Assembly: GCA_014360755.1 (NCBI GenBank)
Contig: JACIWX010000002.1
Location: 269,988-333,987, forward strand
Length of the DNA: 64,000 bases
Origin: Chloroflexota bacterium
GTDB lineage: Bacteria; Chloroflexota; Anaerolineae; UBA2200
Direction of reading: 5' to 3'
Each line of letters starts with the position of its first letter. Positions within the stretch are counted from its first letter, which is position 1. The translations under genes and the position numbers were made by a program. The notes beneath the pieces were generated by a model. It saw nothing but the letters and a program-made list of their open reading frames with translations, did no database searches and was not told the origin of the DNA. Of the stretch, positions 1 to 64,000 are shown piece after piece.

Positions 1-405
1 GGCATCCGCGGACCGACCAAAGAAGTCGTAGGCGACGTACGTCGCGCCTGGCAGGCACAGCCCGAACGCTACGAAGCCCTGTTCGACCGCATGGGGAGCA
101 TTGCCAGGCAAGCCAGGGAAGCGATAGAGAGCGGCAAAGTGGAGGCACTGGGTAAACTGATGGATGAAAACCAGGAACTGCTGCGGGCCATCGGCGTTTC
201 CTCGCCAGAACTGGAGAAACTCATCTACGCCGCGCGCGCCGCAGGAGCGCTGGGTGCCAAACTGTGCGGGGCAGGACGCGGAGGAAACATGATTGCTCTG
301 GTGCGCCGCGGACAAGCGCAGCATGTCGCCAAAGCCCTGCGCGATGCCGGAGCTAGCCTTGTGATTGTCACCAAAGTGCAGTCCGCATCCGGAGATGGAC
401 CATAG
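1..405 (+). CDS. GHMP kinase family protein, C-terminal fragment (mevalonate/phosphomevalonate kinase-like). The gene continues upstream of the window.
   Basis: Frame 1 is open from nt 1 into the listed ORF. It contains the GHMP C-terminal motif KLCGAGRGGNMIAL. Confidence 0.55.
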   Translation, partial: GIRGPTKEVVGDVRRAWQAQPERYEALFDRMGSIARQAREAIESGKVEALGKLMDENQELLRAIGVSSPELEKLIYAARAAGALGAKLCGAGRGGNMIALVRRGQAQHVAKALRDAGASLVIVTKVQSASGDGP

Positions 406-423
406 TGAGCGGATATGCAACGC

Positions 424-678
424 TCAAGTAGAGGATAAGGAAGAGAATGCCGCTAACAAGGCACGCTCTGCTTCCTCAGGTAAGGCTATAGGCACAAAGT
501 AATCCGCTGGATAGAGATAATCTTCGCCTGATTCGTCAATCACCCGGATATAGCCATCACGAGCAGCGAGTTCGTCTGCGAGAACTCGATAAACCTTGCC
601 CACCTCCAAATCCTCGCAGCCGTCATTGCGAATGCAAACTGCAAATTGAGTTTTTGTCCCAAGCTTTTTCATATCCAT
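424..678 (-). CDS. Small acidic hypothetical protein, putative antitoxin or partner of the DUF4258-like gene.
   Basis: 84-aa ORF translationally coupled to the upstream gene (stop and start adjacent). No recognisable catalytic motif. Confidence 0.35.
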   Translation of the reverse strand: MDMKKLGTKTQFAVCIRNDGCEDLEVGKVYRVLADELAARDGYIRVIDESGEDYLYPADYFVPIALPEEAERALLAAFSSLSST

Positions 679-984
679 CTAATCCAAAAACCGCTTGATC
701 TTGAACCGCTTCTTGCCAATGCCATGCGCTTCATACCAATGGATCTCAGCCTGGCGTACTTTGCCACTCGCAAGCCGCACCATGGCAATCCCCTTCAGTT
801 TACGCCATCGCCCGGGGCCATAAAGCTTTTGCAAACGCTCTAGATCTCTGATCGCATCACCAACAGCGATGATTTCAATGTCAGTTATTTCGCCAATGAT
901 CTCAAAATACATCGTTGTTACCTGCGTTGCTGTGCACAATCTTACCATAGATACGTCTCTACAGCAAATGACAATAGAGAGCAT
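679..984 (-). CDS. DUF4258-like small protein, putative toxin component of a two-gene cassette. The true start is probably the internal Met at ~912.
   Basis: C-terminal motif AEIHWYEAHGIGKKRFKIKRFLD is characteristic of DUF4258. Its stop abuts the start of the downstream 84-aa gene. Confidence 0.45.
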   Translation of the reverse strand: MLSIVICCRDVSMVRLCTATQVTTMYFEIIGEITDIEIIAVGDAIRDLERLQKLYGPGRWRKLKGIAMVRLASGKVRQAEIHWYEAHGIGKKRFKIKRFLD

Positions 985-1124
985 AGGCGGATAAGCTCTG
1001 GGCTGTACGCAAACTAGCGGAACAATCGCCTACACGCAGAAGATGTCGGTACTAGAAGAATTGACCATAGTATCCTCTTAGGTTATAGTTAATAACCAGC
1101 CACACCAAAGCCAAGGAGTCGTGA

Positions 1125-2237
1125 ATGCTGATTGGTATTGACGCCAGCCGCGCCACTGCTCGCGAGAGAACGGGCACGGAGAACTATTCCCTGTTCCTCA
1201 TCCGCGCCTTGCTTGCGCTGGATGGACGAAACCGCTATCGTCTCTACTGCAATCAACCGCCAGCAGCCGACCTCTTCCCTCCCGCGGACAATATGGAAGT
1301 CAAAGTCAAGCCCTTTCCCAGGCTGTGGACGCACATGCGGCTTTCCTGGGAGATGGCAACCCATGCCCCGGACGTGCTCTTCGTCCCGGCGCATGTGCTC
1401 CCGCTGCTGCATCCGCGCCGCAGCGTAGTAACTGTGCACGACTTGGGTTACCTCTATTATCCGCAGGCATACACGCGCTGGACGAGATGGTACCTGCGGT
1501 GGTCCACCTCCTATAACGCCAGAGCCGCTGCCCATCTCATCGCAGACTCAGAAGCGACCAAACGCGATTTGCTCCAGCACTGCCAGATACCCACAGAGAA
1601 AGTAACAGTCATCTATCCAGGCTATGATCCGCTCTTTGCTCCTGTGCGCGATCCCGTTCAGTTGGCTGCCGTACGCGCCCGTTATGGCATCCCTACTCCG
1701 TACGTCTTATATGTAGGAACGCTGCAACCGCGCAAGAATTTGATAGGATTGCTCGATGCATTTGCAGCATTGGCAAAGGTGGATAAACAGAGCCACTTGG
1801 TCATTGCCGGGAAGAAGGGCTGGTTGTACCAACCCCTTTTCGCCCACGTAGGACAATTGGGTTTGGAAAAACGGGTTCACTTTATTGGCTATGTGCCCCA
1901 GGAAGACCTGCCCGCGCTCATCAGCGGCGCGCATGTCTTTGTGTTGCCCAGTTATTATGAAGGGTTCGGGCTGCCTGTCCTGGAAGCGATGGCGTGCGGC
2001 ACGCCGGTCATCTGTTCCAATGTTGCCTCCTTGCCCGAAGTCGCAGGAGATGCTGCCATTTTGATAGACCCGCAGGACACCGGGCAACTCGTGCGAGCGC
2101 TCTCCCGGGTACTGGCTGACCCGAACCTGCGGCATGACCTATCCGAGAGGGGCATGCGCCAGGTACGCCGCTTCTCCTGGGAAAAATGCGCGCAGCAAAC
2201 GCTCCAAATCCTGGAACACGTCAGCCAACTACCTTAG
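1125..2237 (+). CDS. Glycosyltransferase family 4 (GT-B fold).
   Basis: Sugar-donor-binding motif EGFGLPVLEAMACGTPVICSNVASLPEV. 370 aa, typical GT4 length. Confidence 0.85.
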   Translation: MLIGIDASRATARERTGTENYSLFLIRALLALDGRNRYRLYCNQPPAADLFPPADNMEVKVKPFPRLWTHMRLSWEMATHAPDVLFVPAHVLPLLHPRRSVVTVHDLGYLYYPQAYTRWTRWYLRWSTSYNARAAAHLIADSEATKRDLLQHCQIPTEKVTVIYPGYDPLFAPVRDPVQLAAVRARYGIPTPYVLYVGTLQPRKNLIGLLDAFAALAKVDKQSHLVIAGKKGWLYQPLFAHVGQLGLEKRVHFIGYVPQEDLPALISGAHVFVLPSYYEGFGLPVLEAMACGTPVICSNVASLPEVAGDAAILIDPQDTGQLVRALSRVLADPNLRHDLSERGMRQVRRFSWEKCAQQTLQILEHVSQLP

Positions 2238-2348
2238 CCCTGCCCTTTACGTTTTACGCTTTGCATTTCATTCCTCACTCATCACCTATCCCTCCTCCTC
2301 ATTTGGAATCACAGCCAGGATATGGTATATTCCTATCAAGGAGGGAAC

Positions 2349-4073
2349 GTGATCAAGAGAACACTTCTTGGGTTAGGGCTGCTCATCATTCTGTTTGCTT
2401 GGTGCGCCACAGCCATTCAGGCACAAGACCCGGTCACGCTGAACCGGTCAGAGTACTATATTACTGTCCTCCAGGATGGCCGGCTGCGAGTGAAGTACGA
2501 ACTGACCTTCACCGAACACGAAAGCGGCCGCGACCGCATCCAAGAACTCCCCCCATTGGAATCACCGCACACGCTGATTGAAGCGTATGGCACAGGGCCA
2601 GAGGGGCGCTTCAGGGTCTCTCTGCAACCCACGGGCAAAGCCGATGTCTATTCGGCAGTGTTCTCTCAGCGCACACAACGCAACGGCCAATACATCATCA
2701 CCATACGCTACACGGTGGACCGTTCCGTCTTTGACCCCACCACCATAGATGGCGAAGAGTACCGCGCGGTTGGCTGGGCTTCGGGGCAGTGGCAATTGCC
2801 CATCGAGGTGCTCGCCGCTACCTTCGTCCTGCCGATTGAGCTGCCCGCAGAAATCACGCAGCCAGAACAAGTTACCGATGAATTGGTCAACCGCGCAGGG
2901 GTGAAGGTTGGTAACCTGAGCGCTTTTAACCGTTGGGTGTATTTCCCGACTCCCGATACATCCACCGGCAAAAACTGGCTCTCTATTTATGTAGAGCAAA
3001 GGAATGTGCCCCCACGCGGCAAGATGCAGCCCCCCTTCTACCTGCGTGCCTCCACTATCCCGGTAACGCGCGAGACTGAAATCCCCCTCTACCCTACGCC
3101 ACAACCCACCCCGACGGCAGTCGGCTGGACCTCCGCCGCGCTGGCTTTGATCTTCTGCGTGGCACTGGGCACAATCCTCGCCGTAGTGCTGATCGTTGCC
3201 TTCATCGTGCGGCGACGTAAGAAGAAATCGGTTTACGAACCTCCCGAGATTGAACTGGAAACCTTTGAAACGCCCGGCGTGGTGCCGGATTTGAATGCCA
3301 TCGAAGCCGCCTTCTACATGGGCAATTCGGCGCGCACGATTACGCTGATTGTGCTCTCGCTCGCCAACCGCGGCGTGTTGACCATCATCAACCGCAATCC
3401 GCTGCAGTTGGAAGTTACCAATCCTAAAGCCCAACTGAACGCGTATGAACAGGCGCTGGTAGATGCCATCCAGGAAGACGGCACCATTGACCCAGCCCAA
3501 ATACCCACCATCTTGAACGCCATCGCCGCTACGCTGCAGCCCAAGATATGGAATGCTGACCCACAGGCGACGAAGGAAACCTACGAAAGGAAAATCCGTT
3601 CCGCCTGGGAGGAATTCGAGCGCGCGCCGCGCCCCGTGGCATCGGGACCAGAGGTCTGGCGACAACCATATACGCCCTGGATCATCATCAGCGATCGCTA
3701 CCGACCACGCCCATCTGCGGCACCGACGGGGCCCGCAGAACCCTCGCCCTTGATCCGCGCTGCAGAGGAAGCGGTAACGCCCATCGAGAGCCTCGCCCGC
3801 GATGTGAGCCGCAGCATCGAGACGGCCGTCTCGCGCGTGGCAACCGGGCTGGAAGCAGGGATGGCGCGCCTGACCGGCCGCGAACCATCGGCAGCGCCTG
3901 GCTATGACGCCTGCCATAGCGCATGTCACAGCGCTTGTCACAGCGCTTGCGTCCATGACGCTTGCCATAGCGCCTGTGTCCACGACGCCTGTCACAGCGC
4001 CTGCCACAGCGCCTGCGTCTGTCACAGCGCCTGCCACAGTGCCTGCCACAGCGCCTGCGTCGGCCGTTTCTAA
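2349..4073 (+). CDS. DUF2207-family membrane protein with a C-terminal (Ala-Cys-His-Ser)n Cys/His repeat tail. Start revised to GTG 2349, downstream of RBS AAGGAGGG.
   Basis: Signal peptide LLGLGLLIILFAWCATAIQAQD. DUF2207-like N-domain YYITVLQDGRLRVKYELTF. One TM followed by RRRKKK (positive-inside). The last ~55 aa read ACHSACHSACHSACVHDACHSACVHDACHSACHSACVCHSACHSACHSACVGRF. It is a paralog of the 9588..11474 protein. Confidence 0.7.
   Translation: MIKRTLLGLGLLIILFAWCATAIQAQDPVTLNRSEYYITVLQDGRLRVKYELTFTEHESGRDRIQELPPLESPHTLIEAYGTGPEGRFRVSLQPTGKADVYSAVFSQRTQRNGQYIITIRYTVDRSVFDPTTIDGEEYRAVGWASGQWQLPIEVLAATFVLPIELPAEITQPEQVTDELVNRAGVKVGNLSAFNRWVYFPTPDTSTGKNWLSIYVEQRNVPPRGKMQPPFYLRASTIPVTRETEIPLYPTPQPTPTAVGWTSAALALIFCVALGTILAVVLIVAFIVRRRKKKSVYEPPEIELETFETPGVVPDLNAIEAAFYMGNSARTITLIVLSLANRGVLTIINRNPLQLEVTNPKAQLNAYEQALVDAIQEDGTIDPAQIPTILNAIAATLQPKIWNADPQATKETYERKIRSAWEEFERAPRPVASGPEVWRQPYTPWIIISDRYRPRPSAAPTGPAEPSPLIRAAEEAVTPIESLARDVSRSIETAVSRVATGLEAGMARLTGREPSAAPGYDACHSACHSACHSACVHDACHSACVHDACHSACHSACVCHSACHSACHSACVGRF
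3909..4061 (+). repeat. Imperfect 12-bp tandem repeat (gcY tgY cac agc), ~12 units, encoding the ACHS/ACVHD tail.
   Basis: Direct reading of the sequence. The alternative frames encode low-complexity PATAPA/LSQRL strings, so only the CDS frame is meaningful. Confidence 0.85.
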
Positions 4074-4142
4074 ATATGGTCGGCTAGTTGGTTAGTCTGT
4101 TGGTTGTTTCAGCGGTTATCCGGAAAGAAGCAGAGGAAATCT

Positions 4143-5597
4143 ATGACTAGCCAACGGATGACTATAGGACAGCCATTGGACTTGCAGAGCTTTGCCAACG
4201 AACTCGTAACACAGACCAGGAATTACATCTACATCCGCCCCGAGGATGGCCTGTTCATCCTGCGTCCCAACCGCGTGCACCACCTGAACAAGACCGCTGT
4301 AGCACTGCTTTCGCGGCTGTACCGGAATGGCCAGGTGCCCGACGTGGACGCTGTGATCCACGAGGTGGCAACAGAATACGCGGTAGACGAAGAGCGCGTG
4401 CGCAACGACCTGTACAAACTGCTCTTGAGCGTCGCTGCCCTGCTGCGTGATGACGTCTGCGGCGCGCCAGCAGTGAGGGAAATACCCTTTGGCGCGCGCA
4501 AGCGCGAGTTGCCCGTGCTCTCTGAAATCGCCTTGACCTATCGCTGTCAGAACAAGTGCCTCTTCTGCTACGCAGCCTCCCCTGCCCGGGGCCAGCAAGT
4601 CCCGGAAATGGACACCGCACAGGTCAAGAAGGTCATTGACCGCATCTTTGACGAAGCACATTGCCCCACTGTCTCCTTCACCGGTGGCGAACCCACTTTG
4701 CGCGAAGACCTGCCAGAGTGCATCGCCTATGCCAAAGGCAAAGGGATGCGTGTCAATTTGATTACCAATGGCTTGCGCTGTGCGGATGCGGCATACGTCA
4801 CCATGCTGAAAGAGGCTGGGCTGGATTCCGCCCAGGTGAGCCTGGAGGGTCCCCGACCAGAGATCCACGACGCCATTGTGGGTCACCCAGGGGCATTTGT
4901 CAAGACTACCCGTGCCGTGCATGTGCTGCGCGCTGCCGGCATCCACACGCACACCAATACGACCATCTGCAGGAGCAACCGCGACTATCTCCTGGAACTG
5001 GTGGACTATATCGCGGATGAACTGCATTCCGAGTATTTCTCGATGAATGTGGTCATCAGCACTGGCACCGCCCTGCACCATACGGAAGAGGATGTAACCT
5101 ACTCCGAAGTCGGACCTATCATTGAGCAGGTTCAGCAGCGCGCAAAAGAAAAGGGGGTGAAACTGGTCTGGTATTCACCCACCCCGTATTGCCTTTTCAA
5201 TCCCGTGACGCACGGCTTGGGGTCCAAATCCTGTGCCTGTATAGACGGGCTTTTATCCGTAGCGCCTGACGGGGAACTGTTGCCCTGCTCTAGTTACGAA
5301 CGGGGCATTGGCAACCTGCTGCAACGACCGTTTGCTGATCTCTGGTACAGTGCCCAGGCGCGTTATTGGCGCGGCAAGCATTTCCTGCCCCCCACTTGTC
5401 AACGCTGCGAGATCAAACATATTTGCTGTGGGGCATGCCCGCTGTATTGGGAAGCCCATGGCGGATTCAGCGAGCTAGCAGGCGTTTCGCCGGGAGCCAA
5501 TTGGATGGACACGCTGCTCTGGAAGGTAAAGCGCCGCTTATGGGGGCAAGCCTATGGCGTAGGGCTGCGGGGATCGAGCAATCAGAGGGACAAGTAA
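4143..5597 (+). CDS. Radical SAM/SPASM-domain peptide-modifying enzyme with an N-terminal PqqD-like RiPP recognition element (RRE). Start revised to ATG 4143 after AGAGGAAA.
   Basis: CQNKCLFC (CX3CX2C) cluster and FTGGEPTL SAM-binding motif. C-terminal Cys-rich SPASM region CACIDG...PCSSYE...CQRCEIKHICCGACP. N-terminal ~110 aa resemble PqqD/RRE (LNKTAVALLSRL...VPDVDAVIHEVATEY). Confidence 0.85.
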   Translation: MTSQRMTIGQPLDLQSFANELVTQTRNYIYIRPEDGLFILRPNRVHHLNKTAVALLSRLYRNGQVPDVDAVIHEVATEYAVDEERVRNDLYKLLLSVAALLRDDVCGAPAVREIPFGARKRELPVLSEIALTYRCQNKCLFCYAASPARGQQVPEMDTAQVKKVIDRIFDEAHCPTVSFTGGEPTLREDLPECIAYAKGKGMRVNLITNGLRCADAAYVTMLKEAGLDSAQVSLEGPRPEIHDAIVGHPGAFVKTTRAVHVLRAAGIHTHTNTTICRSNRDYLLELVDYIADELHSEYFSMNVVISTGTALHHTEEDVTYSEVGPIIEQVQQRAKEKGVKLVWYSPTPYCLFNPVTHGLGSKSCACIDGLLSVAPDGELLPCSSYERGIGNLLQRPFADLWYSAQARYWRGKHFLPPTCQRCEIKHICCGACPLYWEAHGGFSELAGVSPGANWMDTLLWKVKRRLWGQAYGVGLRGSSNQRDK

Positions 5598-5607
5598 AGG
5601 GGAGAAC

Positions 5608-6771
5608 ATGGCAACAACGATGACATTGGGCAACTTTTATTCGTACATACGTAATAACCGCAAACGCATCGCTGACATCTACCGCGAGATCGAAGAAATC
5701 CAATACCAGTTCAACGACTTGCATGCCAGGCTCTTGCAAGGGCGGCAAAAGCTCATAGATACTTACGTCCCTCTTTTGCTGAAGACGGATGACCTGCCGG
5801 CAGATCTCGCACAGCTGCTGGCTACGCAAGAAAAGGTCGAGCGCGATGCCCTTCAGAAGGAAATCTCCGCGTTGGAGGAAGAAACCGCACTCAAGCGGCA
5901 AAAAGCGGATCAACTCATTAAGCAAGCACAAGAGCAAATCGCTCAACTGCGCCAGCAAAACCCTATTCTGAACGAACAAGAGGAGCAACTGAAAGCGCGT
6001 CGTGCCTCTATCGAGCGCGAGATCCAACGGCTGGACAACGAACTCAAACGGTTGGGGTGCTTCCCTATCGGTTGGTTGACCAACTACTTCCGACGTCGTC
6101 GCTTGCTCAAGCAGCGAAGAAAACTGGCGGAGAACCTGGAGGCAATCAACCGCGGGATTCGAGCAGTGCGCGCAAAGTGGCAGGAAGAAAAGAAACGCCT
6201 ACAGGAGAGCCAAGCCGAATTGCAGAGCCAATGGCAAGCGCTCAGCGTAGAAGTCGCACAGCTCCAAGCGAGGCTAGATGACCTCACGGCGAATATCGAG
6301 GAGTACAGCAAGCAGCGCGCGGTGCGGAATTGGCTGAGCAACCTGCAAGACCTGCCGGCAACCGATGAGCCTTGGCGCGAGCGCCTGGCACCATTGGTAG
6401 AACTGAACCGCAAAAAAGCCCAGTATGAAGCTGGCTTGACTTCGGTAGCCGAGATCCTGGGATTGCTGAAAGGCTTGGGCGAAGGCATGGACCGCTTTAT
6501 CCGCAGTGTGGCGACGGTATATGAGGAGCAACAGCGTTACAAACTCCCCAACCTTCGCCTCAACCTTTCCGACGCTGTTACTTCCTTCCATGCTATTTGG
6601 CCCGATTTCCAGGCCAAAGTCAAAGATGAAAAGTACTTGGGTGCTCACCCTCTGGAATTCAGCCAACGCATAAAGGAAGTGGTGCAACAAAAACTCCATG
6701 AATCCGCGATACAGAAGATGTTCGAGGATATGGGGAATGCTCTGACCGAAGCCACGAAAGCCTGGCGCTAA
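5608..6771 (+). CDS. Coiled-coil hypothetical protein, co-transcribed with the rSAM maturase (11-bp gap).
   Basis: Long heptad-rich Q/E/K/L segments. No enzymatic motif. Confidence 0.55.
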   Translation: MATTMTLGNFYSYIRNNRKRIADIYREIEEIQYQFNDLHARLLQGRQKLIDTYVPLLLKTDDLPADLAQLLATQEKVERDALQKEISALEEETALKRQKADQLIKQAQEQIAQLRQQNPILNEQEEQLKARRASIEREIQRLDNELKRLGCFPIGWLTNYFRRRRLLKQRRKLAENLEAINRGIRAVRAKWQEEKKRLQESQAELQSQWQALSVEVAQLQARLDDLTANIEEYSKQRAVRNWLSNLQDLPATDEPWRERLAPLVELNRKKAQYEAGLTSVAEILGLLKGLGEGMDRFIRSVATVYEEQQRYKLPNLRLNLSDAVTSFHAIWPDFQAKVKDEKYLGAHPLEFSQRIKEVVQQKLHESAIQKMFEDMGNALTEATKAWR

Positions 6772-6775
6772 CTGC

Positions 6776-6930
6776 GAGGGTGTTGAAAAATCTTGTCACC
6801 CTGAGCAAAGCAAAGAGCCTGCCCTGAGTATAACGAAGGGGTCTCGCGTAACTTTAGCCGTATTTTCCCAAGTACCGCGAGATGCTTCACTCCGTTCAGC
6901 ATGACCTTGGAAGAGTTTTTCAACACTCTC
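6776..6930. repeat. ~155-bp inverted-repeat-bounded element, copy 1 of 4. MITE-like or structured-RNA repeat.
   Basis: Termini GAG(G)GTGTTGAAAAATCTTGTCACCCTGAGC...GAGTTTTTCAACACTCTC. Near-identical copies at 43862-44013, 44275-44470 and 61161-61316. Confidence 0.8.
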
Positions 6931-7023
6931 TAACTGCAGCGCGAAAGGCTTCGGATGAGTTGGTAGTGCGCGCATCCAGCGCGCTAAATCTTACGATGAA
7001 CATGATGAGGAAGGGAGACATCG

Positions 7024-7515
7024 GTGAAAAAACTTTTAGCTATAGTGGCGATGATTGTTTCCATCCCACTGTTAGTCTTTGGGGTGATTTTTCTCATCGC
7101 GGCAGCAACAAATCCTAGCCGCCTCTTTGTCGCAGCCGTTTTGCTGCTCTTTGGCGGAGCGCTGCTCCTTGTAGGAGCGCTCACCCTGCGCCGGCTGGCT
7201 GAGATCAGCCCTGAAGCCCTGGCGACTGGCGTAATAGACCTGGCACGCCGTCTGGGTGGTGAAGTTACCGTTGCGCAGGTACAGGCAGAGTTCCGTATTC
7301 CCAGCGCATTAGCGCTCAGCACGCTCGAAAAACTGCGCGGGCGTGGGGAATGCCAGCGTGAGCAACGCACCGACCACGACGTATATGTCTTCAAGAGCGT
7401 TATGCCAGCCAAAGCCATCAAGCGCTGTCCGTACTGCGGCAGCGAATTCGCGGTCAAGAGCGCCCTGCGCGAGTGCCCTAACTGCGGTGCCATGCTGGAG
7501 ATTGTCAAGGAATAG
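7024..7515 (+). CDS. Membrane protein with a C-terminal zinc-ribbon.
   Basis: Two N-terminal hydrophobic helices. CPYCGSEF...CPNCGAML CxxC-N-CxxC motif. Confidence 0.55.
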   Translation: MKKLLAIVAMIVSIPLLVFGVIFLIAAATNPSRLFVAAVLLLFGGALLLVGALTLRRLAEISPEALATGVIDLARRLGGEVTVAQVQAEFRIPSALALSTLEKLRGRGECQREQRTDHDVYVFKSVMPAKAIKRCPYCGSEFAVKSALRECPNCGAMLEIVKE

Positions 7516-7524
7516 ACCAAAGGT

Positions 7525-9540
7525 TTGAAAAATCGGTTTGGTATAGCAACCCGGCTGGCTTGTCTGCTTGCCCTGATTCTCGCGTTTGGGGCAGTAGCAA
7601 GCTGGCTATGGCTCAAGCATACTCACCGTACGGCTACGCCCCAGATACCCGCGGTATCGCCCGCATGGATTGAACTGCGACGCGGAGCCACGGCTTCCAT
7701 GAGCGCTGGCAAAATGCCATGGGTCAACGTGTATATTCCTCCCGCTGACCCCTATGACCTAGCCCGGCGGCTGCGCCATATCCCTGGCCCCTTCCCTTTG
7801 CCAACGCCTGCCTCGCCTACCCTATATGCCGTGGGAGACCGTGAAACATTCTGGGTGCTCAACCTCGACACAGCGGAAAGCTTCCCCATCAGCGCTACAC
7901 TTTGCTATATCAGCCCACACCTGTATATGTGGGTACAGGATGATATTTCTGTCCCTCAAGATGCCTTAGAGCGGTCTGCGCTAGCCTTTGAAGAACGCAT
8001 ATACCCCACTGTACGGCACTACTTCGGCACAGAACCCAACCCAGGCATTGACAACGATGTGCGCCTGACTGTGCTGAACGCATATTTCCCCGGTGCCGCT
8101 GGCTACTTCTCCAGCAGCGACCAATACCCTTCTACCGTGATCACTACTAGCAATGAGCGTGAGATGTTCTACATCAACTTGGCTAGTGAATACCCTGGCA
8201 CCCTGTCCTATGAAGCCACGCTGGCACACGAATTTCAGCACATGGTGCACTGGTTTGCCGACCCGAACGAGGATGCCTGGGTGACCGAAGGCGCCTCGGA
8301 ACTAGCCATGTACCTGTGCGGATACCAGGGCTATCACCGCAGCCGCCTATTTGCCCGCAACCCCGACATCCAGTTGAACGATTGGGATTCAGATGTGGGT
8401 GCTACTGCAGCGCATTATGGCGCATCCTTCCTGTTCATGGCATATTTCACGGAACGCTTTGGCCCTCAGGTGCTTAGAGAACTGATATCAAATGTGGAAA
8501 ATGGCATCGCCGGCTTTGATGCAGTGTTACAGGCACATCCCATTGCCCTTGCAAAATCAGATACGTCAGCACGAAGCCTATCCTTCGATGACCTATTTGC
8601 CGACTGGGTAGTGGCGAACTACCTGGACGGGGAAAGCGGTTACCCGCTCACCAGCCCTTATGCCTATCAGACACTGGAGGTGCAAGTGCAGCCTGAACGG
8701 GTCATTTCTAGTTACCCTGCAAAAGGGGATGGCGACGTACACCAGTACGCCGCCGATTACCTTGTGCTGGAGCCATCTGGACAGGACCTGTGTTTGGATC
8801 TCACCCTGAGCACCACCACCAGATGGATCCCTAATCAGGCGCACAGCGGACGCTACCAATGGTGGTCTAACCGTGGGGACTGCAGTGATATGACCCTTAC
8901 GCGTGCCTTTGACCTGCGTGGTTTGAAAGAAGCCTCCTTACAGTTATGGCTGTGGTATGACATTGAAAAGGGCTGGGACTATGCTTACGTCGAAGTCTCT
9001 ACAGATGGCGGCGTGACCTGGCACATCCTGCCAGGCAGGTATACCACCGCCGAAAACCCCAGCGGCTACAGTTACGGGCCTGGCTATACCGGCATATCCA
9101 CCACGGACCACACAATATCTGAAAACGCTGCGTGGATAGAGGAAACCTTTGACCTCTCGCCCTTCGCTGGACAGCAAGTGCTCATCCGCTTTGAATACGT
9201 AACCGACGAGTCGGTCAATCACGCCGGCTTGTGCATAGATGACATCCGCATCCCCGAACTGGGCTATGTCCATGACGTGGAGGAAGGCGAGGATGGATGG
9301 GTGGCACAAGGCTTCGTGCGCACGGATAATGTCCTGCCTCAACGTTACATGATCCAGTTGCTTCACCTGGCAGACCGGATCACGATCGAACGGGTATTCC
9401 TGGAGCAGGAACAATGCACCACCCTAATGATCGCCGGATCCCATCCGCGCACACGCAAAGTAGTGGTAGTCATTTCCGCAGTGACTCCGGGTAGCACCGA
9501 CCCCGCCAGTTACCACTATGAGATATATCCCGTGAAATAA
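7525..9540 (+). CDS. Secreted/membrane-anchored zinc metalloprotease (HEXXH), possibly M6/InhA-like, with a C-terminal β-sandwich domain.
   Basis: LAHEFQHMVHW HEXXH motif with a downstream Glu. N-terminal hydrophobic signal. C-terminal YAYVEVSTDGGVTW...IRFEYVTDESVNHAGLCIDDI resembles the M6 C-terminal domain. Confidence 0.7.
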   Translation: MKNRFGIATRLACLLALILAFGAVASWLWLKHTHRTATPQIPAVSPAWIELRRGATASMSAGKMPWVNVYIPPADPYDLARRLRHIPGPFPLPTPASPTLYAVGDRETFWVLNLDTAESFPISATLCYISPHLYMWVQDDISVPQDALERSALAFEERIYPTVRHYFGTEPNPGIDNDVRLTVLNAYFPGAAGYFSSSDQYPSTVITTSNEREMFYINLASEYPGTLSYEATLAHEFQHMVHWFADPNEDAWVTEGASELAMYLCGYQGYHRSRLFARNPDIQLNDWDSDVGATAAHYGASFLFMAYFTERFGPQVLRELISNVENGIAGFDAVLQAHPIALAKSDTSARSLSFDDLFADWVVANYLDGESGYPLTSPYAYQTLEVQVQPERVISSYPAKGDGDVHQYAADYLVLEPSGQDLCLDLTLSTTTRWIPNQAHSGRYQWWSNRGDCSDMTLTRAFDLRGLKEASLQLWLWYDIEKGWDYAYVEVSTDGGVTWHILPGRYTTAENPSGYSYGPGYTGISTTDHTISENAAWIEETFDLSPFAGQQVLIRFEYVTDESVNHAGLCIDDIRIPELGYVHDVEEGEDGWVAQGFVRTDNVLPQRYMIQLLHLADRITIERVFLEQEQCTTLMIAGSHPRTRKVVVVISAVTPGSTDPASYHYEIYPVK

Positions 9541-9542
9541 AA

Positions 9543-9567
9543 AGCCCGGCACACATGCGCCGGGCTG
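9543..9567. terminator. GC-rich hairpin between convergent genes, likely a bidirectional terminator.
   Basis: AGCCCGGC-acacatgc-GCCGGGCT inverted repeat. Confidence 0.5.
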
Positions 9568-9587
9568 ACAAAGCGCCTACACGGTGG

Positions 9588-11474
9588 TTAGCCAGCACCG
9601 CCCCCACCGCCTCCGCCGCCACCGCCACCCCCGCCTCCACCTCCACTCCAGCCACCACTCCGGCCACCACTACCCGAGCTACGTGGCGCGCTAGCCAATG
9701 TGCTGGAGGCAGAATTCAGCATACTGAAGAGGCCATCGCTCATGCTCTGTAAGGAGGACATCATGCTGTCACTGGCGCCTTGCAGGGACGGCAGCCCTGT
9801 TCCCCCTTTGCCCATGTCTGGTAGACCCTGTCCTACCTCAGAAGGCTGGCTGGCCCTTCCACCCCTGTAGACAACCACAGGGCGATAGGGATGATACCAG
9901 GTTGGTCCTGGTGCGTCTACCTTGGCAAATCTAGCTACCCACTCCCGTTCTAGTCCAAAGACAATGGCATATGCCAAATACTTTTCAAAAATTTCCTTCG
10001 CTTGCGCGAGATCGGTATATTTTTCAATGTCTTTCAAGTAGCGTTGAAAGGCACGCCAACTGGCTGCAGCCTGTGCTCCTTTCTCTGTCTTCCGTGGCAT
10101 GACCTGTGCCAGGATAATCAGGATAGGGCCAACCAGGAAGATACCAAGACCGGGACAGAATGCCGTATCAGCGTAGGTGTGCAAAAACATGCCTGCAAAA
10201 ATGGCAAGCAGGATTCCCCCCGCAAGCAAAACTCCACCCAAGGCTACATATAGGCTCCGCGTCTTCTCCGGACTGCGCGGGAAAAGCCCCTCTTTCACCA
10301 CTTCTTTGTACATCTGCGCTGTGATCTCGGGCAAAGCAGAGTAGAACTTGTTCTTGAGCTCAGAAAGACGTACCTGTCGCCTCCGACCACGGAAAAGGCG
10401 ACGAAGCAGAGTGCGCTCATAGGAGCGCAGGCTGCCATCATCCGTTAGCAATTCAAAAATAAAGTCCCGTCGCTTGCCAATCCCCAGGAAACCCGGCTCC
10501 TCTTCTTCTGTGATGCTAATGACACCCCGGTGCGCCAGATCCACAATCGTAGCGACGATGTCTTTCATATCTGCCTTTTCGTCTACGAGCACACCTACCA
10601 AACCGGGCGGAAGTTCCGATGGGGGTTCTGGCAAATAGTCAGCGACCACTCCAACGGGGACATCACGCCCCCTCGTGTACCAGACCAGATATAGGCCAAC
10701 AGCGCCTGCGATGAGGATCAAGAGCCCCAGCACAGCGAAAACAAGGTTCACTAGGCTCCGGTAGCGTTCATTGTAGGCAACGAGGCGATCCTCTGCGATT
10801 TGCCAAGAGGGTGGCTGCCCTTGGACAATGCCATGAGGAAACTGCACCCGCACCTCAACTTCCTGGCCTGGCCAAATGTCACGGGCAGTGAAAACGATGG
10901 TATTGCCATCTATGATTTCGTACTCCGCGTCTGCGCCATAGGAGGCTACCTTCAGTTCCTCGCGTGAAATGCTACCAGGCAAATGCACCGTTATCCGCGC
11001 GGAGCGCACTACAAAATCCCTGTCGGGGAAAATGGCTTTCCACCAGAGCTGATCGCCACCTTCGTAGAAACGCAGTCCCCCTTTGACGGTATAGGCGATC
11101 GTAAAGGTACGTGCAGCATTGCTAGTGTAAGGGTAATACCAGGTAATGCGGAAATCCCCATCCTGGCGGGAGGTGGTAAATGTACCAGGCACCTCCTCGC
11201 CGGGGCGGTATTCCACCCCCTCTTCGCTCACGCTCACATCAGTAACCGATTCTAGGCGATTCATCGGAATGTTCCGATAAGCAAAGTGAAAACTCCCGCT
11301 CGTGAAAACAAACTTCTGGGTCTCCACCACGCGGATGTCCGAGTTCGCCAGGACAGTGATATCCACATTGATGAAATCCCAATAGTATTGCTTGCTCTGC
11401 GCAGAAACTGTATAGCCAATGGCGAGAAGCACAATACCAATGACGAGCCAACCAAACCATTTCTTTAACGACAT
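9588..11474 (-). CDS. DUF2207-family multi-pass membrane protein with the canonical Gly-rich C-terminal tail.
   Basis: N-terminal signal/TM. DUF2207-like N-domain FINVDITVLANSDIRVVETQKFVF. Several TM segments. The tail reads SGGWSGGGGGGGGGGGGGGGGAG. Confidence 0.8.
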   Translation of the reverse strand: MSLKKWFGWLVIGIVLLAIGYTVSAQSKQYYWDFINVDITVLANSDIRVVETQKFVFTSGSFHFAYRNIPMNRLESVTDVSVSEEGVEYRPGEEVPGTFTTSRQDGDFRITWYYPYTSNAARTFTIAYTVKGGLRFYEGGDQLWWKAIFPDRDFVVRSARITVHLPGSISREELKVASYGADAEYEIIDGNTIVFTARDIWPGQEVEVRVQFPHGIVQGQPPSWQIAEDRLVAYNERYRSLVNLVFAVLGLLILIAGAVGLYLVWYTRGRDVPVGVVADYLPEPPSELPPGLVGVLVDEKADMKDIVATIVDLAHRGVISITEEEEPGFLGIGKRRDFIFELLTDDGSLRSYERTLLRRLFRGRRRQVRLSELKNKFYSALPEITAQMYKEVVKEGLFPRSPEKTRSLYVALGGVLLAGGILLAIFAGMFLHTYADTAFCPGLGIFLVGPILIILAQVMPRKTEKGAQAAASWRAFQRYLKDIEKYTDLAQAKEIFEKYLAYAIVFGLEREWVARFAKVDAPGPTWYHPYRPVVVYRGGRASQPSEVGQGLPDMGKGGTGLPSLQGASDSMMSSLQSMSDGLFSMLNSASSTLASAPRSSGSGGRSGGWSGGGGGGGGGGGGGGGGAG

Positions 11475-11507
11475 CTTCGCTCCTTCCCCGCTCGCAAAGC
11501 CACAGCC

Positions 11508-11927
11508 TTATGCCCCAGTCCGCTTGGCTTCTACCCGCTGTTTGAATTTCGTCACATCAATGATCATACGCTCGTGGATGCCTTCGCCGATCTTCTCCCG
11601 CTCATCGAAAGCCTCCACCTGAAAAGTGAGCTTGCGGCCATCCACTGCGAGTAATTTTGCCTGGGCGCGCACGGTCATGCCCAAAGGCGTGGCAGCCAGA
11701 TGGCGCACATCCACTCGGATACCCACTGTACGGTATCCATCTGGCAATAGGTGGTCTACAGCACGCACAGCAGCCCCTTCCATCAGGCGCACCATCTCGG
11801 GCGTGGCGAGCACAGAAACATTGCCACTGCCCAAATGCTTGGCTGTGTTTTCTACCGCCACTTTCATCTCGCGTTCACCGACCAGGCCAGGTACTATTTG
11901 CTCGAACACTATCCCCTCCCAATACAA
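11508..11927 (-). CDS. Hotdog-fold thioesterase family protein.
   Basis: 139 aa. GSGNVSVLATPEMVRLMEGAA motif typical of 4HBT/FlK-like thioesterases. Confidence 0.6.
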   Translation of the reverse strand: MYWEGIVFEQIVPGLVGEREMKVAVENTAKHLGSGNVSVLATPEMVRLMEGAAVRAVDHLLPDGYRTVGIRVDVRHLAATPLGMTVRAQAKLLAVDGRKLTFQVEAFDEREKIGEGIHERMIIDVTKFKQRVEAKRTGA

Positions 11928-11944
11928 ACATGCCGGATCCTGAT

Positions 11945-11985
11945 CTAAACATCAGCACCCGGCATGGAAAAATCCGTCTCAGCAC
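11945..11985 (-). terminator. Nested palindromic hairpin downstream of ftsH.
   Basis: CATGCCGG...CTGATctaaacATCAG...CCGGCATG inverted repeats. Confidence 0.4.
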
Positions 11986-12020
11986 GCGTCGGGGGACTGC
12001 CCTCATCCCACCGCAATTTG

Positions 12021-13898
12021 CTAGGCAAGCAACGCCTGGAGTTCTGGACCCTCAATGGTCTCCACCTCAATGAGACGCTTGGCCAGTCTTTCCAACTTTT
12101 CGCGGTTTTCCTTCAGGATATTCATCGCGCGTTGATAAGCGGTCTCGATAATGCGCTTGACCTCCGCATCAATGAGTCGCGCGACTTCCTCGCTATAGTC
12201 CCTCTGCTCTGCGATCTCCCGGCCTAGGAAGATCAGCTCTTCCTTTTGCCCAAAGGTACGCGGACCCAGTACCTCGCTCATGCCGTACTGCGTAACCATC
12301 GCCCGCGCCAGCTTGGTGGCTTGCTCCAGGTCATTGCTGGCACCGGTTGTGATGTCCCCGAACACCAGCTCTTCAGCAGCGCGGCCAGCCAACAACCCGG
12401 TAATTTCGTCCTCAAATTTCGTCTTACTGCGTAGGTAGCGATCGTCCTCGGGCAGATGGATGGTGTAACCCAAAGCCATGCCGCGTGATACAATCGAGAC
12501 TTTGTTCACCGGATCCGCTTTTGGCAGATGGTGCATGACTAACGCATGACCAGCCTCATGGTGTGCGACGATATTTTTCTCCTCTGCACTAATCAGGCGG
12601 CTCTTTCGTTCCGGCCCGGCAACAACGCGCTCCACCGCTTCCTTAAATTCATCCATGCCGATAACCTTTTTGTTGCGCCGTGCAGCCAAAATCGCTGCCT
12701 CGTTGACCAGGTTTTCGATATCCGCACCCGAGAAGCCCGGCGTCTGCCTGGCCAGTTCCATCAAATCTACATCTTCAGCCAATGGCTTGCCACGCACGTG
12801 CACTTCCAAGATTGCCTTGCGCCCGTTCATATCAGGCCGATCAAGCACAACACGCCGGTCAAAGCGGCCGGGCCGCAGCAGTGCAGGGTCGAGGATGTCC
12901 GGACGGTTTGTCGCCGCCATGACAATGACCTGCGTATCGGTGTCGAAACCATCCATCTCCACGAGAATCTGGTTCAGCGTCTGTTCGCGCTCATCGTGAC
13001 TGCCGCCCAAGCCAGCACCCCGGTGCCGCCCAACAGCGTCAATCTCATCTACAAAGACAATGCATGGGCTATTCCGCTTTGCCTGGTCAAAGAGGTCGCG
13101 CACGCGGCTGGCACCAACGCCTACGAACATTTCAACGAATTCCGAGCCGCTGATGCTGAAGAAAGGCACGCCAGCCTCGCCTGCCACCGCCCGTGCGAGC
13201 AGCGTCTTGCCTGTCCCTGGCGCGCCCACCAGTAAGACACCCTTCGGGATACGTGCTCCCAGCATGGTGAACTTGGCTGGCTCCTTCAAGAATTCGACCA
13301 CTTCCTGGAGTTCCTGCTTGGCTTCGTCAACGCCCGCCACATCCTGGAAAGTAACCGTAGGCTTGTCTCCGGTGAACAGGCGCGCACGGCTTTTGCCAAA
13401 AGACAATGCCTGGTTGTTCCCACTCTGGGCTTGGCGCAACATGAGAAGTAGAATCAGCCCCAGCCCCAGCAGGGGCACATAGTTCACCAGCATGGGAACA
13501 ATATCCACCCAAGCGCTGGGCTTTTCTGGCACGATTTCCACCGCCGCAAATTCTTCCGGCGTTACCCCCAGGCTGGTCAGGGTCTCCGTAAGGCTAACCC
13601 CGGGTTCCTTGCGCGAGCGCAATTTGGCCGGTTGCTGCCCCTCATTCATCCAGATGGTCAAGTCATCACCTGAAATACTGATTTTCTTCACCGCACCGGC
13701 TTTCACATAGCTAGCTACCTTGTTGATAGACACCGAAGGGAGTTCTTCAGCCGGCACGACGAAGTTGAAATAGATCAAGGCGATGACCGCCAGCGTGATC
13801 AACAGATATACAAATCCGTTCTTCGACCAACTCGATCCCACTATACCTCCTAAAAACCGCAAAAAGCCGCCCGAAGCGGCACGACGGTACACAAACAT
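12021..13898 (-). CDS. ftsH: ATP-dependent zinc metalloprotease FtsH.
   Basis: AAA motifs [11 protein letters not shown] and [15 protein letters not shown] zinc site. N-terminal TM pair. Confidence 0.95.
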
Positions 13899-13916
13899 TG
13901 ATTCAGGCTACCCCTG

Positions 13917-13989
13917 TGGGCCCACCTGGATTCGAACCAGGGACGACCCGGTTATGAGCCGGGGGCTCTAACCACTGAGCTATGGGCCC
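13917..13989 (-). tRNA. tRNA-Met (CAU).
   Basis: Reverse complement GGGCCCATAGCTCAGTGGTTAGAGC...CTCATAACC...GGTTCGAATCC folds as a cloverleaf with anticodon CAT. Confidence 0.8.
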
Positions 13990-13994
13990 TTCAG

Positions 13995-14066
13995 AGCGGG
14001 TGACGGGACTCGAACCCGTGACAACCTACTTGGAAGGCAGGGGCTCTACCATCTGAGCTACACCCG
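13995..14066 (-). tRNA. tRNA-Gly (UCC).
   Basis: Reverse complement GCGGGTGTAGCTCAGATGGTAGAGC...CTTCCAA...GGTTCGAGTCC with anticodon TCC. Confidence 0.8.
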
Positions 14067-14102
14067 CATGGCCAGGCACCGCAGAACCCGTGCCTGGTGC
14101 TG

Positions 14103-14175
<73 letters not shown>

Positions 14176-14256
14176 CGTTATATTATTATAACCAATTTAT
14201 GGGGTCTCGTCAATTTGGACAGGTAACGAGTGCCAAGTGACGAGTGAACTACGCGA

Positions 14257-14775
14257 CTAGGTCTTGCGGTCAAAGTAGATGCTCTTACCTGTTGCTGACA
14301 AGGGGATACCCATGACATAATCCGCATCAATAAGCCCCATTTCGCGCGCCACAACACCTGCGCGGTACATGATGCGGTTATCCACATTCAGCATCGCAGC
14401 CGTTTTGACCGCCGAACCCAAAGCAATCCCCATATCCAGCAGGCGAAAAGCGCATTGTGGCCCCCGGAACTCGCCCTCGAGAGTATTTGGAACGATGCAT
14501 TTCTCGGCACCGCAGGCGCTGCAATTCAGCCCCATCGCCTTGGCATCTTTGATCCCAATCAATACCACAACCGGCGAATCTTTGACATTCTGCCCATCTC
14601 GGTCAAAGTTGCGCTTACCGGTCCGCTCTCCAAAGCGGATCATCGCTTCGCCCAACTCTCGGCAGGCTTCGCCCTCGATGATCTTCGTTACCACAAAATC
14701 TTGCCCTGCTGATTTGGGCGCCGTACGCGCGGCGATGCACATCAACTCTGCTACGGTACGCAAGCCACTAGACAT
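14257..14775 (-). CDS. Conserved hypothetical Cys-containing protein (DUF2148-like?).
   Basis: 172 aa. CSACGAEKC motif. No clear family signature beyond that. Confidence 0.45.
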   Translation of the reverse strand: MSSGLRTVAELMCIAARTAPKSAGQDFVVTKIIEGEACRELGEAMIRFGERTGKRNFDRDGQNVKDSPVVVLIGIKDAKAMGLNCSACGAEKCIVPNTLEGEFRGPQCAFRLLDMGIALGSAVKTAAMLNVDNRIMYRAGVVAREMGLIDADYVMGIPLSATGKSIYFDRKT

Positions 14776-14905
14776 GATGATTCCATTCTCCTCCCCAGGA
14801 AGTCAACACATTGCACTGGCTTTGTCGTGTTCGCCATTCAACAAAAGGCTTATAGCCTCCCATAGCCAAAGGCATGCAGGCTATGCCCCATACTAGGGAG
14901 CACAC

Positions 14906-15586
14906 CTAGACAATGGCCTCGGTCTCGGTCGTCGGCACGGAGGGCATTGCCCTGGAACGATACACCTGTCCAAGCAAATGGCTGCCAACCAGCGTAGCCC
15001 AGAACTCGGTAAAGATCACGCCAATGCAACACAGGATCGTGCCAAAGCCAGCGACAAATTGGGCTACGATGGCGAGGAGCACGGCAATGATATAGTTGCC
15101 GAGGTTAGCCTGGATGTATTGGAAAATGTCCCCAAAGCGGAAGAAAGCGCCAAAATCGCCGCTGAGGGCATAATGAGTATATGCCGAGGGCAATACCAGA
15201 CCCAGGAACAAGCCGTAAAGCGCGGAGAGACAACTCATACTCCAAATACACAAAACAATTGGCGCAGCGACGCGCCCAGGCTCTGCCGTGTCATACCCAG
15301 TGACGGCACTGACAAATGCTGCAAACATTGCCAACGCGATCAGTGGGATAGCCCAAATCAGCGCTCCCAGCGTGCTCATAAGCCCTTTGACAAAGTAATC
15401 CCCAAAGTCATCCCAGCCAGGCAAAGGTTGCTCAGCACCTTCTGCCACATTCTTCAGAACCCGCAATGCGTAGCCAACCACAGCCAGGTTAACAATGGGA
15501 ATGAGGCCCAAAATGCCACCGATAAGCACCTTGGTGACCCATTCCTTGTCATCGAAAACGTATGTAAATGATTTGCCCCAATCCAT
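14906..15586 (-). CDS. DUF4013-family integral membrane protein. Start revised to the Met after AGGAGG.
   Basis: MDWGKSFTYVFDDKEWVTKVLIGGILGLIPIVNLAVVGYALRV matches the DUF4013 N-terminal signature. Multiple TM helices. Confidence 0.6.
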   Translation of the reverse strand: MDWGKSFTYVFDDKEWVTKVLIGGILGLIPIVNLAVVGYALRVLKNVAEGAEQPLPGWDDFGDYFVKGLMSTLGALIWAIPLIALAMFAAFVSAVTGYDTAEPGRVAAPIVLCIWSMSCLSALYGLFLGLVLPSAYTHYALSGDFGAFFRFGDIFQYIQANLGNYIIAVLLAIVAQFVAGFGTILCCIGVIFTEFWATLVGSHLLGQVYRSRAMPSVPTTETEAIV

Positions 15587-15741
15587 ATTCCCGCCTCCTT
15601 GATGTAGTAGCAAATCGGTTGCAACCAGGAAAGACCTCGCAGGATAGCATACCTCACCTCCATGTGGTCTGAGCCTGGCGCCTGTCGATGCCCGAGATAA
15701 TTATAGCACAGAAGCGGATAATCAGCAAGCACAGCGATTGA

Positions 15742-15792
15742 TTTGACATTTCCTGGGATGTGGTTTAGAATTAAGGCAAGCCTAAAATTTTC
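15742..15792 (+). promoter_or_regulatory. Sigma-70-like promoter (TTGACA-17-TAGAAT) with an overlapping near-perfect inverted repeat TTAAGGC-AA-GCCTAAA, a putative metalloregulator operator.
   Basis: Read directly from the sequence. The inverted repeat sits just downstream of the -10, where DtxR/IdeR-type autorepression usually acts. Confidence 0.4.
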
Positions 15793-15819
15793 AACAGAAA
15801 TATTAAAGGTGAGGCTAAT

Positions 15820-16503
15820 ATGACAGACAACCCTTCGGCGTTAAGCGAGAACATCCAGATGTATCTGGTGCACATCCTGCGCCTAGGTGCAAAGGGCGAG
15901 CCGGTGCCTCTTTCCCAACTGGCTGCGGCGCTGGATGTTTCGCCTATCTCTGTCAACCAGATGTGCCGCAAGCTCCAAGATGAGGGCCTCGTGACCTATA
16001 TCCCTTACAAAGGAGTCTCCATCAATCCGGCTGGAGAACGGCTGGCAGCACGCATTCTGCGCCGCCATCGCTTATGGGAAGTCTTCTTGGTGGAACGCCT
16101 GCAGATGAAGTGGGAAGATGCCCATAAAACAGCTTGCCGGCTGGAGCACGATACACCAGATGAAGTCATCGAGCGCCTGGATGCTTTTCTTAACCGGCCC
16201 CGCTTCAATCCCCAAGGTGAACCCATCCCAACCAGTGCGGGAGAGTTCGCCTCGGCTATCGTAAGCCCACTGACAGAGATGAAGGCCGGGCAGAGGGGCT
16301 GCTATGTCCGCTGCACGGCGGATGCCGCAACCTGTGACTTCCTGGCTGCCCAGGGGATGCGCCCTGGGGCATCGTTACAGGTTTTGGCAGTCGCGCTGGA
16401 CAGTATCCTGGTAGAAGTCAACGGTAGGAGGATTGCCTTAGATCGCTCGGTAGCCGCAACCTTGCAAGTAGAGCAGGAACAAAAGACGGAAGGAGCCCAC
16501 TGA
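15820..16503 (+). CDS. DtxR/IdeR-family metal-dependent transcriptional regulator with a C-terminal FeoA/SH3-like domain.
   Basis: N-terminal wHTH VSPISVNQMCRKLQDEGLV. Metal-site region RRHRLWEVFLVERL...HKTACRLEHD. 1-nt start/stop overlap with feoA. Confidence 0.8.
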   Translation: MTDNPSALSENIQMYLVHILRLGAKGEPVPLSQLAAALDVSPISVNQMCRKLQDEGLVTYIPYKGVSINPAGERLAARILRRHRLWEVFLVERLQMKWEDAHKTACRLEHDTPDEVIERLDAFLNRPRFNPQGEPIPTSAGEFASAIVSPLTEMKAGQRGCYVRCTADAATCDFLAAQGMRPGASLQVLAVALDSILVEVNGRRIALDRSVAATLQVEQEQKTEGAH

Positions 16504-16784
16504 TGAACAACATATACCCTCTTAGCGAACTGAAAACAGGAGAAACCGCCCTTATCCAGGAGTTGTGCGGCGGTTATAGTTTTCGCAGCCGTCTGGCAGC
16601 GCTTGGCTTCACGCCAGGAGCAGAAATCAAGATGGTACAAAACCTGGGTCATGGACCCCTCATTGTTTCCCTACGGGATACGCGCATCGCCTTAGGACGG
16701 GGCGAGGCACAGAAAATTTTGATCCGCTTGGAAAAGGAGCCTCTATGTCACAGTCAGGTCAAGAGCGAAAACGCATCCGCATAG
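16503..16784 (+). CDS. feoA: Ferrous iron transport protein FeoA.
   Basis: 93 aa SH3-like protein: LSELKTGETALIQEL...GFTPGAEIKMVQN...GPLIVSLRDTRIALGRGEAQKILI. Confidence 0.8.
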   Translation: MNNIYPLSELKTGETALIQELCGGYSFRSRLAALGFTPGAEIKMVQNLGHGPLIVSLRDTRIALGRGEAQKILIRLEKEPLCHSQVKSENASA

Positions 16785-18751
16785 CTCTGGCTGGGCAACC
16801 GAATGTAGGCAAAAGCACAGTATTCAATCTGCTTACCGGTTTGAACCAGCACGTGGGTAATTGGCCCGGCAAGACCGTCGAACAAAAGACCGGCATATGC
16901 CACTGGCAAGACTGGACATTCGATGTGGTGGATTTGCCAGGCACATACAGCCTAAGCGCCAACTCACCGGAGGAACTGATCGCACGCGAGTACATCATTA
17001 AAGAAAGGCCAGACGTCGTCGTAGCCATCGTGGATGCAGCAGCCCTCGAACGCAATCTCTACCTGGTTTCCGAGTTATTGCCTCTGCCTGTGCCTATTGT
17101 CATTGGTTTGAACATGGTGGATGTGGCTGAACAGCAGGGGCTCAAAGTGGAACCTCACGTGCTGGAAGCAGCATTGGGCGTGCCTGTAGTGCCCATGATT
17201 GCCACAAAGGGACAGGGCGTCACAGAATTGCTAGCGCGTATCCAGGATATTGTGTGCAATGGTGCAAACTATACTCCCAATGTGCCGGACATCCGCACGG
17301 ATCATAAAGAAATTCTAGACCGCATCGAGGCACTTGTTGCTGACCATGTGCCTCCAGAGTATCCCCAGACATGGGTGGCACTCAAAATCCTGGAAGGCGA
17401 CAAACAACTGACGGAGATGATGCGCACGCGGCTGCCCCAGGAGGCTTGGGATGAAATCTACCGAATTATTAAGCAACACGAGGATGCCTGTGTGGCTGTC
17501 GCCAGCGGGCGATATGCTTGGATTGGGCGCATGGTGCGTGCCGCAGTGGTAAAACCCAAAGCAGGTCAGATTTCATTGACCGATCGGTTGGATCGCTGGG
17601 CAACACACCCCCTGTGGGGCCTGTTCATCCTCATTGGGATACTGGCATTGACCTTTTGGCTGACATATACTATTGCCTCACCTGTTACACAGCTTTTGGA
17701 GGCGTACGTCGTGCATAACCTAGCGAATTTGGCTACCACTGAGTTGGCCTCTGCTCCTGCCTGGCTGACAAGTTTGGTGGTAGATGGGATAATCGGGGGC
17801 GTGGGAACTGTGCTGACCTTTTTCCCCATCCTGCTCATCTTTTTTGCTATGCTAGGCATCCTAGAAGATATCGGCTACATGGCGCGAGGAGCCTATGTCA
17901 TGGACCGCTTTATGCACATGATAGGCTTACATGGCAAATCTTTCTTGCCCTTGTTCTTAGGATTTGGCTGCAACGTGCCGGCAGTGCTAGGCTCACGCGT
18001 CATTGAATCAGAGCGTGGTCGCCTCTTGACCATCCTCCTCGCTCCACTGGTTCCTTGCACAGCGCGCATGGCTGTCGTAGCTTTCCTGGCGCCTGTTTTC
18101 TTCACTGCCCCAACGCTTGTGTCTTGGGGCTTGCTCACCATCAATCTCATTGTGCTGGCTCTTTTGGGCGTGCTCCTGCACAAGTTCGTGCTGAAAGGAG
18201 AGCACATTGCATTCATCATGGAGCTCCCTTTGTACCACTTGCCCAATTGGCGCACGATTGCCTTGACAGTCTGGCAGCGGTTGCTGTCCTTCTTGACCAA
18301 AGCAGGCACTATCATCTTGATTGCCTCGGTCGTCATCTGGGCTCTCTCTACTCTGCCTCATGGGGACATTGAAACCAGCCTTTTGGCCGCCTTTGGGCGG
18401 CTTTTGGAGCCCGTTGGCCAACTCATGGGCTTGGATTGGCATATGATAGTCGCCCTGCTCAGCGGATTTGTGGCGAAAGAGAATGCTGTTGCCACACTGG
18501 GCGTGCTTTTTGCCACAGAAGGAAACGGGGCTGGCTTGGCAGCAATCTTACCCACTATTCTGACTCCGGCGGCAGCGTTGGCATTTTTGGTCGTAGAGAT
18601 GTTGTTCATTCCATGCATCGCCACGCTAAGCGCCATCAGGCAAGAGACCAATTCCTGGCGATGGACCCTTTTCAGTGTATTGCTCCTGTTCCTGGTCTCG
18701 CTGGCTGGTGGGCTGCTCACCTATCAGATCGCCCGCCTGCTCGGTGGGTAA
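16745..18751 (+). CDS. feoB: Ferrous iron transporter FeoB.
   Basis: G-domain motifs GQPNVGKST and DLPG. Gate motif-containing polytopic membrane domain. AAGGAG RBS precedes the ATG. Confidence 0.95.
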   Translation: MSQSGQERKRIRIALAGQPNVGKSTVFNLLTGLNQHVGNWPGKTVEQKTGICHWQDWTFDVVDLPGTYSLSANSPEELIAREYIIKERPDVVVAIVDAAALERNLYLVSELLPLPVPIVIGLNMVDVAEQQGLKVEPHVLEAALGVPVVPMIATKGQGVTELLARIQDIVCNGANYTPNVPDIRTDHKEILDRIEALVADHVPPEYPQTWVALKILEGDKQLTEMMRTRLPQEAWDEIYRIIKQHEDACVAVASGRYAWIGRMVRAAVVKPKAGQISLTDRLDRWATHPLWGLFILIGILALTFWLTYTIASPVTQLLEAYVVHNLANLATTELASAPAWLTSLVVDGIIGGVGTVLTFFPILLIFFAMLGILEDIGYMARGAYVMDRFMHMIGLHGKSFLPLFLGFGCNVPAVLGSRVIESERGRLLTILLAPLVPCTARMAVVAFLAPVFFTAPTLVSWGLLTINLIVLALLGVLLHKFVLKGEHIAFIMELPLYHLPNWRTIALTVWQRLLSFLTKAGTIILIASVVIWALSTLPHGDIETSLLAAFGRLLEPVGQLMGLDWHMIVALLSGFVAKENAVATLGVLFATEGNGAGLAAILPTILTPAAALAFLVVEMLFIPCIATLSAIRQETNSWRWTLFSVLLLFLVSLAGGLLTYQIARLLGG

Positions 18752-18811
18752 CCATACCCCCTGCCCTCTACACCAGCGACACCCTTATTCTGCAAGGAGG
18801 TTCGGAGATAG

Positions 18812-19069
18812 ATGTTGGAGAAACTCCTGCAAATCCTAGCCACTGGTGGTACCCACAACCTTAAGCACCTAGCCCAGCAATTGGACGTCAGCGAAGCGCT
18901 TTTGCAAAGCATGATCGAAGAGCTGGTTCGCCTAGGCTATTTGCAACCTCTGAATGCGAAATGTCGCGCTGACTGCAAGGCTTGCCCTATTGCCAGTGAC
19001 TGTGCCCTCGGAGCCGCCAATCATATATGGGTGTTGACCGAAGCCGGCAAAAAAGTGGCACAGTGTTAG
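18812..19069 (+). CDS. FeoC-like small winged-helix protein with a Cys cluster.
   Basis: 85 aa. LAQQLDVSEALLQSMIEELVRLGYL wHTH plus CRADCKACPIASDC. Position immediately after feoB. Confidence 0.5.
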   Translation: MLEKLLQILATGGTHNLKHLAQQLDVSEALLQSMIEELVRLGYLQPLNAKCRADCKACPIASDCALGAANHIWVLTEAGKKVAQC

Positions 19070-19096
19070 ACTTTTATATGAATTGCCGCAAAAATC

Positions 19097-19127
19097 TTGA
19101 CAACAATGCACTAGGGTTATAGAATGT
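19097..19127 (+). promoter_or_regulatory. Sigma-70-like promoter (TTGACA ... TATAGAAT) upstream of grpE.
   Basis: Read directly from the sequence. Confidence 0.4.
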
Positions 19128-19137
19128 CCTTGCAACG

Positions 19138-19677
19138 ATGGAACAGGAAGGGGTTAGTGCGATGGATGAGAAGGACATCTCCCAAGACACCGAGCAGCGA
19201 GGCGACTTGCAAGAACAACTCGCGGCAGCCCGAAAAGAGGCCGCCGAAAACCGCGATAAATATCTCCGTGCTTTGGCAGAATCCGAGAACATGCGCAAGC
19301 GTCTGGAGCGCCTGTGCGAAGAGCGCATGTGGCAGGAGAAAAAACGCTTACTGACCCATTTCATCGAACTGGGCGATCAATTAGAGGAAGCCCTGAAGTA
19401 TGCCGATGCAGACGATCCACTGGGCACCGGCATACGCCTGACCTACCAGCAATTACAGAACATCCTTGCTAAGGAAGGTGCTGAGATTTTGCCTACAGTG
19501 GGGCAGATTTTCGACCCTAATGTCCATGAAGCGGTGGAGCTGACCGACAGCGCGGGAAAGGAAAATGAGGTTACCTTTGAATACCGTAAGGGCTACATGC
19601 TCGACGGTAGGTTGCTGCGTCCGGCGCGCGTACAGGTCAGAAAAACCAACAATAAAAAAGAAGAAACAAACGCTTGA
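19138..19677 (+). CDS. grpE: Nucleotide exchange factor GrpE.
   Basis: RALAESENMRKRLER and C-terminal β-domain LDGRLLRPARVQV conserved GrpE features. Confidence 0.85.
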   Translation: MEQEGVSAMDEKDISQDTEQRGDLQEQLAAARKEAAENRDKYLRALAESENMRKRLERLCEERMWQEKKRLLTHFIELGDQLEEALKYADADDPLGTGIRLTYQQLQNILAKEGAEILPTVGQIFDPNVHEAVELTDSAGKENEVTFEYRKGYMLDGRLLRPARVQVRKTNNKKEETNA

Positions 19678-19711
19678 AATATTGCTTGGTTAGAGAACTG
19701 GGGTAAGCGGT

Positions 19712-20647
19712 ATGGAGTACAAGGACTATTACAAGATATTGGGCGTGGATAAGACAGCCAGCCAACAGGAGATCAGAAAAGCCTATCGGCGCCTGGCTCG
19801 CAAATACCACCCCGACGTGAACCCGGGGGACAAGACCGCGGAAGCCCGCTTCAAAGAGATCAACGAAGCCTATGAGGTGTTGAGTGATCCTGAGAAGCGC
19901 AAGAAATACGACGAGCTCGGTGCAAGCTGGCAGCAGTGGCAGCGCATGGGCGGAGATCCACGTGGCTTTGATTGGAGCCAGTGGTTTGCCGGTGGGCAAC
20001 CCGGAAGCGGCCCGCGTGTGCACGTGGAATATGGCGATCTCGGTGACCTTTTCGGGGGCGGATTTTCCGAGTTCTTCCGCACGATCTTTGGGGATATGGG
20101 CGGTGCTGAATACGTGCGGCAAACACGCAGCCGCCGCGGTAGCGATCTAGAGTATCCGGTGGAAATCACACTGGAGGAAGCCTACACAGGTACCACCCGC
20201 ATCCTGCAGCTAGACAACCGCAGGATTGAGGTCAAGATCCCCGCCGGCGTAGACAACGGTTCACGCGTGCGGATAGCAGGAGAAGGCGCTCCTGGCATTG
20301 GGGGCGGGCAGAAAGGCGACCTCTATCTCAAGATCTCGGTCCTCCCGCATAAAATCTTTGAGCGCAAGGGGGACGACCTATATTGCGAAGTGCCCATTGA
20401 CCTCTACACGGCAGTCCTCGGCGGCGAAGTCCCAGTGCCCACATTGAAGGGCCAGGTCATGCTCAAAGTCCCTCCGGAGACGCAGAGTGGCAAGCGTTTT
20501 CGTCTCAAGGGCTTGGGCATGCCCAATCTAAAGAATCCGGGGGTTAAGGGCGATCTCTATGCCGAAGCAAAGATCGTCCTGCCGCGTGGACTGACCAAGC
20601 AAGAGAAGGAACTCTTTGCTCAACTAGCAGCATTGCGTAGCCGTTAA
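19712..20647 (+). CDS. J-domain co-chaperone of the CbpA type (DnaJ without the zinc-finger domain).
   Basis: J-domain [34 protein letters not shown] with HPD. G/F region and CTD I/II present. No CxxCxGxG repeats. Confidence 0.8.
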
Positions 20648-20669
20648 ACCCATGCAAAGGAGTATAGAG

Positions 20670-21923
20670 ATGAGAAAAGTTATACAAAAATGGTGTCTGA
20701 TCGGCTTCATAGGCTTATTGCTGTTCAGTCTAACCGGCTGTGGACTCTGTGGGTTACCGGTCTGTGGGCGCTTGTCGCGTCCGGCGCCTACTCCGACTGC
20801 CGTTGGGCGCGCACTACCCGAGTTGGTAACCGCTACGCCCACAGCTTTGCCTGCTGAGGTCATTAAAGAAGCGGATGCTGAAGAACTGCTGCTTATCAAC
20901 ATCTACAAACGGGTGAACCCGTCGGTAGTTCATATCCGTGTGGTGCAGCGAGTTAGTTCTGAGGGATTCACTCTTCCCCAGATCCCAGGATTCCCGAATA
21001 TCCCGCAGAGCCCTGAAGAATTCTATCAGCAAGGCAGCGGGTCTGGATTTGTGCTAGACAAAGAAGGACATATCGTTACAAACAACCATGTGGTGGAGAA
21101 TGCTGAGGAGGTACAGGTTACCTTTCATGATGGCACGACCGTGCATGCCAAGGTTGTCGGAACTGATCCGGACAGCGATTTGGCCGTGATCAAGGTGGAT
21201 GTGCCAGAGGCAATGCTCTATCCTGTCGAATTGGGTGATTCGGATCGTTTGGAGGTTGGCCAGCGCGCCATCGCATTGGGTAATCCATTCGGGTTACGCG
21301 GGACCCTCACTACAGGGATCATCAGTGCACTGGGCCGCAGCCTACCCTTAGGGCGTGCCTCGGAGATCATCGGAGCGCGTTTCACCATACCTGAACTCAT
21401 TCAAACGGATGCTGCGATTAACCCTGGCAACTCCGGTGGCCCATTGCTTGATTCGCAAGGCCGCGTGATCGGTGTGAACACCGCTTATGAATCTAGTGCA
21501 TCGGGTATCGGCTTTGCTGTGCCGGTGAACACGGTAAAACGCGTCGTGCCTAAGCTAATCAAAGACGGCTACTATCCCTATCCCTGGCTTGGCATCAGTG
21601 GCACTGACCTTTCTCTGGACATCATTGAGGAAATGAACCTGCCGGTGCAACGTGGCGCGATCATCCTGGAAGTTACACCTGGCAGCCCTGCCGAGAAGGC
21701 AGGTTTGCGCGGCAGCACCAAGACGGTACAGAAAGCCGGCCGCCAGATTCAAATTGGCGGTGACGTGATCATTGCCATTGATGGGCAGAAGGTGACACAA
21801 TTCGAAGACCTCCTGGTTTACATCCTGCGCTATACCGAGGTAGGCCAGGAAGTAACATTGACCATTATCCGTGATGGCAAGGAGCGTTCCGTAACAGTGA
21901 AACTTGGCGAGAGGCCCAAGTAA
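20670..21923 (+). CDS. HtrA/DegP-family serine protease (trypsin-like domain plus PDZ). Start revised to the Met after AAAGGAG.
   Basis: Catalytic TNNHVV, DLAVIK and [20 protein letters not shown] motifs. C-terminal PDZ. N-terminal lipobox-like LTGC. Confidence 0.85.
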   Translation: MRKVIQKWCLIGFIGLLLFSLTGCGLCGLPVCGRLSRPAPTPTAVGRALPELVTATPTALPAEVIKEADAEELLLINIYKRVNPSVVHIRVVQRVSSEGFTLPQIPGFPNIPQSPEEFYQQGSGSGFVLDKEGHIVTNNHVVENAEEVQVTFHDGTTVHAKVVGTDPDSDLAVIKVDVPEAMLYPVELGDSDRLEVGQRAIALGNPFGLRGTLTTGIISALGRSLPLGRASEIIGARFTIPELIQTDAAINPGNSGGPLLDSQGRVIGVNTAYESSASGIGFAVPVNTVKRVVPKLIKDGYYPYPWLGISGTDLSLDIIEEMNLPVQRGAIILEVTPGSPAEKAGLRGSTKTVQKAGRQIQIGGDVIIAIDGQKVTQFEDLLVYILRYTEVGQEVTLTIIRDGKERSVTVKLGERPK

Positions 21924-21945
21924 TAAAAAGTTGGAGGGATAGGCT

Positions 21946-23109
21946 ATGAAGCGCATGGCAACTCTATGGATACTGATTGGTCTGTTGGCTGCAGCTTTGC
22001 TGGCTTGTGACATGTCACCCCGCATCAGCCCTACACCACAGCCTTCACCCACGCCTATTGTCATCGTGGTTACCTCCACCCCATTGCCGCCGACGGTGGT
22101 GCAGACTGCCGATGCAGCAGAACAAGTAGTGATTGACGTCTATGCCCGCGTCAGCCCTGCGGTTGTGTATATCACCAGCCGCGTGATCGTGCGAGATTTC
22201 TTCTGGGGCGCTATCCCCCAGGAAGGTACAGGGTCCGGGTTTGTGATTGACAAAGAAGGGCATATTGTGACGAACAACCATGTCGTGGAAAATGCAGAAA
22301 AGATCGTCGTAACCTTATCGGATGAAACCTCAGTCGAGGCGAAATTGGTCGGAACGGATCCAGCAAATGACTTGGCAGTGCTCAAGATTGATGTCCCGCC
22401 CGAAAAATTGCACCCGGTCGAATTGGGCACTTCGGCTGATTTGCGTGTGGGGCAACGGGCAATCGCTATTGGCAACCCCTTTGGCCTGGACCGTACGTTG
22501 ACCACCGGCGTGATCAGTTCATTGGGCAGGCCGCTGGATTTAGGCGGGGGCCGACGCCCGATTTACAACGTCATCCAGACCGATGCCGCCATTAACCCAG
22601 GGAACTCCGGTGGTCCACTGCTAGATTCGAAGGGCAGGGTGATTGGCGTCAACACCGCCATTTATTCACCCAGCGGCGGATCAGTGGGTATCGGTTTCGC
22701 CATCCCGGTGGATACGGTGCGCCGTGTGGTCAAATCCATCATTGAGAAGGGGTACTATCCGCATCCCTGGCTGGGGATCACGGGTTTGACCATAGTCCCA
22801 GAACTGGCGAAGGCACTTGATCTGCCAGTCGAGCGAGGCGTACTCATCGTTGAAGTAACACCTGGCCAGGCTGCCGCACGCGCAGGGTTGCGTGGCGGGC
22901 AGCGCCGTGTACAGGTGGGAAGCTATATCATCCGCGTTGGCGGTGACATCCTGATTGGCATTGATGGCAGAAAGATCAAGGAAATCGGAGATTTGATCAA
23001 ATATCTGGAAACAGAAACTGAGGTTGGACAACGGGTAACTCTGACCATCATTCGCGACGGTCGTGAAATGACCCTACAGGCCACATTAGGTGAACAACCC
23101 AGACAGTAG
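21946..23109 (+). CDS. HtrA/DegP-family serine protease, paralog of the upstream gene.
   Basis: Same catalytic triad motifs ([32 protein letters not shown]) plus PDZ. Confidence 0.85.
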
Positions 23110-23129
23110 TATCTGGAGGAAGCATAGCT

Positions 23130-23486
23130 ATGCAGTACCCAAGCCCTGATGAACCTTGCTATGTAATCAGCATTGCAGCGCAAATGGTCAATCTGCATCC
23201 GCAGACCTTGCGTTATTACGAACGCATTGGCTTGGTGGTGCCAGCGCGTTCTCGGGGGAATATCCGGCTCTACTCCCAACGGGATATCGAGCGTCTGCAG
23301 AAAATCTCTCGGCTAACCAACGAGTTAGGCGTCAACCTGGCAGGAGTAGAAGTGATTATGCACCTAACCGATACCATTGAACGCATGCAAGCCGAGATGG
23401 ACGCGCTACGGGCATCGCTCGAAGCAGAGATCGAACGGCTGCGGCAACGTCTGCGCAGCAGTGGCATAGCCGTTGACGAAGAATGA
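23130..23486 (+). CDS. hspR: MerR-family heat-shock regulator, HspR-like.
   Basis: N-terminal Mer[31 protein letters not shown]-terminal coiled coil. Located in the grpE/cbpA/clpB neighbourhood. Confidence 0.6.
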
Positions 23487-23523
23487 CTTGTCCCTTTTAC
23501 CAAATATTTGAGGAGGTCAACCA

Positions 23524-24612
23524 GTGATTACAGAAAAGGAACTTCAAGAACTAGCGGAATTCGTCAGCGAAGGCGCGCCAGCACTGAGTCTGTATCTTGA
23601 TACGGATCTCACCCAACAACCTAAAGAGAAATGCAAGCTCGTCCTACGCGATTTGTTGGACAAGGTGAGGGATTCGGCATCGGACAAGGATCTGGCGCAA
23701 ATCGAGCGTTTCTTTGACTTGGAATACGACTGGCAGGCAAGAGGAGTGGCGATATTCTCTGCCGCTGAGCAGGGATTTTGGCGCGTCTACCCATTGGCTG
23801 CTGGCATCGAAAGCGAAGCTCACATCGGGGACAGGCTGTACCTCAAGCCCCTCACCCATTTCCTGGATCACTACGACCGTTATGGCGTGGTGCTGGTTGA
23901 CCGCGAGAGTGCGCGCTTCTTCCTCCTGCACCTAGGGCAGATTGAGGAGAAGAGCGAATGGATTGGGCAGGATTTGAAGCGTCACAAACAAGGCGGATTT
24001 GCTGCTGCCCGCTATCAGCGCCACGTGGACAAACAAGCAGAGCAGAATTTGAAATTGGCGGCTGAAGCAGCTACTCGCTTCTGTCAAGAAAACCGCTGCA
24101 AGGGAGTTATCCTAGGCGGAGCGGAGGAGACATTAGCCCGCTTTCGCGAAATGCTGCCCAAAGCGCTGCAGAAACAAATCATCGGCACTCTAGTGCTGGA
24201 TGTGACCGCTCCCGCCAGCGAGGTGATGGAGCGTGCAACGGAACTCATCCGGTCTGAGGAAAACAAGCGGCAGCAAAAACTGGTCGAGGACCTCATCACC
24301 GCAGCAGCCAAAGGTGCAGGCGCGGTAACGGGCTTAGCCGATACTTTTTACGTCGCCCATCAAGGGCGTGCCCATATCTTAGTGGTGGAGAAAGACTTTG
24401 AAGCCGATGGTTACCTGTGTGATGGGTGTCAATATGTCAGCGCAGAGCCGGCCACCAAGTGTCCCTTCTGTGGCGGTAAACTGCACAAGATCCACGGGGC
24501 TGTAAACCGTGTAGTGCAGCGGGTTATCGAAGCGGGAGGCAAAGTAGAAACCGTAACGGATAACGAAGCCTTGGCCAAAGCAGGGCACATTGGTGCGATT
24601 TTGCGCTATTAA
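23524..24612 (+). CDS. Conserved hypothetical protein with a C-terminal zinc-ribbon, possibly an eRF1/Pelota-like (baeRF-type) fold.
   Basis: CDGC...CPFCGG zinc ribbon. Internal KQGGFAAARYQRH loop. Sits between hspR and clpB. Confidence 0.4.
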   Translation: MITEKELQELAEFVSEGAPALSLYLDTDLTQQPKEKCKLVLRDLLDKVRDSASDKDLAQIERFFDLEYDWQARGVAIFSAAEQGFWRVYPLAAGIESEAHIGDRLYLKPLTHFLDHYDRYGVVLVDRESARFFLLHLGQIEEKSEWIGQDLKRHKQGGFAAARYQRHVDKQAEQNLKLAAEAATRFCQENRCKGVILGGAEETLARFREMLPKALQKQIIGTLVLDVTAPASEVMERATELIRSEENKRQQKLVEDLITAAAKGAGAVTGLADTFYVAHQGRAHILVVEKDFEADGYLCDGCQYVSAEPATKCPFCGGKLHKIHGAVNRVVQRVIEAGGKVETVTDNEALAKAGHIGAILRY

Positions 24613-24706
24613 AAAGTGATGAGTAACGAGTAACGAGTGACAAGTGACGAGTAACGAGTGACGAATAAAAAATTACGTAGCACTCTAGCCCTCATGGAGG
24701 AGTAGT

Positions 24707-27298
24707 ATGAATTTGAATCGCTATACAGAAAAGGCGCAAGAAGCCCTGGTCCAAGCCCAGGAACTTGCGATGGAATATAATCACAGTCAAATTGATCCGG
24801 AGCATTTGCTCCTGGCGCTGCTGCAACAAGCAGATGGCGTGGTGCCGCAGATCATCGCGAAATTGGGCCTCACGCCAACACTGTTACAGCGTCCATTGGA
24901 AGAGGAATTGCAGCGGCGTCCCAAGGTCTATGGTGCGGCGGCGCGAGTTGGCATTGGGCCAACATTGCAAAATGTGCTCAACCGCGCCGAAGCGCAGGCG
25001 CAGTCCATGCGAGACGAATACGTATCCACCGAGCACCTGCTGATGGGCTTTGTGCTGGTGCCGAGCGGGCGTGCGGGTGAAATCCTGCAGCAGTATGGTA
25101 TCACGCTCAACCGCATTTATGAAGCCCTGACCAGTATCCGTGGCACCCAACGGGTGACAGACCAACACCCCGAAGGGAAATACCAGGCATTGGAGAAATA
25201 TGGGCGTGACCTGACCCAATTGGCGCGGCGCGGCAAGCTGGACCCGGTCATCGGGCGGGATGAGGAAATCCGCCGCGTTATCCAGGTGCTCTTACGGCGC
25301 ACGAAAAACAACCCGGTACTGGTGGGTGAGGCAGGCGTCGGTAAAACGGCCATTGTCGAGGGGCTTGCCCTACGCATTGTGCGCGGCGACGTACCCGAGG
25401 GATTGAAAAACAAACGCATCGTCGCCTTGGATTTGGGTGCTCTAGTGGCTGGAGCCAAATACCGCGGCGAATTTGAGGAGCGCTTGAAAGCAGTGCTCAA
25501 AGAAGTTACCGACTCTCAAGGCGAGATCATCCTCTTCATTGATGAACTGCACACGGTTGTTGGCGCTGGTGCAGCCGAAGGGGCGATGGATGCGAGCAAC
25601 ATGCTCAAGCCAATGCTGGCTCGTGGAGAGTTGCACTGCATCGGGGCAACCACCCTCGATGAATACCGCCAGCACATCGAGAAGGACGCTGCACTGGAAC
25701 GCCGCTTTCAGCCGGTCTATGTCAGCGAGCCTACGGTGGAAGAGACTATCAGTATCCTGCGCGGCTTGAAGGAGCGCTACGAGGTGCACCATGGCGTGCG
25801 TATCCAAGATGCTGCCTTGGTCGCTGCGGCCGTGCTTTCGCATCGCTATATCACGGACCGCTTCTTGCCTGATAAAGCCATTGACTTGATTGACGAGGCG
25901 GCTGCGCGGTTGCGCATGGAAATTGACAGCCTCCCAGCCGAACTCGACGAAGTCGAACGGCGCATCATGCAATTGCAAATTGAACAGCAAGCGCTCAAGA
26001 AGGAAAGCGATGAAGCATCCCAGGAACGCCTGAAGAAGATTGAGCAGGAACTCGCTGAACTTAAGGAAAAGAGCACCGCGATGAAGGGCCAATGGCAGCA
26101 AGAGAAAGAGGCTATTCAGGCCATCCAGCAACTCAAAACGCGCATTGAGGAAACCAAACAAGCCATTGAGCAAGCCGAGCGCCGTGCTGACCTAGAGCAG
26201 GCAGCAAAATTGCGCTACGGAGAATTGCCCAATCTGGAGCGAGAACTGCGCGCTCAGGAACAGCGCCTCCGGGAAATACAGCGTGGGCAACCCATGCTCA
26301 AGCAGGAGGTGGACGAGGAAGACGTCGCAGAGGTTGTCTCTAAATGGACGGGTATTCCTGTCTCGAAACTGCTGGAAGGCGAGAAAGCCAAATTATTGCG
26401 TATGGAAGAAAATCTGCGCATGCGCGTGGTGGGCCAGGACGAGGCGATTTCTGCCGTAGCGAACGCGGTACGACGGGCAAGAGCCGGCCTGCAGGACCCG
26501 AATCGGCCTATCGGTAGCTTCCTGTTTCTCGGCCCTACTGGCGTGGGCAAAACGGAACTGGCTCGCGCTTTGGCTGAGTTTCTCTTCGACGATGAAGACG
26601 CCATGATCCGCCTGGACATGAGCGAATACCAGGAGCGCCACACCGTTGCGCGCTTGATCGGTGCACCGCCAGGCTACGTTGGCTATGAAGAAGGCGGCCA
26701 GTTAACAGAAGCCGTGCGCCGGCGGCCGTATTCCGTGGTGTTATTCGATGAGATTGAAAAGGCGCACCCAGAGGTGTTCAACGCCCTCCTGCAGGTGCTG
26801 GACGATGGCCGGCTAACCGATGGCCATGGGCGTACAGTGAATTTCAAGAATACGGTGATCATCATGACCTCCAATGTCGGCAGCCACTGGATTAAGGAAT
26901 TGGGTGGCCGCGATGAGGCGGAGATGCGCCGCCGGGTGCTGGAAGCCTTGAGCCAGCAATTCCGACCAGAATTCCTGAACCGCATTGACGAGGTCATCAT
27001 CTTCCATTCACTAGGTATGGAACAATTGATACAAATTGTGGACATCCAGCTACGACGCTTGCAGGCTTTGCTCAATGACCGCAAGGTCAAACTAGAGCTA
27101 ACACCAGCCGCAAAGCAGCGTCTGGCGGAAGAAGGTTATGACCCCGTTTATGGGGCAAGGCCCCTCAAACGGGTCATCCAGCGACGGATACAGGATCCAC
27201 TCGCTTTGAAACTGCTGCAAGGCGAATTCAAAGAAGGGGATGAGATCGTGGTAGACGTCCAAGACGGTGAATTTGTCTTTAGAGCGAATAGGAAGTAA
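24707..27298 (+). CDS. clpB: Chaperone disaggregase ClpB.
   Basis: Two AAA modules (GEAGVGKT; GPTGVGKT). Long coiled-coil M-domain. Clp N-domain repeats. 863 aa. Confidence 0.9.
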
Positions 27299-27430
27299 AG
27301 TAATGGTGCAGAGAGCCGAGGATAGGTAAAGGGTAATGAGTGACGAGTGGGGAGTGAGGAGGCAAGACGGAGTACGCAACATGAAACAATCTCTTATGCT
27401 CGGTGCTCTCTAAATGAGAGGTGAACGAAT

Positions 27431-29917
27431 ATGATGATGTCTTTTGAGCGATTTACAGAAAAAGCGCAGGATGCTGCAGCCCGCGCTTATGAGATTATGC
27501 AACGCTACCGGCATGGCCAGTTGGATACAGAGCACATCCTGCTGGCACTGCTGGAGCAACCCGATGGGGTGATTCCCGAGATTCTGGAGCGACTGCACGT
27601 GAATGTCGAAGCGGTGAAGAGCCGTTTGGATGACGTGCTCCGCGCTAGCCCTAGGCTGCAGACCTTTGGCAGCACAGCCAGACCGATGCAAGTGTACATT
27701 ACCCCACGCGTCAAACGCGTTTTGGATTTGGCAAACGAAGAAGCCCATAGGATGAAGGATGAATACGTTTCGACGGAGCACATTTTCTTGGCTATTGTCA
27801 ATGAACGCGATGGTCCCGCAGCGCGGATACTCAACGATTATGGCGTAACCAGAAACAAGGTGCTGAATGTCCTCCCAGATGTCCGTGGCGGGCAACGGGT
27901 AACCAGCCCAGAAGCTGAGAGCCGCTATCGCACGCTGGAAAAGTACAGTCGTGATCTGACTGCCCTGGCTAGAGAAGGAAAATTAGACCCAGTCATCGGA
28001 CGCGACCGTGAGATTATGCGCGTTATCCAGGTGTTGTGCCGGCGCACCAAAAACAACCCAGTGCTGATTGGGGAAGCCGGTGTGGGCAAGACAGCAATCG
28101 TCGAAGGATTGGCACAAAAAATTGTCAACGGTGACGTGCCCGAATTACTGATGAACAAACGGCTGATCGCACTGGACCTGGGCGCTATGGTGGCTGGAAC
28201 ACGCTTCCGGGGCGAGTTCGAGGAGCGGATCAAAGCCGCATTGGACGAAATCAAGCGTGCTGAGGGCGAGATCATCCTGTTCATTGATGAATTGCACAAC
28301 GTGGTCGGTGCTGGCGCTGCCCAGGGAGCCATTGATGCTTCTAGCATGCTCAAACCAGCCTTGGCACGTGGTGAACTACGCTGTATCGGCGCCACCACCC
28401 TTGACGACTATCACCAACATATCGAGAAGGATTCCGCGCTGGAGCGGCGTTTTGCTCCTATCTTTGTCGAAGAGCCCACCGTAGAGGAAACCATCGAGAT
28501 GCTCAAAGGCTTGCGGCCACGCTATGAGGAGCACCACCAGGTCGCCATCAGCGATGAAGCGATTGAAGCGGCCGCCCGCTTATCCGACCGCTACGTCAAA
28601 GACCGCTTCCTGCCTGATAAGGCGATTGACCTCATTGACGAAGCCGCATCCAAGTTGCGCATTGCCATTTTCAGCCTGCCCGAAGATTTGAAGCAGATGA
28701 AATTGGAGATTGGCCAGTTGATGGCTGAGGAAGAAACAGCGTGGCAAAACCGCAACTACGAGCAGGCTGCCATTGTCAAGAGCAAGCGCCTGAAACTGGA
28801 AGAAGAATTCAAGACAAAAAAGGAAACATGGAAAGCGGAGCGAGGTCTGGACGAGGTCGTACGTGAGGCGGATATTGCCGCCATCATCTCTGACTGGACC
28901 GGCATTCCCGTAAGCCGTATGTTGGAGACCGAAGCCGAGAAATTGCTGCACATGGAAGAGCGCCTGCATGAGCGCATTGTCAGCCAAGATGAAGCCGTAT
29001 CCGCCATATCGGATGCGATCCGCCGCGCACGCTCTGGGTTGAAGGACCCGCGGCGCCCTATCGGGAGCTTTATCTTCCTTGGTCCAACTGGCGTTGGCAA
29101 GACCGAACTGGCAAAGGCTCTCGCCGAGTTCCTCTTTGACGACGAAGATGCCCTGTTGCGCGTGGATATGAGCGAATACCAGGAGCGGCACACCGTCTCC
29201 CGCCTGATTGGTGCACCCCCAGGATACGTGGGGTATGAAGAAGGCGGGCAGTTGACCGAGGCAGTACGGCGGCGCCCCTATCAGGTGATCCTTTTCGATG
29301 AGATCGAGAAGGCACATCCCGATGTATGGAATGCCCTGCTCCAGATTCTGGAGGATGGCAGGCTGACCGATGGGCAAGGCAATGTGGTAGACTTTCGCAA
29401 CACGGTCATCATCATGACCTCCAACATCGGCACGCAGTACATGCCCAAAGGCGGTGGCACTTTAGGCTTCCGCACACCCAGCGAGCCCGCTGAAACGGAA
29501 AAGATGCGCTCCAACATCGAAGAGGCGCTGAAAAAGACCTTCCGTCCAGAATTCCTGAACCGTATTGACGAAGTGATCATCTTCCAGCGCCTGAGCAAGG
29601 AAGACATGAAGCGCATCGTGGACTTACAGATGAAGGATATCCGCCAGCGTCTGCGCGAGCAGGGACTGGACATCCAACTCACAGAAGCGGCGCGGGATTG
29701 GTTAGCCGAAAAGGGCTACGACCCTGCCTTTGGCGCCCGTCCACTGCGCCGTACGCTGCAGCGTCTGGTGGAGAGCCCGCTTTCGAAGAAGCTCATCCGC
29801 GGCGAACTGAAACCCGGCGACGAACTACAAATTGACATCGAACACGACGAGGTGGTCTTCCGCAAAGTGAAGGAGAGGGAACCAGCAGAGGCTCCCGCAT
29901 CCTATATCACCAGTTGA
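27431..29917 (+). CDS. Clp/Hsp100 ATPase, ClpC-like (short middle domain).
   Basis: Two AAA modules. Clp N-domain. Short M-domain. 828 aa. Confidence 0.8.
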
Positions 29918-30834
29918 TCGTACAACCGTTCCAAACTGAGGTCCGGACAAACCGTATCGGGGCATTTGAGGGTGAGCGTAGCAGCAGAGACGCCCAGGCG
30001 CATCGCCTCATCGAGCGGGAATCCGTTGACCAAGCCGTAGACAATGGCAGCGGTCAGGGCATCGCCAGCGCCCGTGTAATCCACTACTTCACAGCGGATA
30101 GCAGGGATGTAACCGCTTTCACGGGCGCTGGCATAGCACAGCCCTTCCTCACCAAGAGTAATCACAGTAATCCCCACACCCTTTGCCACCAGCTCTTGGA
30201 CCGCTGCCATTGCTTCTTCGCGCCCATGGATAGGATGCCCACACAATAGCTCTGCTTCCGCCAAATTAGGCGTAATCATCGCTAGATCGGACAGATGTTT
30301 CCTCAAGCGCGGAGCCAGGGTAGTAGAGGTAGGGTCCACCGTGACGGGCACCCCATAGTGCTTGGCGGTGCGGATGGCTGAGGCAAGCGTTGGGGGCGAT
30401 AGGTTGGAGTCCAGCACCAGCATCGCGGCACCCTTGAAAAGGCCTCGTTGCGCGTAGATGTAGGCGGGTGTGATTAAGCGCATCGTCTCCATTTCATCCA
30501 CGGCAAAGGTCTTGCTGCCGGCTTCATCCAGGATGGCTAGGTACGCTGCAGAGTGACACTGGTCTGTGATGATCACTTTGCTGACGTCCACGCCGGCGCT
30601 AGCCGTGCGCTCCAGAATCTGCGCTCCAAAGGGGTCGTTGCCCACCACCGAAAGCAGGATTGTAGGCTGGCCCAGGCGCGCCAAATTCTCCGCCACATTG
30701 CGCCCCACGCCACCAAAACTGAGCGTGATATCGCCGGGCACCGACGTACCCAATTGCAGTGGCTTGTGTGCGCGGCCCTTGACATCCACACTTGCCGCGC
30801 CGATGACGAGGATGTGAGAAGAAGAAACGTTCAT
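29902..30834 (-). CDS. PfkB/ribokinase-family carbohydrate kinase.
   Basis: N-terminal [11 protein letters not shown]...FGGVGRNVA and C-terminal [17 protein letters not shown] anion-hole motif. Confidence 0.8.
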
Positions 30835-31381
30835 TGCATACTCGCTTTCGTGTTCTTTGCAGATGGGGAAACCACTCGCACTTTTGCTCCACCTTGTGTC
30901 AAAACTTTAGCAGATTATAACATGCATGGTGAAAAAGCTGTACTCCATGGGCAGCAAATCATAATTGACCGCTACATAATTCGATTTATAATATATTTTG
31001 AATCAACAGAACTACCTTTGCATTCTTAGGATCCTTATATGTTGGGTTATTAAGAGACCTTATATCACAATATCTGGGTGAGAAAGTACTCCAACTTGAG
31101 CGTAACAGTAAAACTGCAAAGATAGCAAATAGAATACTGCCTATTGAAAGTTGTCGCCATCATTTTTGTTGTAGTGCGCTGAATGGAATCAGCTCAGAGT
31201 AGGGAGAGCTTTATATAAACATTATACCTGTCAGTAGCTAGAAATAGAACAAGATCGGTTTGCAGATCCCAGCGTTCGTCAGCCTCGCTCTCGAGAAAGA
31301 GAGCCTTAGTCAAAACGCGTTAGAAGCTTAATGAAAATAAGATAGCGAAACAAAGAACTGCAAATTATTACTGCCTAGCAG

Positions 31382-32608
31382 ATGGAGGAAATGATGAGCA
31401 ACATTTTGATAATAGCTGCCATAACTGCTTTAATGTTTGTCGTAGGTATCCTCCTAGGGATTTTTTTTGGATACCCGTTCTTGGGGGCAATAACGGGCCT
31501 ACTAGCAGGCTTATCATTAAGTGCTTATTGGATAACGAGACGCCGCCGCTGGCTTGCTACTATAATTCTGCTCACGCTATTTGCACTAGCCTATGTCACA
31601 GGTGGTTGGTTGGGAACTATGTACGCTGCTGCAGTTAGTGGGCTTACGCTTTTCACTTCTGCTGCAATCCTGCGCGAATTCTATGGAGGCAATGAATTCG
31701 AAGCCTTTTTTCATCATCTACGCCTTCTGGTAGGTTTCATTCGGGGAATTCAGGTAATAGCGGATGGATCAATTGTTGCGCCTAGCGCCTCTCGATCAGA
31801 GCTAGGTCCATTCCTTATAGTCGTGGGTCCTGAGAATGCCATAATTATGCAACGTGGTCCGCAGCAAACGCGTATCTCAGGACCCGCAGTATTCACAAGC
31901 GCGCCGTTCGAATACGTGAAACGGGTATATGATTTACGTCCCCGGCAAAAAACTTTTACCTTTCAAGATGTCTTGACAAGCGATCTAATGGCCACAACAG
32001 TGACGGTTTCTGTTACTTATGGCATCAAGATACCTCCACGGATTAGACACGGTCAGGCATCATGGACAGATGCAGAGACACGTGTAATTGAGCGGATAGA
32101 TTCCTGGATGACAGACTGGGAGACACGCACAGCAGAAACGATCGAAGGGAGTGTAAGGCAAGCTGTAGGAAGGCTGGACCTGGCAACATTGCTGACACCT
32201 GGATACTTTGCTGATCTGGCTAGACAGATCCAAATCTTGGCAATTCGTACCCTGCGTCCTTGGGGTGTGAACATCCACCAAGTAATCGTTAGCAGCGTAC
32301 AGCCCGCGAATGGGGTCAAGACAGCTACAACGAATCGTTGGATCGCCAGTGCTGAGCTACAAACGACCATTACTATTGAACGCGCAAGGGCTTTAGCCTG
32401 GAAGGAGGCATTGTTGCTTCTGGCGGACGGCTATGCAATAGCCAAACAAAAGGGAATGTCAGAAGAGTCCATTCATAGGGAAGTGTTGCGTCGTACACTT
32501 GAGCAAATTGCGAAAGACCCTGCTACAAAGATAATCTTCACCCCCGAACTAAATAGCGCGCTTGCTGGACTATTTCGTTCCATAGGATTAATTTCAGACG
32601 CAAGCTAA
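31382..32608 (+). CDS. Membrane protein with an SPFH (band-7/flotillin-like) domain. First gene of the low-GC island.
   Basis: Three to four N-terminal TM helices, then an SPFH-like core (IVVGPENAIIMQRGPQ...FTFQDVLTSDLMATTVTVSVTYGI). AT-rich codon usage. Confidence 0.55.
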   Translation: MEEMMSNILIIAAITALMFVVGILLGIFFGYPFLGAITGLLAGLSLSAYWITRRRRWLATIILLTLFALAYVTGGWLGTMYAAAVSGLTLFTSAAILREFYGGNEFEAFFHHLRLLVGFIRGIQVIADGSIVAPSASRSELGPFLIVVGPENAIIMQRGPQQTRISGPAVFTSAPFEYVKRVYDLRPRQKTFTFQDVLTSDLMATTVTVSVTYGIKIPPRIRHGQASWTDAETRVIERIDSWMTDWETRTAETIEGSVRQAVGRLDLATLLTPGYFADLARQIQILAIRTLRPWGVNIHQVIVSSVQPANGVKTATTNRWIASAELQTTITIERARALAWKEALLLLADGYAIAKQKGMSEESIHREVLRRTLEQIAKDPATKIIFTPELNSALAGLFRSIGLISDAS

Positions 32609-32650
32609 GGGAAAGATATGGGGTTCGAATGATGCTATTTGCGCTAAAGA

Positions 32651-32896
32651 TTAACGCGTTGTCTCAATATCTATTGCATGTGATTCCAAAGCAGATTGGG
32701 CCGGCTGCGAATCCAAGACAACACCAAATGCTGTGGCCACGGCTTGCATGGCAGCACTAAAACCCGCTCGATATATGGCCACTTGTGTAATTGGTAAGTT
32801 TATCGCCAAAGAAGCGTTCGCTTTGTCAATGGCTTGAAGAATCTGCTGAATATCTTGTTTCAAGAATACTTCTGACTGAATTCGAAATAGGCTCAT
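32651..32896 (-). CDS. Small hypothetical protein (81 aa), divergent from the 33179 operon.
   Basis: ORF only. No motif. Confidence 0.3.
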   Translation of the reverse strand: MSLFRIQSEVFLKQDIQQILQAIDKANASLAINLPITQVAIYRAGFSAAMQAVATAFGVVLDSQPAQSALESHAIDIETTR

Positions 32897-33029
32897 GCTT
32901 ATTCACCTTTTGCAGAACTCATTTTGATGAGGAGTAATCTCCCTGTCCGTTAAGATATTGGAACATTTGTTCTAATACTAGCACAGAATTTGCTTAATGT
33001 CAAATGTGCTATCCATTGTATCCCAGTTT

Positions 33030-33062
33030 TTGACAGTTTTTCAGTTTTGTATAAACTATATA
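33030..33062 (+). promoter_or_regulatory. Sigma-70-like promoter (TTGACA ... TATAAA) ahead of the island operon.
   Basis: Read directly from the sequence. Confidence 0.35.
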
Positions 33063-33178
33063 TCGTTACTGAAGGAGAGTACAATACCTTGAGTAGCGGG
33101 CCTTGAAGGATTGAAACTCGTTCGCGGGATCGGTCTCTTGTTATCAAGATTATTTGCTAGTCTGTTATAGGCCGAAAT

Positions 33179-33568
33179 ATGGGCGGAATTTACGAAATCT
33201 TTCGTGAGGCATTGCCTGAAATCATTGCTGGGCTAGTCGTTGCAGCTATCCTTGCCCTTGTTGGTGTGGCGGTGCGTAAGCGTGCTAATAAGGTTGCCTC
33301 ATCCCATCAAAATGTACCCCCTTCTAGTCCACTCCCCTGTACAAAGCCCCAATCGAAGAAGAAAGAGAACGCAGAGTTGCTTGACCTAAAGCACCGTCGG
33401 CTGCATGAGCTCCAAAAGAAAAAAGCCCTTATGGGCATCAATACTCCACCCGAAGTGATGATCGAGATTGAGGAACTGGAGAAAGACATCCACGAGCTTG
33501 AAAGGATAGACCGCAATGGTTATGGGCGAAACGGGGAGCGAAGCACAAGAGCTCAAGGAGCTCATTGA
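33179..33568 (+). CDS. Small membrane-anchored protein carrying a copy of the shared ~50-aa helical module.
   Basis: N-terminal TM helix. C-terminal ELLDLKHRRLHELQKKKALMGINTPPEVMIEIEELEKDIHELE is homologous to the N-termini of the next two proteins. Overlaps the next gene by ~50 nt in another frame. Confidence 0.45.
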   Translation: MGGIYEIFREALPEIIAGLVVAAILALVGVAVRKRANKVASSHQNVPPSSPLPCTKPQSKKKENAELLDLKHRRLHELQKKKALMGINTPPEVMIEIEELEKDIHELERIDRNGYGRNGERSTRAQGAH

Positions 33569-35063
33569 GGCCTATCGCCGGCGGCTTCACAAGCTGCGTG
33601 TGCGTGTGGCTCTGATGGGCATAGATGCGCGGCCCGAGGATTTGATTGAGATCGAGGACATTGAAAAAAAACTCGCCGAGCTAGAAGAACAACTGAACCA
33701 TTTCGCAGCCATTCCGGTAGCGGGATGGAAAGTACCGGCAAAGGAGTTAGAGGGTCTCAGATACAAGCTAGACCGGCGCATTGGGGTCCTGGAGGCTTCC
33801 CTTCAGTATCTTACTGTTAGTTTACGCTTCTCGCCACGAGGAAAAGATAAGTATGAGGTCCTCTTGCAATCGGAAGTGGGCGATGTGGCCGATGAATTTG
33901 TCTTGCCCTTTACGGCTGATGAGGTTTTTCGTTTCAAATCCGAGGTGGAGAGGGCTATCCTGGCTCGTGGTAGCGGTTTCCGAGGGCAACTGCCTTCGGC
34001 TATGGAACGCCTCAAGGAGTTCGGCCTCAAGTTGTATAAAGGACTCCCCGAAGCTGTACGAGAGCGTTATCAGGCAGCTCGGGATAAGGCCGTTGCCGAG
34101 GGATATACTGGTGTGCGCTTGCGTTTGAATTTGACTGACTCACGTCTGGCAGCTGTCCCATGGGAGTTCCTATACGACCTCAAACGAGGAGAATTCCTCG
34201 GTCTCTCCGGGCAGACCCTTCTAGTGCGCTATGCCGAACTTCCTTACCCTCCTACACTGGGCCTTCACCCTCCTTTGAAGGTTCTGGTAGTAGCTCCTAA
34301 CCCAAGGGATTTGCCCCCTTTAGATGCGGAACAGGAGCACCAACGTGTTGAAGGGGCCTTGAAGGACCTGGAGGAAGCCGGACTGATTACTATCTATTGG
34401 TTAGGCTTGCCAAAACGACCTATCTCGCTGCAGACCCTGCATGATGCTTTATTCGCCTTTCGACCCCACCTGCTTCACTTTATTGGCCACGGCACGTTCG
34501 ATGAACAGCGCGGTGAGGGGGCTCTCTTTTTCGAGGACGAGAAGACTTTGCGAAAGGAACCGGTGAGCAGTTGGCGACTGGCCCAGTTGGCCACCAGTTC
34601 TGAGAGTTTGCGCCTGGTCTTTTTGAACGCTTGCAAAGGAGCCAAGACCTCGGAGGTTGAGAAACTGAGTAGCTTGGCTGCATCTTTGGCGCAGAAAGGC
34701 ATCCCGGCGGTTATTGGGATGCAGTTTACGGTCACTGACGAGGCAGCCATCGAGTTCTCCAGCAAATTCTACCAGCGGCTGGCCGAGGGGGCACCAGTCG
34801 ATGCCGCTGTGCAGGAGGGGCGTATCCATCTAGGAGTGGTGAGGGACAATCCTATGGAGTGGGCGGTACCGGTGCTTTACCTTCTGCCTAGCGACGGGAA
34901 ACTTTTTCAGATCTCAATGCTAGGAAAGGACAATGATGACAAAGAGCGTCTAGCCCGATTAATGATGGACATTGCAAGGGCTGCATGCGGCGCGGGCGTT
35001 CAGCTAGATTCTATGTTTTTTACAAAAATTATAGAGATTTTAGGCAGATGTCCTGAAAAATAA
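33516..35063 (+). CDS. CHAT-domain (caspase-like) protease with the N-terminal shared helical module.
   Basis: N-terminal ELKELIEAYRRRLHKLRVRVALMGIDARPEDLIEIEDIEKKLAELE. C-terminal caspase-like His/Cys dyad LLHFIGHGTF and LVFLNACKGA. CHAT-like block KVLVVAPNP. Confidence 0.7.
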   Translation: MVMGETGSEAQELKELIEAYRRRLHKLRVRVALMGIDARPEDLIEIEDIEKKLAELEEQLNHFAAIPVAGWKVPAKELEGLRYKLDRRIGVLEASLQYLTVSLRFSPRGKDKYEVLLQSEVGDVADEFVLPFTADEVFRFKSEVERAILARGSGFRGQLPSAMERLKEFGLKLYKGLPEAVRERYQAARDKAVAEGYTGVRLRLNLTDSRLAAVPWEFLYDLKRGEFLGLSGQTLLVRYAELPYPPTLGLHPPLKVLVVAPNPRDLPPLDAEQEHQRVEGALKDLEEAGLITIYWLGLPKRPISLQTLHDALFAFRPHLLHFIGHGTFDEQRGEGALFFEDEKTLRKEPVSSWRLAQLATSSESLRLVFLNACKGAKTSEVEKLSSLAASLAQKGIPAVIGMQFTVTDEAAIEFSSKFYQRLAEGAPVDAAVQEGRIHLGVVRDNPMEWAVPVLYLLPSDGKLFQISMLGKDNDDKERLARLMMDIARAACGAGVQLDSMFFTKIIEILGRCPEK

Positions 35064-35219
35064 CCCGTGTGCAACAGTGTACAGGTACTAGATCTAAATC
35101 TCATATTATACAAGGACTAAGGGCACATCAACTATAGAAGATAAAACCTCCTAACTGGACTCCTATAATTATCCTAACTTTTGCTCTTTGACCCTTGTCA
35201 AGGAAAGAGAGGACTGTAT

Positions 35220-36902
35220 ATGAGCGCAAATCAAAAGCCAGGGGAAGCAGAGCTAAAGAATTTGCAAGAGCTCATCGAAGCCCATAGGAAACGGCTACAC
35301 AAACTTCGTGTGCGCGTAGCTTTGCAAGGCATAGATGCCAAGCCTGAGGACTTAATTGAGGTCGAAAATATAGAGCGCCAACTCTCCGAGCTTGAGCGGA
35401 AAAAACAGATCCTCTATGAAACGATAAGCGGCCTGAGTAAAGATGAAATAAGCAAGGATACCACCGAGATAAAAGATTCATTAGCCACCCTTGAAGGGAA
35501 AATAGAGAACCTTGACAAGAGAACCTCCGAGCGAGGGGTGGGTTTCACCAATAGGCAATATGAATTGGATCAAATTCTTAGTCCTTTCAGCAAGCCGTTT
35601 ATTATCATTGATGCTCCCGCCAGCTATGGGAAGACCTACTTGCTTAGAGCTGTGGAGCGCAAGCTGCAGTCTGAGAGAAGAGAAGTGTGGATTTGCCGTT
35701 CAGTTGATTGCTATAGGTTTAACGATAAAACAGGGATTATGACGGAAATCACTGGCAGTACTGTGAATGACGTGAACAATCTCCTCCCATTGGTTGATAG
35801 GGCTATGGAAACTGCCAGGGCCAATGGCTTAATGTTACTCTTTGATTCCATTGAGCATCTTGACGATAAAGTTTCTCACTGGCTGAAGAAAAACCTAATA
35901 CCAGCGCTAAATAATTCCTCATCAAACAGGGGTCGCAAGTTTAGAGCTCTCTTCGCTGGCCGGTACGTTGGAACCTGGGAAGATGGTTTAGGTTTACCTC
36001 ATCTCACCTTAAGCCTCACACCCTTTAGCAAAAAGGTTGTACAAGCATTTGTTCAGGAAGTAGGAAAGCAATTACATTTTCACTGGTCTGATAGAGATCT
36101 CGACGTCTTTGTTGAAGAACTGCTTGATATAACGGGTGGGTATCCCAAGGCCATTGTGGACATAGTGGAACATCTGGGGGATGAGCAAAAATTCGACATG
36201 ATCCTAGATAGAGAGAGCCCTGACTACTATTTCCAGCTCAGTAGGAAGAAAGATTTCTATAACAGATTTGTCCGCGGAGAGATCCCAAAGATCCTACAGG
36301 AGGTCGATCTCGCCCTGCAAAGGGCATTTGAGGTCGTCAGCGTGTTCCGTGCTTTCAACGCGGATACTCTGAACGCTCTTATTATGAAAAGGCACATACG
36401 GGAGTGGAGCAATGGCTGGGAGCTCTTTGAGGCTATGCAAAAAAACCGCTTGATAGAGGAAAAAGCAAGGCATCCTCTTGCCTGCGACAAAATCCTCCAG
36501 CGTGTTCTGGCAGCCAAAATGAGATTTGAGGATCCTTCTCGCTATGAGGGGCTTCAGCATTTCGCTGTCGCCCTATACGATCGCTGGATTCAGGGATTGA
36601 AGTACCCAGACGGTGAGTTGCCCAATCCACCTACCGGGTCTGATCAAATAACTTTTATAATAGAAGCACTCTACCACTATCTTCATACAACTCAGGACGA
36701 AAGAGATATTTTGGGAAAGCTGGACAGTTACCTCAACTGGCTAAGATCCCCTTTTGACCCCCGTAGCGCGGCGCGAGCCTTGAAACGAGGCGTCGAGGAG
36801 GACGAACAGCTGCCGGGGATGCTTAAAAGAGCTATTGGAGATAACGGGTATGACAACTTTCTCAAACATATAGATCGCTTCGGGGAGGAGGGAAAGCGAT
36901 GA
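35220..36902 (+). CDS. STAND-type P-loop NTPase with the N-terminal shared helical module.
   Basis: N-terminal ELKNLQELIEAHRKRLHKLRVRVALQGIDAKPEDLIEVENIERQLSELE. Walker A DAPASYGKTYLL. Walker B LMLLFDS. GYPKAIV (GxP) motif. Confidence 0.65.
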   Translation: MSANQKPGEAELKNLQELIEAHRKRLHKLRVRVALQGIDAKPEDLIEVENIERQLSELERKKQILYETISGLSKDEISKDTTEIKDSLATLEGKIENLDKRTSERGVGFTNRQYELDQILSPFSKPFIIIDAPASYGKTYLLRAVERKLQSERREVWICRSVDCYRFNDKTGIMTEITGSTVNDVNNLLPLVDRAMETARANGLMLLFDSIEHLDDKVSHWLKKNLIPALNNSSSNRGRKFRALFAGRYVGTWEDGLGLPHLTLSLTPFSKKVVQAFVQEVGKQLHFHWSDRDLDVFVEELLDITGGYPKAIVDIVEHLGDEQKFDMILDRESPDYYFQLSRKKDFYNRFVRGEIPKILQEVDLALQRAFEVVSVFRAFNADTLNALIMKRHIREWSNGWELFEAMQKNRLIEEKARHPLACDKILQRVLAAKMRFEDPSRYEGLQHFAVALYDRWIQGLKYPDGELPNPPTGSDQITFIIEALYHYLHTTQDERDILGKLDSYLNWLRSPFDPRSAARALKRGVEEDEQLPGMLKRAIGDNGYDNFLKHIDRFGEEGKR

Positions 36903-39715
36903 ACGGCATCCATCCGTGGTTTGTTGACCGAGAGGAGGAACTGGAGCGTATCCGAGCGCATGTTGAGGCTTGGGATACCACTCGTATTCTGGTCATTGAT
37001 GGACCAGGCGGCGTTGGCAAAACCAGGCTTCTTGAAGAAGTCCATAGACAACGCCTAGCACATATAGAATTTCTGAGAGGTCAATCGATCACCACCGAGG
37101 TTATTAATCTTGCTGACGTTCGCTTCCAAATGCCCATGAACCTAGCGCGTCGGATTGCCCTGGAGCTTGATCCCCAGCGTTTCCAACACTACTTAGAAGA
37201 GACCGATCGCATCGTGCGCGAGGAGAGCAAGGGTCTTCTAACGTTGGAAGCCTTGGAGCGATATATACACGAAAGCGATAAACTCTTCCTCCAGGCTTAT
37301 AACGACATGGCCCGAGAGAAACGCGTTTTGCTCCTCATTGACACCGTGGAGGCTATCTTGTCCCTCCCCGTTGGGCGATATCTGGCAAAGATAGTGTCTC
37401 AACTGAAGAACACCTGTGTGCTGATAGCCGGCCGGGAAGGGATGAGGGCAAAAGAACTGATCGAACAAGCACTGAAGCGAACACAACAGCAGGCGAGCGT
37501 CATCCTTGATTACCTCCTTTTGAAAAACTTCAAACCTGAAACCTCGGCTGAATATCTGGATAAAACCCCTGTGAAAGGCTATTTGGAAGCGCATCCTCGC
37601 CTTCGCCAGAACCTTTTGTTTCTAACGGAAGGAAAACCATTGCTGCTGGCCCTTGCTGTGGAATGGCTCCTGCGCGATATGCCGTTGCCGGAGTTATTGA
37701 AACAAACCCCAAAGAAACTACAAGCCTTAGGAGACAAAGAGAAGAAAGACCTGAGGGAGCGTTTCGAGGCGGCTCTAATAACTCATATCCGCTATCTCAG
37801 AGATCCCGGCGGTGACTTGATCCTTGACATGGCCCATCTCTATTACCGCTTCGACCCCGAGGTACTGTCAGCCATTACAGGGTGGCCTGAGGAAAAGAGC
37901 CAAGAGCAACTTAGCAGGATGAGGAGAGACCTTTTCTTTGTCAAGGCTAAGCCAGGAGACATCCTGGTCTTGCACGATGAAGTGGCCAGATTGGTACGGG
38001 AATATGTCTGGCCGCAACTGGATCCTTTTGGCACCAGGCGGCAGGAACTCAGTCGGATGGCGGTTGAGCATTACCGGAATAGGCTGGAACGGCTGGAAAA
38101 GAGAATGCAAGAAGCACAGGAAGAGGCGTTGAAAGCAGAGGAGAAAGGAAACCTTGCTAAAGCCAGCGAGGCCTGGAGATGTTGGGCAGAAAAGCGGCGC
38201 GAGCAATGGGTGCTGGTCCAAGAACTCCTTCACTATACTTTGGAGGTGGATCTAAAGGCTGGATATAATCTCTTTGTAGAGAAATTCGATCAGGCTACAG
38301 ATAAATATCAGCTTCTTCTCCGTTCGCCTTTAGTAGAAGAGATTGCGAATTATGAGGAAAAGTTTGCAGGAGACGAGAAGTACGAGGTTGGTATTCGAAT
38401 TGCCAAGTGCCTCCTGGACGAGACAGAATATCAGGATGCCTATGAGAAAGCAAAAGCCCTATTAGAAGCCTTTCCCTATCAGGATCATCGTCGTGTGGAT
38501 ACCATCATCCAGTTAGCCAATAATGCTGCCCGCATGGGTCGTCTAGAGGAAGGGCGTCAATACTTTGAGGAAGCGTTAAGACTTTGTAAAGAATACCAAC
38601 TTCCGGACAAGAAATGGTGGGCTATGGCTGAAAATGGGCTGGGGTGGGCTTATCGCGTCCTTGGTCAGTGGGACGAAGCCATTCAGCATTGGCAAACAGC
38701 ATTGGATTATAGCGTTGAAGTTGGCGATCGCAAGCGGATGGCTAGCATTTTGAACAACCTTGGATACGTGTATCATCTTAAAGGGGGTAGCCGAAGCGGT
38801 CTGGCGCTCAGCCAGCAAGCATTGGAAATTGCCCAATCTCTAGGCTTTGGACGACAAATCGCCATGAATCACAGTACTTTAGGAGAGATCCATTTAGCTT
38901 TGGACCGGTACGAGGAAGCGTTTGCCCATTACAGAGAGGCACTGGCCCTCTTTGAAGGGGAAAGAGACGAGGAGTGGATGGCCATCGTATATCATGAACT
39001 CTCCCGCGCCAAACGCCACCAGGCTTTTGATGAAGAGGAAACACCAATCCGACAACAAAAAGAGCGGCTTGAAGAAGCCCTTCGATACGCTGAGCGAAGC
39101 TTACAGCTCTGTACAGATTACCATCTCTCGAAAGAGCTCCCAGCTGCATATTATGGAATAGGAAGCATAGAGGCAGATTTAGGTCAGATTGAGAAAGCGA
39201 AGAGCTATTTACAGGAAAGCTACAATCTAAATAAAGAACGAGGGGAACTTTTTGGTCTCATGGTCGATCTCGCTGCTTTGGCAGAGCTGGCCTATATGGA
39301 GCAAGACATGGAAAAAGTCAGAGAACTAGCACAAGAAGCCCGGCAATTGCAATCTACAGGGGGTGGAAAAGTTCCGGCTAATTATCCCCTGTTCTTTGGC
39401 AGAACGCTGCGTACCCTTGCTGAAGCCTATTTAGAGCAGAAAAATTACGAGCAAGCCTTGGATACCTACATTGAGGCTTTAACCCACATCGGGCGCCATG
39501 GTGGCTATGGGAAATATCGCTTCGACCGTGAGCTAAAGAAACTACGCAAAAGAATGAGCGAAGTTCCGTCAGAAATTAGGGCAAGTTGGTGCGAGCGCTT
39601 TATTAAACAATGGCAAGCTAAACCAGACCTAGCTAGGGAGCATCCTGAGGTAATCACAACTTGCTTGTTGGTCAAGTGGAGTGCCTGTCATAATATAGGC
39701 GCAGAAAGGGAATAG
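36899..39715 (+). CDS. STAND (NB-ARC-like) NTPase with C-terminal TPR repeats.
   Basis: FVDREEELERI...ILVIDGPGGVGKTRLL Walker A. VLLLIDTVEA Walker B. EGKPLLLAL motif. More than 8 TPR-like repeats in the C-terminal half. 4-nt overlap with the upstream gene. Confidence 0.8.
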   Translation: MNGIHPWFVDREEELERIRAHVEAWDTTRILVIDGPGGVGKTRLLEEVHRQRLAHIEFLRGQSITTEVINLADVRFQMPMNLARRIALELDPQRFQHYLEETDRIVREESKGLLTLEALERYIHESDKLFLQAYNDMAREKRVLLLIDTVEAILSLPVGRYLAKIVSQLKNTCVLIAGREGMRAKELIEQALKRTQQQASVILDYLLLKNFKPETSAEYLDKTPVKGYLEAHPRLRQNLLFLTEGKPLLLALAVEWLLRDMPLPELLKQTPKKLQALGDKEKKDLRERFEAALITHIRYLRDPGGDLILDMAHLYYRFDPEVLSAITGWPEEKSQEQLSRMRRDLFFVKAKPGDILVLHDEVARLVREYVWPQLDPFGTRRQELSRMAVEHYRNRLERLEKRMQEAQEEALKAEEKGNLAKASEAWRCWAEKRREQWVLVQELLHYTLEVDLKAGYNLFVEKFDQATDKYQLLLRSPLVEEIANYEEKFAGDEKYEVGIRIAKCLLDETEYQDAYEKAKALLEAFPYQDHRRVDTIIQLANNAARMGRLEEGRQYFEEALRLCKEYQLPDKKWWAMAENGLGWAYRVLGQWDEAIQHWQTALDYSVEVGDRKRMASILNNLGYVYHLKGGSRSGLALSQQALEIAQSLGFGRQIAMNHSTLGEIHLALDRYEEAFAHYREALALFEGERDEEWMAIVYHELSRAKRHQAFDEEETPIRQQKERLEEALRYAERSLQLCTDYHLSKELPAAYYGIGSIEADLGQIEKAKSYLQESYNLNKERGELFGLMVDLAALAELAYMEQDMEKVRELAQEARQLQSTGGGKVPANYPLFFGRTLRTLAEAYLEQKNYEQALDTYIEALTHIGRHGGYGKYRFDRELKKLRKRMSEVPSEIRASWCERFIKQWQAKPDLAREHPEVITTCLLVKWSACHNIGAERE

Positions 39716-39720
39716 CCTTC

Positions 39721-40851
39721 ATGATCCAAACTAATATTTCATCTCCATTCAAGGGAACACTTTCACAACAATTATTTACGGAAATCGATAGGCAATGCGA
39801 TTGTGCATGTCTCGAACCAGATCTGTTCATTTCCTGTCTCCCTGCCCATCCGATTTTCTGCTACGTTGAAGTTACCCCTGTTTGTAATAATCTTTGCCTT
39901 GGGTGCGGAAACATTTTCAGGGCCGATAGAACCTCGCCACCGCTTTCATCCGCAGAATGGCAAACTGTTTTGACTAGCTTACAACCTTTTGTTCATTATC
40001 TCAAACTCACTGGGGGCGAACCGACGCTGCACCCAGAGTTCGAAACCATTATCCGAACAGTTCAGGAAAAAGACATCCCCTTCGCGCTTTTCACCAACGC
40101 CAGATGGAATGCCCCAGAACGACTCATCGCGCTTCTGCAAAGTACCACACAATGTAGAGGCTTGCTTGTTTCTTTGCATGGCGCAACGGCTGCTTCTCAT
40201 GATGCTTTTACGGGAGTTATGGGCTCTTTTAGTGACACTTGCAGCAATATCAAACGAGCCGCCTTCGCTGGCCTGGATGTCAGAACGAGCACTGTCATCA
40301 CCAAATATAACTGGCAAGAGATCGACACAATCGCCACTCTAAGTCAGAGCTTAGGGGCTCACTGTGCTGTATTCAACCGCTACATAGGGCCTCCTTTGCC
40401 CGAGCTAGAACCTAGCAAAGAACAATTGCAGCATGCAATTGGAGTAATCGAATATATGAGGCGGAACCTAACAAATAACCAACAATCAATGGTCGAATTC
40501 GGAAATCATATTCCTTATTGCCTCTATCCTTCCTCTTCTGCTGCTTGCCTTGCAGGGATCGCTTATTGCACTGTTGACCCCTGGGGCAATGTGCGGCCTT
40601 GTAATCATGCTCCACTGATCTGTGGCAATTTACTAGTGCAGTCACTGGAGGAGATATGGCGTTCGGAGACAATGGAAGCATGGCGAAAAATGATCCCTAT
40701 GGAGTGCGCTGGGTGCGCATTATACCAGACTTGCCATGGAGGGTGTCGAGCTGAGGTGATGCTACGTAACGCCTCTAATTATTACTCACTAACCAACAAA
40801 TCACACCGGTCTACGCTGCCTACCGAAGCAAGAGTACTTCAAATTGGATAA
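39721..40851 (+). CDS. Radical SAM/SPASM-domain protein with no N-terminal RRE, last gene of the island operon.
   Basis: CNNLCLGC CX3CX2C cluster. LTGGEPTL. C-terminal SPASM Cys cluster CTVDPWGNVRPC...CAGCALYQTCHGGC. 5-nt gap after the STAND-TPR gene. Confidence 0.8.
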   Translation: MIQTNISSPFKGTLSQQLFTEIDRQCDCACLEPDLFISCLPAHPIFCYVEVTPVCNNLCLGCGNIFRADRTSPPLSSAEWQTVLTSLQPFVHYLKLTGGEPTLHPEFETIIRTVQEKDIPFALFTNARWNAPERLIALLQSTTQCRGLLVSLHGATAASHDAFTGVMGSFSDTCSNIKRAAFAGLDVRTSTVITKYNWQEIDTIATLSQSLGAHCAVFNRYIGPPLPELEPSKEQLQHAIGVIEYMRRNLTNNQQSMVEFGNHIPYCLYPSSSAACLAGIAYCTVDPWGNVRPCNHAPLICGNLLVQSLEEIWRSETMEAWRKMIPMECAGCALYQTCHGGCRAEVMLRNASNYYSLTNKSHRSTLPTEARVLQIG

Positions 40852-41384
40852 GGTTTGTAGCCAAAATGTTTCTTCTTAGTTATAGGGAACATTTTCACCT
40901 TCATCTCAAGACAGCGACACTCCAAAAATTCTTCTATCCGTTACGTGCGGTTTGATAATCTGTGAAAAGCCTTCAGCAAGTCATTGCATGTTGACAAACA
41001 TAAGCACAGTAAATCACCGGGATAGAAAATGTGCTAAATTTTTTCATCCACAGCTCGATAATGACACGCATCCGGCTGCTTGTTGAGCAAAGCGGAAAAG
41101 GAACTACGCTAGACGTAACTTGAGCATCCCACCCACGCAAGCTGGCCCGGGCTATGTGCTATAGGTAAGCCACAACGGTGTGCAATATGTGCCACAGGGC
41201 TACTCTGCAATTGAGCAAAAATGTGTGCCTAAACCCCCTACGGATACAGTGGCCAAACTGAACAGATGCACTTATTGGCAAAACAATGTTGGCATGCACA
41301 GCGTAGCATGCCTGCCAAAGCCTCTTGAACCAGAGCAGGTGTAAAATTAGATAACATAATACCCCGGAGCCAAATTCCCTACAT

Positions 41385-41753
41385 TTACATCCCCGTGCCT
41401 GTCGCGGCGCTGATGGCTGCCCCCAGTAATGTCTGCCAGCCCATGCCATAGGTAAAGACCATGGCGAATTGCACCAATTCTTCTTTCTGGCCGTTGAGTT
41501 TGTTGGCGTCAATTGCTCCAGGAAGCAGGACAATGCCCACGATGGCGGCAAACAGGATGGAGAGCGCGTTTGGACGCCACACTTGACCCGCGCGATAACT
41601 TTCGAGGAAACTGCTGGCAATATTGCCCAACATGAGGGTAGCATACAAAGCCAGTTGCCGGCTCAGGGTCAATTTGGGCACTTCCACATCCTTTGCCATC
41701 CCCTCACCTTCCGCCGCCCCCAACTGCAAGGGATTGAATACCCAGGCCGTCAT
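41385..41753 (-). CDS. Small hypothetical membrane protein. The ORF was trimmed to the Met so that it excludes the upstream repeat tract.
   Basis: Hydrophobic segments ALSILFAAIVGIVLLPG and GMGWQTLLGAAISAATG. Confidence 0.4.
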   Translation of the reverse strand: MTAWVFNPLQLGAAEGEGMAKDVEVPKLTLSRQLALYATLMLGNIASSFLESYRAGQVWRPNALSILFAAIVGIVLLPGAIDANKLNGQKEELVQFAMVFTYGMGWQTLLGAAISAATGTGM

Positions 41754-41819
41754 GCTTGTCCCCCTTTCGGATAAGTGCTGTAACTTTGGCAAAGTATACT
41801 GGATAAAAGGTGAAATAAC

Positions 41820-41995
41820 AAATGGTAAGTGATGAGTGATGAGTGATAAGTGAGGAGTGAGAAATACTGCGTATTGCGTGTTCCGTTTTTTACTCAGCAC
41901 TCCTCACTCGTTACTCATCACTCATCACTCCTCACTCGTTACTCATCACTCATCACTCGTTACTCATCACTCATTACTCCTCACTTACAACCGCT
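41820..41995. repeat. Heptanucleotide tandem-repeat palindrome. About 5 GAGTGAT/GAGTGAG units on one arm and about 13 TCACTCA/TTACTCA/TCACTCC units on the other.
   Basis: Read directly from the sequence. The arms are reverse complements around a ~33-nt loop. It lies between the uvrC 3' end and the start of the next gene. Confidence 0.8.
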
Positions 41996-43832
41996 CTTTG
42001 ATGCGTTCAGCCGCCTCCCTGGTTATGCCTTTTACGGCAGCCAATTCCTCTACAGAAGCCTCGCGGATCGCTTCCAGCGAGCCAAAATGCTTCAGCAATG
42101 CCTGACGACGTTTGGGACCCACGCCTGGTATCTGGTCCAGGGTGGAAGCCAGTCCGCTCCGTTCGCGCAGCCGGCGGTGGTAGCCGATGGCAAAGCGGTG
42201 CGCCTCGTCACGCACCCGCTGCAGCAGATACAAGGCTTCGGAATCGCGTGGCAGCAGGAGGGGGTCGGACCGTCCAGGGACAAACACTTCCTCGCGCTGC
42301 TTAGCCAGCCCGATGGCTGGGATGTTTCCCACCCCCATCTCACCCATGACCCCCAATGCGGCGCGCAACTGCCCCTTGCCCCCATCCACGATCACCAGGT
42401 CTGGCATTACGCCCCAGCCACCTTCTTCCTCAGAGACCTGCTTTTGTTCCACAGCCTGGCTTTTGGCCCTTTTGAACCGCCTTCGCAGCACTTCTTGCAG
42501 CATGGCATAGTCATCCGCCCCGCTCACTGTTTTGATGCGGAAACGGCGGTACTCGCTTTTGCGTGGCACGCCCTTGACAAAAACTACCATGCTGCCTGTA
42601 GCGGATGTACCTTGGATATTGGAGATGTCGTAGCATTCGATGCGCGTTGGGGCTTGTGCCAAATGCAGGTATTTCTGCAACTCATCCAACGCCGTAACCT
42701 GCCGTGCCTGATCCGCTGCCCATTGTGCACGCAGATGCGCGAGGGTCTCGGCAGCATTTTCGGCTGCCATCTGCACCAACGCGCGCCCTTTGCCGCGGCG
42801 CGGCACACGGATCGCCACCCTTGTCCCACGCTTCTGACGCAGCCACTCTTCAATGACCTGTGCTTCTTCTATATCGTGCTGCAGCAGGATGGTCGGAGGG
42901 ATGTACGCCGCTTCATCATAGAACTGCTTGACAAAGGAAGTCATGACCTCCAGGTCATCTTCATCCTGCGTGCCGGTGAGGATAAAATACTCCCGTCCGA
43001 TCAGCTTGCCCCCGCGGATGAAAAAGGTCTGCACGCAAGCCTGGCCATCCTCACGCGCGAAAGCAATGACGTCCTCGTCGCTGCGGGTTGCCGACACGAT
43101 CTTCTGTCGCTCGACCACCCTTTGCAACGCCTGCACTTGATCGCGCAAAACCGCCGCGCGTTCAAAATCCAATGCCTCTGCGGCTTTCTGCATCTCCTGC
43201 TCTAAATCGTGGATGATGCGCTCTTGCTTGCCTTCCAAGAAGAGGACAATCTGTTCAATCAACGCACGGTAATCCTCGCGCGAGATGGCGCCAATGCACG
43301 GCCCGGCGCAGCGGCCAATGTGGTAGTACAAGCAGGCTCGCTGATCCTTGCCCGTTATCTCGCGTTTGCAGGTCAGATAGGGGAAGAGCTTACGCAGCAA
43401 CTCCATAGTCTGCTGCACTGCTTTGGCTGAGGTGTAAGGCCCAAAATAGCGCGCACCGTCGTCCTGCATGTGGCGCACGGTGTAAATACGAGGGAATGGC
43501 TCCTGCAGACTGATTTTGATGTACGGATAGCGCTTGTCGTCCTTGAGCCGCACATTGTAGCGCGGGCGGTATTTCTTGATGAGATTGCATTCGAGGATAA
43601 GCGCTTCCAGTTCCGAACCGGTAACGATAAAGTCAAAATCGGCGATGTGATCCACCAGCCGGCGTATCTTGGGAGTTTGGCCATTGTAGGCATGAAAATA
43701 GGAACGCACGCGGTTGCGCAGATTGACTGCCTTGCCCACGTAAATGACCTGGCCCGCAGCATCTTTCATCAAGTATACGCCCGGCTTGGTCGGCAACGAA
43801 TTGAGACGCTCTTGCAGAAGTGCTTGCTCCAT
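41985..43832 (-). CDS. uvrC: Excinuclease ABC subunit C (UvrC).
   Basis: N-terminal GIY-YIG (GVYLMKDAAGQVIYVGKAVNLRNRVRSYF). UvrBC-interaction and RNase H-like/HhH C-terminus. 615 aa. Confidence 0.95.
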   Translation of the reverse strand: MEQALLQERLNSLPTKPGVYLMKDAAGQVIYVGKAVNLRNRVRSYFHAYNGQTPKIRRLVDHIADFDFIVTGSELEALILECNLIKKYRPRYNVRLKDDKRYPYIKISLQEPFPRIYTVRHMQDDGARYFGPYTSAKAVQQTMELLRKLFPYLTCKREITGKDQRACLYYHIGRCAGPCIGAISREDYRALIEQIVLFLEGKQERIIHDLEQEMQKAAEALDFERAAVLRDQVQALQRVVERQKIVSATRSDEDVIAFAREDGQACVQTFFIRGGKLIGREYFILTGTQDEDDLEVMTSFVKQFYDEAAYIPPTILLQHDIEEAQVIEEWLRQKRGTRVAIRVPRRGKGRALVQMAAENAAETLAHLRAQWAADQARQVTALDELQKYLHLAQAPTRIECYDISNIQGTSATGSMVVFVKGVPRKSEYRRFRIKTVSGADDYAMLQEVLRRRFKRAKSQAVEQKQVSEEEGGWGVMPDLVIVDGGKGQLRAALGVMGEMGVGNIPAIGLAKQREEVFVPGRSDPLLLPRDSEALYLLQRVRDEAHRFAIGYHRRLRERSGLASTLDQIPGVGPKRRQALLKHFGSLEAIREASVEELAAVKGITREAAERIKERL

Positions 43833-43861
43833 TACCCTCTCCGTATACAGATTATTTATAC

Positions 43862-44013
43862 GAGAGTTTTGAAAATCTTATCGCCCTGAGCGAAGCGAAG
43901 AGCCTGCCCTGAGTGCAACGAAGGGGTCTCGCGTAACTTTAGCCGTATTTTCAAGTACTGGGAGATGCTTCACTTCGTTCAGCATGACATTGGAAGGGCT
44001 TCTTAACACCCTC
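43862..44013. repeat. Inverted-repeat-bounded element, copy 2.
   Basis: Aligns along its whole length with copy 1 (6776-6930), with about 10 substitutions. Confidence 0.8.
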
Positions 44014-44274
44014 AATTATACCATGAGTTGCAACCGCGGGGTATTTCCTGCCCGGTGCTTTTTCATCGTCGTTCTGAAGAAGGAAGAAATTCGCTGCACA
44101 AGGCCAAGCCCTGCTACCGTCGTGTGAAGCCTTCGCTGTCCCCCTCCCTCTGGACAAGGCTCAAGGTAATACACCTGCATAACTTCGCAGCGACTTACCT
44201 GACTTGGCAAGGAACCAGCCGCCTTTTGGGAAAACAAGCCCTCTGATCAGCGTGGTTCACAGTCCACGCAAGGA

Positions 44275-44470
44275 TGAGAGTTTTGAAAATCTTGTCACCC
44301 TGAGCAAGCGAAGAGCCTGCCCTGAGTATAACGAAGGGGTCTCACGTAATTTTAGCCGTATTTTCCCAAGTACTGTGAGATGCTTCACTTCTCCTTCGCT
44401 TTCCCTTCGCTCAGGGCAAGGCTCAGGGCGAAGGTTCAGCATGACACTGAAAGGACTTTTTCAACACTCT
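44275..44470. repeat. Inverted-repeat-bounded element, copy 3, carrying a ~45-bp internal insertion or duplication (cttctccttcgctttcccttcgctcagggcaaggctcagggcgaaggt).
   Basis: Aligns with copies 1 and 2 outside the insertion. Confidence 0.8.
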
Positions 44471-44560
44471 CAAGGATGACGGCAGACTGTGGTACCTCTG
44501 AAGGAATTTTCTCCGCAGTCTCGGCGTGCTCGGCGGTAAAAGTTGCCCTTTTCGAGCTTT

Positions 44561-44573
44561 TTGTGCTATAATA
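44561..44573 (+). promoter_or_regulatory. Extended -10 (TGcTATAAT) promoter-like element ~200 nt upstream of the M50 protease gene.
   Basis: Read directly from the sequence. Confidence 0.3.
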
Positions 44574-44775
44574 GTAGCACTCTGCCATCGGCATCCTGGC
44601 AACCTCAATGCACGATCTCCAGCACTGGTGTTGCTGCCAGCTTTGTACGCCCCGCGCCTGGAGTAAGTACAAGATCGCCGTGCGCGGGGCAACCAGTTTG
44701 CCAAAATGCGATGGCGCTTTCATCCATTTGATTGAAGCCTAGTACCAAAGGGCAGAACTAAGAAGGGAAACATCG

Positions 44776-45423
44776 GTGGATACTCGTAGTCTGATCGCTG
44801 GCGCTTTGGGCATTCTACTCGCACTCGATGTACACGAATGCTTTCACGCCTGGGTCGCCGACCGACTGGGCGACCCGACGGCCCGCTATATGGGGCGGAT
44901 TTCATTGAATCCAATCGTACATTTGGATCCATTGGGCACTATGATGATGCTCTTTGCGGCGCTATCGGGCCGGGGCATTGGCTGGGGCAAACCGGTGCCC
45001 GTCAACCCGCGCAACTTGCGCTATGGGCCGCGCGTGGGCATGGGCATCGTATCCTTCGCCGGGCCATTTGCCAATCTCGTAACGGCATCGCTCATTGCCT
45101 TGCCGCTCCGGTTGCGCATCTCCCTGCCTGGCACGTTGTCCTTTCTGTTCATGCAGGTAATGTTCATCAACATTGGCTTGGCGATCTTTAACCTGATTCC
45201 CTTGCCACCGTTGGATGGCTATGGCGTCTTGCAAGGGATTTTGGCTAGCATCCGCGGGCCAACAAGCTATCGTCTATCCCGCAGCCTTACCGTTCTGGAG
45301 CAGCAGGGGCCTGTCCTTCTGCTCCTCCTGATCCTGTCCAGCCAATTTCTGGGCTTGAACTTGCTGTGGCGCTTTATGGACCCACTGGTGATGTTCTTTG
45401 CCAGATTGATGCTGGGTGTATGA
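44776..45423 (+). CDS. Site-2 protease (peptidase M50) family membrane metalloprotease.
   Basis: HECFHAW HExxH within a TM helix. Several TM segments. LDG motif region. Confidence 0.8.
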   Translation: MDTRSLIAGALGILLALDVHECFHAWVADRLGDPTARYMGRISLNPIVHLDPLGTMMMLFAALSGRGIGWGKPVPVNPRNLRYGPRVGMGIVSFAGPFANLVTASLIALPLRLRISLPGTLSFLFMQVMFINIGLAIFNLIPLPPLDGYGVLQGILASIRGPTSYRLSRSLTVLEQQGPVLLLLLILSSQFLGLNLLWRFMDPLVMFFARLMLGV

Positions 45424-45947
45424 CCTTGCGCGCTGGCTACCGTGTCCGGCAGTTTCTGGCTGCGCTGGGGCTCTTTCACGTGCCGGTTACTGAAGAGGCA
45501 TTGGCTAACTACCTGCGCGCAGCGCAGATAGAACTCTTTCGTCGCCTGAGTGCCGCAGAGCAAAGGCACGCCCTAGCAGTCCTGCGCACTCTGCAAGAGG
45601 CAGGACATCGGGAAACGGTATTGGCGCAGGCTGCCTTGCTCCACGATGTAGGGAAAGTGGGTGGGCACATTAGATTATGGCATCGGGTAGCAACTGTCTT
45701 GCTGCAAGCGATCCATCCAGCTTTACTGTACCGCCTTGCCCTGGACAATCCGCGCAGTTGGCGCTATCCCTTTTTCGTGCAACTATACCATGCGCAGCGC
45801 GGGGCAGAGATGGCCGCACAGGCTGGCACTCACCCACTGGTGGTAGCATTGATACGCTGGCATCACACGCCACCGGAAGAGAGCGATCTGGACGCAGCAG
45901 GACAGGCTTTGCTTGCTGCCTTGCGGGCAGCGGATGAAACAAATTGA
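45420..45947 (+). CDS. HD-domain phosphohydrolase.
   Basis: ALLHDVGK HD motif. Start chosen at the ATG overlapping the upstream stop (ATGA). Confidence 0.6.
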   Translation: MTLRAGYRVRQFLAALGLFHVPVTEEALANYLRAAQIELFRRLSAAEQRHALAVLRTLQEAGHRETVLAQAALLHDVGKVGGHIRLWHRVATVLLQAIHPALLYRLALDNPRSWRYPFFVQLYHAQRGAEMAAQAGTHPLVVALIRWHHTPPEESDLDAAGQALLAALRAADETN

Positions 45948-45999
45948 GTGATAAGTATGCGGGCGGAATCTCCGCCCAGAAGCATGAGAGGAGAATGGG

Positions 46000-46938
46000 A
46001 TGGCTTTTCGAACGACACTCATTGGATTAGGATTGGTTGGCAGTTCGATTGGACTGGCCCTGAAGGGGACAGGAGCCGACCTGGAAATCATTGGCCATGA
46101 CAAAGACAGCGACGCAGCCAGGCGCGCTTACAAAAGCGGCTGCGTGGACCGCACCGAATGGAACCTGATCAATGCCTGCGAGGGGGCTGATTTGATTATC
46201 ATCAGCACGCCACTGGCTGGTGTCAAAAGCACTTTGGTGGCGATTGCGCAGGATGTCAAAGCAGGCTGTGTTATCACCGATACAGCCAGTCTCAAAGTGC
46301 CTGTATTGGATTGGGCGCGCGAATCCCTGCCCAGCACGGTCCATTTCGTCGGCGGGCACCCCATCATCGCTAAACGGGATTTCGAGCCTATGACACCCGC
46401 CGCCGACCTCTTTGTCGGCGGCGTCTACTGTCTAACGCCGAGCACCAGCACACCTCCTGAGGCTCTGCAAAAAGTATCTGACCTGGCCGAGGCGGTGGGT
46501 GCCAAGCCCTACTATATGGATGCCGCCGAGCACGACGGCTTGATCGCCGCCGTGGAACAATTGCCCCTTCTCATGGCCCTCGCCTTGCAGACCACGGCTG
46601 GCCAAAGCCCAGCGCGCCGGGAGATGATCCAGCTATCTGGTGCGGACTTTGCCAGCGTAACGCGGCTGCTGGTAGGTGACGCGCAAGGATTGGCTGAATG
46701 GTGCACGTTGAATGCAACCAACCTTGCACGCTGGCTCGATGTGATCCTCCCGCAACTCTCTGCCCTTCGTGATCTGGTCGCCAACAAAGACAATGCAGCG
46801 CTCCAAAAATCTTTTGCGAGTGCTTTGGAGACACATGGAGGGTGGACACGAAAGGGCGAAGCGGGGGAACCAACTGATTACAGCGACTTTAGCATGACGC
46901 GCATGTTATTCGGTGGGGCTTTCAAGCCTCCCAAATAG
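46000..46938 (+). CDS. tyrA: Prephenate/arogenate dehydrogenase.
   Basis: N-terminal Rossmann LIGLGLVGSSIGLAL. Conserved HFVGGHPI catalytic His region. Confidence 0.75.
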   Translation: MAFRTTLIGLGLVGSSIGLALKGTGADLEIIGHDKDSDAARRAYKSGCVDRTEWNLINACEGADLIIISTPLAGVKSTLVAIAQDVKAGCVITDTASLKVPVLDWARESLPSTVHFVGGHPIIAKRDFEPMTPAADLFVGGVYCLTPSTSTPPEALQKVSDLAEAVGAKPYYMDAAEHDGLIAAVEQLPLLMALALQTTAGQSPARREMIQLSGADFASVTRLLVGDAQGLAEWCTLNATNLARWLDVILPQLSALRDLVANKDNAALQKSFASALETHGGWTRKGEAGEPTDYSDFSMTRMLFGGAFKPPK

Positions 46939-46965
46939 CAAATTACCACGCTAAAGCAGGGCACG

Positions 46966-48159
46966 ATGCGAAAGACTTACAAGGTGCTGATGATCGCACC
47001 CACATCCTTCTTCGCTGACTATGGATGCCATGTGCGCATCCGAGAGGAGGCTACTGTTTTGCGCCAATTGGGCAACCAGGTCACGATCTGCACCTATCAT
47101 AACGGGCGAGACGTGGCAGGCTTGGACATCCGCCGCACTATACCCATCCCATGGCGCACACGCTATGAGGTCGGGTCTTCACGGCACAAAATTGCTTTTG
47201 ATGCCCTGCTGGAATGGACAGCGCTTTGCACTGCCTTGCAGATCAAACCAGATATCATCCATGGCCACCTACATGAAGGCGCCTTTATTGGCTATCCATT
47301 GAGCAAGTTGCTAGGCGTGCCACTGGTTTTTGACTTCCAGGGAAGCATGACCGGTGAAATGATTGACCATCGCTTCCTGAATCCACAAGGACCTTTCTAC
47401 CGCCCAGCGCGCTGGTTGGAGGAAAAGATCGTCCGCTTGCCATCCGCCATTATCACCAGTTCACGCCATGCAGCAAACCTGCTGACCAATGATTTTCACT
47501 GTAAGCCAGACAAGATCATCGCTATCCCCGATTGCGTCAATACAGATTTCTTCGCTCCCAGCCAATCGGAGGAATCGGTGGCGGCGCTCAAAGCCAGCCT
47601 GGGCATTCCGCCCGAACGGCGGGTAGTCGTCTACCTGGGGCTACTGGCAGAATGGCAGGGCACGGGCTTGCTTTTGCACGCCGCAGCCCAGTTGGTTGCC
47701 CGCCGGCGAGATGTGCATTTCCTGATCATGGGCTTTCCCTCTGTGGAGCTCTATCGTGCGCAAGCCAACCAACTCGGTTTGGAAAACCACGTTACCTTTA
47801 CTGGGAAAATCCCCTACGAACAGGCTCCAAGCTTTCTATCCATAGGCGATGTAGCAGTCGCGCCCAAGATTTCGAGCACGGAGGGCAGCGGCAAATTGCT
47901 CAATTACATGGCAATGGGCTTGCCCGTCGTGTCTTTCGACGTGCCTGTCAGCCGGGAGTATCTAGATAGCCTGGGCGTTTATGCGCGCCCTGGCGATGCT
48001 ACCTCGCTGGCAGAGGCACTGGAAGCCGTACTGGCAGACCGTGAACAAGCCCGGGCTTTAGGACAGCGCCTACGCCAGCGTGCTATCACACAGTACACCT
48101 GGCTTGAGGCAGGCCAGAAAATTATGGATGTCTATGACTGGGTAAGCAGCAGAAGATAG
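46966..48159 (+). CDS. Glycosyltransferase family 4.
   Basis: EGSGKLLNYMAMGLPVVSFDVP donor-binding motif. Confidence 0.8.
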   Translation: MRKTYKVLMIAPTSFFADYGCHVRIREEATVLRQLGNQVTICTYHNGRDVAGLDIRRTIPIPWRTRYEVGSSRHKIAFDALLEWTALCTALQIKPDIIHGHLHEGAFIGYPLSKLLGVPLVFDFQGSMTGEMIDHRFLNPQGPFYRPARWLEEKIVRLPSAIITSSRHAANLLTNDFHCKPDKIIAIPDCVNTDFFAPSQSEESVAALKASLGIPPERRVVVYLGLLAEWQGTGLLLHAAAQLVARRRDVHFLIMGFPSVELYRAQANQLGLENHVTFTGKIPYEQAPSFLSIGDVAVAPKISSTEGSGKLLNYMAMGLPVVSFDVPVSREYLDSLGVYARPGDATSLAEALEAVLADREQARALGQRLRQRAITQYTWLEAGQKIMDVYDWVSSRR

Positions 48160-48199
48160 GAAACACTGGCGCTCGTTTGTGATTTTCTAGGGAGGTGAC

Positions 48200-48802
48200 G
48201 TGCCCATAACAGACGTGCAAATTCATCCCACCGCCGAGGTTTCGCCCCAAGCCGAAATTGGCGCGGGGACAAAGATCTGGCATCAAGCACAAATCAGAGA
48301 GGGCGCGCGGATTGGCCAGTCGTGCATTATCGGCAAGGGGGTTTACATAGATTTCAATGTCGTTATCGGCGACCGGGTCAAAATCCAAAACGGCGCCTCC
48401 ATTTACCACGGAGTGACGATCGAGGACGGTGTCTTCATTGGCCCTCACGCCTGCCTGACCAATGACAAGCTCCCCCGCGCGATCACTCTGGAGGGGCAAC
48501 TGAAGCGTGATGCGGATTGGGAGGTGGGCAAAATTCTCATCCAATACGGCGCTTCCATTGGAGCCGGCGCGATCATCTTGCCCGGGGTAACTGTGGGCCG
48601 CTTTGCCATGGTTGGAGCGGGTGCGGTTGTGACCAAAGATGTCATTGCCCATGGCTTAGTCATAGGCAATCCGGCTCGGCTGGTGGGTTTTGTCTGCCAG
48701 TGTGGGCACAGGCTCGTGCCGGTGAGTGATGAAGAGCAACCGGGCGAGAAAAGACGCTTCTCTTGCCCGGCATGTGGACGTGAGTATACTTTCCCTGCAT
48801 AG
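48200..48802 (+). CDS. Hexapeptide-repeat (LβH) sugar N-/O-acetyltransferase with a C-terminal zinc-ribbon.
   Basis: Multiple [LIV]G-x4 hexapeptide repeats. CQCGH...CPACG at the C-terminus. Confidence 0.8.
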   Translation: MPITDVQIHPTAEVSPQAEIGAGTKIWHQAQIREGARIGQSCIIGKGVYIDFNVVIGDRVKIQNGASIYHGVTIEDGVFIGPHACLTNDKLPRAITLEGQLKRDADWEVGKILIQYGASIGAGAIILPGVTVGRFAMVGAGAVVTKDVIAHGLVIGNPARLVGFVCQCGHRLVPVSDEEQPGEKRRFSCPACGREYTFPA

Positions 48803-48828
48803 AAGATGACATTCCAGGAGGTTACAGC

Positions 48829-50262
48829 ATGCCCATTCGATTCGGCACAGATGGCTGGCGAGCAGTAATCAGCGATGAATTTACCTTTGAGAATGTGCGC
48901 CATGTAGCACAAGCCATCGCCGACTATGTCTTGGAAACGAGAGGGGATTCGCAAGCGCCTCTGGTCATTGGTTTCGACACGCGGTTCCTCTCTGACCGTT
49001 ACGCGCGCGAAGTAGCGCGAGTCCTGGCTGATGAAGGCCTGACCGTGTACTTATCCAAATCAGATTGCCCCACTCCAGCATTGGCTTATGCCATCCGGTA
49101 TCTGGGTGCGCTGGGCGGCATCATGATTACAGCCAGCCATAACCCACCACGCTACAACGGCATCAAATTCAAAGCCCATCACACCGGCCCAGCCCTTCCA
49201 GATGAAACACGCCGGATTGAGGAGATCCTTGCGCGAAACCAGGCTAGTGGACGAGCACCTGCAGCCAGTCTCTGGGCTCTCTCCAACGCCGATGCAGATT
49301 ATCCAAGGATTGTGCGTTTTGATCCCATGCCTCCTTACCTGGATCATCTGCGCAAACTCGTTGATTTTCAAGCCATCGCATCATCTGGCTTGCGTGTAGC
49401 TGTTGATCCCATGTACGGTGCGGGGCGGGGCTACATTGCCTCTTTTCTGCGCGAAGCAGGCTGTGAAGTCACAGAGCTGCACAGCGTGATGAACCCCGGC
49501 TTTGGCGGCATTCACCCAGAACCCATCGAACGAAACCTGAGTGACCTGCTCGCAACCATGCGCAGCGGCAACTACGATCTCGGGCTAGCCACGGATGGCG
49601 ACGCCGATCGCATTGGCGCAGTGGATGCCAAGGGCAATTTCGTTGACCCCCACCGCATCTTCTCGCTCATCCTGCGCCATCTGGTGGAGGAAAGGCAAGG
49701 GCGTGGGGCAGTGGTCAAAACTGTCTCGACCACACAATTGCTCAACAGACTCTCGCGACACTATGGCTTGCCGTTATATGAAACCCCCGTCGGTTTCAAT
49801 CACATTTGCGCCCTGATGATTAAAGAGGATGTGCTGATGGGTGGCGAAGAGAGCGGGGGCATGACCATCAAAGGGCATGTATTGGATGGCGATGGCATCC
49901 TCATGGGCTTGTTGCTGGCTGAATTGCTTGCTTATCGGCGCAAGCCCTTGCATCAAATTATCACGGAACTGATGGAGGAATTCGGCCCATTCTACTATGG
50001 GCGAAACGATGTCCATACGCAAAGCTTCGACAAGAAGGAACTAACCCAGAGGTTGACAGCGGAGGCTCCGGAGAGAATCTTGCACCATAGAGTAGTTCAA
50101 GTAAATAACAGTGATGGTGTAAAATATCTCCTGGACGACGACAGCTGGCTACTGATCCGCCCTTCTGGAACGGAACCGCTGTTGCGCATTTATGCCGAAG
50201 CACGGGAGCGCCCAGAAGTAGAGCAGCTGTTGGAAGCTGGCGCGAACCTCGCGCATGTATGA
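48829..50262 (+). CDS. Phosphoglucomutase/phosphomannomutase family protein.
   Basis: Catalytic TASHNPPRYNGIK. Metal loop DGDADR. Sugar-binding GGEESGG. Confidence 0.85.
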   Translation: MPIRFGTDGWRAVISDEFTFENVRHVAQAIADYVLETRGDSQAPLVIGFDTRFLSDRYAREVARVLADEGLTVYLSKSDCPTPALAYAIRYLGALGGIMITASHNPPRYNGIKFKAHHTGPALPDETRRIEEILARNQASGRAPAASLWALSNADADYPRIVRFDPMPPYLDHLRKLVDFQAIASSGLRVAVDPMYGAGRGYIASFLREAGCEVTELHSVMNPGFGGIHPEPIERNLSDLLATMRSGNYDLGLATDGDADRIGAVDAKGNFVDPHRIFSLILRHLVEERQGRGAVVKTVSTTQLLNRLSRHYGLPLYETPVGFNHICALMIKEDVLMGGEESGGMTIKGHVLDGDGILMGLLLAELLAYRRKPLHQIITELMEEFGPFYYGRNDVHTQSFDKKELTQRLTAEAPERILHHRVVQVNNSDGVKYLLDDDSWLLIRPSGTEPLLRIYAEARERPEVEQLLEAGANLAHV

Positions 50263-50325
50263 ATGGCTAATAAGCAATGACCAATGGGCAATGGCTGATA
50301 ACCAAGGACTAACGCCTGAGTTCCA

Positions 50326-53300
50326 ATGAGTAAGGGGGAGACGGTGGGGTCTTCGTTCGCGCACTTACATGTGCATACGGAGTATTCTCTCCTTGATGGC
50401 ATGTGCAAGATCAAGGACCTCGTTGCCCGCGCCAAAGAGTTGGGCATGGAGGCACTAGCGATCACCGATCATGGCGCGATGTATGGTGCAATAGAATTCT
50501 ACCAGGAAGCACAGCAAGCCGGCATCAAACCAATTATCGGCTGCGAAGTGTACCTGGCACCAAAAAGCAGGCTTAAGCATACTCCGCGGGCAGAAGCCCG
50601 GCTGTTCCATTTGATCCTCCTAGCCAAGAACGAAACTGGTTACAAGAACCTGATTCAGTTGACGACCAAAGCCCATTTAGAAGGGTTCTATTACAAGCCT
50701 CGGGTCGACAAAGAGCTTTTACAGGAACATCGTGACGGGCTCATTGCCCTCTCTGCTTGCGTTTCAGGAGAGATCCCTCGCTTAATCCAAGACGGCCAAA
50801 TAGACGCTGCACGAGATGCCATACGCTGGTATCAAGATGTCTTTGGCCCAGAAAATTTCTATCTCGAATTGCAGCGGCATGTAGCCATGCCCGAAATAGA
50901 AACGACAAACCAAGCTTTGTTGGCATTAAGCCGTGAACTGGGTGCAAAAATCGTCGCCACAAATGACGTCCATTATATCCGCCAGGACGATGCTGCTGCC
51001 CATGAAGTCCTGCTGTGCATTCAGACCAACACGACAATGGATGACCCAGACCGCTTACGCATGGGGGGTGACGATTTCTACTTGAAAAGCGAACAGGAAA
51101 TGGCTGCGTTGTTCGCCGACGTACCGGAGGCACTCACCAATACCCTACGCGTCGTATCCGAATGCACATTCGAACTGAAGAATGAGGGCTTCCATCTACC
51201 CGCTTTTGAGGTGCCCCCGGGCTACACCGCCCAGACCTATCTCGCGCACCTCTGCGAAGAAGGCCTGCAAAAACGGTATTCACTGATTACCCCGGAATTG
51301 CGCGCGCGGCTGGACCACGAACTGAAAATCATCCATGAAATGAATTTTGACATCTACTTCCTGATCGTCTGGGATTTGATTCGCTTTGCCAAGAGCCGAG
51401 ATATCCCCTGGAATGTGCGCGGCTCCGCTGCTGCCAGTATCGTGGCGTATTCCTTGGGACTGACCAATCTGGAACCACTTCGCCATGGCCTTATTTTTGA
51501 GCGGTTTCTCAACCCTGGCCGCATCACAATGCCGGATATTGACCTGGATTTCCCGGATGATCGCCGCAATGAGATGATTGAATACGTCATCCAAAAGTAT
51601 GGCAGCGACCGGGTTGCGCAGATCATCACCTTTGGCACCATGGCTGCACGCGCCGCCATTCACCATGTAGGGCGAGCACTAGGCCTTCCACCGGGAGAAG
51701 TCGTGCGTCTGGCTAAGCTGGTGCCTCCTGGCATAAAGATCAAAATACAGGATGCCCTAGAAGCTTCACAAGACTTGCGTGTCATTTACGAACAAGATGA
51801 CTATATACGCAACCTGATTGACAAAGCCCGTCAGCTTGAGGGGGTTGCACACCATATTTCCACGCATGCGGCTGGCATTGTCATCGCGGATAAGCCGTTG
51901 GTGGAATATGTGCCTGTGCAACATATCCCGAGAGGCAAAGAAATTATCACGCAGTATCCTATGGGGGCTCTGGAAGACATCGGCTTGTTGAAAATAGATT
52001 TCCTGGGCCTCTCTACCCTGACGATCATGCGACGCGCGGTGGATTTGATCAACGCTCGTCACGGCACTGCTTTTCGCTTGGATAACATCCCTACGGACGA
52101 TCCCGCTATCTATGAATTGCTCTCGACTGGCAACGTGATCGGTCTGTTCCAGGTCGAAGGAGCAGGGATGCGCCGCGTACTACAAGAGTTGCAACCTTCC
52201 AATTTTGAGGACGTAGTTGCTCTCCTTTCCCTTTACCGCCCTGGGCCCATGCAGTTTATAGACAGCTATGTGGCGCGCAAATACGGCCGAGAAAAAGTGG
52301 AATACATCCACCCTAGCCTGGAACCCATACTGCGCGAGACGTATGGCATTATCGTCTATCAAGAGCAAATTATCCGCATCGCAACAGATATCGCGGGTTA
52401 CACCAGCGCTGAAGCCGATTTGATGCGTCGAGCCGTGGGCAAGAAAAAGGAGAAGGAGCTCAAGGAACAGCGGGACAAATTTGTGCAGGGTGCCGTGGAA
52501 CGCGGCTTGCCCAGAGACAAGGCTGAGGAGATCTTCTCAGCCATTGAGTACTTTGCCAACTATGGCTTCAACAAAGCCCATAGCGCAGCCTATGCCGTGA
52601 TCACCTGCCAGACAGCTTACCTCAAGGCGCATTACCCTGTTGAGTATATGACCGCCTTGCTCTCGGTGGAGCGCAATAATAGCGAGAAAATTGCCACCCT
52701 TGTGGCAGAATGCCGCCGTCTGGGCATTGAGGTACTCCCTCCAGATATAAACCGCAGTGAGCTCGATTTTACAATAGAAGATATCCCTGTCCCCAAAGGG
52801 CAGCCACAAGATCAGGCGCAAACCCACCGCCCAGCAATCCGCTTTGGCTTAGGGGCGATCAAAAATGTGGGTGAAGGTCCGGTGCAAACCATCTTGCAGG
52901 CACGCGCTGCTCAGGGACCTTTCACCAGCGTGGCTGACTTTTGCCGACGTGTGGACCTGCGACAGATCAACAAACGCGCTTTGGAATGCCTCATCAAAGC
53001 AGGAGCGATGGATTCCCTGGCGGAAAGAGCTCGCCTGCTAGCCATCATTGATCGTATGCTGGGGCTCAGCCATCTGCACCACCAAGCCAGCGCGGTTGGG
53101 CAACTGGCATTCGATGCCTTATATACACGCTCTTCTGGTGATGCTGACCTCATGGCAGATCATGTGTTTGTCCCACCCGTTTCGCAAAAGGAAAAACTTG
53201 CCTGGGAGAAAGAACTCCTGGGAACCTATGTATCCGATCATCCACTACAACGCCTTGTGCAAAATGCCTGGGAGCCCCGCCAGAACAAGTTGTACACACC

Positions 53301-53862
53301 GCTCGATCAAATTGATGAATCGCTCAAAGGTCATACGGCCATCGTAGCGGGTAGGGTGATTAGATCTCGCCCGACAACAACGCGCAAAGGCGAAGAAATG
53401 GCGTTTGTCGAACTGGAAGACTTGAGCGGCAGCATAGATGTTGTCATTTTCCCCAAGGCATACAAGCAATGCAAAGAATTGCTGGTGGAGGACCAGTTGC
53501 TCGAAGTAGAGGGGAAGGTAGATATACGCAACGGAAAGGCTCAGATTGTTGGAGATACGGTACTGGATTACGCTCTGGCAAATTCGCGCAAGAACAATGT
53601 AGCACCTCGTGCGCATCTACTCGAAATCAACCTCCACTGCAGTGGTAATCGTGAACATGATATACAGTTGTTGCGGAAAGTGTACCAGATTTTGGAAGGA
53701 CACCCGGGCCCAGATCGCTTTCGCTTCAACATTATCAGCGAACAAGGACGCGTACAACTGGAATTTCCCAATGCGACCACGAATTTTGTACCGGAGTTGG
53801 AAGCACAGCTTAAGGAAACACTGGGTGAAAACGCACTCTATGTGCAATGGATAGAAGCATGA
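50326..53862 (+). CDS. dnaE: DNA polymerase III alpha subunit.
   Basis: PHP domain FAHLHVHTEYSLLDG. 1178 aa. Polymerase core and OB-fold C-terminus. Confidence 0.95.
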   Translation: MSKGETVGSSFAHLHVHTEYSLLDGMCKIKDLVARAKELGMEALAITDHGAMYGAIEFYQEAQQAGIKPIIGCEVYLAPKSRLKHTPRAEARLFHLILLAKNETGYKNLIQLTTKAHLEGFYYKPRVDKELLQEHRDGLIALSACVSGEIPRLIQDGQIDAARDAIRWYQDVFGPENFYLELQRHVAMPEIETTNQALLALSRELGAKIVATNDVHYIRQDDAAAHEVLLCIQTNTTMDDPDRLRMGGDDFYLKSEQEMAALFADVPEALTNTLRVVSECTFELKNEGFHLPAFEVPPGYTAQTYLAHLCEEGLQKRYSLITPELRARLDHELKIIHEMNFDIYFLIVWDLIRFAKSRDIPWNVRGSAAASIVAYSLGLTNLEPLRHGLIFERFLNPGRITMPDIDLDFPDDRRNEMIEYVIQKYGSDRVAQIITFGTMAARAAIHHVGRALGLPPGEVVRLAKLVPPGIKIKIQDALEASQDLRVIYEQDDYIRNLIDKARQLEGVAHHISTHAAGIVIADKPLVEYVPVQHIPRGKEIITQYPMGALEDIGLLKIDFLGLSTLTIMRRAVDLINARHGTAFRLDNIPTDDPAIYELLSTGNVIGLFQVEGAGMRRVLQELQPSNFEDVVALLSLYRPGPMQFIDSYVARKYGREKVEYIHPSLEPILRETYGIIVYQEQIIRIATDIAGYTSAEADLMRRAVGKKKEKELKEQRDKFVQGAVERGLPRDKAEEIFSAIEYFANYGFNKAHSAAYAVITCQTAYLKAHYPVEYMTALLSVERNNSEKIATLVAECRRLGIEVLPPDINRSELDFTIEDIPVPKGQPQDQAQTHRPAIRFGLGAIKNVGEGPVQTILQARAAQGPFTSVADFCRRVDLRQINKRALECLIKAGAMDSLAERARLLAIIDRMLGLSHLHHQASAVGQLAFDALYTRSSGDADLMADHVFVPPVSQKEKLAWEKELLGTYVSDHPLQRLVQNAWEPRQNKLYTPLDQIDESLKGHTAIVAGRVIRSRPTTTRKGEEMAFVELEDLSGSIDVVIFPKAYKQCKELLVEDQLLEVEGKVDIRNGKAQIVGDTVLDYALANSRKNNVAPRAHLLEINLHCSGNREHDIQLLRKVYQILEGHPGPDRFRFNIISEQGRVQLEFPNATTNFVPELEAQLKETLGENALYVQWIEA

Positions 53863-56800
53863 CGAATCAACAAGCGCTGCATAAAGCCGTCGCGATATTG
53901 CTGCCCATTGCCATAGCCCTCCTACTGGTCGGGTTTGCTATTACCCTATGCATGCCTAATGAGCAAACTTCCACCATTGCCACCTGGAAACAGACGCAGG
54001 GACCAAGCGGCGGCAAGATCAACGCGTTATTGCTTGATGAGCGCAATCCTGGCCTGATTTATGCCGCTACAGATGGCGGCATCTATGTCAGCCAGGATGG
54101 GGGAAACGAATGGAAGCACACAAGCAAAGATTTGCCCGCAGGTCAAGAGATCATGACATTGGCTATGGCTCAACACCCCACACAGACCATATATGCTGGT
54201 ACTTATAACGGTGTGTATCACAGCACCGATGGCGGTCAAACTTGGTTGCCGCCTACTGCAGGCCTAACCCATAGCCCTGTTTTTTCCTTGGCAGTTGACC
54301 CTGAAAACAGCGCCAATGTATATGCAGGTACAGATAGACAAGTTTTCAAGAGCCTGGACGGGGGCAATACCTGGGCTGCGAGCAGCGAAGGGCTGCCTGA
54401 AGAAACGATCTGGGCTTTGGCCATAGACCATGCCTCGCCGAATATCCTGTACGCGGGCACGGACAGCGGCGTATTTAAAAGCACAGACTATGGTGAGCAT
54501 TGGCAACACGCCAGCACCAACATGCCAGCCAGGTTGCGTGTACAGGCTCTGGCTATTGATCCCATTGTCCCAACTATCCTCTACGCAGCCACGGAGGCAG
54601 GCGTTTATCGCAGCAACGACGGCGCAGCGACCTGGCAGGTTGCTACCGGGGGCATCGGTGAGATGATCGTCCACGCCTTAGTGATTGACCCTAACAATCC
54701 CCGCACTTTGTACGCAGCAGTGGGTGCGCAAGGCATATGGCAAAGCACCAACAGCGGGGAAACTTGGGCACCTGTCCCTGGCAACATAGAGGAGTTGGTC
54801 CTTGCGCTGGCTATCCATCCTGTGCACTCCGAGGTCATGTATGCAGGCACTGGGCGCGGTGTGTATTACACGAGCACAGGGGGTCAGCATTGGGAACCCA
54901 AAAATAAAGGTTTAATCAGCACCAATGTCTTATTGCTAGTAACGGTTCCAGAACGCCCAGGACATCTGTATGCCATCACGGGACTGGATGTATTCAAGAC
55001 AACCGATGATGGCAACACCTGGGTCTCTCTGAATCAGGGCTTGGCTAACCCCAATGTGCTAGCGCTGGCTGTAGACCCTGCTTCTCCTGATACCCTGTAC
55101 GCAGGCACTTGGTATGGCGAAATCTACCGCAGTGCTGACGGCGGCCAAAGCTGGTGGCGAGTGAACGCTGGCTTGGCTCGTGACGCACCTATTAGTGCAC
55201 TGGTCATCCATCACTCAGGCAGGACGAACCCTGGTGATCAGCCTTCGAGTGTGCTCTACGCAGGCACCAATGGAGCAGGGGTTTTCTATAGTACTGATGG
55301 TGGCATCCATTGGACGAGCGCCAGCGATGGATTGGCAAATCTTTACGTGCAGACACTGGCTTTTGCGCCTACTAAGGAAGGAATCCTCTACGCTGGAACA
55401 AGCAAAGGCCTTTACCGTGTAAAGTTAACCGGCAGATTGTCCCCCGATGGACTTCGTTGGGAAGCCTTGCAAAATGGGTTTGCCCAAGATGAAGTGCACA
55501 GCATCGTCATTGATGGGCGCTCCCCTAACGTGATTTATGCAGCAACGGCGATGGGAATTGGTGAAGTGTACTGTTCAACGGATGGGGGAGACCATTGGAC
55601 TGCGATAGGCAGGGGTTCGTTGCCCACCAACATCAAGATCCAAGCATTAGCACTCAACTCTTATCGTGGAAAGCCGCGCATTGTGTATGCTAGCACAGAT
55701 GGGGGGATATTTCGCAGTGAGGATGGCGGATTCAACTGGCGCGCCATTAACGAGGGCCTGCCGCCACGCGCCAATGTGCTGGCACTGCTAGTAGATGCCA
55801 AACGTTGCTACCTATACGCCAGTATCAAGAACAATGGCATTTACAGCACATTAGATAAAGGTTCAGGCCTTGCCACCTGGCGCCTTATCGTGGCGGGGAT
55901 ATTGAGTGCAGCCGCACTGGCGATTATCCTCTTTACCATTCAGGGACAGATCCAGGTCGCTAAGCAAACTCAAGACCAACTTTTCGAGCGCAACTGGCCA
56001 TTGTGGAGAGAGGAAATTGAACGCATTCTGCGCGACCAAAACGCCGTCACGATGGAAACACTAGCCCAAGTGCCTAGCCCCTTTAGGCTTCGCGCTATGC
56101 AACAATACATGCAAGAACAAGGGGAGGACAACCTTGTGCTACGTTTGAATCCTCCTGTGCTGGAGCCAGCCAACTCAATGCTGGTGGGTAATTTCTTGCG
56201 CAATTGGCGCGCTGCGCAGAGGAGGGCAAAGAATGCGATCGCTTTCAAGCCGATCGTCTCACGTATCACCGATCAGTTATGCCAGTTGCTCGGATTTACC
56301 CTCCTAGAGACCCGCTCTTACAAAGAACTTCATGCTTATGTAATCAAAGCGCCTGCTTTGCGTCTGAAAATGCCTCCCATGTTTCCTCTTATCTTCCTCC
56401 AAAAGCCCAACCTCACCGAGCAGGATATCCACGATCTGCATGATTTAATGAGCATTCTCAATGTTGCCAGTTATCTCGCCTTGCTCGTGCTCCCAGATAG
56501 CCGTACTAGCCAAGAACCCTCTGAGGCAAAGATGTTGCTCAAGAAATTGACCCATGGGACTGCCTATGATTTCATCGCGATGGATTTTGACGACCTGCAC
56601 CGTATCTTTGTGGCAAAGAATCCAGAAAAGAGATTTATCCGCATCCTGCTTTCACAGGTAGATTTGACTGTGGTGTCGCCTTACGTGATATCGGGCCCCG
56701 TGCCCGAAAACATGTTCTTCGGTCGAGACCATGAATTAAAGACTATTACACGCATGATCAAGGACAATAACTTTGCCATTGTCGGTGGACGGAAAATCGG

Positions 56801-57755
56801 CAAGAGTTCCATCCTACACAAACTCCACCGCTTCTTTACAGATGCACCAGAGCACTATTCCCTATACCTGGATTGCCAAGCAGTACAAGATTATCAAGAC
56901 CTATGTAACACCATAGAGGCCATGTGGCAGGTCGCTCTACCTGATCGCTCGCCAGAAGCCTTGATGCGCTTAATGGCACGGATAAAGCGAGAGCACGAGG
57001 AACAAATCATCGTCATCCTACTGGATGAAGTAGATGCCCTCCTTCAGTATGATGCCCTGAACCAGGAACGGCTCTTCAAAGTATTCCGAGCCCTTACTCA
57101 AGAGCAATACTGCCGCTTTGTACTCTGTGGTGGCAAGGTCCTTTATGCAAGCTTGCATAATCCCAACTCGGCCCTTTTCAACTTCTGCAATGCGATCCGC
57201 CTAAGTTATCTGACCCCTCGAGACACAGGCCGTATTGTTATGGAGCCCATGCAAGAAATGGGCATTGGCTTCGAGGATGCTAGCAAATTGGTACAAGGCG
57301 TCATCAATCTCTCCGCCTGCCACCCCAATCTCGTACAGTATATCTGCCAGGAATTGATCATCCGCATCAATGCACGCGGTAATCGCTTTATCACCCTCGC
57401 GGATTTGGAAGCCATTGGGAATTCAAGGCAGTTCAATGAGTACTTGATCGAGGTCATGTGGGGCAATACAACAGCGCTGGAACGCCTGATCACGCTGCTA
57501 ATCATGGTAGACACACCTCATGCAACGCTCACTGAGATTGAGGCAGCACTACACGCGAGGGGAGTACAGGTTCCTTCGGCTGCAGTGGAAAAGGCATTGG
57601 AAACCTTGGTTCTCTATTCGATCCTTCACCAAGAAGGAGAAGAATACTGCTTCACCGCCCCAGCGTTTCCTTCTATTGTCGCTGCTACACAGGACATGGA
57701 TTCGCTGGTGGAAAGGACGATTCAATATCTCAGCACTGAGACGATAACTACCTAA
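53859..57755 (+). CDS. Large single-pass membrane protein. Extracellular multi-blade BNR/Ycf48-like β-propeller repeats, one TM, and a cytoplasmic STAND/AAA-type P-loop NTPase.
   Basis: About 14 repeats of YAGT..G[VI][YF].S.DGG..W. TM LIVAGILSAAALAIILFTI at ~aa 680. FFGRDHELKTI...FAIVGGRKIGKSSILHKL Walker A. IIVILLDEVDAL Walker B. ATGA overlap with the dnaE stop. Confidence 0.7.
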   Translation: MTNQQALHKAVAILLPIAIALLLVGFAITLCMPNEQTSTIATWKQTQGPSGGKINALLLDERNPGLIYAATDGGIYVSQDGGNEWKHTSKDLPAGQEIMTLAMAQHPTQTIYAGTYNGVYHSTDGGQTWLPPTAGLTHSPVFSLAVDPENSANVYAGTDRQVFKSLDGGNTWAASSEGLPEETIWALAIDHASPNILYAGTDSGVFKSTDYGEHWQHASTNMPARLRVQALAIDPIVPTILYAATEAGVYRSNDGAATWQVATGGIGEMIVHALVIDPNNPRTLYAAVGAQGIWQSTNSGETWAPVPGNIEELVLALAIHPVHSEVMYAGTGRGVYYTSTGGQHWEPKNKGLISTNVLLLVTVPERPGHLYAITGLDVFKTTDDGNTWVSLNQGLANPNVLALAVDPASPDTLYAGTWYGEIYRSADGGQSWWRVNAGLARDAPISALVIHHSGRTNPGDQPSSVLYAGTNGAGVFYSTDGGIHWTSASDGLANLYVQTLAFAPTKEGILYAGTSKGLYRVKLTGRLSPDGLRWEALQNGFAQDEVHSIVIDGRSPNVIYAATAMGIGEVYCSTDGGDHWTAIGRGSLPTNIKIQALALNSYRGKPRIVYASTDGGIFRSEDGGFNWRAINEGLPPRANVLALLVDAKRCYLYASIKNNGIYSTLDKGSGLATWRLIVAGILSAAALAIILFTIQGQIQVAKQTQDQLFERNWPLWREEIERILRDQNAVTMETLAQVPSPFRLRAMQQYMQEQGEDNLVLRLNPPVLEPANSMLVGNFLRNWRAAQRRAKNAIAFKPIVSRITDQLCQLLGFTLLETRSYKELHAYVIKAPALRLKMPPMFPLIFLQKPNLTEQDIHDLHDLMSILNVASYLALLVLPDSRTSQEPSEAKMLLKKLTHGTAYDFIAMDFDDLHRIFVAKNPEKRFIRILLSQVDLTVVSPYVISGPVPENMFFGRDHELKTITRMIKDNNFAIVGGRKIGKSSILHKLHRFFTDAPEHYSLYLDCQAVQDYQDLCNTIEAMWQVALPDRSPEALMRLMARIKREHEEQIIVILLDEVDALLQYDALNQERLFKVFRALTQEQYCRFVLCGGKVLYASLHNPNSALFNFCNAIRLSYLTPRDTGRIVMEPMQEMGIGFEDASKLVQGVINLSACHPNLVQYICQELIIRINARGNRFITLADLEAIGNSRQFNEYLIEVMWGNTTALERLITLLIMVDTPHATLTEIEAALHARGVQVPSAAVEKALETLVLYSILHQEGEEYCFTAPAFPSIVAATQDMDSLVERTIQYLSTETITT

Positions 57756-57773
57756 GAAGCGGGAGGAAAAGGC

Positions 57774-58559
57774 ATGGATTACCAAAACATTCTCGTAACG
57801 CGCGAAGAGGACATTGCCATTATCACTTTCAACCGACCCAAAGTCCTCAATGCACTGAACCGTGCGACGATGGCTGAGCTATCGGCGGCTATAGATGAAC
57901 TGGCGAGCGACGAGAACGTGCGGTGTATCATCCTCACTGGTGCCGGGGAGAAGGCTTTTGTTGCCGGAGCGGATATCCGTGAATTACAGGCTATCGAGAG
58001 CGCGGCGGAGGGGGCCGCATTTGCCGCCCAAGGCCAGAGTATCCTGTTCAAGATCGAGAACCTCAGCAAACCCGTCCTCGCTGCCATCAATGGCTACGCA
58101 TTAGGTGGCGGATGTGAACTAGCCATGGCGTGCGATATCCGCATTGCCGCAGACACAGCAAAACTTGGACAGCCTGAGATTAACCTGGGCATCATACCGG
58201 GCTATGGTGGCACACAAAGGCTCCCCCGGCTGGTGGGAAAAGGATATGCCAAGTGGTTAATCCTCAGTGGCGATATGATCTCTGCTCAGGAGGCTTTGCG
58301 CATCGGCTTGGTCGAGATGGTGGTCCCAGCAGAGGAACTGATGGCCAAAGCACGGGAATTAGCCCATAGGATCGCGCGCAAAGCTCCGCTGGCAGTTGCC
58401 TGCGCCAAGACAAGTATCAATGTGGGTTCAGAGACCGATTTGGGTACAGGTTGTGCGTACGAAGCCAGCCAATTTGGCTTGGTCTGTGCCACGGAGGACC
58501 GCGTTGAGGGCACAACGGCTTTCCTGGAGAAGCGCCCGGCGCAGTTCAAAGGCAAGTAA
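57774..58559 (+). CDS. Enoyl-CoA hydratase/isomerase (crotonase) family protein.
   Basis: FVAGADI and oxyanion-hole GGGCELAMACD motifs. Confidence 0.85.
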   Translation: MDYQNILVTREEDIAIITFNRPKVLNALNRATMAELSAAIDELASDENVRCIILTGAGEKAFVAGADIRELQAIESAAEGAAFAAQGQSILFKIENLSKPVLAAINGYALGGGCELAMACDIRIAADTAKLGQPEINLGIIPGYGGTQRLPRLVGKGYAKWLILSGDMISAQEALRIGLVEMVVPAEELMAKARELAHRIARKAPLAVACAKTSINVGSETDLGTGCAYEASQFGLVCATEDRVEGTTAFLEKRPAQFKGK

Positions 58560-58580
58560 CCCATCATGGAATGGTGCTGA

Positions 58581-61052
58581 ATGCCATACGAGCAGAAAAG
58601 CCAGCGGATTCTAGTCCATGGGTTGCTCGTCTTGATACTGCTGCTGGCATCGCTCCTGCGTTGGTACCGCATCGAAGCACAAAGCCTGTGGAATGATGAG
58701 GGCACCAGTGTTGCCCTGGCCGCAAGAGACCTGGCAGCCATCACCAGAGGCGCAGCGAACGACATCCATCCACCCCTATACTACTATGCCCTCCACTTTT
58801 GGATAAGGTGTTTTGGCAACAGTGAGCTAGCCGTGCGCTCCTTATCTGCATTATTGGGCACAATGTTGGTATTGATGGCCTTTGTCCTCGGGCGCTCCCT
58901 CGCTGGTGGCGAAGTGGGCTTGATTGCTGCGCTGCTCGCTGCTTTATCCCCTTTTCAAATCTATTATTCCCAGGAAACGCGGATGTACATCCTCAGCGCT
59001 TTTTTAGCGGCATTGTCTGCCTATGCCTGGGTTCGCCTTTTGTCCACATGGCTGGACGTTGAGGCTAATAGCAGGAGGATTTTCGTTGCCGTCATTGTTT
59101 ACATTTTGGCATCTATCTTACTGCTATACACTCACTACTTTGCGGTTACCCTCCTCATCGCGCAGAACCTGGCTTTCCTGTGGTGGCTGAAAACAACCAC
59201 AGCGCGCCGATTACCCATTGTATTACGCTGGGTCCTGGTACAATGTATTATCGTGGCTATATACTTGCCGTGGTTATTCCTGGTAAGAGAACAGTTGCGT
59301 GTATGGCCAGCCATCAGCGAACCTTTGCCGCTTACTACGCTGTTGTGGAACCTGCTCTGCGTCTTCAGCCTAGGCCTGTCTGTCAAGTCGTGTCCCAGTG
59401 CTATCGTGTTGGGTTTTGCAATGCTATGTTTGGCAGGCGTACTGGTGCCGCGACCTCGTCAAGAGAGCAACATGTACCCTCCCACGAGTCTCATGCTCTA
59501 TCGCTTGTCCTTGTTGTACCTGCTCGTTCCGATTGGCACCATGTATGTACTTTCACTGCAACGGCCGATGTACAATCCCAAATTTCTTCTGCCATGCACT
59601 GTTCCGTTCCTCCTTTTCTTGGCGCAAGGAATCAATTGGCTCGCCAGCCGCGCAGGCAGTTTGTGGCAATCCGCTGCGGCGAAGAAGATCAGCACGGAGA
59701 AGCAAGTTGCTGAGATTGCACCCTGGCTGCGTTATTTATTCTTATCACTCGCTATTGCCTTTGTAGCGATTGCATCAGCCAGTTCACTCAAGGCGTATTA
59801 CTTCGATGCACGCTATGCTCGTGATGATTACCGCAGCATCGCCCGCTACATTGAAACGGTGGGAGAAGAAGGCGACGCTGTTTTAATCAATGCCCCAGGG
59901 CAAATCGAGACATTCACCTATTACTACCAGGGGCATCTTCCCCTCTACCCACTCCCTCGTCAGCGCCCTCCTGATAAGGTACAGACAGAAGCAGAGTTAG
60001 CACAAATGGTCAAAGAACACAAGCGGATATTTGCCATCCTGTGGGCAACTGACGAAAGCGACCCGGAGCGTTTCGTAGAAGGCTGGCTCGATCAACACTG
60101 CTACAAAGCGATCGATTCATGGTATGGCAATGTGAGGCTCGTGATTTACGCGGTACCAGCCGTGCTTGTCGAACAGCGCATCGAGCAGCCCTTATCTGTG
60201 AACCTGGGGAACAAGGTCCAACTTTTGGGATACAGTCTGCTTACACAGGAAGTGCGGCCAGGAGATATCCTGCAATTAACTTTGTTCTGGCAGGCTATCG
60301 CTCCAATGAACGAGCGCTACAAGGTTTTTACCCATGTCATAGACCCATACGGACACCTCGTCGGGCAACGGGATGCTGAACCTGGTGGTGGAGCCAAGAT
60401 CACGACCATCTGGCAAGAAGGAGAACAGGTGATAGACAACTATGGGTTGCTCATCCTTCCTGCTACACCACCTGGTGAATATGCCATTGAGATTGGCATG
60501 TATCATCTTGAAACTGGGCAGAGATTGTCTGTGATAGAGCATGGACAGGAGATAGGAGATCATGTCCTCCTGCAATCTGTACGTGTCTTGCCTGCTCTAG
60601 CCCCGCCATCGGTATCCGTACTCGGCATGAAAAGGCAACTGAATGCCCGCTTTGGGGAATTGACATTGTTGGGCTATGATTTGAGCAAACTAGGCTACGA
60701 GCATCAGCCTGATGCACCCATTGCACCGGGTGATGTCGTACACCTCACTCTATTTTGGCAAGCAAACCAGGCGCCTACGACAGATGTCACATTGCTACTG
60801 CAACTGCGGGACAAAAAGGGCAAGGTTTGGGCTGAGCGACGAGCTCAACCTACCGATGGCTTATATCCCCCAAAACGATGGCACACCGGCGAAATCATCC
60901 GCGATCAGCATCATTGGTTTCTGCCCCCCGATTTACCGGCGCAGCGTTACCAGATCCACTTGTCCGTGCATCGCTCGCCCGATGACCAGCCCACTGGGGC
61001 ACCGTTGGTGTTGACCAGTCTGGTGATAGCCAGCGCATCGAATACCCCTTGA
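58581..61052 (+). CDS. GT39/ArnT-PMT-like membrane glycosyltransferase with a large C-terminal duplicated extracytoplasmic domain.
   Basis: N-terminal polytopic region with WNDEGT and PPLYYY motifs. Internally duplicated C-terminal segments: GDILQLTLFWQAIAPMNERYKV..PYGHLVGQRDAEPGGG and GDVVHLTLFWQANQAPTTDV..KGKVWAERRAQPTDG. Confidence 0.6.
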   Translation: MPYEQKSQRILVHGLLVLILLLASLLRWYRIEAQSLWNDEGTSVALAARDLAAITRGAANDIHPPLYYYALHFWIRCFGNSELAVRSLSALLGTMLVLMAFVLGRSLAGGEVGLIAALLAALSPFQIYYSQETRMYILSAFLAALSAYAWVRLLSTWLDVEANSRRIFVAVIVYILASILLLYTHYFAVTLLIAQNLAFLWWLKTTTARRLPIVLRWVLVQCIIVAIYLPWLFLVREQLRVWPAISEPLPLTTLLWNLLCVFSLGLSVKSCPSAIVLGFAMLCLAGVLVPRPRQESNMYPPTSLMLYRLSLLYLLVPIGTMYVLSLQRPMYNPKFLLPCTVPFLLFLAQGINWLASRAGSLWQSAAAKKISTEKQVAEIAPWLRYLFLSLAIAFVAIASASSLKAYYFDARYARDDYRSIARYIETVGEEGDAVLINAPGQIETFTYYYQGHLPLYPLPRQRPPDKVQTEAELAQMVKEHKRIFAILWATDESDPERFVEGWLDQHCYKAIDSWYGNVRLVIYAVPAVLVEQRIEQPLSVNLGNKVQLLGYSLLTQEVRPGDILQLTLFWQAIAPMNERYKVFTHVIDPYGHLVGQRDAEPGGGAKITTIWQEGEQVIDNYGLLILPATPPGEYAIEIGMYHLETGQRLSVIEHGQEIGDHVLLQSVRVLPALAPPSVSVLGMKRQLNARFGELTLLGYDLSKLGYEHQPDAPIAPGDVVHLTLFWQANQAPTTDVTLLLQLRDKKGKVWAERRAQPTDGLYPPKRWHTGEIIRDQHHWFLPPDLPAQRYQIHLSVHRSPDDQPTGAPLVLTSLVIASASNTP

Positions 61053-61160
61053 GCTGAAAACACGCGCTACTGTCCAGTTGGCCTCTGCCAACTTGCCTCT
61101 ATTCAGCCAGGGAACGTTCCTGTCAATGTTTGCCTCGGCACTGCGCTCATCGAGGTGTCA

Positions 61161-61316
61161 GAGAGTGTTGAAAAAGTCCTTCCAATGTCATGCTGAACGG
61201 AGTGAAGCATCTCGCAGTACTTGGGAAAATAGGCTAAAGTTACGCGAGACCCCTTCGTTATACTCAGGGCAGGCTCTTCGCTTTGCTCAGGGTGACAAGA
61301 TTTTCAACACTCTCAT
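61161..61316. repeat. Inverted-repeat-bounded element, copy 4, inverted relative to copy 1.
   Basis: Reverse complement aligns with 6776-6930. Confidence 0.8.
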
Positions 61317-61456
61317 GTCATAAATTTTGCATTTCTAGCATTTCATGCTAAAATAAGCATCTCAAAGGTTTGCTTTTAGCAACCTTTCCGCCCCAGGCTG
61401 TCCTGTTCGCCCAACAGGGCATACCTGCGGCAATCCCAAGGAAAGGAGGTGTGGCG

Positions 61457-61753
61457 ATGCCCGAATACGAGTTGGTCTTCGTCGTCCAACCTGGACTGGA
61501 AGAAGAGCCCCTCACTGCGCTGGTAAACAAGATTTCTCAGACCATCAGCGACCTTCAAGGCCAAGTTCGCCAAATTGAGCCGTGGGGCAAACGCAGGTTG
61601 GCGTATCCCATCAAAAAGTACCGGGAAGGCTTTTATTACCTAATGCTTCTAGAGTTGCCTGCATCTGCTGTGCGCAGCTTGGACAGGACGCTGCGTTTGA
61701 CGGAAGATGTGATCCGGCACTTGATTGTACGCAAAGACGAAACGACAGAATGA
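61457..61753 (+). CDS. rpsF: 30S ribosomal protein S6.
   Basis: MPEYELVFVVQP...IEPWGKRRLAYPI signature. AGGAGG RBS. Confidence 0.85.
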   Translation: MPEYELVFVVQPGLEEEPLTALVNKISQTISDLQGQVRQIEPWGKRRLAYPIKKYREGFYYLMLLELPASAVRSLDRTLRLTEDVIRHLIVRKDETTE

Positions 61754-61777
61754 CAGATATTCCTTAAGGAGGTCCAT

Positions 61778-62113
61778 TTGACTACAGATACGGAAGGACA
61801 ACAGCGCGCCGCGCGTACACAGCGTGGTGTGCCTGGACAACAAAATAGTAATAATGCAGAAAGAGAACAACGGCCAAGGTTCTACCGGCCAAGCCCGCGT
61901 CGGCAATGCCCTTTCTGCGCGAACAAATCTCTGACTATTGACTACAAAAAAGTTGATTTGCTGCAGAACTATATCACAGAGCGAGGTAAGATCACCCCGA
62001 GACGTAGCACTGGGCTCTGTGCAAAGCACCAGCGCCGCTTGGCGGTAGCGATCAAGCGTGCACGCCATTTAGCGCTGCTTCCTTTCACTGCGGAGCAAGC
62101 TCGCAAAGGCTAA
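61778..62113 (+). CDS. rpsR: 30S ribosomal protein S18 with an N-terminal extension. TTG start after AGGAGG.
   Basis: CPFCANK...[50 protein letters not shown]. Confidence 0.8.
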
Positions 62114-62200
62114 CGCCTTTGCGAGCTTACCTCCCCAGTTTGAAGCGGGATTGCTGTTATCGCAAACCCAGCCTATTCTTACAGGAATTTGAGGCAATCA

Positions 62201-63352
62201 ATGGTCAAAAAAGGCAAGCCGACAGAACCCCTTACCAGAAAGCAAATATCCAGGCGAGAACGCGAAGCTCAACAACGGCGAATTCTGTACGCCATCGTGG
62301 CGGTAACGGCGCTGGCAGTAGTTTCGGTGCTGGGCTATGGGTTCTACCAGGAATATGTGGTGAAACCTTCCGCACCGATTGCGGTGGTGAACGATAAGCC
62401 TATCTCGACCAGGGACTACCAGACAATGGTCAAATACCGGCGTTTTGAACTGGCGAGCATGATCGCCAGAGTACAAAATCAACTAGCCATTCTGGACCCG
62501 ACGATAGAGGAACAGCAATTCCTTGTACAGTACTTCCAACAGCAGCTTCAGCAACTCCAGTTACAGCAGATGAACCTGCCAATGGATGTCCTGGATAGCA
62601 TGATTGACGATGAACTGATCCGCCAAGAGGCAGCCCGGCGCAACATCACGGTAACCCCCGAAGAAGTGCAGGAAGAAATCGAACTGCAGTTTGGCTACCA
62701 GCGCAATCCTCCTACACCAACGCCAACTCCGATTACGGCAACCGTTGCCATCACATTGACCCCAACACCTACAGAAGCGCCAATGACCTTGGAGGAATTC
62801 CAAAGGAACTACAGCGAGTATGTTATTGCGATGCGTAAGAACGCCGGTGTCAGTGAGGCAACTTTCCGCCGCCTGTTTGAATCAAACATATACCGCCGCA
62901 AACTGCAGGAAGCGCTGGCTGCCGAAGTACCTACCACTGCCGAACAAGTCCACGCGCGTCATATCCTGGTGGATACAGAGGAAGAGGCTCAAAAAGTAAA
63001 GGAACGTTTACAGGCTGGTGAGGATTTTGCCGCGTTGGCCAAGGAACTGTCAAAGGACCCCGGTTCGGCGAGTGAAGGTGGAGACCTGGGTTGGTTTCCA
63101 CGGGGCATGATGGTCACCGAATTCGAGGAAGCCGCTTTTGCCCTTCAGCCGGGGCAAATCAGTGACATCGTCAAGACAAGTTACGGATACCATATTATCC
63201 AGCTCATCGAGCGCGATCCGAATCGCCCTCTGGATGAGGACTTTCTAGCTCAGAAAAAGGCATCTGCCTTGGACGATTGGCTTGCAGAGCAACGGCAATC
63301 AGAGGCGGTGAAACGCTATTGGTCTTCCGACAAAGTGCCTCCCGTGAAGTAG
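62201..63352 (+). CDS. Membrane-anchored parvulin-type peptidyl-prolyl isomerase (SurA/PrsA-like).
   Basis: N-terminal TM. Parvulin domain HARHILV...GGDLGWF...GYHIIQLI. Confidence 0.8.
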   Translation: MVKKGKPTEPLTRKQISRREREAQQRRILYAIVAVTALAVVSVLGYGFYQEYVVKPSAPIAVVNDKPISTRDYQTMVKYRRFELASMIARVQNQLAILDPTIEEQQFLVQYFQQQLQQLQLQQMNLPMDVLDSMIDDELIRQEAARRNITVTPEEVQEEIELQFGYQRNPPTPTPTPITATVAITLTPTPTEAPMTLEEFQRNYSEYVIAMRKNAGVSEATFRRLFESNIYRRKLQEALAAEVPTTAEQVHARHILVDTEEEAQKVKERLQAGEDFAALAKELSKDPGSASEGGDLGWFPRGMMVTEFEEAAFALQPGQISDIVKTSYGYHIIQLIERDPNRPLDEDFLAQKKASALDDWLAEQRQSEAVKRYWSSDKVPPVK

Positions 63353-63450
63353 CACTCCAGACGGTTGAGAAATAAGGGACAAGAAACCGAGGACAACTTA
63401 ACTAGCGGTCAAAAGAGGAAAATCTCTGGCAGAATAAACTCTTGCCATTT

Positions 63451-63478
63451 TTGACAATATGAGCAACTTGGTATAAAA
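63451..63478 (+). promoter_or_regulatory. Sigma-70-like promoter (TTGACA ... TATAAAAT) upstream of the tRNA cluster.
   Basis: Read directly from the sequence. Confidence 0.35.
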
Positions 63479-63496
63479 TAATGTTACCAATGGGAC

Positions 63497-63569
<73 letters not shown>

Positions 63570-63574
63570 TGTGG

Positions 63575-63646
63575 GCGGAAGTGGCTCAGCGGTAGAGCAT
63601 CTCCTTGCCAAGGAGAGGGTCGCGGGTTCGAATCCCGTCTTCCGCT
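63575..63646 (+). tRNA. tRNA-Gly (GCC).
   Basis: GCGGAAGTGGCTCAGCGGTAGAGC...TTGCCAA...GGTTCGAATCC. Confidence 0.8.
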
Positions 63647-63725
63647 TCAGCACGATGCAGAGCGCCAAGTGAGGGCAGTATATATCCCTCCGCGTTCTCG
63701 GCGTGCTCTGCGGTAAGATTTTCCA

Positions 63726-63797
63726 GGCGACGTAGCCAAGTGGTTAAGGCAGGGGTCTGCAAAATCCCGATCGTCGGTTCAATTCCGACCGTCGCCT
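63726..63797 (+). tRNA. tRNA-Cys (GCA).
   Basis: GGCGACGTAGCCAAGTGGTTAAGGC...CTGCAAA...GGTTCAATTCC. Confidence 0.75.
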
Positions 63798-63841
63798 CTC
63801 TGTGCGGTGGCTGATAGCATACGCTATCAGCCCTTTGCTTT

Positions 63842-63925
63842 GGGGCGGTGGCGAAACGGCAGACGCTGCGGACTTAAAATCCGCTGGACGTTGAGTCCAT
63901 GAGGGTTCGATTCCCTCCCGCCCTA
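63842..63925 (+). tRNA. tRNA-Leu (UAA), long variable arm.
   Basis: GGGGCGGTGGCGAAACGGCAGACGC...CTTAAAA...extended variable arm...GGTTCGATTCC. Confidence 0.7.
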
Positions 63926-64000
63926 TGGAACATTTCCGCCTGATGGCACATTCTTGATCAAGCCCAAATCACCGGTGCGGGCTGCCTCCAGAATGGGTGC

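What the first reader, a model, noticed from the sequence alone, without database searches (positions are those of the whole stretch)
6776..6930. New ~155-bp inverted-repeat-bounded repeat family with four intergenic copies, either a MITE or a structured RNA.
Copies at 6776-6930, 43862-44013, 44275-44470 and 61161-61316 share ~90% identity. Each has ~16-bp terminal inverted repeats (GAGTGTTGAAAAA...TTTTTCAACACTC) and internal complementary segments (CCCTGAGC.../...GCTCAGGG). All four lie directly after convergent or terminal genes: the coiled-coil gene, uvrC (two copies) and the GT39 gene. The ORF track produces spurious peptides across them (FQCHAERSEAS...), which confirms they are non-coding. 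Possible functions include a mobile MITE, a REP-like terminator or insulator element, or an sRNA.
Basis: seen in the sequence. Interest (0 to 1): 0.6.

Follow-up and report, generated by a model that had tools for sequence, protein, structure and literature searches.

The report
Small mobile DNA repeat in Chloroflexota
The four ~155-bp repeats are copies of a small non-coding jumping-DNA element (a MITE) that inserted recently between genes of an uncultured Chloroflexota bacterium. This is an ordinary kind of element, but it is built from tiny hairpin units that also occur in several other bacterial phyla.

Summary
Four copies (6776-6930 +, 43862-44013 +, 44276-44471 +, 61161-61314 -) are 89-97% identical and end in 14-15-bp terminal inverted repeats, GAGAGTGTTGAAAA. 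The element is a non-autonomous DNA transposon (MITE), not a structured RNA.

- **Target-site duplications:** 9 of 14 full-length copies are flanked by exact 6-9-bp direct duplications, against 1 of 182 mismatched control pairs.
- **Empty sites:** copies 1, 2 and 3 are absent from a relative with 98% identical flanking proteins, which carries a single copy of the duplicated target.
- **Spread:** a fifth copy lies just outside the window. Short-read contigs of the same strain break inside copies. Further copies occur in three other sources.
- **Against RNA:** no Rfam hit, no covariation, no promoter or terminator, both orientations, every intergenic context.
uvrC is on the minus strand, so copies 2 and 3 lie upstream of it. 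Copy 2 duplicated its -10 box.
- **Missing piece:** no transposase with matching ends was found.

Each arm is a REP-like hairpin (TGTC-A-NNN-TGAGCGAAGCGAA-N'N'N'-T-CTC). Extra 24-47-nt units of the same type are nested inside. Such units occur in at least five phyla, sometimes in-frame in genes.

Verdict: a new member of a known kind, of moderate-to-low interest.

The parts
6776..6930 (+). MITE copy 1 (155 bp). It is flanked by the 8-bp duplication CTAACTGC at 6768-6775 and 6930-6937. The duplicated target contains the TAA stop codon (6769-6771) of ORF 5608-6771.
   Evidence: Empty site GCCTGGCGCTAACTGCAGCG in relatives L082/L083 (98% identical flanking protein) and L084 (85%).
43862..44013 (+). 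MITE copy 2 (152 bp), 29 bp upstream of the uvrC start codon (43832, minus strand). The flanking duplication is ATTTATAC (43854-43861) / AATTATAC (44014-44021), 7 of 8 matching. The target was the extended -10 box TGGTATAAT of uvrC.
   Evidence: Empty site in L068/L069. The filled site also has 6 extra bases (AATCTG in uvrC orientation).
44276..44471 (+). MITE copy 3 (196 bp), the long variant with a 42-bp extra hairpin-unit insertion at about 44392-44433. It is flanked by AAGGAT (44270-44275 and 44472-44477), or by 8 bp AAGGATGA if the first GA of the element is counted.
   Evidence: Empty site ...CCACGCAAGGATAACGGCC in L068/L069. The same long variant sits at other loci in the relative (L059, L062).
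61161..61314 (-). MITE copy 4 (154 bp, opposite orientation), between the PMT_2/GT39-like gene (stop at 61052) and rpsF (start at 61457). The flanking duplication is degenerate: TGTCA at 61156-61160 and 61316-61320.
   Evidence: Four Logan contigs that carry the identical S6 protein all end 27 bp inside this copy. The rpsF promoter-like site is at 61326-61354.
6776..6793 (+). Outer terminal inverted repeat (GAGGGTGTTGAAAAATCT). Its partner is at 6913-6930. The equivalent ends are present in all copies. This is the presumed transposase binding and cleavage site.
6795..6846 (+). Left arm. It is a REP-like hairpin unit GTCACCCTGAGCAAAGCAAAG^GGGTCTC, interrupted at ^ by a second 24-nt unit of the same type (AGCCTG-CCC-TGA-GT-ATA-AC-GAA-GGG, about 6814-6837).
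   Evidence: Copy L060b lacks exactly the 24-nt unit. The unit occurs in 33 unrelated flank contexts.
6879..6905 (-). Right arm. On the minus strand it reads GTCATGCTGAACGGAGTGAAGCATCTC, the same hairpin-unit type, head-to-head with the left arm.
   Evidence: Hymenobacter volaticus plasmid NZ_CP095062 carries a nearly identical unit.

Best explanation
The repeats are copies of a non-autonomous DNA transposon (a MITE) of about 154 bp.

**Proposed mechanism.** A transposase encoded elsewhere in the genome recognises the 14-18-bp terminal inverted repeats (GAGAGTGTTGAAAA...). It cuts the element out or copies it, then inserts it at a staggered cut in AT-rich intergenic DNA. Repair of the stagger leaves a short direct duplication, usually 8 bp and 6-9 bp as read.

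**Shown here.**
- The repeat family exists and has terminal inverted repeats.
- Copies are flanked by target-site duplications.
- Precise empty sites exist in close and more distant relatives, so the insertions are derived and recent.
- A variant subfamily with an internal insertion occurs at different loci in two genomes.
- All copies are intergenic, in either orientation.

**Inferred.**
- Mobilisation is by a DDE-type transposase acting in trans. No such gene was found.
- Any effect on neighbouring genes is inferred only. Copy 2 splits the uvrC -10 box from the gene and regenerates a TATAAA box next to it. Copy 4 abuts the rpsF promoter.

**Internal build.** The body of the element is a head-to-head pair of REP-like hairpin units, and further units of the same type are nested inside them.
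For: - **Repeat family:** four copies at 89-97% identity with terminal inverted repeats.
- **Duplications:** 9 of 14 full-length copies have an exact direct duplication of at least 6 bp immediately flanking the element, against 1 of 182 mismatched left/right control pairs. Three or four more are imperfect, such as 7 of 8 matching.
- **Empty sites, copies 2 and 3:** L068/L069 (uvrC 98% identical) has a 578-bp intergenic region instead of 944 bp. Both copies are missing and there is one copy of the target.
- **Empty site, copy 1:** L082/L083 (98%) and the more distant L084 (85%) carry a single CTAACTGC. L070 (92%) also lacks copies 2 and 3.
- **Relative is itself a carrier:** the genome with the empty sites comes from metagenome Ga0315298, which carries at least 10 copies at other loci.
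- **Repeat-induced assembly breaks:** a 7.4-kb Logan contig of the same strain starts and ends inside copies, which shows a fifth copy about 630 bp before the window. The S6 contigs break inside copy 4.
- **Propagating variant:** the long variant with the same internal insertion is at different loci in both genomes (w3, L059, L062).
- **Position and coding:** all 15 copies are intergenic, and none has an ORF of 150 aa or more spanning it.
- **Target preference:** the duplicated targets are 34% G+C against 53% for the window.
Against: - No transposase gene was found among 46 window ORFs scanned with Pfam.
- Every match to the terminal repeat in all held sequence is the end of a MITE copy, so no autonomous partner has been seen.
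- No single combination of element boundary and duplication length fits all copies. With fixed ends the duplications read as 6, 7, 8 or 9 bp. This is unusual for one DDE enzyme, although part of it may come from terminal G/GA bases that coincide with the target.
- Copies within one genome differ by 3-11%, so this is not one very recent burst.
- Copy 2's filled site has 6 extra bases, and copy 4's duplication is degenerate.
Confidence: 0.85

Rival explanations
1. The element is a REPIN-like or TIRtron-like element. In this reading the mobile unit is the head-to-head pair of REP-like hairpins. A HUH tyrosine transposase (RAYT/TIRYT, IS200/IS605 type) moves it as single-stranded DNA and recognises the hairpins rather than the outer inverted repeats.
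For: - The arms are TGTC-tagged hairpin units arranged head-to-head, as described for CGTC/TGTC REPs and REPINs.
- Units of this type are nested in and deleted from the element (L060b and the w3/L059/L062 insertion).
- A diverged copy has a unit at a different position (L081).
- The same units occur alone or in other composites in many phyla.
- Families of terminal inverted repeats associated with tyrosine transposases are known (PMC3733652).
Against: - Flanking direct duplications of 6-9 bp are present. From my own knowledge, IS200/IS605-type Y1 transposition leaves none and inserts next to a fixed tetra- or pentanucleotide.
- No conserved flanking tetranucleotide is seen.
- The outer 18 bp beyond the hairpins is conserved in all copies, including the 79%-identical L081.
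- No Y1 transposase was found in the window.
Confidence: 0.07
2. The element is a structured non-coding RNA or a cis-acting RNA element (terminator, insulator or mRNA stabiliser). In this reading the copies are maintained for their fold, and mobility is incidental.
For: - Each copy folds into a long hairpin more stable than shuffles (z = -4.0 to -5.7).
- One compensatory G-C to A-U change is seen in copy 3.
- MITEs next to genes are known to be co-transcribed and to affect mRNA stability (PMC3733652).
- Copies 1, 2 and 4 are close enough to genes to lie in their transcripts.
Against: - Both strands fold equally well, and so does the DNA, as expected of any inverted repeat.
- There is no Rfam hit even at E up to 10.
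- The covariation term is +0.49, and most substitutions break pairs.
- No intrinsic-terminator-like site and no internal promoter-like site were found.
- Orientation and context are mixed.
- A 98% relative does without three of the four copies.
Confidence: 0.05
3. The similarity is chance or an assembly artefact.
For: None beyond the fact that the window comes from a metagenome-assembled genome.
Against: - BLAST E-values are 1e-54 to 1e-77.
- The same junctions appear in independent Logan assemblies of several runs.
- Copies are found in independent projects.
Confidence: 0.01

Closest known systems
Bacterial MITEs (for example Correia/NEMIS of Neisseria, RUP of S. pneumoniae, ERIC/YPAL, Nezha of cyanobacteria)
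   Same: It is 150-200 bp long and non-coding. It has 14-18-bp terminal inverted repeats, flanking target-site duplications and many intergenic copies close to genes. It folds into a long hairpin, and insertions are polymorphic between close strains.
   Different: There is no sequence similarity to any described family that I could find: no Rfam hit and no literature hit by sequence. The partner transposase is unknown. The duplication length reads as 6-9 bp rather than one fixed value. The interior is built from REP-like hairpin units.
CGTC/TGTC-tagged REP super-family, including Rickettsia RPE-4/RPE-6 and Neisseria dRS3 (Di Nocera et al. 2013, PMC3733652). This comparison is for the internal hairpin units, not the whole element.
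   Same: The units carry an unpaired (C/T)GTC tag, then an 8-9-bp stem that often starts with AT, a short loop and a 3-nt tail. They are mostly arranged as head-to-head dimers. They are spread over several phyla, have no associated transposase, and some are inserted in-frame in genes.
   Different: The stem contains a conserved TGA/GAA segment (tandem G.A) and a GNA triloop around GC-GAA-GC or GT-GNA-AC. The tail is CTC, not CCA. The phyla seen here (Chloroflexota, Acidobacteriota, Gemmatimonadota and others) are not those listed in the paper, except Bacteroidetes. I could not see the paper's Figure 2 consensus sequences, so sequence-level membership is untested.
REPINs / REP doublets mobilised by RAYTs (Bertels and Rainey 2011; Nunvar 2010)
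   Same: Two inverted REP-like hairpins form a larger hairpin that behaves as one unit and is spread through the genome.
   Different: REPs carry a GTAG tag and have a RAYT gene flanked by them. As far as I know, no target-site duplication is reported for them. Here the tag is TGTC, extra outer inverted repeats exist, duplications are present, and no RAYT was seen.
IS6/IS26 family ends and their two known MITEs (Varani et al. 2021, PMC7986276)
   Same: Both have short ends with an internal TGTT motif followed by an A-run (IS26: GGCACTGTTGCAAA; here: GAGAGTGTTGAAAA). Both make 8-bp direct target repeats.
   Different: The family's conserved GG tip is GA here. 'gcaaa' is 'gaaaa'. Duplications here are not uniformly 8 bp. 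No IS6-type transposase was found. This is only a lead.

Membership tests
[quoted passage not shown] | Small (about 70-300 bp) with no coding capacity | tested here: met
   Copies are 152-196 bp. All six frames contain stops, or are open only as short fragments. No ORF of 150 aa or more spans any copy.
[quoted passage not shown] | Terminal inverted repeats of about 15-30 bp | tested here: met
   GAGAGTGTTGAAAA at both ends of every full copy.
[quoted passage not shown] | Flanking target-site duplication | tested here: met
   9 of 14 copies have an exact duplication of at least 6 bp, against 1 of 182 control pairs. The length reads as 6-9 bp, and no single model fits all copies.
[quoted passage not shown] | Presence/absence polymorphism with an intact empty site | tested here: met
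   Copies 1, 2 and 3 are absent from 98% relatives that carry a single target copy. They are also absent from 92% and 85% relatives.
[quoted passage not shown] | Multiple dispersed copies in a genome | tested here: met
   Five copies lie in about 65 kb of the source genome. At least 10 are in Ga0315298 contigs. The whole-genome count could not be obtained.
[quoted passage not shown] | A full-length IS with the same ends that encodes the transposase | tested here: not met
   None was found in about 0.6 Mb of held sequence, and no transposase domain in 46 window ORFs.
REP / REPIN (RAYT-associated) | 20-40-bp palindromic unit tagged by GTAG | tested here: not met
   The units are tagged TGTC or CGTC, not GTAG.
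REP / REPIN (RAYT-associated) | RAYT (IS200-like Y1 transposase) gene flanked by the repeats | tested here: not met
   None in the window. The rest of the genome was not searchable.
CGTC/TGTC-tagged REP super-family (internal units only) | Unpaired CGTC (or TGTC/CCTC) tag at one end | tested here: met
   TGTC in the window arms. CGTC in L046, L069 and Hymenobacter. The definition comes from PMC3733652.
CGTC/TGTC-tagged REP super-family (internal units only) | 8-9-bp stem that starts with complementary A-T residues in positions 1 and 2, and a loop of 4-5 | tested here: inconclusive
   ATGC/GCAT and ATTC/GAAT stems fit, but ACCC/GGGT and GCCC/GGGG do not start with AT. A 9-bp stem is obtained only if the tandem G.A pairs are counted. 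Nearest-neighbour folding gives z near 0 for single units.
CGTC/TGTC-tagged REP super-family (internal units only) | Short unpaired tail, mostly CCA | tested here: not met
   The tail here is CTC (GGGTCTC, GCATCTC).
CGTC/TGTC-tagged REP super-family (internal units only) | Mostly head-to-head dimers | tested here: met
   The two arms of the MITE, L046 and the Hymenobacter locus are all head-to-head dimers.
IS6/IS26-family-derived MITE | GG at the tips, with cTGTt and caaa motifs in a 14-20-bp inverted repeat | tested here: not met
   The tip is GA. GTGTT is present. GAAAA replaces gCAAA.
IS6/IS26-family-derived MITE | 8-bp direct target repeats | tested here: inconclusive
   Clean 8-bp duplications occur at w1, L059 and L060a, with 7 of 8 matching at w2 and L063. 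Others read as 6, 7 or 9 bp.
Any Rfam RNA family | Score at or above the family's gathering threshold | tested here: not met
   Only tRNAs passed in the window. Over copies 2 and 3 the best match has E = 0.29 and is irrelevant.
Intrinsic terminator | G+C-rich stem followed at once by a T-run | tested here: not met
   No terminator-like site falls inside any copy.

The most novel reading that the evidence does not exclude
The 24-47-nt hairpin units inside the MITE may themselves be an independently spreading, pan-bacterial class of 'nano' elements. Their form is (C/T)GTC-stem-TGA-GY-GNA-RC-GAA-stem'-CTC.

They insert into one another, which is seen here as nesting in and loss from MITE copies. 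They also insert in-frame into protein-coding genes across at least five phyla, with no known enzyme. On this reading the MITE is one vehicle built from them.

The stems covary between families while the TGA...GNA...GAA core is kept. That suggests recognition of a folded single-stranded DNA or RNA hairpin.
Probability: 0.3. Interest if true: 0.6.

Novelty: new member of a known kind. Interest (0 to 1): 0.33.

Why it matters
As a MITE it is ordinary, but it has practical and evolutionary uses.

- **Assembly and annotation:** it explains why short-read assemblies of this Chloroflexota lineage break at these points. It marks spurious ORFs that should not be annotated.
- **Strain markers:** it gives insertion markers that differ between strains whose flanking proteins are 98% identical.
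- **Possible effects on genes:** copy 2 sits between the uvrC -10 box and the gene, and copy 4 sits against the rpsF promoter. These are natural experiments on how such insertions affect expression.
- **Wider question:** the element is assembled from small GNA-loop hairpin units shared with Bacteroidota, Acidobacteriota, Gemmatimonadota and others. Some of these lie in-frame in sensor kinases. This extends the known CGTC/TGTC REP and RPE phenomenon to new phyla, and its spreading mechanism is still unknown.

Tried and rejected
- **Rfam:** a search at gathering threshold over the whole window and at E up to 10 over copies 2 and 3 found nothing relevant.
- **Literature by sequence:** six diagnostic strings gave only chance hits in primer lists.
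- **Viral contigs:** the end-specific 18-mer gave four chance matches inside coding sequence. The 22-nt core gave none.
- **Protein search with the MITE's longest open frame:** the 'FQCHAERSEAS' frame gave one hit only (P0121, leading to L081). Gene callers rarely call these ORFs, so the approach cannot count copies.
- **Plasmid collection, distant mode:** it returned only a 31-nt unit match in Hymenobacter.
- **Autonomous partner:** every match to the terminal repeat with up to 2 mismatches, in all held loci, was a MITE end. No transposase domain was found in the window.
- **One fixed boundary plus duplication length:** this model was rejected.
- **Thermodynamic support for single hairpin units:** z is near 0 with standard DNA parameters. 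The unit-hairpin idea therefore rests on stem covariation, not on energy.
- **Reciprocal polymorphism:** I looked for MITE loci of the relative that fall inside the window. There was no overlap.
- **IS6 origin:** this was considered from memory and checked against PMC7986276. It is only a partial match.

Full report
**1. The observation**

Reading the four stretches and aligning them confirms a repeat of about 154 bp. The copies are at 6776-6930 (+), 43862-44013 (+), 44276-44471 (+) and 61161-61314 (-).
- Identity over aligned columns is 88.8-96.7%. BLAST E-values are 1e-54 to 1e-77.
- Copy 3 is 196 bp because of a 42-bp internal insertion.
- The ends are inverted repeats, GAGAGTGTTGAAAA...TTTT(T)CAACACTCTC. 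With up to 3 mismatches the 15-mer occurs 7 times in the window, all at copy ends, against 1.5 expected.
- The window is 53% G+C and the copies are 47-49%.

**2. Context, and a correction**

Pfam scans place the neighbouring genes as follows.
- Copy 1 starts 4 bp after the stop of a coiled-coil protein gene (5608-6771, +). It ends 93 bp before a small zinc-ribbon protein gene (7024-7515, +).
- uvrC (41985-43832) is on the minus strand, with its N-terminal GIY-YIG domain at residues 17-93. Copies 2 and 3 therefore lie upstream of uvrC, in the 944-bp divergent region between uvrC and an M50 peptidase gene (44776, +). Copy 2 is 29 bp from the uvrC start codon.
- Copy 4 lies between a PMT_2 glycosyltransferase gene (stop at 61052) and rpsF (start at 61457). 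It ends 12 bp before a promoter-like site at 61326-61354.

The source is an uncultured 'Chloroflexi bacterium' MAG. Its UvrC is MBC7232535.1, and the contig is 482,799 bp long.

**3. Copies elsewhere**
- A 23-nt family-specific string found 8 contigs, all from JGI metagenome Ga0315298. They hold 10 copies at 79-95% identity.
- A shorter 22-nt core found three contigs of Anaerolineae MAG KM4338-63 with full or truncated copies (L015, L042, L044).
- A protein search with the element's longest open frame led to one diverged copy (79% identity) in GCA_964416415.1 (L081).
- Logan contigs of the same strain end inside copies. Four contigs that carry the identical S6 protein stop 27 bp into copy 4.
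- A 7.4-kb Logan contig starts inside one copy and ends inside copy 1. This reveals a fifth copy about 630 bp before the window start.

**4. Evidence for mobility**

*Target-site duplications.* With 25-bp flanks laid out, most copies show a direct duplication abutting the ends.

| Copy | Flanking duplication |
|---|---|
| L059 | GCTGAATG, 8 of 8 |
| L060a | AACCTACG, 8 of 8 |
| w1 | CTAACTGC, 8 bp if the last C of the element is counted |
| L056 | TGTTCGT |
| L015 | GTTCATAAT |
| w3 | AAGGAT |
| L060b | ATACAT |
| L062 | GAAAGT |
| L057 | TTTTCA |
| L063 | TCTACATG / TCTACACG |
| w2 | ATTTATAC / AATTATAC |

Nine of 14 copies have an exact match of at least 6 bp, against 1 of 182 mismatched control pairs.

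*Empty sites.*
- UvrC homologue P0002 (98% identical) lies on L068/L069, and L069 is a Ga0315298 contig. Its M50-uvrC spacer is 578 bp, and the alignment shows both window copies cleanly missing.
- At copy 3 the relative reads CCACGCAAGGATAACGGCC, with one AAGGAT.
- At copy 2 the relative reads GGTATAATTTATACAGGGAGAGGG. The target was therefore the extended -10 box TGGTATAAT, about 25 bp before the uvrC ATG. The filled site carries GTATAATT / GTATAAAT on either side, plus 6 extra bases.
- For copy 1, the homologue P0126 (98%) on L082/L083 and P0128 (85%) on L084 both have one CTAACTGC (or CTAAACGC in L084) and no element.
- L070 (92%) also lacks copies 2 and 3.

Since several outgroups are empty, insertion in the window's lineage is the simplest reading.

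*Target preference.* The duplicated targets are AT-rich: 34% G+C against 53% for the window.

*A propagating variant.* The long variant with the same internal insertion occurs at unrelated loci in both genomes (w3, L059, L062). Variants therefore propagate as units.

**5. An unresolved detail**

No single choice of element boundary and duplication length fits all copies. With ends fixed at GAGAG...CTCTC the duplications read 6, 7, 8 or 9 bp. Part of this may be ambiguity, because the terminal G/GA or C of the element can equally be read as part of the target (w1, w3, L056, L060b). I cannot show that this explains every case.

**6. Tests of the RNA reading**
- Each copy folds into a long hairpin with z between -4.0 and -5.7. 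Both strands and the DNA fold equally well, as any inverted repeat would.
- In the 14-copy alignment the covariation term is +0.49 kcal/mol. One of 47 pairs shows a compensatory change, and most substitutions break pairs.
- Divergence is low, so this is weak evidence either way.
- There are no terminator-like sites and no promoter-like sites inside copies, and no Rfam match.
- All 15 copies are intergenic, in tandem, divergent and convergent contexts and in both orientations.

Together with the empty sites, this makes a dedicated RNA gene unlikely. It does not exclude side effects on neighbouring transcripts.

**7. The missing transposase**

Forty-six window ORFs scanned with Pfam contain no transposase or integrase. 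The region is housekeeping: dnaE, two clpB genes, ftsH, dnaJ/grpE, feoAB, uvrC and rpsF-rpsR. Every match to the terminal repeat in about 0.6 Mb of held sequence is a MITE end.

From memory the ends resemble IS6/IS26 ends. The literature confirms IS26's GGCACTGTTGCAAA, the family motifs GG...cTGTt...caaa, 8-bp target repeats and two known MITEs. Here the tip is GA, not GG, and the A-run differs, so this is only a lead. Other families that make 8-9-bp repeats remain possible; I name IS256, ISL3, IS1595, IS66 and ISAs1 from my own knowledge, and none was tested.

**8. Internal anatomy**

Each arm is a unit of the form (T/C)GTC-A-NNN-TGA-GC-GAA-GC-GAA-N'N'N'-T-CTC.
- The left arm is GTCACCCTGAGCGAAGCGAAG^GGGTCTC. 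The right arm, on the other strand, is GTCATGCTGAACGGAGTGAAGCATCTC.
- The triplets pair within an arm (CCC/GGG, TGC/GCA) better than between arms.
- Drawn as a hairpin, a unit has a 9-bp stem with two G.A pairs and a GAA loop around GCGAAGC. From my own knowledge, d(GCGAAGC) is the well-known very stable DNA mini-hairpin.
- The left arm is interrupted at ^ by a 24-nt unit of the same type, AGCCTG-CCC-TGA-GT-NNA-AC-GAA-GGG. In this unit the C-G pair next to the loop is replaced by T-A.
- Copy L060b lacks exactly this unit. The extra 22-47 bp in w3, L059, L062 and L061 is again such a unit, in the other orientation.
- The diverged copy L081 carries a unit at a different position.

**9. The units are far more widespread than the MITE**
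These are mostly Chloroflexota MAGs, but by record title they also include Acidobacteria, Terriglobia, Gemmatimonas, Deltaproteobacteria and Binatia MAGs.
- The 60 occurrences examined, which include copies in the window and in the metagenome loci, fall into 33 different flank contexts. Conservation stops sharply at the unit borders.
- A complete plasmid of a cultured Hymenobacter (Bacteroidota) has a head-to-head pair of CGTC-ATGC-TGAGCGGAGCCGAA-GCAT-CTCGCG units in an intergenic region. MAG contamination is therefore not the explanation.
- Among all matches to N4-TGA-NN-NNN-NN-GAA-N4 in held sequence, full pairing of the inner two positions goes with pairing of the outer four. It is seen in 31 of 66 sequences when at least 3 outer pairs form, against 26 of 287 when at most 1 forms.
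- The stems differ between families (ATGC/GCAT, ATTC/GAAT, GCCC/GGGG, GCTC/GAGC), and the loops are mostly GNA.
- These counts are not phylogenetically independent, and standard DNA energy parameters give no excess stability for single units. The hairpin reading is therefore suggestive, not proven.
- Some units lie in-frame in real genes:
  - a linker between receiver domains of a hybrid histidine kinase (L016);
  - inside the propeller region of a Reg_prop/Y_Y_Y sensor kinase, with the HisKA and HATPase domains downstream in the same frame (L020);
  - a Pro/Thr-rich linker of a zf-HC2 protein (L029).

**10. Comparison with known systems**

The whole element meets the working definition of a bacterial MITE except that its transposase is unknown.

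The internal units most resemble the CGTC/TGTC-tagged REP super-family of Di Nocera et al. (PMC3733652).
- *Shared features:* the tag, stems of 8-9 bp often starting with AT, short loops, 3-nt tails, head-to-head dimers, no associated transposase, and intragenic in-frame copies as in Rickettsia RPEs.
- *Differences:* the tail is CTC rather than CCA, the core is TGA...GAA, and the phyla differ.
- *Limit:* I could not compare with the paper's figure consensus sequences.

REPINs/RAYTs and TIRtrons/TIRYTs are the nearest alternatives for mechanism. The flanking duplications and the lack of a fixed flanking tetranucleotide argue against them.

**11. Verdict**

The finding is real, and the MITE interpretation is right. 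The RNA, terminator and insulator alternatives are unsupported, and the positional claim is partly wrong. This is a new member of a known kind of element.

The more unusual point is the modular build from nested hairpin units that cross phyla. It deserves a dedicated survey, but what I have is a set of consistent observations rather than a demonstrated mechanism.

Noticed in passing
window 3903-4073 (3' end of ORF 2322-4073) and ORF 4104-5597: The C-terminus of a DUF2207-type membrane protein is a (CHSA)n repeat: ...[56 protein letters not shown]. A radical SAM/SPASM enzyme with a PqqD-like domain follows directly. This may be a Cys-repeat substrate and its maturase (RiPP-like). The gene pair is conserved in relatives (L078, L082).
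   Followed up: partly
window 41816-41999 and 24610-24677: Heptamer tandem repeats (AGTGATG / AGTAACG / AGTGACG type) lie just downstream of the uvrC stop and, in inverse orientation, upstream of clpB. Within 41816-41999 the two halves are themselves inverted (D3, I5-I23).
   Followed up: no
window 44511-44547 and 63688-63724; also L057, L058 and L060 next to MITE copies: A second short repeat, CTCCGC.GTCTCGGCGTGCTC.GCGGTAA, occurs once 40 bp after copy 3 and once between tRNA genes. It is conserved in the relative L069. A related TTTCACCGCAGAGC... sequence abuts MITE copies in the Ga0315298 contigs. L057 and L058 share an identical right flank.
   Followed up: no
L016 about 755-779; L020 about 639-663; L029 about 544-567: REP-like hairpin units, singly or in clusters, lie in-frame inside real genes. 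These are a hybrid histidine kinase linker, a Reg_prop/Y_Y_Y sensor kinase and a zf-HC2 protein linker. They are read as ...EPALS(V/E)TKG.... This parallels Rickettsia RPEs.
   Followed up: partly
L076 1370-1535 (Hymenobacter volaticus plasmid NZ_CP095062.1, about 134.2 kb): A cultured Bacteroidota isolate carries a head-to-head pair of CGTC-ATGC-TGAGCGGAGCCGAA-GCAT-CTCGCG units, plus a third solo unit. They lie between a carbohydrate kinase gene and a GH32 gene and are nearly identical to the MITE's right arm.
   Followed up: partly
L002, L004-L006, L012-L014, L025, L026, L028, L031, L037, L038, L041, L047, L048, L051, L055 (MAG LacPavin_0920_WC70_MAG_64_18): A different high-copy repeat of about 140 bp contains the same 24-nt unit, inserted between CTCAG and GGTGAC, and ends in ...GGGGTGACAAAAGCGAGTTTTGCGGTACTGC. 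It was seen at about 20 loci of one Chloroflexota MAG.
   Followed up: no
L069 6659-6686: A solo unit, CGTCACCCTGAGCAAAGCGAGGGGTCTC, lies downstream of uvrC in the close relative. It shows that single units exist in the same lineage as the MITE.
   Followed up: no
L078 1-30 (about 630 bp before window position 1): A fifth MITE copy of the source strain lies upstream of a GHMP kinase gene. Only its last 30 bp are seen, because the Logan contig starts inside it.
   Followed up: yes
window 24707-27298 and 27431-29917: Two ClpB-type AAA+ chaperone genes sit in tandem, with 74-88% identical DNA stretches (D1, D5, D11).
   Followed up: no

Follow-up and report, generated by a model that had tools for sequence, protein, structure and literature searches.

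A CHAT protease as the putative output of a membrane-associated, NLR-like cassette in a Chloroflexota bacterium

Genes and domains of the cassette

The window, a 64,000-nucleotide stretch of a Chloroflexota genome, contains a cassette of about 9.5 kb that lies between housekeeping genes (ClpB/C, PfkB and UvrC) and is low in GC, at 43–51% against 55–59% in the flanks. Its genes and their features are collected in Table 1. The membrane-anchor ORF overlaps the start of the CHAT gene by 53 nt in a different frame, the STAND-TPR start overlaps the stop of the short NTPase by 4 nt, and the radical SAM gene begins 5 nt past the STAND-TPR stop. A frameshift or pseudogene origin of the overlapping small ORF and CHAT ORF was considered and rejected: the same two-ORF layout of membrane anchor and CHAT is found in 8 assemblies, and close orthologues share the start. 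Scanning the cassette for promoters and terminators proved uninformative, since the counts do not exceed those expected from shuffled sequence.

Table 1. Cassette genes and protein features, with positions in the window.
Feature	Length	Position	Strand	Basis
SPFH/Band_7 membrane protein	408 aa	31382..32608	+	Pfam Band_7 E=7.3e-15
Small membrane-anchor protein	129 aa	33179..33568	+	hairpin profile 79.9 bits, one TM helix
CHAT (caspase-fold) protease	515 aa	33516..35063	+	Pfam PF12770, conserved dyad, AF2 fold
CHAT protein, type-A hairpin module		aa 9-60, nt 33540-33695		
CHAT protein, N-domain (beta meander plus helical)		aa 96-195		
CHAT core		aa 195-454, nt ~34098-34877		
CHAT catalytic residues		His325 nt 34488-34490; Cys373 nt 34632-34634		
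CHAT protein, C-terminal tail (two-helix, window-specific)		aa ~470-510		
Short "helper-like" STAND NTPase	560 aa	35220..36902	+	exact NCBI 560-aa match, motifs, hairpin, AF2 model
Short NTPase, N-terminal type-A hairpin		aa 12-61, nt ~35253-35402		
"Sensor-like" STAND-TPR NTPase	938 aa	36899..39715	+	Pfam ATPase_2, AAA_16, TPR_12, TPR_MalT
Radical SAM/SPASM enzyme	376 aa	39721..40851	+	Pfam Radical_SAM 56.8 bits, SPASM 36.5 bits

The CHAT gene encodes an intact protease that is predicted to be catalytically competent. An AAAGGA Shine-Dalgarno-like motif lies about 10 nt 5' of its ATG at 33516, and the protein has an exact match in NCBI, named "CHAT domain-containing protein [Chloroflexi bacterium]". 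It scores 106.6 bits (E=2e-30) against Pfam PF12770, whose curated gathering threshold is 24, with an alignment over aa 195–454 that spans profile positions 22–286 of 289. CHAT is the only significant Pfam domain of the 515-aa protein; Peptidase_C25 overlaps this core with a score below its threshold. The motif HFIGHG occupies aa 321–326 and FLNACKGA aa 369–376, placing His325 and Cys373 48 residues apart. In an alignment of 120 homologues, H321, G324 and H325 are present in all 120 sequences, C373 in 119 and N371 in 118.

The AF2 model of the CHAT protein (pLDDT 86.6, pTM 0.78) has a caspase-like α/β fold. Its closest matches in a Foldseek search of the PDB are Csx29 (7zoq_A, 1.7e-12), SAVED-CHAT (8tl0, 5.5e-12), separase and DdvA, with E-values between 1e-12 and 1e-8, followed by weaker matches to gingipain, caspases and MALT1. 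A profile built from the CHAT alignment (A2) matches SAVED-CHAT 8tl0 at 5e-24, and a partial match to NCBIfam HetF (68 bits, far under the cut-off of 1200) is confined to the CHAT core. The N-terminal half of the model consists of a two-helix hairpin (aa 6–65), a helix (76–94), a three-stranded beta meander (98–129) and a helical bundle (134–194). The initial annotation had read the protein in this way from its letters, with a caspase-fold His/Cys dyad in the C-terminal half, carried by HFIGHG and, some 50 aa later, FLNACKGA, and with an adaptor plus a helical or β region in the N-terminal half; the PF12770 alignment, the conservation of both residues and the model bear this out, as does the presence of three copies of the N-terminal module in the window.

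Two STAND NTPases are encoded downstream of CHAT. The shorter one is composed of an N-terminal hairpin, a long helix, a NOD and a helical C-terminal domain that lacks repeats; an exact NCBI match of 560 aa sets its start at the ATG at 35220. A homologue search from this protein returned 8 proteins and served to define the start codon and a shallow alignment rather than as a census. Its Walker A (GYGKT, K138), Walker B (LLFD, D209) and TGGHP motifs are invariant in 6–8 orthologues. The AF2 model (pLDDT 83.5) adopts the NBD-HD-WHD arrangement of a NOD, and the best PDB folds are NRC3 (2.2e-9), Sr35, 2qen/2fna, Apaf-1 and CED-4, the CED-4/CED-3 holoenzyme among them. Its Pfam AAA_22 score, 25.9, falls slightly under the threshold of 27. 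Walker A, Walker B and the GxP motif of the helical/winged-helix region, together with this NOD fold, are those expected of STAND proteins.

The second NTPase combines an N-terminal NOD with a C-terminal TPR array. It is recognized by Pfam ATPase_2 (35.2 against a threshold of 33.2), AAA_16 (33.4 against 32.6), TPR_12 (123 bits) and TPR_MalT, and GxGK (K41) and D148 are invariant in STAND-TPR. A weak match to NCBIfam FxSxx_TPR, 56.9 bits against a cut-off of 300, falls in the TPR region. The two NODs are paralogous (hhalign probability 97.8%, E=8.9e-13, 361 columns). The hairpin profile finds no match on STAND-TPR. Because the adaptor sits on the short NTPase alone and STAND-TPR is its paralogue, the two resemble a sensor/helper pair rather than two equivalent gates. 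STAND-TPR is presumed to be the sensor and the short NTPase the helper, a link to which paralogy and operon coupling would point.

Two membrane proteins precede CHAT. The small anchor has a TM helix at aa ~7–32, a linker and a C-terminal type-B hairpin at aa 61–109 (nt ~33359–33505), and no Pfam match. A TM segment homologous to that of the anchor is fused in a TM-module-module-CHAT arrangement in three assemblies (P0002/L007), a TM-module-NTPase fusion occurs in L026, and a weakly holin-like TM protein with a hairpin occurs in L010. The SPFH protein has about four N-terminal TM segments by hydropathy, and the module profile finds no hairpin on it; a 570-nt gap follows its gene. SPFH genes recur beside the cassette in L002 and L003, there with a hairpin at both protein ends, and L026 has two SPFH copies by the cassette. 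The third hairpin on a membrane anchor and the recurring SPFH proteins suggest that the system is membrane-associated.

The radical SAM/SPASM enzyme has a CxxxCxxC motif at aa 55–62 and a Cys-rich SPASM region, and its closest solved relative is PqqE (6c8v, E=2.1e-18). No NCBIfam equivalog reaches its cut-off; the best, AhbD, scores 106 bits against 500, and the enzyme is not an FxsB equivalog. A viperin-like enzyme was considered and rejected: the SPASM domain is present, and the similarity to pVip is generic only. The 570-nt gap between the SPFH and anchor genes holds only unconserved small ORFs in place of a precursor-peptide gene, and neither a conserved small precursor gene nor an HEXXH peptidase was found in the cassette. 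The enzyme may have a role in the NLR-like cassette. This constant enzyme has no place in the mechanism of CHAT activation proposed below.

A shared two-helix hairpin module

A module of about 50 aa links three proteins of the window: the small TM protein, CHAT and the 560-aa STAND NTPase. With a local profile the three copies score 80–94 bits (79.9 on the anchor, 86 on the short NTPase), and a six-frame search of the window with the same profile finds no copies beyond these. Nineteen of the ~50 positions are invariant among them, with the signature RRLH...A..G...P....IE.E. AF2 models the module as two long helices (pLDDT 83–95) that carry no catalytic motif. Its composition is rich in E, L, R and I, with 42% charged residues. 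The copies fall into two subtypes by position, with identities of 58% for A-A, 58% for B-B and 38% for A-B pairs. CHAT and NTPase hairpins are on average 63% identical within a locus and 60% identical between loci; the closer kinship of copies in adjacent genes, which belongs to the EAD definition of Kaur et al. (2020), is not clearly seen.

An exhaustive HMMER search of 1.84 billion proteins finds the hairpin in 1,458 representative proteins at E<=1e-3 (a word-indexed database search with the same profile had returned just 4 small proteins). Scores with the module profile lie between 50 and 94 bits. In nearly all of the 147 top matches it is N- or C-terminal, often in tandem. Fusion partners among the carriers include TIR, EAD7, TCAD9, TCAD2, Peptidase_C14, SAVED, S_4TM, LRR-Roc and nSTAND1. 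Every CHAT protein and short NTPase of the window clade carries it, as do TM, SPFH and EAD7 partners, and STAND-TPR and radical SAM proteins never do. No Pfam model covers the hairpin, no EAD, bDLD or TCAD model matches it even at E<=10, and NCBIfam and Pfam searches (E<=10) of the N-terminal segments gave nothing relevant.

The hairpin behaves as an effector-associated domain, since the same NTPase slot holds EAD1 (L020, 72 bits), EAD7 (L015, and weakly L022) or bDLD1 (L017 and L021) in homologous loci; in L020, EAD1 is present again on a neighbouring small protein. As in the definition of Kaur et al. (2020, section 30), the hairpin is a small, non-enzymatic, terminal domain. It is found on the core short NTPase in every close locus and on adjacent CHAT, TM-anchor, SPFH or EAD7 proteins, it is swapped for other EADs in homologous NTPases, and CHAT and NTPase are directly fused in L019. 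This distribution is consistent with the EAD coupling principle (Kaur et al. 2020, PMC7159879). The hairpin matches no curated EAD or bDLD model (Pfam EAD1–EAD11, bDLD1 and others) and is thus EAD-like in behaviour, not a member of a named EAD family. Its co-occurrence with EAD7 in one polypeptide shows that it is a distinct domain. Judged from sequence and position, the hairpin is a dedicated adaptor of a family previously without a model, positionally equivalent to EAD1, EAD7 and bDLD1. Copies on different proteins may bind each other.

Distribution of the cassette and relation to known systems

Across about 20 loci the constant core consists of the helper STAND, STAND-TPR and the radical SAM/SPASM enzyme. 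The last is present in 16 of 18 assessable loci; STAND-TPR of L011 and the radical SAM gene of L015 were located by six-frame search. The order CHAT, ~565-aa NTPase, STAND-TPR, radical SAM is kept in five lineages with CHAT identities of 47–80%, and the gene layout of the window is found in 8 assemblies. Starting from the NTPase, 14 loci were found, and CHAT is present in only 2 of them; elsewhere its slot is fused (NTPase-CHAT in L019), relocated, absent or filled by another protease, as in L026, where a TPR-Peptidase_S24 protease lies beside the two SPFH genes. Since CHAT is absent from most of these triads, the core system works without it. The cassette is patchily distributed, with heterogeneous neighbours and unrelated genomic contexts in each lineage, and is, on comparative grounds, mobile, with CHAT as a putative swappable output in its variable, effector-like slot.

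This locus comparison agrees with the view of CHAT as a putative effector that shares its N-terminal adaptor with a neighbouring NTPase, as the initial annotation had it, and revises the surrounding picture. The supposed island is a single low-GC cassette amid housekeeping genes, and no recognizable defence islands surround it or its relatives. Both NTPases are indeed of the STAND type, but only the short one carries the adaptor, so that the claim of two gating NTPases holds in part. Likewise, of the proposed unit of CHAT and two NTPases, the NTPases are constant, whereas CHAT is not, and the equally constant radical SAM/SPASM enzyme had been left out. PADLOC matches no system in the cassette and gives domain-level similarities only (SAVED_CHAT, BovA, weak Avs2 and a generic pVip-like radical SAM).

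A close parallel is with EAD-coupled NTPase/peptidase systems (PMC7159879, PMC8195603), which also place a small terminal domain on a core NTPase and on adjacent effectors, include caspase-superfamily peptidases among these effectors, and occur in Chloroflexota and other lineages of filamentous habit. The adaptor here differs in being a two-helix hairpin rather than a Death-like bundle, with no match to curated EAD, bDLD or TCAD models. The core differs as well: it consists of two paralogous STAND NTPases and a radical SAM/SPASM enzyme, in place of MoxR-vWA-VMAP/iSTAND or GTPase-GAP1. Literature searches for radical SAM with STAND and CHAT, for SPASM with STAND and TPR in defence, and for radical SAM with NLRs and caspases in anti-phage defence returned no description of the triad, and a 2026 STAND survey does not mention radical SAM, CHAT or SPFH.

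Among eukaryotic systems, CED-4/CED-3, Apaf-1/caspase-9 and NAIP-NLRC4/caspase-1 likewise pair an adaptor-bearing STAND NOD with a caspase-fold protease that carries the same adaptor. The second, repeat-bearing paralogous NOD without the adaptor gives the cassette a sensor/helper split like that of NAIP-NLRC4 and of plant sensor/helper NLR pairs (NRC). Compared with the apoptosome and inflammasome, the adaptor here is a ~50-aa hairpin rather than a six-helix CARD, the protease is of the CHAT/separase type rather than a C14 caspase, and a membrane anchor, SPFH and radical SAM proteins are partners; co-assembly here is conjectural.

The closest solved folds and sequences, Csx29/TPR-CHAT (Craspase, type III-E CRISPR) and SAVED-CHAT (type III-B or CBASS-like), share the His/Cys dyad and are switched on by an upstream sensor. 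The window CHAT is not part of such a system: it has no TPR or SAVED domain, and a scan of the cassette (31.4–40.9 kb) and its immediate flanks found no Cas genes, Cas7-11 included, and no cyclase genes. Activation here would use an adaptor-coupled STAND NTPase instead of RNA-guided or cyclic-oligonucleotide sensing. A second related family consists of Chloroflexota CHAT proteins with variable C-terminal sensor domains (FGE-sulfatase/CLec, WD40, PASTA, TPR, SH3, TIR), some beside the bAvd genes of DGRs (Doré et al. 2024 PNAS, PMC10907252); one of these proteins, P0030, is followed by bAvd. These proteins are 35–45% identical to the window CHAT over aa ~96–466 (N-domain and CHAT core) and share its "YLDFELEI...SPAGEA" N-domain and dyad, but lack the hairpin and have a C-terminal ligand-binding domain in cis. 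The loss of the C-terminal domain in the window clade, and its gain of an N-terminal adaptor, suggest that sensing shifted from cis to trans and now falls to the STAND pair.

FxSxx-COOH systems (Haft & Basu 2011; Kaur 2020 section 24) also join a radical SAM-SPASM enzyme with an AP-ATPase/STAND-TPR protein and a peptidase. The cassette genes do not place it among them: an HEXXH metallopeptidase and an FxSxx precursor are both lacking, the radical SAM enzyme is not an FxsB equivalog, and FxSxx_TPR remains far under its cut-off. Neither do the cassette proteins or the small gap ORFs match a gasdermin family, which sets the cassette apart from bacterial gasdermin-protease systems. EACC1-caspase System 4, described mainly from actinobacteria (Kaur 2020, PMC7159879), has a 5' single-TM EACC1 gene and a 3' caspase with a variable C-terminal domain. 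A single-TM gene precedes CHAT here too, but it lacks a Pfam match and is defined by its hairpin, and the window CHAT lacks the variable C-terminal domain that the wider CHAT family has.

Proposed mechanism, alternatives and significance

The favoured reading, to which we assign a probability of roughly 55%, is that CHAT is the catalytically competent, adaptor-recruited proteolytic output of a membrane-associated, NLR-like cassette. A trigger would bind the TPR sensor and lead to NTP-dependent co-oligomerization of the sensor and helper NODs, which would cluster the hairpins of the helper. These could then bind the matching type-A hairpin of CHAT and so recruit the protease, and the type-B hairpin would bring in the membrane anchor or SPFH scaffold. 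The resulting proximity may switch on the His325/Cys373 dyad, in the way that CED-4/CED-3 or NLRC4/caspase-1 are activated by CARD-CARD recruitment. Activated CHAT would act on one specific target or a few, with the membrane as the most plausible site of cleavage, leading to growth arrest or cell death in a conflict or abortive-infection response. We infer the hairpin binding, the co-assembly, the proximity activation, the defence function, the substrates and any role of the radical SAM enzyme. Several observations count against this reading: no recognizable defence islands surround the cassette or its relatives, PADLOC assigns no system, STAND-TPR lacks the adaptor, hairpins of adjacent genes are not clearly closer to each other than to those of other loci, most triads lack CHAT, and the radical SAM/SPASM enzyme has no part in the mechanism. 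For the protease itself, a killing role and a specific processing role are equally plausible.

A less probable though serious alternative makes CHAT a protease of processing or signalling, specific for the product of a neighbouring gene, rather than a terminal killer. To our knowledge, the characterized relatives that the fold search recovers (Csx29, SAVED-CHAT, separase and DdvA) are all site-specific proteases. The target could be the hairpin-bearing TM anchor or the SPFH scaffold, with a membrane-disrupting factor released or activated. Hairpin-carrying membrane partners do recur (TM anchor, SPFH, the holin-like TM protein of L010), an S24 protease holds the slot next to two SPFH genes in L026, and SPFH proteins are classical partners of proteases (Tavernarakis 1999, cited in PMC7159879); the SPFH protein of the window, however, is without the hairpin. 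Alternatively, CHAT could cleave a protein or peptide on which the radical SAM/SPASM enzyme has acted, a role like that of the metallopeptidase in FxSxx-COOH systems, and the association of radical SAM-SPASM, AP-ATPase-TPR, processing peptidase and precursor offers a precedent (Kaur 2020 section 24, PMC7159879). Against this stand the missing precursor and HEXXH peptidase and a radical SAM enzyme that is not an FxsB equivalog. Moreover, most loci with the radical SAM gene lack CHAT, which indicates that CHAT is not the obligatory peptidase of that pathway.

It is improbable that the cassette serves regulated proteolysis in the housekeeping or development of a filamentous Chloroflexi bacterium rather than conflict. 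Possible models are HetF, which acts in cyanobacterial cell division and differentiation, and the CHAT-containing anti-sigma factor DdvA. The 68-bit HetF match, the presence of DdvA among the fold matches, the housekeeping flanking genes and relatives without a defence-island context fit such a role, but the HetF score covers the CHAT core only and is far under 1200, and Pfam finds no DNA-binding or sigma/anti-sigma domain in the cassette. Low GC, genomic contexts that are unrelated in each lineage, output modules that are swapped, fused or lost, and the co-occurrence of the hairpin with domains typical of conflict systems (TIR, SAVED, S_4TM, caspase, EAD7, TCAD) all argue for a conflict role instead.

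That the shared N-terminal segment is a generic coiled coil arising by chance or composition, or a BASS-like amyloid signalling motif, is very improbable: it is short and highly charged, and short motifs are common to NLR N-termini and the C-termini of adjacent effectors, CHAT proteins included (Dyrka et al. 2020), but the 19 invariant positions, the profile scores of 50–94 bits, the 1,458 matches, the terminal and often tandem placement and the two confidently modelled helices argue against it. An amyloid BASS motif was rejected on composition, as these motifs are rich in Q, N, G, V and I and poor in K, P and L.

As a domain, CHAT is unremarkable and had been annotated before; its context is the point of interest. 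The hairpin connects TIR, caspase, SAVED, STAND and membrane proteins and has no curated model, so a profile for it would improve the annotation of conflict systems. With an adaptor-bearing helper and a repeat-bearing sensor encoded next to each other, one NOD is split in the manner of NAIP/NLRC4 and plant sensor/helper NLRs; in a simple bacterial form, this would offer a tractable system in which to study how NLRs co-assemble and how an adaptor mediates activation of a caspase-fold protease. The repeated link to SPFH and TM-anchor proteins points to a membrane-localized protease platform. For a radical SAM/SPASM enzyme as the constant partner of an NLR pair, no mechanistic precedent was found in the literature searched.

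A broader reading, which we put forward tentatively and at less than even odds, is that the cassette represents an undescribed bacterial NLR system, with a STAND-TPR sensor, a paralogous helper bearing an exchangeable adaptor and an obligatory radical SAM/SPASM enzyme. Its outputs (CHAT, TM or holin-like proteins, SPFH, S24 protease) would be connected by a new two-helix adaptor family that is widespread and has two subtypes by position. If this is true, prokaryotes would have an equivalent of sensor/helper NLR pairs and of the recruitment of caspases by CARDs, and NLR signalling would include radical-SAM chemistry, which could, for instance, generate or alter a peptide or protein that serves as signal or ligand.

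The CHAT protease and its parent family

The CHAT reading frame has 515 open codons with an AAAGGA motif ~10 nt 5' of its ATG, and its product is identical to an NCBI entry, 'MAG: CHAT domain-containing protein [Chloroflexi bacterium]'. The CHAT start overlaps a 129-aa ORF by 53 nt; this two-ORF layout recurs in eight independent assemblies and is therefore no assembly artefact. The caspase-like assignment made in the initial annotation held up: Pfam CHAT (PF12770) scores 106.6 bits over aa 195-454 (cut-off 24), and the dyad lies where it had been placed, in HFIGHG (aa 321-326) and FLNACKGA (aa 369-376), with His325 and Cys373 48 residues apart. Both residues are clearly conserved in an alignment of 120 homologues (H321, G324 and H325, each 120/120; C373, 119/120; N371, 118/120). 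The PADLOC SAVED_CHAT and NCBIfam HetF models match the CHAT core only.

An AlphaFold2 model built from 88 sequences is confident (pLDDT 86.6, pTM 0.78). Its top solved-structure matches are Csx29/TPR-CHAT, a SAVED-CHAT filament, separase and DdvA, with gingipain, caspases and MALT1 ranking next, and a profile from the CHAT alignment matched SAVED-CHAT 8tl0 at E=5e-24. The window protein ends in a two-helix tail of ~45 aa (…KERLARLMMDIARAACGAGVQLDSMFFTKIIEILGRCPEK) that is missing in 9/9 of the closest homologues, which end soon after a conserved 'DGxxF'.

Features of the cassette and its surroundings (nt, window positions; aa, residues of the named protein; CHAT segments from the AlphaFold2 model)
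Feature	Position	Strand	Remark
ClpB/ClpC-type double-AAA+ chaperone	24707-27298		863 aa; just upstream of cassette
ClpB/ClpC-type double-AAA+ chaperone	27431-29917		828 aa; adjoins first Clp gene
PfkB kinase	29902-30834	-	convergent; after Clp genes
SPFH/Band_7	31382-32608	+
81-aa ORF	32651-32896	-
TTGACA-16-TAAACT site	33030-33057
Single-TM protein, 129 aa	33179-33568	+	hairpin at C-terminus
CHAT	33516-35063	+	hairpin at N-terminus
CHAT, two-helix hairpin	aa 6-37, 40-65
CHAT, helix	aa 76-94
CHAT, three-stranded beta meander	aa 98-129
CHAT, helical bundle	aa 134-194
CHAT, caspase-like core	aa 199-456
CHAT, two C-terminal helices	aa 471-510
CHAT, C-terminal tail	34920-35063		aa ~470-515
Short P-loop NTPase	35220-36902	+	next gene after CHAT; hairpin at N-terminus
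STAND-TPR	36899-39715	+
rSAM/SPASM	39721-40851	+
rSAM, extra Cys cluster	39721-39870		aa 1-50

The wider CHAT family (35-45% identity) is found mostly in Chloroflexota. Its very N-terminus is the beta meander ('YLDFELEI...SPAGEA'), and its variable C-terminal domains include FGE-sulfatase, WD40, PASTA, TPR, SH3, TIR and PD40. The N-terminal hairpin is restricted to the ~10 closest homologues, which have no C-terminal domain, a pattern that points to a swap of the cis sensor domain for an N-terminal adaptor in the window clade. One parent-family member, the CHAT-FGE-sulfatase protein P0030 (L024:6001-8907, also L025), has a bAvd gene ~340 nt downstream. The neighbouring bAvd suggests that a DGR hypermutates the protein's C-terminal lectin-fold domain, and the arrangement agrees with the DGR-diversified CHAT/CLec sensors in Doré et al. 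2024 (PMC10907252).

The hairpin adaptor module

A six-frame profile search finds exactly three copies of the ~50-aa hairpin in the 64-kb window, with 19 positions invariant across them. The hairpin matches no Pfam or NCBIfam model, in Pfam even at E<=10. HMMER, run exhaustively over 1.84 billion representative proteins, returned 1,458 carriers at E<=1e-3, of which 55 reach E<=1e-10; in the 147 top hits, the hairpin is nearly always terminal and often tandem. Domains in 70 longer carriers comprise TIR (8), EAD7 (7), TCAD9, TCAD2, Peptidase_C14, SAVED, S_4TM, LRR-Roc, nSTAND1, PT-HINT and FGE-sulfatase, the repertoire that characterises the conflict systems described by Kaur et al. 2020 (PMC7159879). 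An amyloid BASS motif was rejected, as the hairpin is rich in E (18%), L (15%), R (14%) and I (10%), with 42% charged residues, unlike the Q/N/G/V/I-rich BASS motifs (Dyrka et al. 2020).

Two positional subtypes share 58% identity within each and 38% between them: type A is N-terminal, on CHAT, the short NTPase and the SPFH N-terminus, and type B is C-terminal, on TM, SPFH and EAD7 partners. Across five CHAT-bearing lineages (47-80% CHAT identity), all CHAT and short NTPase proteins carry the hairpin, and no STAND-TPR or rSAM protein does. In more distant NTPases, curated effector-associated domains (EADs) fill the N-terminal slot: EAD1 in L020 (72 bits, with a second copy on an adjacent small protein), EAD7 in L015 and bDLD1 in L017 and L021. 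Taken with the criteria of Kaur et al. 2020 (section 30), the fact that these domains occupy the hairpin's position gives the strongest support for reading the hairpin as an effector-associated adaptor and CHAT as occupying the effector, or output, position.

Cassette composition and the wider family

The order CHAT, ~565-aa NTPase, ~940-aa STAND-TPR and radical SAM-SPASM is kept in the same five lineages; in the window, the last three genes are coupled by a 4-nt overlap (36899/36902) and a 5-nt gap (39715/39721). The short NTPase, whose start (ATG 35220) is fixed by an exact 560-aa NCBI match, has Walker A (GYGKT), Walker B (LLFD) and TGGHP motifs in the alignment, and its model (pLDDT 83.5) resembles the resistosome of the helper NLR NRC3 as well as Sr35, Apaf-1 and CED-4. 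STAND-TPR scores above the Pfam ATPase_2 and AAA_16 thresholds and carries a long TPR array. The nucleotide-binding regions of the two align over 361 columns in profile-profile comparison (probability 97.8%, E=8.9e-13) and are, by sequence, paralogous. One protein has the adaptor without repeats and the other repeats without the adaptor; the split is therefore sensor/helper-like.

The rSAM/SPASM enzyme is a constant core component of the cassette, with an intact CxxxCxxC and PqqE as its closest solved relative. An extra cluster (C26, C28, C30, C39, C47) precedes the canonical motif at aa 55-62. The nearest precedent for the enzyme is the FxSxx peptide-processing module of rSAM-SPASM, AP-ATPase-TPR and peptidase (Kaur et al. 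2020, section 24, PMC7159879); none of the genes that define this module was found among the cassette proteins (Pfam/NCBIfam) or the small ORFs of the gaps.

The gene upstream of CHAT/NTPase differs by lineage in three arrangements: an SPFH/Band_7 protein with hairpins at its two termini (L002/L003), a hairpin-less SPFH protein accompanied by a separate TM-hairpin protein (window), and a natural TM-hairpin-hairpin-CHAT fusion (P0002, three assemblies). The P0002 fusion (L007:1013-3001; also L008, L009) runs TM(x2), type-B hairpin, type-A hairpin, CHAT; within it, a 31-aa segment (PADLIEIEDIEKKLAELAEQLSRLMA[I/V]PAAE) that includes helix 2 of the hairpin is exactly duplicated in tandem. One orthologous cassette is preceded by a protein kinase-SNF2 helicase fusion of at least 854 aa (L001:2-2566, truncated where the contig stops), possibly a further gene of conflict type. 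In the window, a low-GC 570-nt gap (32608-33179) separates the SPFH and TM-anchor genes; its 81-aa ORF, also predicted by gene callers in L027 and L028, has no family match, and its promoter-like site is of a kind no more frequent than chance.

When the short-NTPase alignment was used to scan species-representative genomes, 13 additional loci emerged in Anaerolineae, Thermoflexales, Chloroflexia, Conexibacter and Blastocatellia, and a protein search added L026. All 14 have the NTPase/STAND-TPR pair. Across the ~20 loci of the cassette as a whole, an rSAM/SPASM gene follows the pair in 16/18 that could be assessed. CHAT is present in only two of the 14: downstream of rSAM in L018, with an N-terminus weakly like that of the NTPase, and fused to the NTPase C-terminus in L019. 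The latter (L019:507-13947, a Blastocatellia MAG) holds two tandem copies in the permuted order STAND-TPR, NTPase-CHAT fusion, rSAM, with no adaptor at all. The CHAT-less L010 (469-1455, a Thermoflexales MAG) instead encodes two proteins that end in a type-B hairpin: a TM protein with a weak Phage_holin_3_6 match, and an EAD7 protein that looks like an adaptor-to-adaptor bridge. In L026 (515-10832), the NTPase itself bears the conserved TM anchor and the hairpin as a fusion. Downstream, two Band_7 proteins (502 and 390 aa) flank a TPR-Peptidase_S24 protein (407 aa), a protease of a different class in the same context as CHAT. Peptidase_C25 lies upstream in L013. In L022 (14229-19577, Anaerolineales), a 1,782-aa bacterial alpha-2-macroglobulin, a protease-trapping protein, takes rSAM's place after the pair.

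Genomic setting and proposed mechanism

The 'island' of the initial annotation reduces to a single acquired cassette (~30.5-41.5 kb; GC 43-51%) between ClpB/ClpC, PfkB and UvrC genes (55-59%), rather than a multi-system island. The two Clp genes and PfkB are probably housekeeping, but a pair of Clp ATPase genes beside a protease cassette is notable. Neighbours of related triads (short NTPase, STAND-TPR and rSAM) are heterogeneous and give no defence-island signal, so the conflict-system reading draws its support from the domain repertoire, the swapping of modules and the patchy distribution, not from island context.

Adaptor recruitment is the best-supported model, each step inferred from architecture, with a logic like that of CED-4/CED-3 or NLRC4/caspase-1. 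The TPR sensor and its helper paralogue would co-oligomerise in an NTP-dependent step set off by the sensor; the hairpins gathered in this way would then bring in CHAT via type A and the membrane anchor or SPFH scaffold via type B, and the protease would be switched on by proximity. A serious rival is that CHAT processes a specific partner at the membrane rather than killing directly, because, to our knowledge, all characterised CHAT relatives are site-specific proteases, and because SPFH proteins are classical protease partners (Tavernarakis 1999, cited in PMC7159879).

The CHAT domain is already annotated and the EAD principle published. We found no description in the searchable literature of the hairpin adaptor family, the paired-STAND and rSAM/SPASM triad, or the triad's SPFH/TM association. 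What makes the finding of interest is chiefly the system surrounding the protease, far more than the protease.

What the first reader, a model, noticed from the sequence alone, without database searches (positions are those of the whole stretch)
35220..39715. Two tandem STAND NTPases, one adaptor-tagged and one carrying a long TPR array, translationally coupled.
Both have Walker A/B motifs and a GxP motif. The second has F-x-x-R-E-E-L and hhhhDxxE motifs plus at least 8 TPR repeats that could act as a sensor. The genes overlap by 4 nt (ATGA). Two different STAND NTPases in one operon, only one of them sharing the adaptor with the protease, suggests a sensor-transducer relay rather than one switch.
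Basis: partly seen in the sequence, partly recalled or inferred. Interest (0 to 1): 0.55.

Follow-up and report, generated by a model that had tools for sequence, protein, structure and literature searches.

The report
Paired STAND NTPases plus radical-SAM enzyme
Two adjacent, overlapping genes encode a matched pair of NLR-like molecular switches, one carrying the docking tag for a caspase-like protease and the other a peptide-binding repeat sensor, and in distant relatives the pair travels with a radical-SAM enzyme, forming a predicted bacterial immune or cell-death module I did not find described in this form.

Summary
Genes 35220-36902 (NTP1) and 36899-39715 (NTP2) overlap by ATGA. Both carry intact STAND motifs. 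NTP2 ends in about 10 TPR hairpins. NTP1 shares a 50-residue helical adaptor with the upstream CHAT protease (72% identity) and with a small membrane protein.

The two genes are an obligate pair. In 29 of 29 informative related loci, down to 21-28% identity, an NTP1 relative sits next to an NTP2 relative. Their NTPase modules are distant paralogs, and their divergence is tightly correlated.

Labour is divided. The NTP1 N-terminus carries either an adaptor (EAD7, EAD8, EAD11, bDLD1) or an effector (TIR, CHAT, trypsin, SIR2, Mrr, caspase). NTP2 never carries an effector but always has TPRs, and in four loci also a ligand-binding domain inserted into its NTPase.

Best reading: a sensor/helper NLR-like pair, comparable to NAIP/NLRC4, in a conflict system. 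The direction of signalling and the role of the radical SAM enzyme are inferred, not shown. I rate it a new variant of a known kind.

The parts
31382..32608 (+). Multi-pass membrane protein with an SPFH/Band_7 domain. It is an accessory component of the cassette.
   Evidence: Pfam Band_7, E 7e-15. SPFH genes lie downstream of the triad in L001-L007 and L018. In the window the gene is upstream.
33179..33568 (+). Small protein with an N-terminal TM helix and a copy of the helical adaptor (aa ~62-110, nt 33362-33508).
   Evidence: BLASTP against the NTP1 adaptor gives 45% identity over 44 aa, E 4e-11. The adaptor HMM scores E 2e-25. Orthologs occur in L001, L003 and L008. The same module is fused to NTP1 in P0006/L007 and to CHAT in L006.
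33516..35063 (+). Adaptor (aa 8-57, nt 33537-33686) plus a CHAT caspase-like protease domain (aa 195-454, nt 34098-34877). This is the effector.
   Evidence: Pfam CHAT, E 2e-30. The adaptor is 72% identical to that of NTP1. The FIGHG and NACKG motifs are visible in the translation. CHAT is fused directly to NTP1 relatives in L013, P0021, P0033, P0086 and P0093.
35220..36902 (+). NTP1: a helical-hairpin adaptor (aa 9-67, nt 35244-35420), a linker helix (aa 74-105), a STAND NTPase module (aa ~105-430, nt 35532-36509) and a short helical C-terminal domain with no repeat sensor. Walker A is at nt 35613-35636, Walker B at 35832-35855 and GxP at 36135-36146.
36899..36902 (+). ATGA overlap between the NTP1 stop codon and the NTP2 start codon, with a Shine-Dalgarno-like GGAGGAGGG just upstream.
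   Evidence: The same -4 overlap occurs in L001-L007, L009, L010, L018, L023 and L032.
36899..39715 (+). NTP2: a STAND NTPase module that starts at residue 1 with no effector (aa 1-~375, nt 36899-38023), a long helical hairpin (aa 379-450, nt 38033-38248) and an array of about 10 TPR hairpins (aa 495-906, nt 38381-39616). Walker A is at nt 37001-37024, Walker B at 37328-37351 and GxP at 37631-37639.
   Evidence: Pfam ATPase_2, AAA_16, AAA_22 and TPR_12 all score above their cutoffs. Invariant motifs in 15 diverse relatives. AlphaFold. The Foldseek top match is 6mfv, an archaeal STAND-TPR protein.
39721..40851 (+). Radical SAM/SPASM enzyme, the third constant component of the system.
   Evidence: Pfam Radical_SAM E 4e-15 and SPASM E 6e-9. 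NCBIfam shows it is PqqE/MftC/AhbD-like, below every equivalog cutoff. A radical SAM gene follows the pair in 26 of 27 informative loci.

Best explanation
The two genes encode an obligate pair of active, paralogous STAND (NLR-like) NTPases. With the downstream radical SAM/SPASM enzyme they form the core of a conflict system (anti-invader or programmed cell death).

NTP2 is the sensing subunit. Its TPR array, which resembles peptide-binding TPRs, holds it inactive until a ligand binds.

NTP1 is the executing, 'helper' subunit. It has no sensor of its own, and its N-terminus is the slot through which effectors are attached.

On activation, the NTPase modules of NTP2 and NTP1 co-assemble. This clusters the NTP1 adaptors, and homotypic adaptor-adaptor contacts recruit and activate the CHAT protease and the membrane-anchored adaptor protein. 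The logic is that of NAIP/NLRC4 plus CARD-caspase-1, or of plant sensor/helper NLRs.

The radical SAM/SPASM enzyme most likely makes or modifies the peptide or protein ligand that the TPR reads, or modifies a component of the system.

Shown here: motifs, architecture, co-conservation, division of domains, paralogy, correlated divergence. Inferred: physical hetero-oligomerisation, direction of signalling, role of the radical SAM enzyme, biological trigger.
For: 1. Co-conservation. All 7 homologs of NTP1 found by sequence, and 22 further loci at 21-28% identity, have an NTP2-type STAND-TPR gene next to the NTP1-type gene. Gene order is reversed in L013, L023 and L032, so adjacency is maintained by selection rather than by simple inheritance of one arrangement.

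2. Both are active-type NTPases. FxNRxxE, the G-GK of Walker A, the Walker B Asp, the sensor-1 GR and GHP are at least 90% conserved in 150 profile-selected NTP1 relatives. F8, R11, GG-GK, DT, R179 and P247 are invariant in 15 NTP2 relatives that were selected through NTP1.

3. Division of labour. Among the 150 NTP1 relatives the N-termini match EAD7 (15), TIR_2 (15), Trypsin_2 (13), CHAT (9), SIR2_2 (6), EAD8 (6), bDLD1 (3), HD-CE (3), Mrr (2), plus caspase and SEFIR. TPR is almost absent. NTP2 always starts directly with its NTPase and always ends in TPRs. Four relatives have a Peripla_BP_4 domain inserted in the NTPase.

4. Fusion ('Rosetta stone') evidence. CHAT is fused directly to NTP1 relatives. 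In the window it is linked through a shared adaptor.

5. Paralogy and correlated divergence. The two NTPase modules are homologous (hhalign probability 98%, E 1.6e-13). Their divergence is more tightly correlated (Mantel r 0.81) than that of any other pair of modules, including NTP2's own NTPase and TPR (0.74).

6. Radical SAM/SPASM genes are adjacent in 26 of 27 loci, from two non-orthologous SPASM classes.

7. Structure. NTP1 resembles plant NLRs and CED-4. NTP2 resembles the archaeal STAND-TPR protein 6mfv, and its TPR resembles the peptide-binding LGN TPR.

8. The cassette sits in a low-GC island (0.48 against 0.55).
Against: - Nothing here tests function. There is no expression, interaction or phenotype data.
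- PADLOC-DB v2 contains no matching system, and no copy was found on viral contigs.
- The window shows no neighbouring defence genes. The flanks are ClpB-like, sugar-kinase-like and UvrC genes.
- The NTPase core of NTP1, not the TPR of NTP2, is the most divergent part among close cassettes: 38% against 68-79%. That could mean NTP1 meets the invader or its inhibitors.
- No precursor peptide gene was found.
- The reverse survey, asking how often NTP2-type genes occur without NTP1, could not be done.
- Mantel correlations are inflated by shared ancestry.
- Walker A conservation in L011-L035 is by construction, because the search pattern was the Walker A motif.
Confidence: 0.6

Rival explanations
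1. Reversed polarity. NTP1 is the component that meets the invader, or is the target of invader inhibitors. NTP2-TPR is a regulatory scaffold that binds the radical SAM enzyme or its product and licenses or restrains NTP1.
For: The NTP1 NTPase core is the fastest-diverging, mosaic part of otherwise conserved cassettes. Window against L005/6: 38%, compared with NTP2 74%, CHAT 75% and rSAM 66%. The rSAM and the TPR stay more conserved together against L018 (71% and 53%) than the two NTPase modules do (36% and 26%). The TPR-rSAM Mantel r is 0.52.
Against: NTP1 has no recognisable sensor domain, only about 130 helical residues after the winged helix. NTP2 carries the classical sensor modules, namely TPRs and an inserted periplasmic-binding domain. 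In characterised STAND proteins the repeat domain is the sensor (established knowledge; 6mfv is the top match).
Confidence: 0.2
2. A peptide natural-product (RiPP-type) cluster. The radical SAM/SPASM enzyme matures a peptide, and the STAND-TPR proteins are MalT/AfsR-like regulators or chaperones of that pathway rather than immune switches.
For: The rSAM partners resemble peptide maturases such as PqqE, MftC, PapB, DynA and QhpD. NTP2 gives weak NCBIfam matches to the TPR proteins of the FxSxx-COOH and HaaT RiPP systems. Kaur et al. 2020 describe peptide-processing modules coupled to AP-ATPase-TPR proteins (PMC7159879).
Against: Neither protein has a DNA-binding domain. No precursor peptide, transporter or leader peptidase is conserved near the triad, and in L013, L016, L026, L028 and L033 no same-strand gene follows the rSAM. 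The N-terminal slot of NTP1 is filled with conflict-type effectors: TIR, SIR2, Mrr, caspase, CHAT and trypsin.
Confidence: 0.1
3. Two independent single-protein STAND systems that merely lie side by side in an island.
For: Single-protein STAND defence systems (Avs, bNACHT) are common, which is established knowledge. Each protein here has complete NTPase motifs.
Against: Adjacency holds in 29 of 29 informative loci down to about 21% identity, including loci with reversed order. The 4-nt overlap is conserved. Architectures are complementary, one lacking a sensor and the other lacking an effector. The NOD-NOD correlation is r 0.81.
Confidence: 0.03
4. One partner is an inactive pseudo-NTPase scaffold, as in the published nSTAND2 two-gene operon.
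For: There is precedent in Kaur et al. 2021 (PMC8195603). NTP1 has an atypical first Walker A residue (APxxYGKT) and only sub-threshold Pfam matches.
Against: The Walker A Lys, Walker B Asp, sensor-1 Arg and GxP are at least 90% conserved in 150 NTP1 relatives and invariant in 15 NTP2 relatives.
Confidence: 0.02

Closest known systems
EAD-coupled NTP-dependent conflict systems (Kaur, Burroughs, Iyer, Aravind; eLife 2020 PMC7159879 and 2021 PMC8195603)
   Same: One copy of a small helical adaptor sits on a core NTPase and another on an effector in the adjacent gene. The effector repertoire is the same (TIR, caspase/CHAT, trypsin, SIR2). Relatives of NTP1 carry the published adaptors EAD7, EAD8, EAD11, EAD1 and bDLD1. 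Hosts are mostly filamentous (Anaerolineae, Beggiatoa-like, Saprospiraceae).
   Different: The core is not MoxR-vWA, a GTPase or an inactive STAND. It is two active STAND NTPases plus a radical SAM/SPASM enzyme. The window's adaptor matches no Pfam EAD or bDLD model.
nSTAND2 two-gene STAND-STAND operon (Kaur et al. 2021, PMC8195603, section 15)
   Same: Two adjacent genes each encode a STAND module. One carries variable effectors, and the authors predict that the two form a hetero-multimer.
   Different: In nSTAND2 the effector-bearing STAND has eroded NTP-binding motifs, the effectors are GT4 or HEPN, and no TPR or radical SAM partner is described. Here both partners keep their motifs, NTP2 has a TPR sensor and an rSAM is constant. 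The window proteins gave no Pfam nSTAND2 match.
NAIP/NLRC4 inflammasome and plant sensor/helper (paired) NLRs
   Different: There is no orthology. The repeats are TPR rather than LRR. The adaptor is an alpha-hairpin or three-helix coil rather than a death fold. A radical SAM enzyme is part of the unit. Hetero-oligomerisation is untested here.
FxSxx-COOH and related peptide-processing modules coupled to AP-ATPase-TPR proteins (Kaur et al. 2020, section 24; NCBIfam FxsB/FxsT)
   Same: A radical SAM/SPASM enzyme is genomically coupled to a STAND-TPR protein and to TIR-type effectors. A MinD/ParA-like domain sits on the STAND partner in some members (L024 and P0057 here).
   Different: No zincin metallopeptidase and no FxSxx-type precursor gene were seen. 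The rSAM scores are far below the FxsB cutoff (58-69 bits against 370), and the TPR protein is below the FxSxx_TPR cutoff (57 against 300). The second STAND is not part of that description.
Single-protein bacterial STAND defences (Avs/AVAST, bNACHT) and the archaeal STAND-TPR protein 6mfv
   Same: They share the STAND NOD plus repeat-sensor architecture. 6mfv is the top structural match of NTP2 (E 2.4e-10 over 810 columns).
   Different: In those proteins the effector, NTPase and sensor are on one chain. Here they are split over two co-evolving chains. The PADLOC Avs2 match of NTP1 is negligible (E 2.5e-4, 16.7 bits).

Membership tests
STAND NTPase superfamily (NTP1) | N-terminal hhGRxxE-type helix, Walker A GK[ST], Walker B hhhhD followed by an acidic residue, a sensor-1 Arg after strand 4, and a GxP motif in the helical domain followed by a winged helix. 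| tested here: met
STAND NTPase superfamily (NTP2) | The same motif set, plus a C-terminal repeat sensor. | tested here: met
   FVDREEEL, GPGGVGKT, LLLIDTVE, AGR and GKP are present and invariant in 15 relatives. Pfam ATPase_2 scores 35.2-36.0 against a cutoff of 33.2, and AAA_16 scores 33.4-35.4 against 32.6. There are about 10 TPR hairpins. The top structural match is 6mfv.
AP-ATPase / NB-ARC clade (Pfam PF00931) | A score above the Pfam gathering threshold of 23.5 bits. | tested here: not met
   NTP2 scores 15.2-16.9 bits, and NTP1 has no hit. One distant NTP2 relative (L022) does pass at 28.9 bits, and 8 of 150 NTP1 relatives hit at E<=0.001. The pair is near this clade but cannot be assigned to it.
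nSTAND5 (Pfam PF25199) | A score above the gathering threshold of 34 bits. | tested here: not met
   The window NTP1 has no hit. 29 of 150 relatives hit at E<=0.001, and the five relatives scanned individually scored 17.5-20.6 bits, below the cutoff.
Effector-associated domains (EAD1-11, bDLD1-3) | Sequence membership in one of the published adaptor families. | tested here: not met
   None of the three adaptor copies matches any Pfam EAD or bDLD model, even at E<=10.
Effector-associated domains (operational 'EAD principle') | A small non-enzymatic helical domain, with one copy on a core NTPase and another on an effector encoded by an adjacent gene. In relatives the same slot holds effectors directly. 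| tested here: met
   Three copies lie in adjacent genes. The module is a helical hairpin. The slot is filled by TIR, CHAT, trypsin, SIR2 or known EADs in relatives. The extra criterion that neighbouring copies are each other's closest relatives is not met: orthologous copies in other loci are as close or closer (alignment).
nSTAND2 two-gene system | The effector-bearing STAND partner has eroded NTP-binding motifs. | tested here: not met
   The NTP1 Walker A/B, sensor-1 and GxP motifs are conserved.
Radical SAM/SPASM peptide or protein maturases (partner gene 39721-40851) | A CxxxCxxC radical SAM core plus a C-terminal SPASM auxiliary-cluster domain, and membership in a named equivalog. | tested here: inconclusive
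   Radical_SAM and SPASM both score above the Pfam cutoffs. Every NCBIfam equivalog is far below its cutoff; the best is AhbD at 106 bits against 500. The enzyme class is clear, but the specific family and substrate are unknown.
Catalogued anti-phage defence systems (PADLOC-DB v2.0.0) | Significant matches of the component proteins to the models of one system. | tested here: not met
   Only generic matches were found: SAVED_CHAT and BovA for the CHAT protein, pVip for the rSAM core, TPR, and weak P-loop matches.
Hetero-oligomeric sensor/helper NLR pair | Physical association of the two NTPase modules, and dependence of the output on both. | not testable with these tools
   Support is indirect only: adjacency in 29 of 29 loci, paralogy and a NOD1-NOD2 Mantel r of 0.81.

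The most novel reading that the evidence does not exclude
This is a bacterial two-chain NLR, with a TPR-bearing sensor STAND nucleating a paralogous, effector-docking helper STAND. Its trigger is not bound directly. It is produced or edited by a dedicated radical SAM/SPASM enzyme, so that enzymatic modification of a host or invader peptide or protein is the licensing step of an NLR-type immune switch. The output is a caspase-like protease and a membrane-anchored adaptor protein assembled through a previously undescribed helical adaptor.
Probability: 0.3. Interest if true: 0.85.

Novelty: new variant of a known kind. Interest (0 to 1): 0.65.

Why it matters
Sensor/helper pairs of NLRs are central to plant and animal innate immunity. 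Bacterial STAND defences studied so far are essentially single-chain receptors.

This would be a widespread family in which sensor and executor are split over two co-evolving, active STAND proteins. At least 340 clusters at 50% identity match the NTP1 profile at E<=1e-30. It would offer a simple prokaryotic model for how one NLR activates another.

The constant radical SAM/SPASM partner, recruited twice from different classes, points to an unexplored link between radical peptide or protein modification and NLR-type signalling.

The cassette also defines a new helical adaptor, and it gives fusion evidence connecting CHAT proteases to STAND helpers.

Tried and rejected
- **Sequence search with the NTP2 NTPase module.** The search for homologous proteins with NTP2 aa 1-480 returned nothing, not even the protein itself. 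With the profile A5 it returned only 4 fragments. Candidate lists appear to be swamped by generic P-loop words. A survey anchored on NTP2 was therefore not possible.
- **Viral contigs.** No relatives were found.
- **Solved structures by sequence.** No significant PDB relatives for either protein.
- **Known adaptor family.** Pfam searches of the three adaptor copies at E<=10 gave only noise.
- **Precursor peptide.** No convincing or conserved small ORF lies in the intergenic regions 32608-33179 and 40851-41985. In several related loci the operon ends with the rSAM.
- **C-terminal tail of NTP2 as an rSAM-specific substrate.** Rejected, because the tail is also present in relatives partnered with the other rSAM class.
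- **Promoter and terminator scan of the cassette.** The counts were no higher than in shuffled sequence.
- **phmmer with the window's rSAM.** It missed the divergent rSAM partners and first suggested that the rSAM was optional. Pfam and class-specific HMMs corrected this.
- **Literature searches** for a STAND + STAND + radical SAM system found only the two Aravind-lab papers, with partial precedents. The library holds open-access papers only, so absence there is weak evidence.

Full report
**1. What is at the coordinates**

The + strand between 31.4 and 40.9 kb carries six co-oriented genes in an island of lower G+C (0.48 against about 0.55):
- an SPFH/Band_7 membrane protein (31382-32608);
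- a 129-aa protein with a TM helix (33179-33568);
- a CHAT protease (33516-35063);
- the two NTPases of the finding (35220-36902 and 36899-39715);
- a radical SAM/SPASM enzyme (39721-40851).

- NTP1 has FTNRQYEL, APASYGKT, MLLFDSIE, AGR and GGYP.
- NTP2 has FVDREEEL, GPGGVGKT, LLLIDTVE, AGR and GKP.
- The stop of NTP1 and the start of NTP2 overlap as ATGA, behind a GGAGG-rich stretch.
- NTP2 matches TPR_12 in six stretches. Its AlphaFold model has 20 helices, about 10 hairpins, between residues 495 and 906.
- The ATG at 35220, not the TTG at 35181, is the start that homologs support.

**2. The adaptor**

- Residues 10-59 of NTP1 are 72% identical to residues 8-57 of the CHAT protein (E 2e-22).
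- They are 45% identical to the C-terminal part of the small TM protein (E 4e-11).
- NTP2 has no copy.
- An HMM of the adaptor hits exactly these three ORFs in the 64-kb window.
- It matches no Pfam family, including EAD1-11 and the bacterial Death-like domains, even at E<=10.
- It nevertheless behaves as the 'EAD principle' of Kaur et al. describes: one copy on a core NTPase and one on an effector in the adjacent gene (PMC7159879).

**3. The two genes are an obligate pair**

- A sequence search with NTP1 found only eight proteins, at 100% to 26% identity. Every contig carrying one of the seven non-identical homologs has the NTP2-type gene immediately downstream, nearly always with the same 4-nt overlap.
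- A pattern search of one genome per species returned 25 more loci at 21-28% identity. They are almost all Chloroflexota (Anaerolineae), plus a Beggiatoa-like, a Saprospiraceae and two marginal proteobacterial hits.
- With the window's proteins as queries, an NTP2-type STAND-TPR gene lies next to the NTP1-type gene in every family locus that has enough flanking DNA, 29 of 29. The order is reversed in L013, L023 and L032.
- Loci that do not count: L012, L020 and L027 are cut by contig ends. In L017 the NTP1 module is fused to a second, nSTAND1-like STAND module and is followed by a CHAT gene. L034 and L035 are marginal matches.

**4. Neither partner is a pseudo-NTPase**

- A profile of NTP1 against 1.84 billion representative proteins gave 1245 hits at E<=1e-3 and 340 at E<=1e-30.
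- In the best 150 hits, F109, N111, R112, E115, G135, G137, K138, D209, G247, R248, G307, H308 and P309 are at least 90% conserved.
- For NTP2, 15 diverse relatives chosen through their NTP1 neighbour, and so not through their own motifs, keep F8, R11, G37, G38, G40, K41, D148, T149, R179 and P247 invariant. P-loop variants only replace the first Gly by Ala.
- One caveat: Walker A conservation of NTP1 in L011-L035 is by construction, because the search pattern was the Walker A motif.

**5. Division of labour**

The N-terminal region of NTP1 relatives is a variable slot.
- In individual loci it holds TIR (L011, L026), CHAT (L013), bDLD1 (L009, L014, L015), EAD7 (L018), EAD11 (L033), a DUF4062-like region with only a weak Pfam match (L021) or a MinD-like domain (L024).
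- Among the 150 representatives the counts are EAD7 15, TIR_2 15, Trypsin_2 13, CHAT 9, SIR2_2 6, EAD8 6, bDLD1 3, HD-CE 3 and Mrr 2, plus caspase and SEFIR. TPR appears in one of the first 75 and is not among the families listed for the other 75.
- Long members are direct CHAT-NTP1 or ParA-TIR-NTP1 fusions.
- Genes upstream of NTP1 in distant loci encode a caspase, an EAD1-trypsin protein and a bDLD1 protein.

NTP2 relatives are different.
- They always begin with the NTPase itself and end in TPRs.
- In L014, L016, L028 and L030 a complete Peripla_BP_4 domain (E 1e-30 to 1e-37) is inserted into the NTPase just after the Walker A helix. This is the position where the window protein has a helical insert.

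So effectors attach to NTP1 and sensor-type modules attach to NTP2.

**6. Relationship of the two NTPase modules**

- Profile-profile comparison aligns 283 columns at 98% probability (E 1.6e-13, 20% identity). The two are distant paralogs.
- Their pairwise divergences are correlated: Mantel r 0.75 for 25 pairs, and 0.62 with one representative of the close clade. No permutation out of 5000 reached these values.
- Split by module across 21 loci, NOD1-NOD2 has the highest correlation (0.81). This is above NTP2's own NOD-TPR (0.74), TPR-rSAM (0.52) and NOD1-rSAM (0.31).
- Shared ancestry inflates all of these values. The ranking is what is informative, and it is what a NOD-NOD interface would give.

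**7. Structural class**

- By sequence NTP1 is below threshold for every Pfam STAND family. The nearest is nSTAND5.
- NTP2 passes the ATPase_2 and AAA_16 cutoffs. One relative passes NB-ARC.
- The NTP2 model is weaker (pLDDT 71, pTM 0.47). Its best full-length match is the archaeal STAND-TPR protein 6mfv (E 2.4e-10, 810 columns). Its TPR resembles the peptide-binding TPRs of LGN/Pins and Rap proteins.

**8. The third constant partner**

- phmmer with the window's rSAM first suggested that the enzyme was present only in some loci.
- The gene following NTP2 in ten 'negative' loci is a Pfam Radical_SAM protein in all ten. Class-specific HMMs added L011, L031 and L024.
- The tally is 26 of 27 loci with enough downstream DNA, or 23 of 24 if near-duplicate contigs are counted once. 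The exception is L019, where an alpha-2-macroglobulin gene follows instead.
- The enzymes fall into two non-orthologous SPASM classes: PqqE/MftC/AhbD-like in the window clade, L009, L022 and L032, and PapB/QhpD/DynA/anSME-like elsewhere. None reaches a named NCBIfam cutoff.
- Recruitment of two different peptide- or protein-modifying radical SAM classes to the same position argues that this activity is integral to the system.
- No precursor gene was found.

**9. Comparison with what is known**

- The general grammar is published: an NTPase core, homotypic adaptors and TIR, caspase, trypsin or SIR2 effectors, with a preference for filamentous bacteria (PMC7159879, PMC8195603).
- Two partial precedents exist. 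One is the nSTAND2 two-gene STAND-STAND operon, in which the effector-bearing partner is inactive. The other is the coupling of rSAM/SPASM peptide-processing modules to AP-ATPase-TPR proteins.
- The present system differs from both. Both STANDs are active, the sensor and effector slots are split between them, there is no metallopeptidase or FxSxx-type peptide, and the adaptor is new.
- PADLOC has no model for it.
- The recent STAND survey and the domain-centric screen that I could read do not mention it.

**10. What weighs against the simple sensor-to-helper reading**

- Among cassettes that are otherwise 66-79% identical, the NTP1 NTPase core is only 38% identical, while its adaptor stays at 69% (window against L005/6).
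- Against L018, the rSAM (71%) and the TPR (53%) are better conserved than either NTPase module (36% and 26%).
- NTP1 may therefore be under diversifying pressure or be exchanged between alleles, and the TPR may be tied to the rSAM rather than to a variable invader ligand.
- I keep a reversed-polarity model as the main rival.

**11. Verdict**

The pair is real and functionally linked. The relay interpretation is supported by architecture and co-evolution but not proven.

Noticed in passing
L014:11616-15269, L016:11441-15103, L028:11404-15024, L030:11435-15127: NTP2-type proteins of about 1210-1230 aa carry a complete periplasmic-binding-protein domain (Peripla_BP_4, E 1e-30 to 1e-37) inserted inside the NTPase domain, directly after the Walker A helix. 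A small-molecule sensor nested in a STAND NBD is unusual.
   Followed up: partly
window 39721-40851; L013, L014, L021, L026, L029, L033 (genes after NTP2): The radical SAM partner comes from two non-orthologous SPASM classes: PqqE/MftC/AhbD-like and PapB/QhpD/DynA/anSME-like. Neither reaches any named NCBIfam equivalog cutoff. The substrate is unknown and no precursor gene was seen.
   Followed up: partly
window 35532-36509 compared with L005/L006, L007, L008: The NTPase core of NTP1 is only 35-40% identical between cassettes whose CHAT, NTP2 and rSAM proteins are 47-79% identical, while the NTP1 adaptor stays at 58-69%. This indicates mosaic or rapidly diverging NTP1 alleles.
   Followed up: partly
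L007:515-2521 (P0006); L006:1013-3001: The N-terminal TM helix plus adaptor, a separate 129-aa protein in the window, is fused to NTP1 in one relative. In another it is fused, together with two to three adaptor copies, to the CHAT protease. Its layout recalls the published EACC1 small TM partner of caspases, but Pfam gave no match at the thresholds used.
   Followed up: partly
L011:9548-11635: The adaptor HMM gives a weak hit (E 6e-6) to this protein, and phmmer aligns NTP1 residues from 13 onward to residues from 150, after the TIR domain (residues 10-129). The hairpin may therefore be an ancestral N-terminal element of the NTP1 family that was later copied onto effectors.
   Followed up: no
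L003:10961-11950, L005:10086-11069, L007:8232-9455, L018:10607-11704: A TPR plus S24 (LexA-like) peptidase gene and one or two SPFH genes follow the triad in the close clade and in L018. The window has only one SPFH gene, placed upstream, and no S24-TPR gene.
   Followed up: partly
L017:7571-13703: An NTP1-type module is fused behind a second, nSTAND1-like STAND module in a single 948-aa protein. It is preceded by a CoxE-type vWA gene and followed by a CHAT gene, with no NTP2 and no rSAM. This is a different wiring of the same module.
   Followed up: no
window 39400-39600 (C-terminal helices of NTP2) and relatives: Every NTP2 relative ends with a helix carrying a conserved Trp in a hxxxhxxxW-x-[N/D/A/K] context, often W-x-N. 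Aromatic-x-Asn/Lys is the motif crosslinked by some cyclophane-forming rSAM/SPASM enzymes. This could equally be a structural Trp.
   Followed up: no
window 30000-42000: The six-gene cassette occupies a low-GC stretch (0.47-0.50 against about 0.55) between ClpB-like and sugar-kinase-like genes and uvrC. No integrase or tRNA lies at its borders; the tRNA clusters are at 13.9-14.2 kb and 63.5-63.9 kb.
   Followed up: partly
window 41385-41900 (-) and 32651-32896 (-): Two minus-strand ORFs lie in the gaps of the cassette: a 171-aa hydrophobic protein and an 81-aa ORF. They were not characterised, and they may or may not be genes.
   Followed up: no
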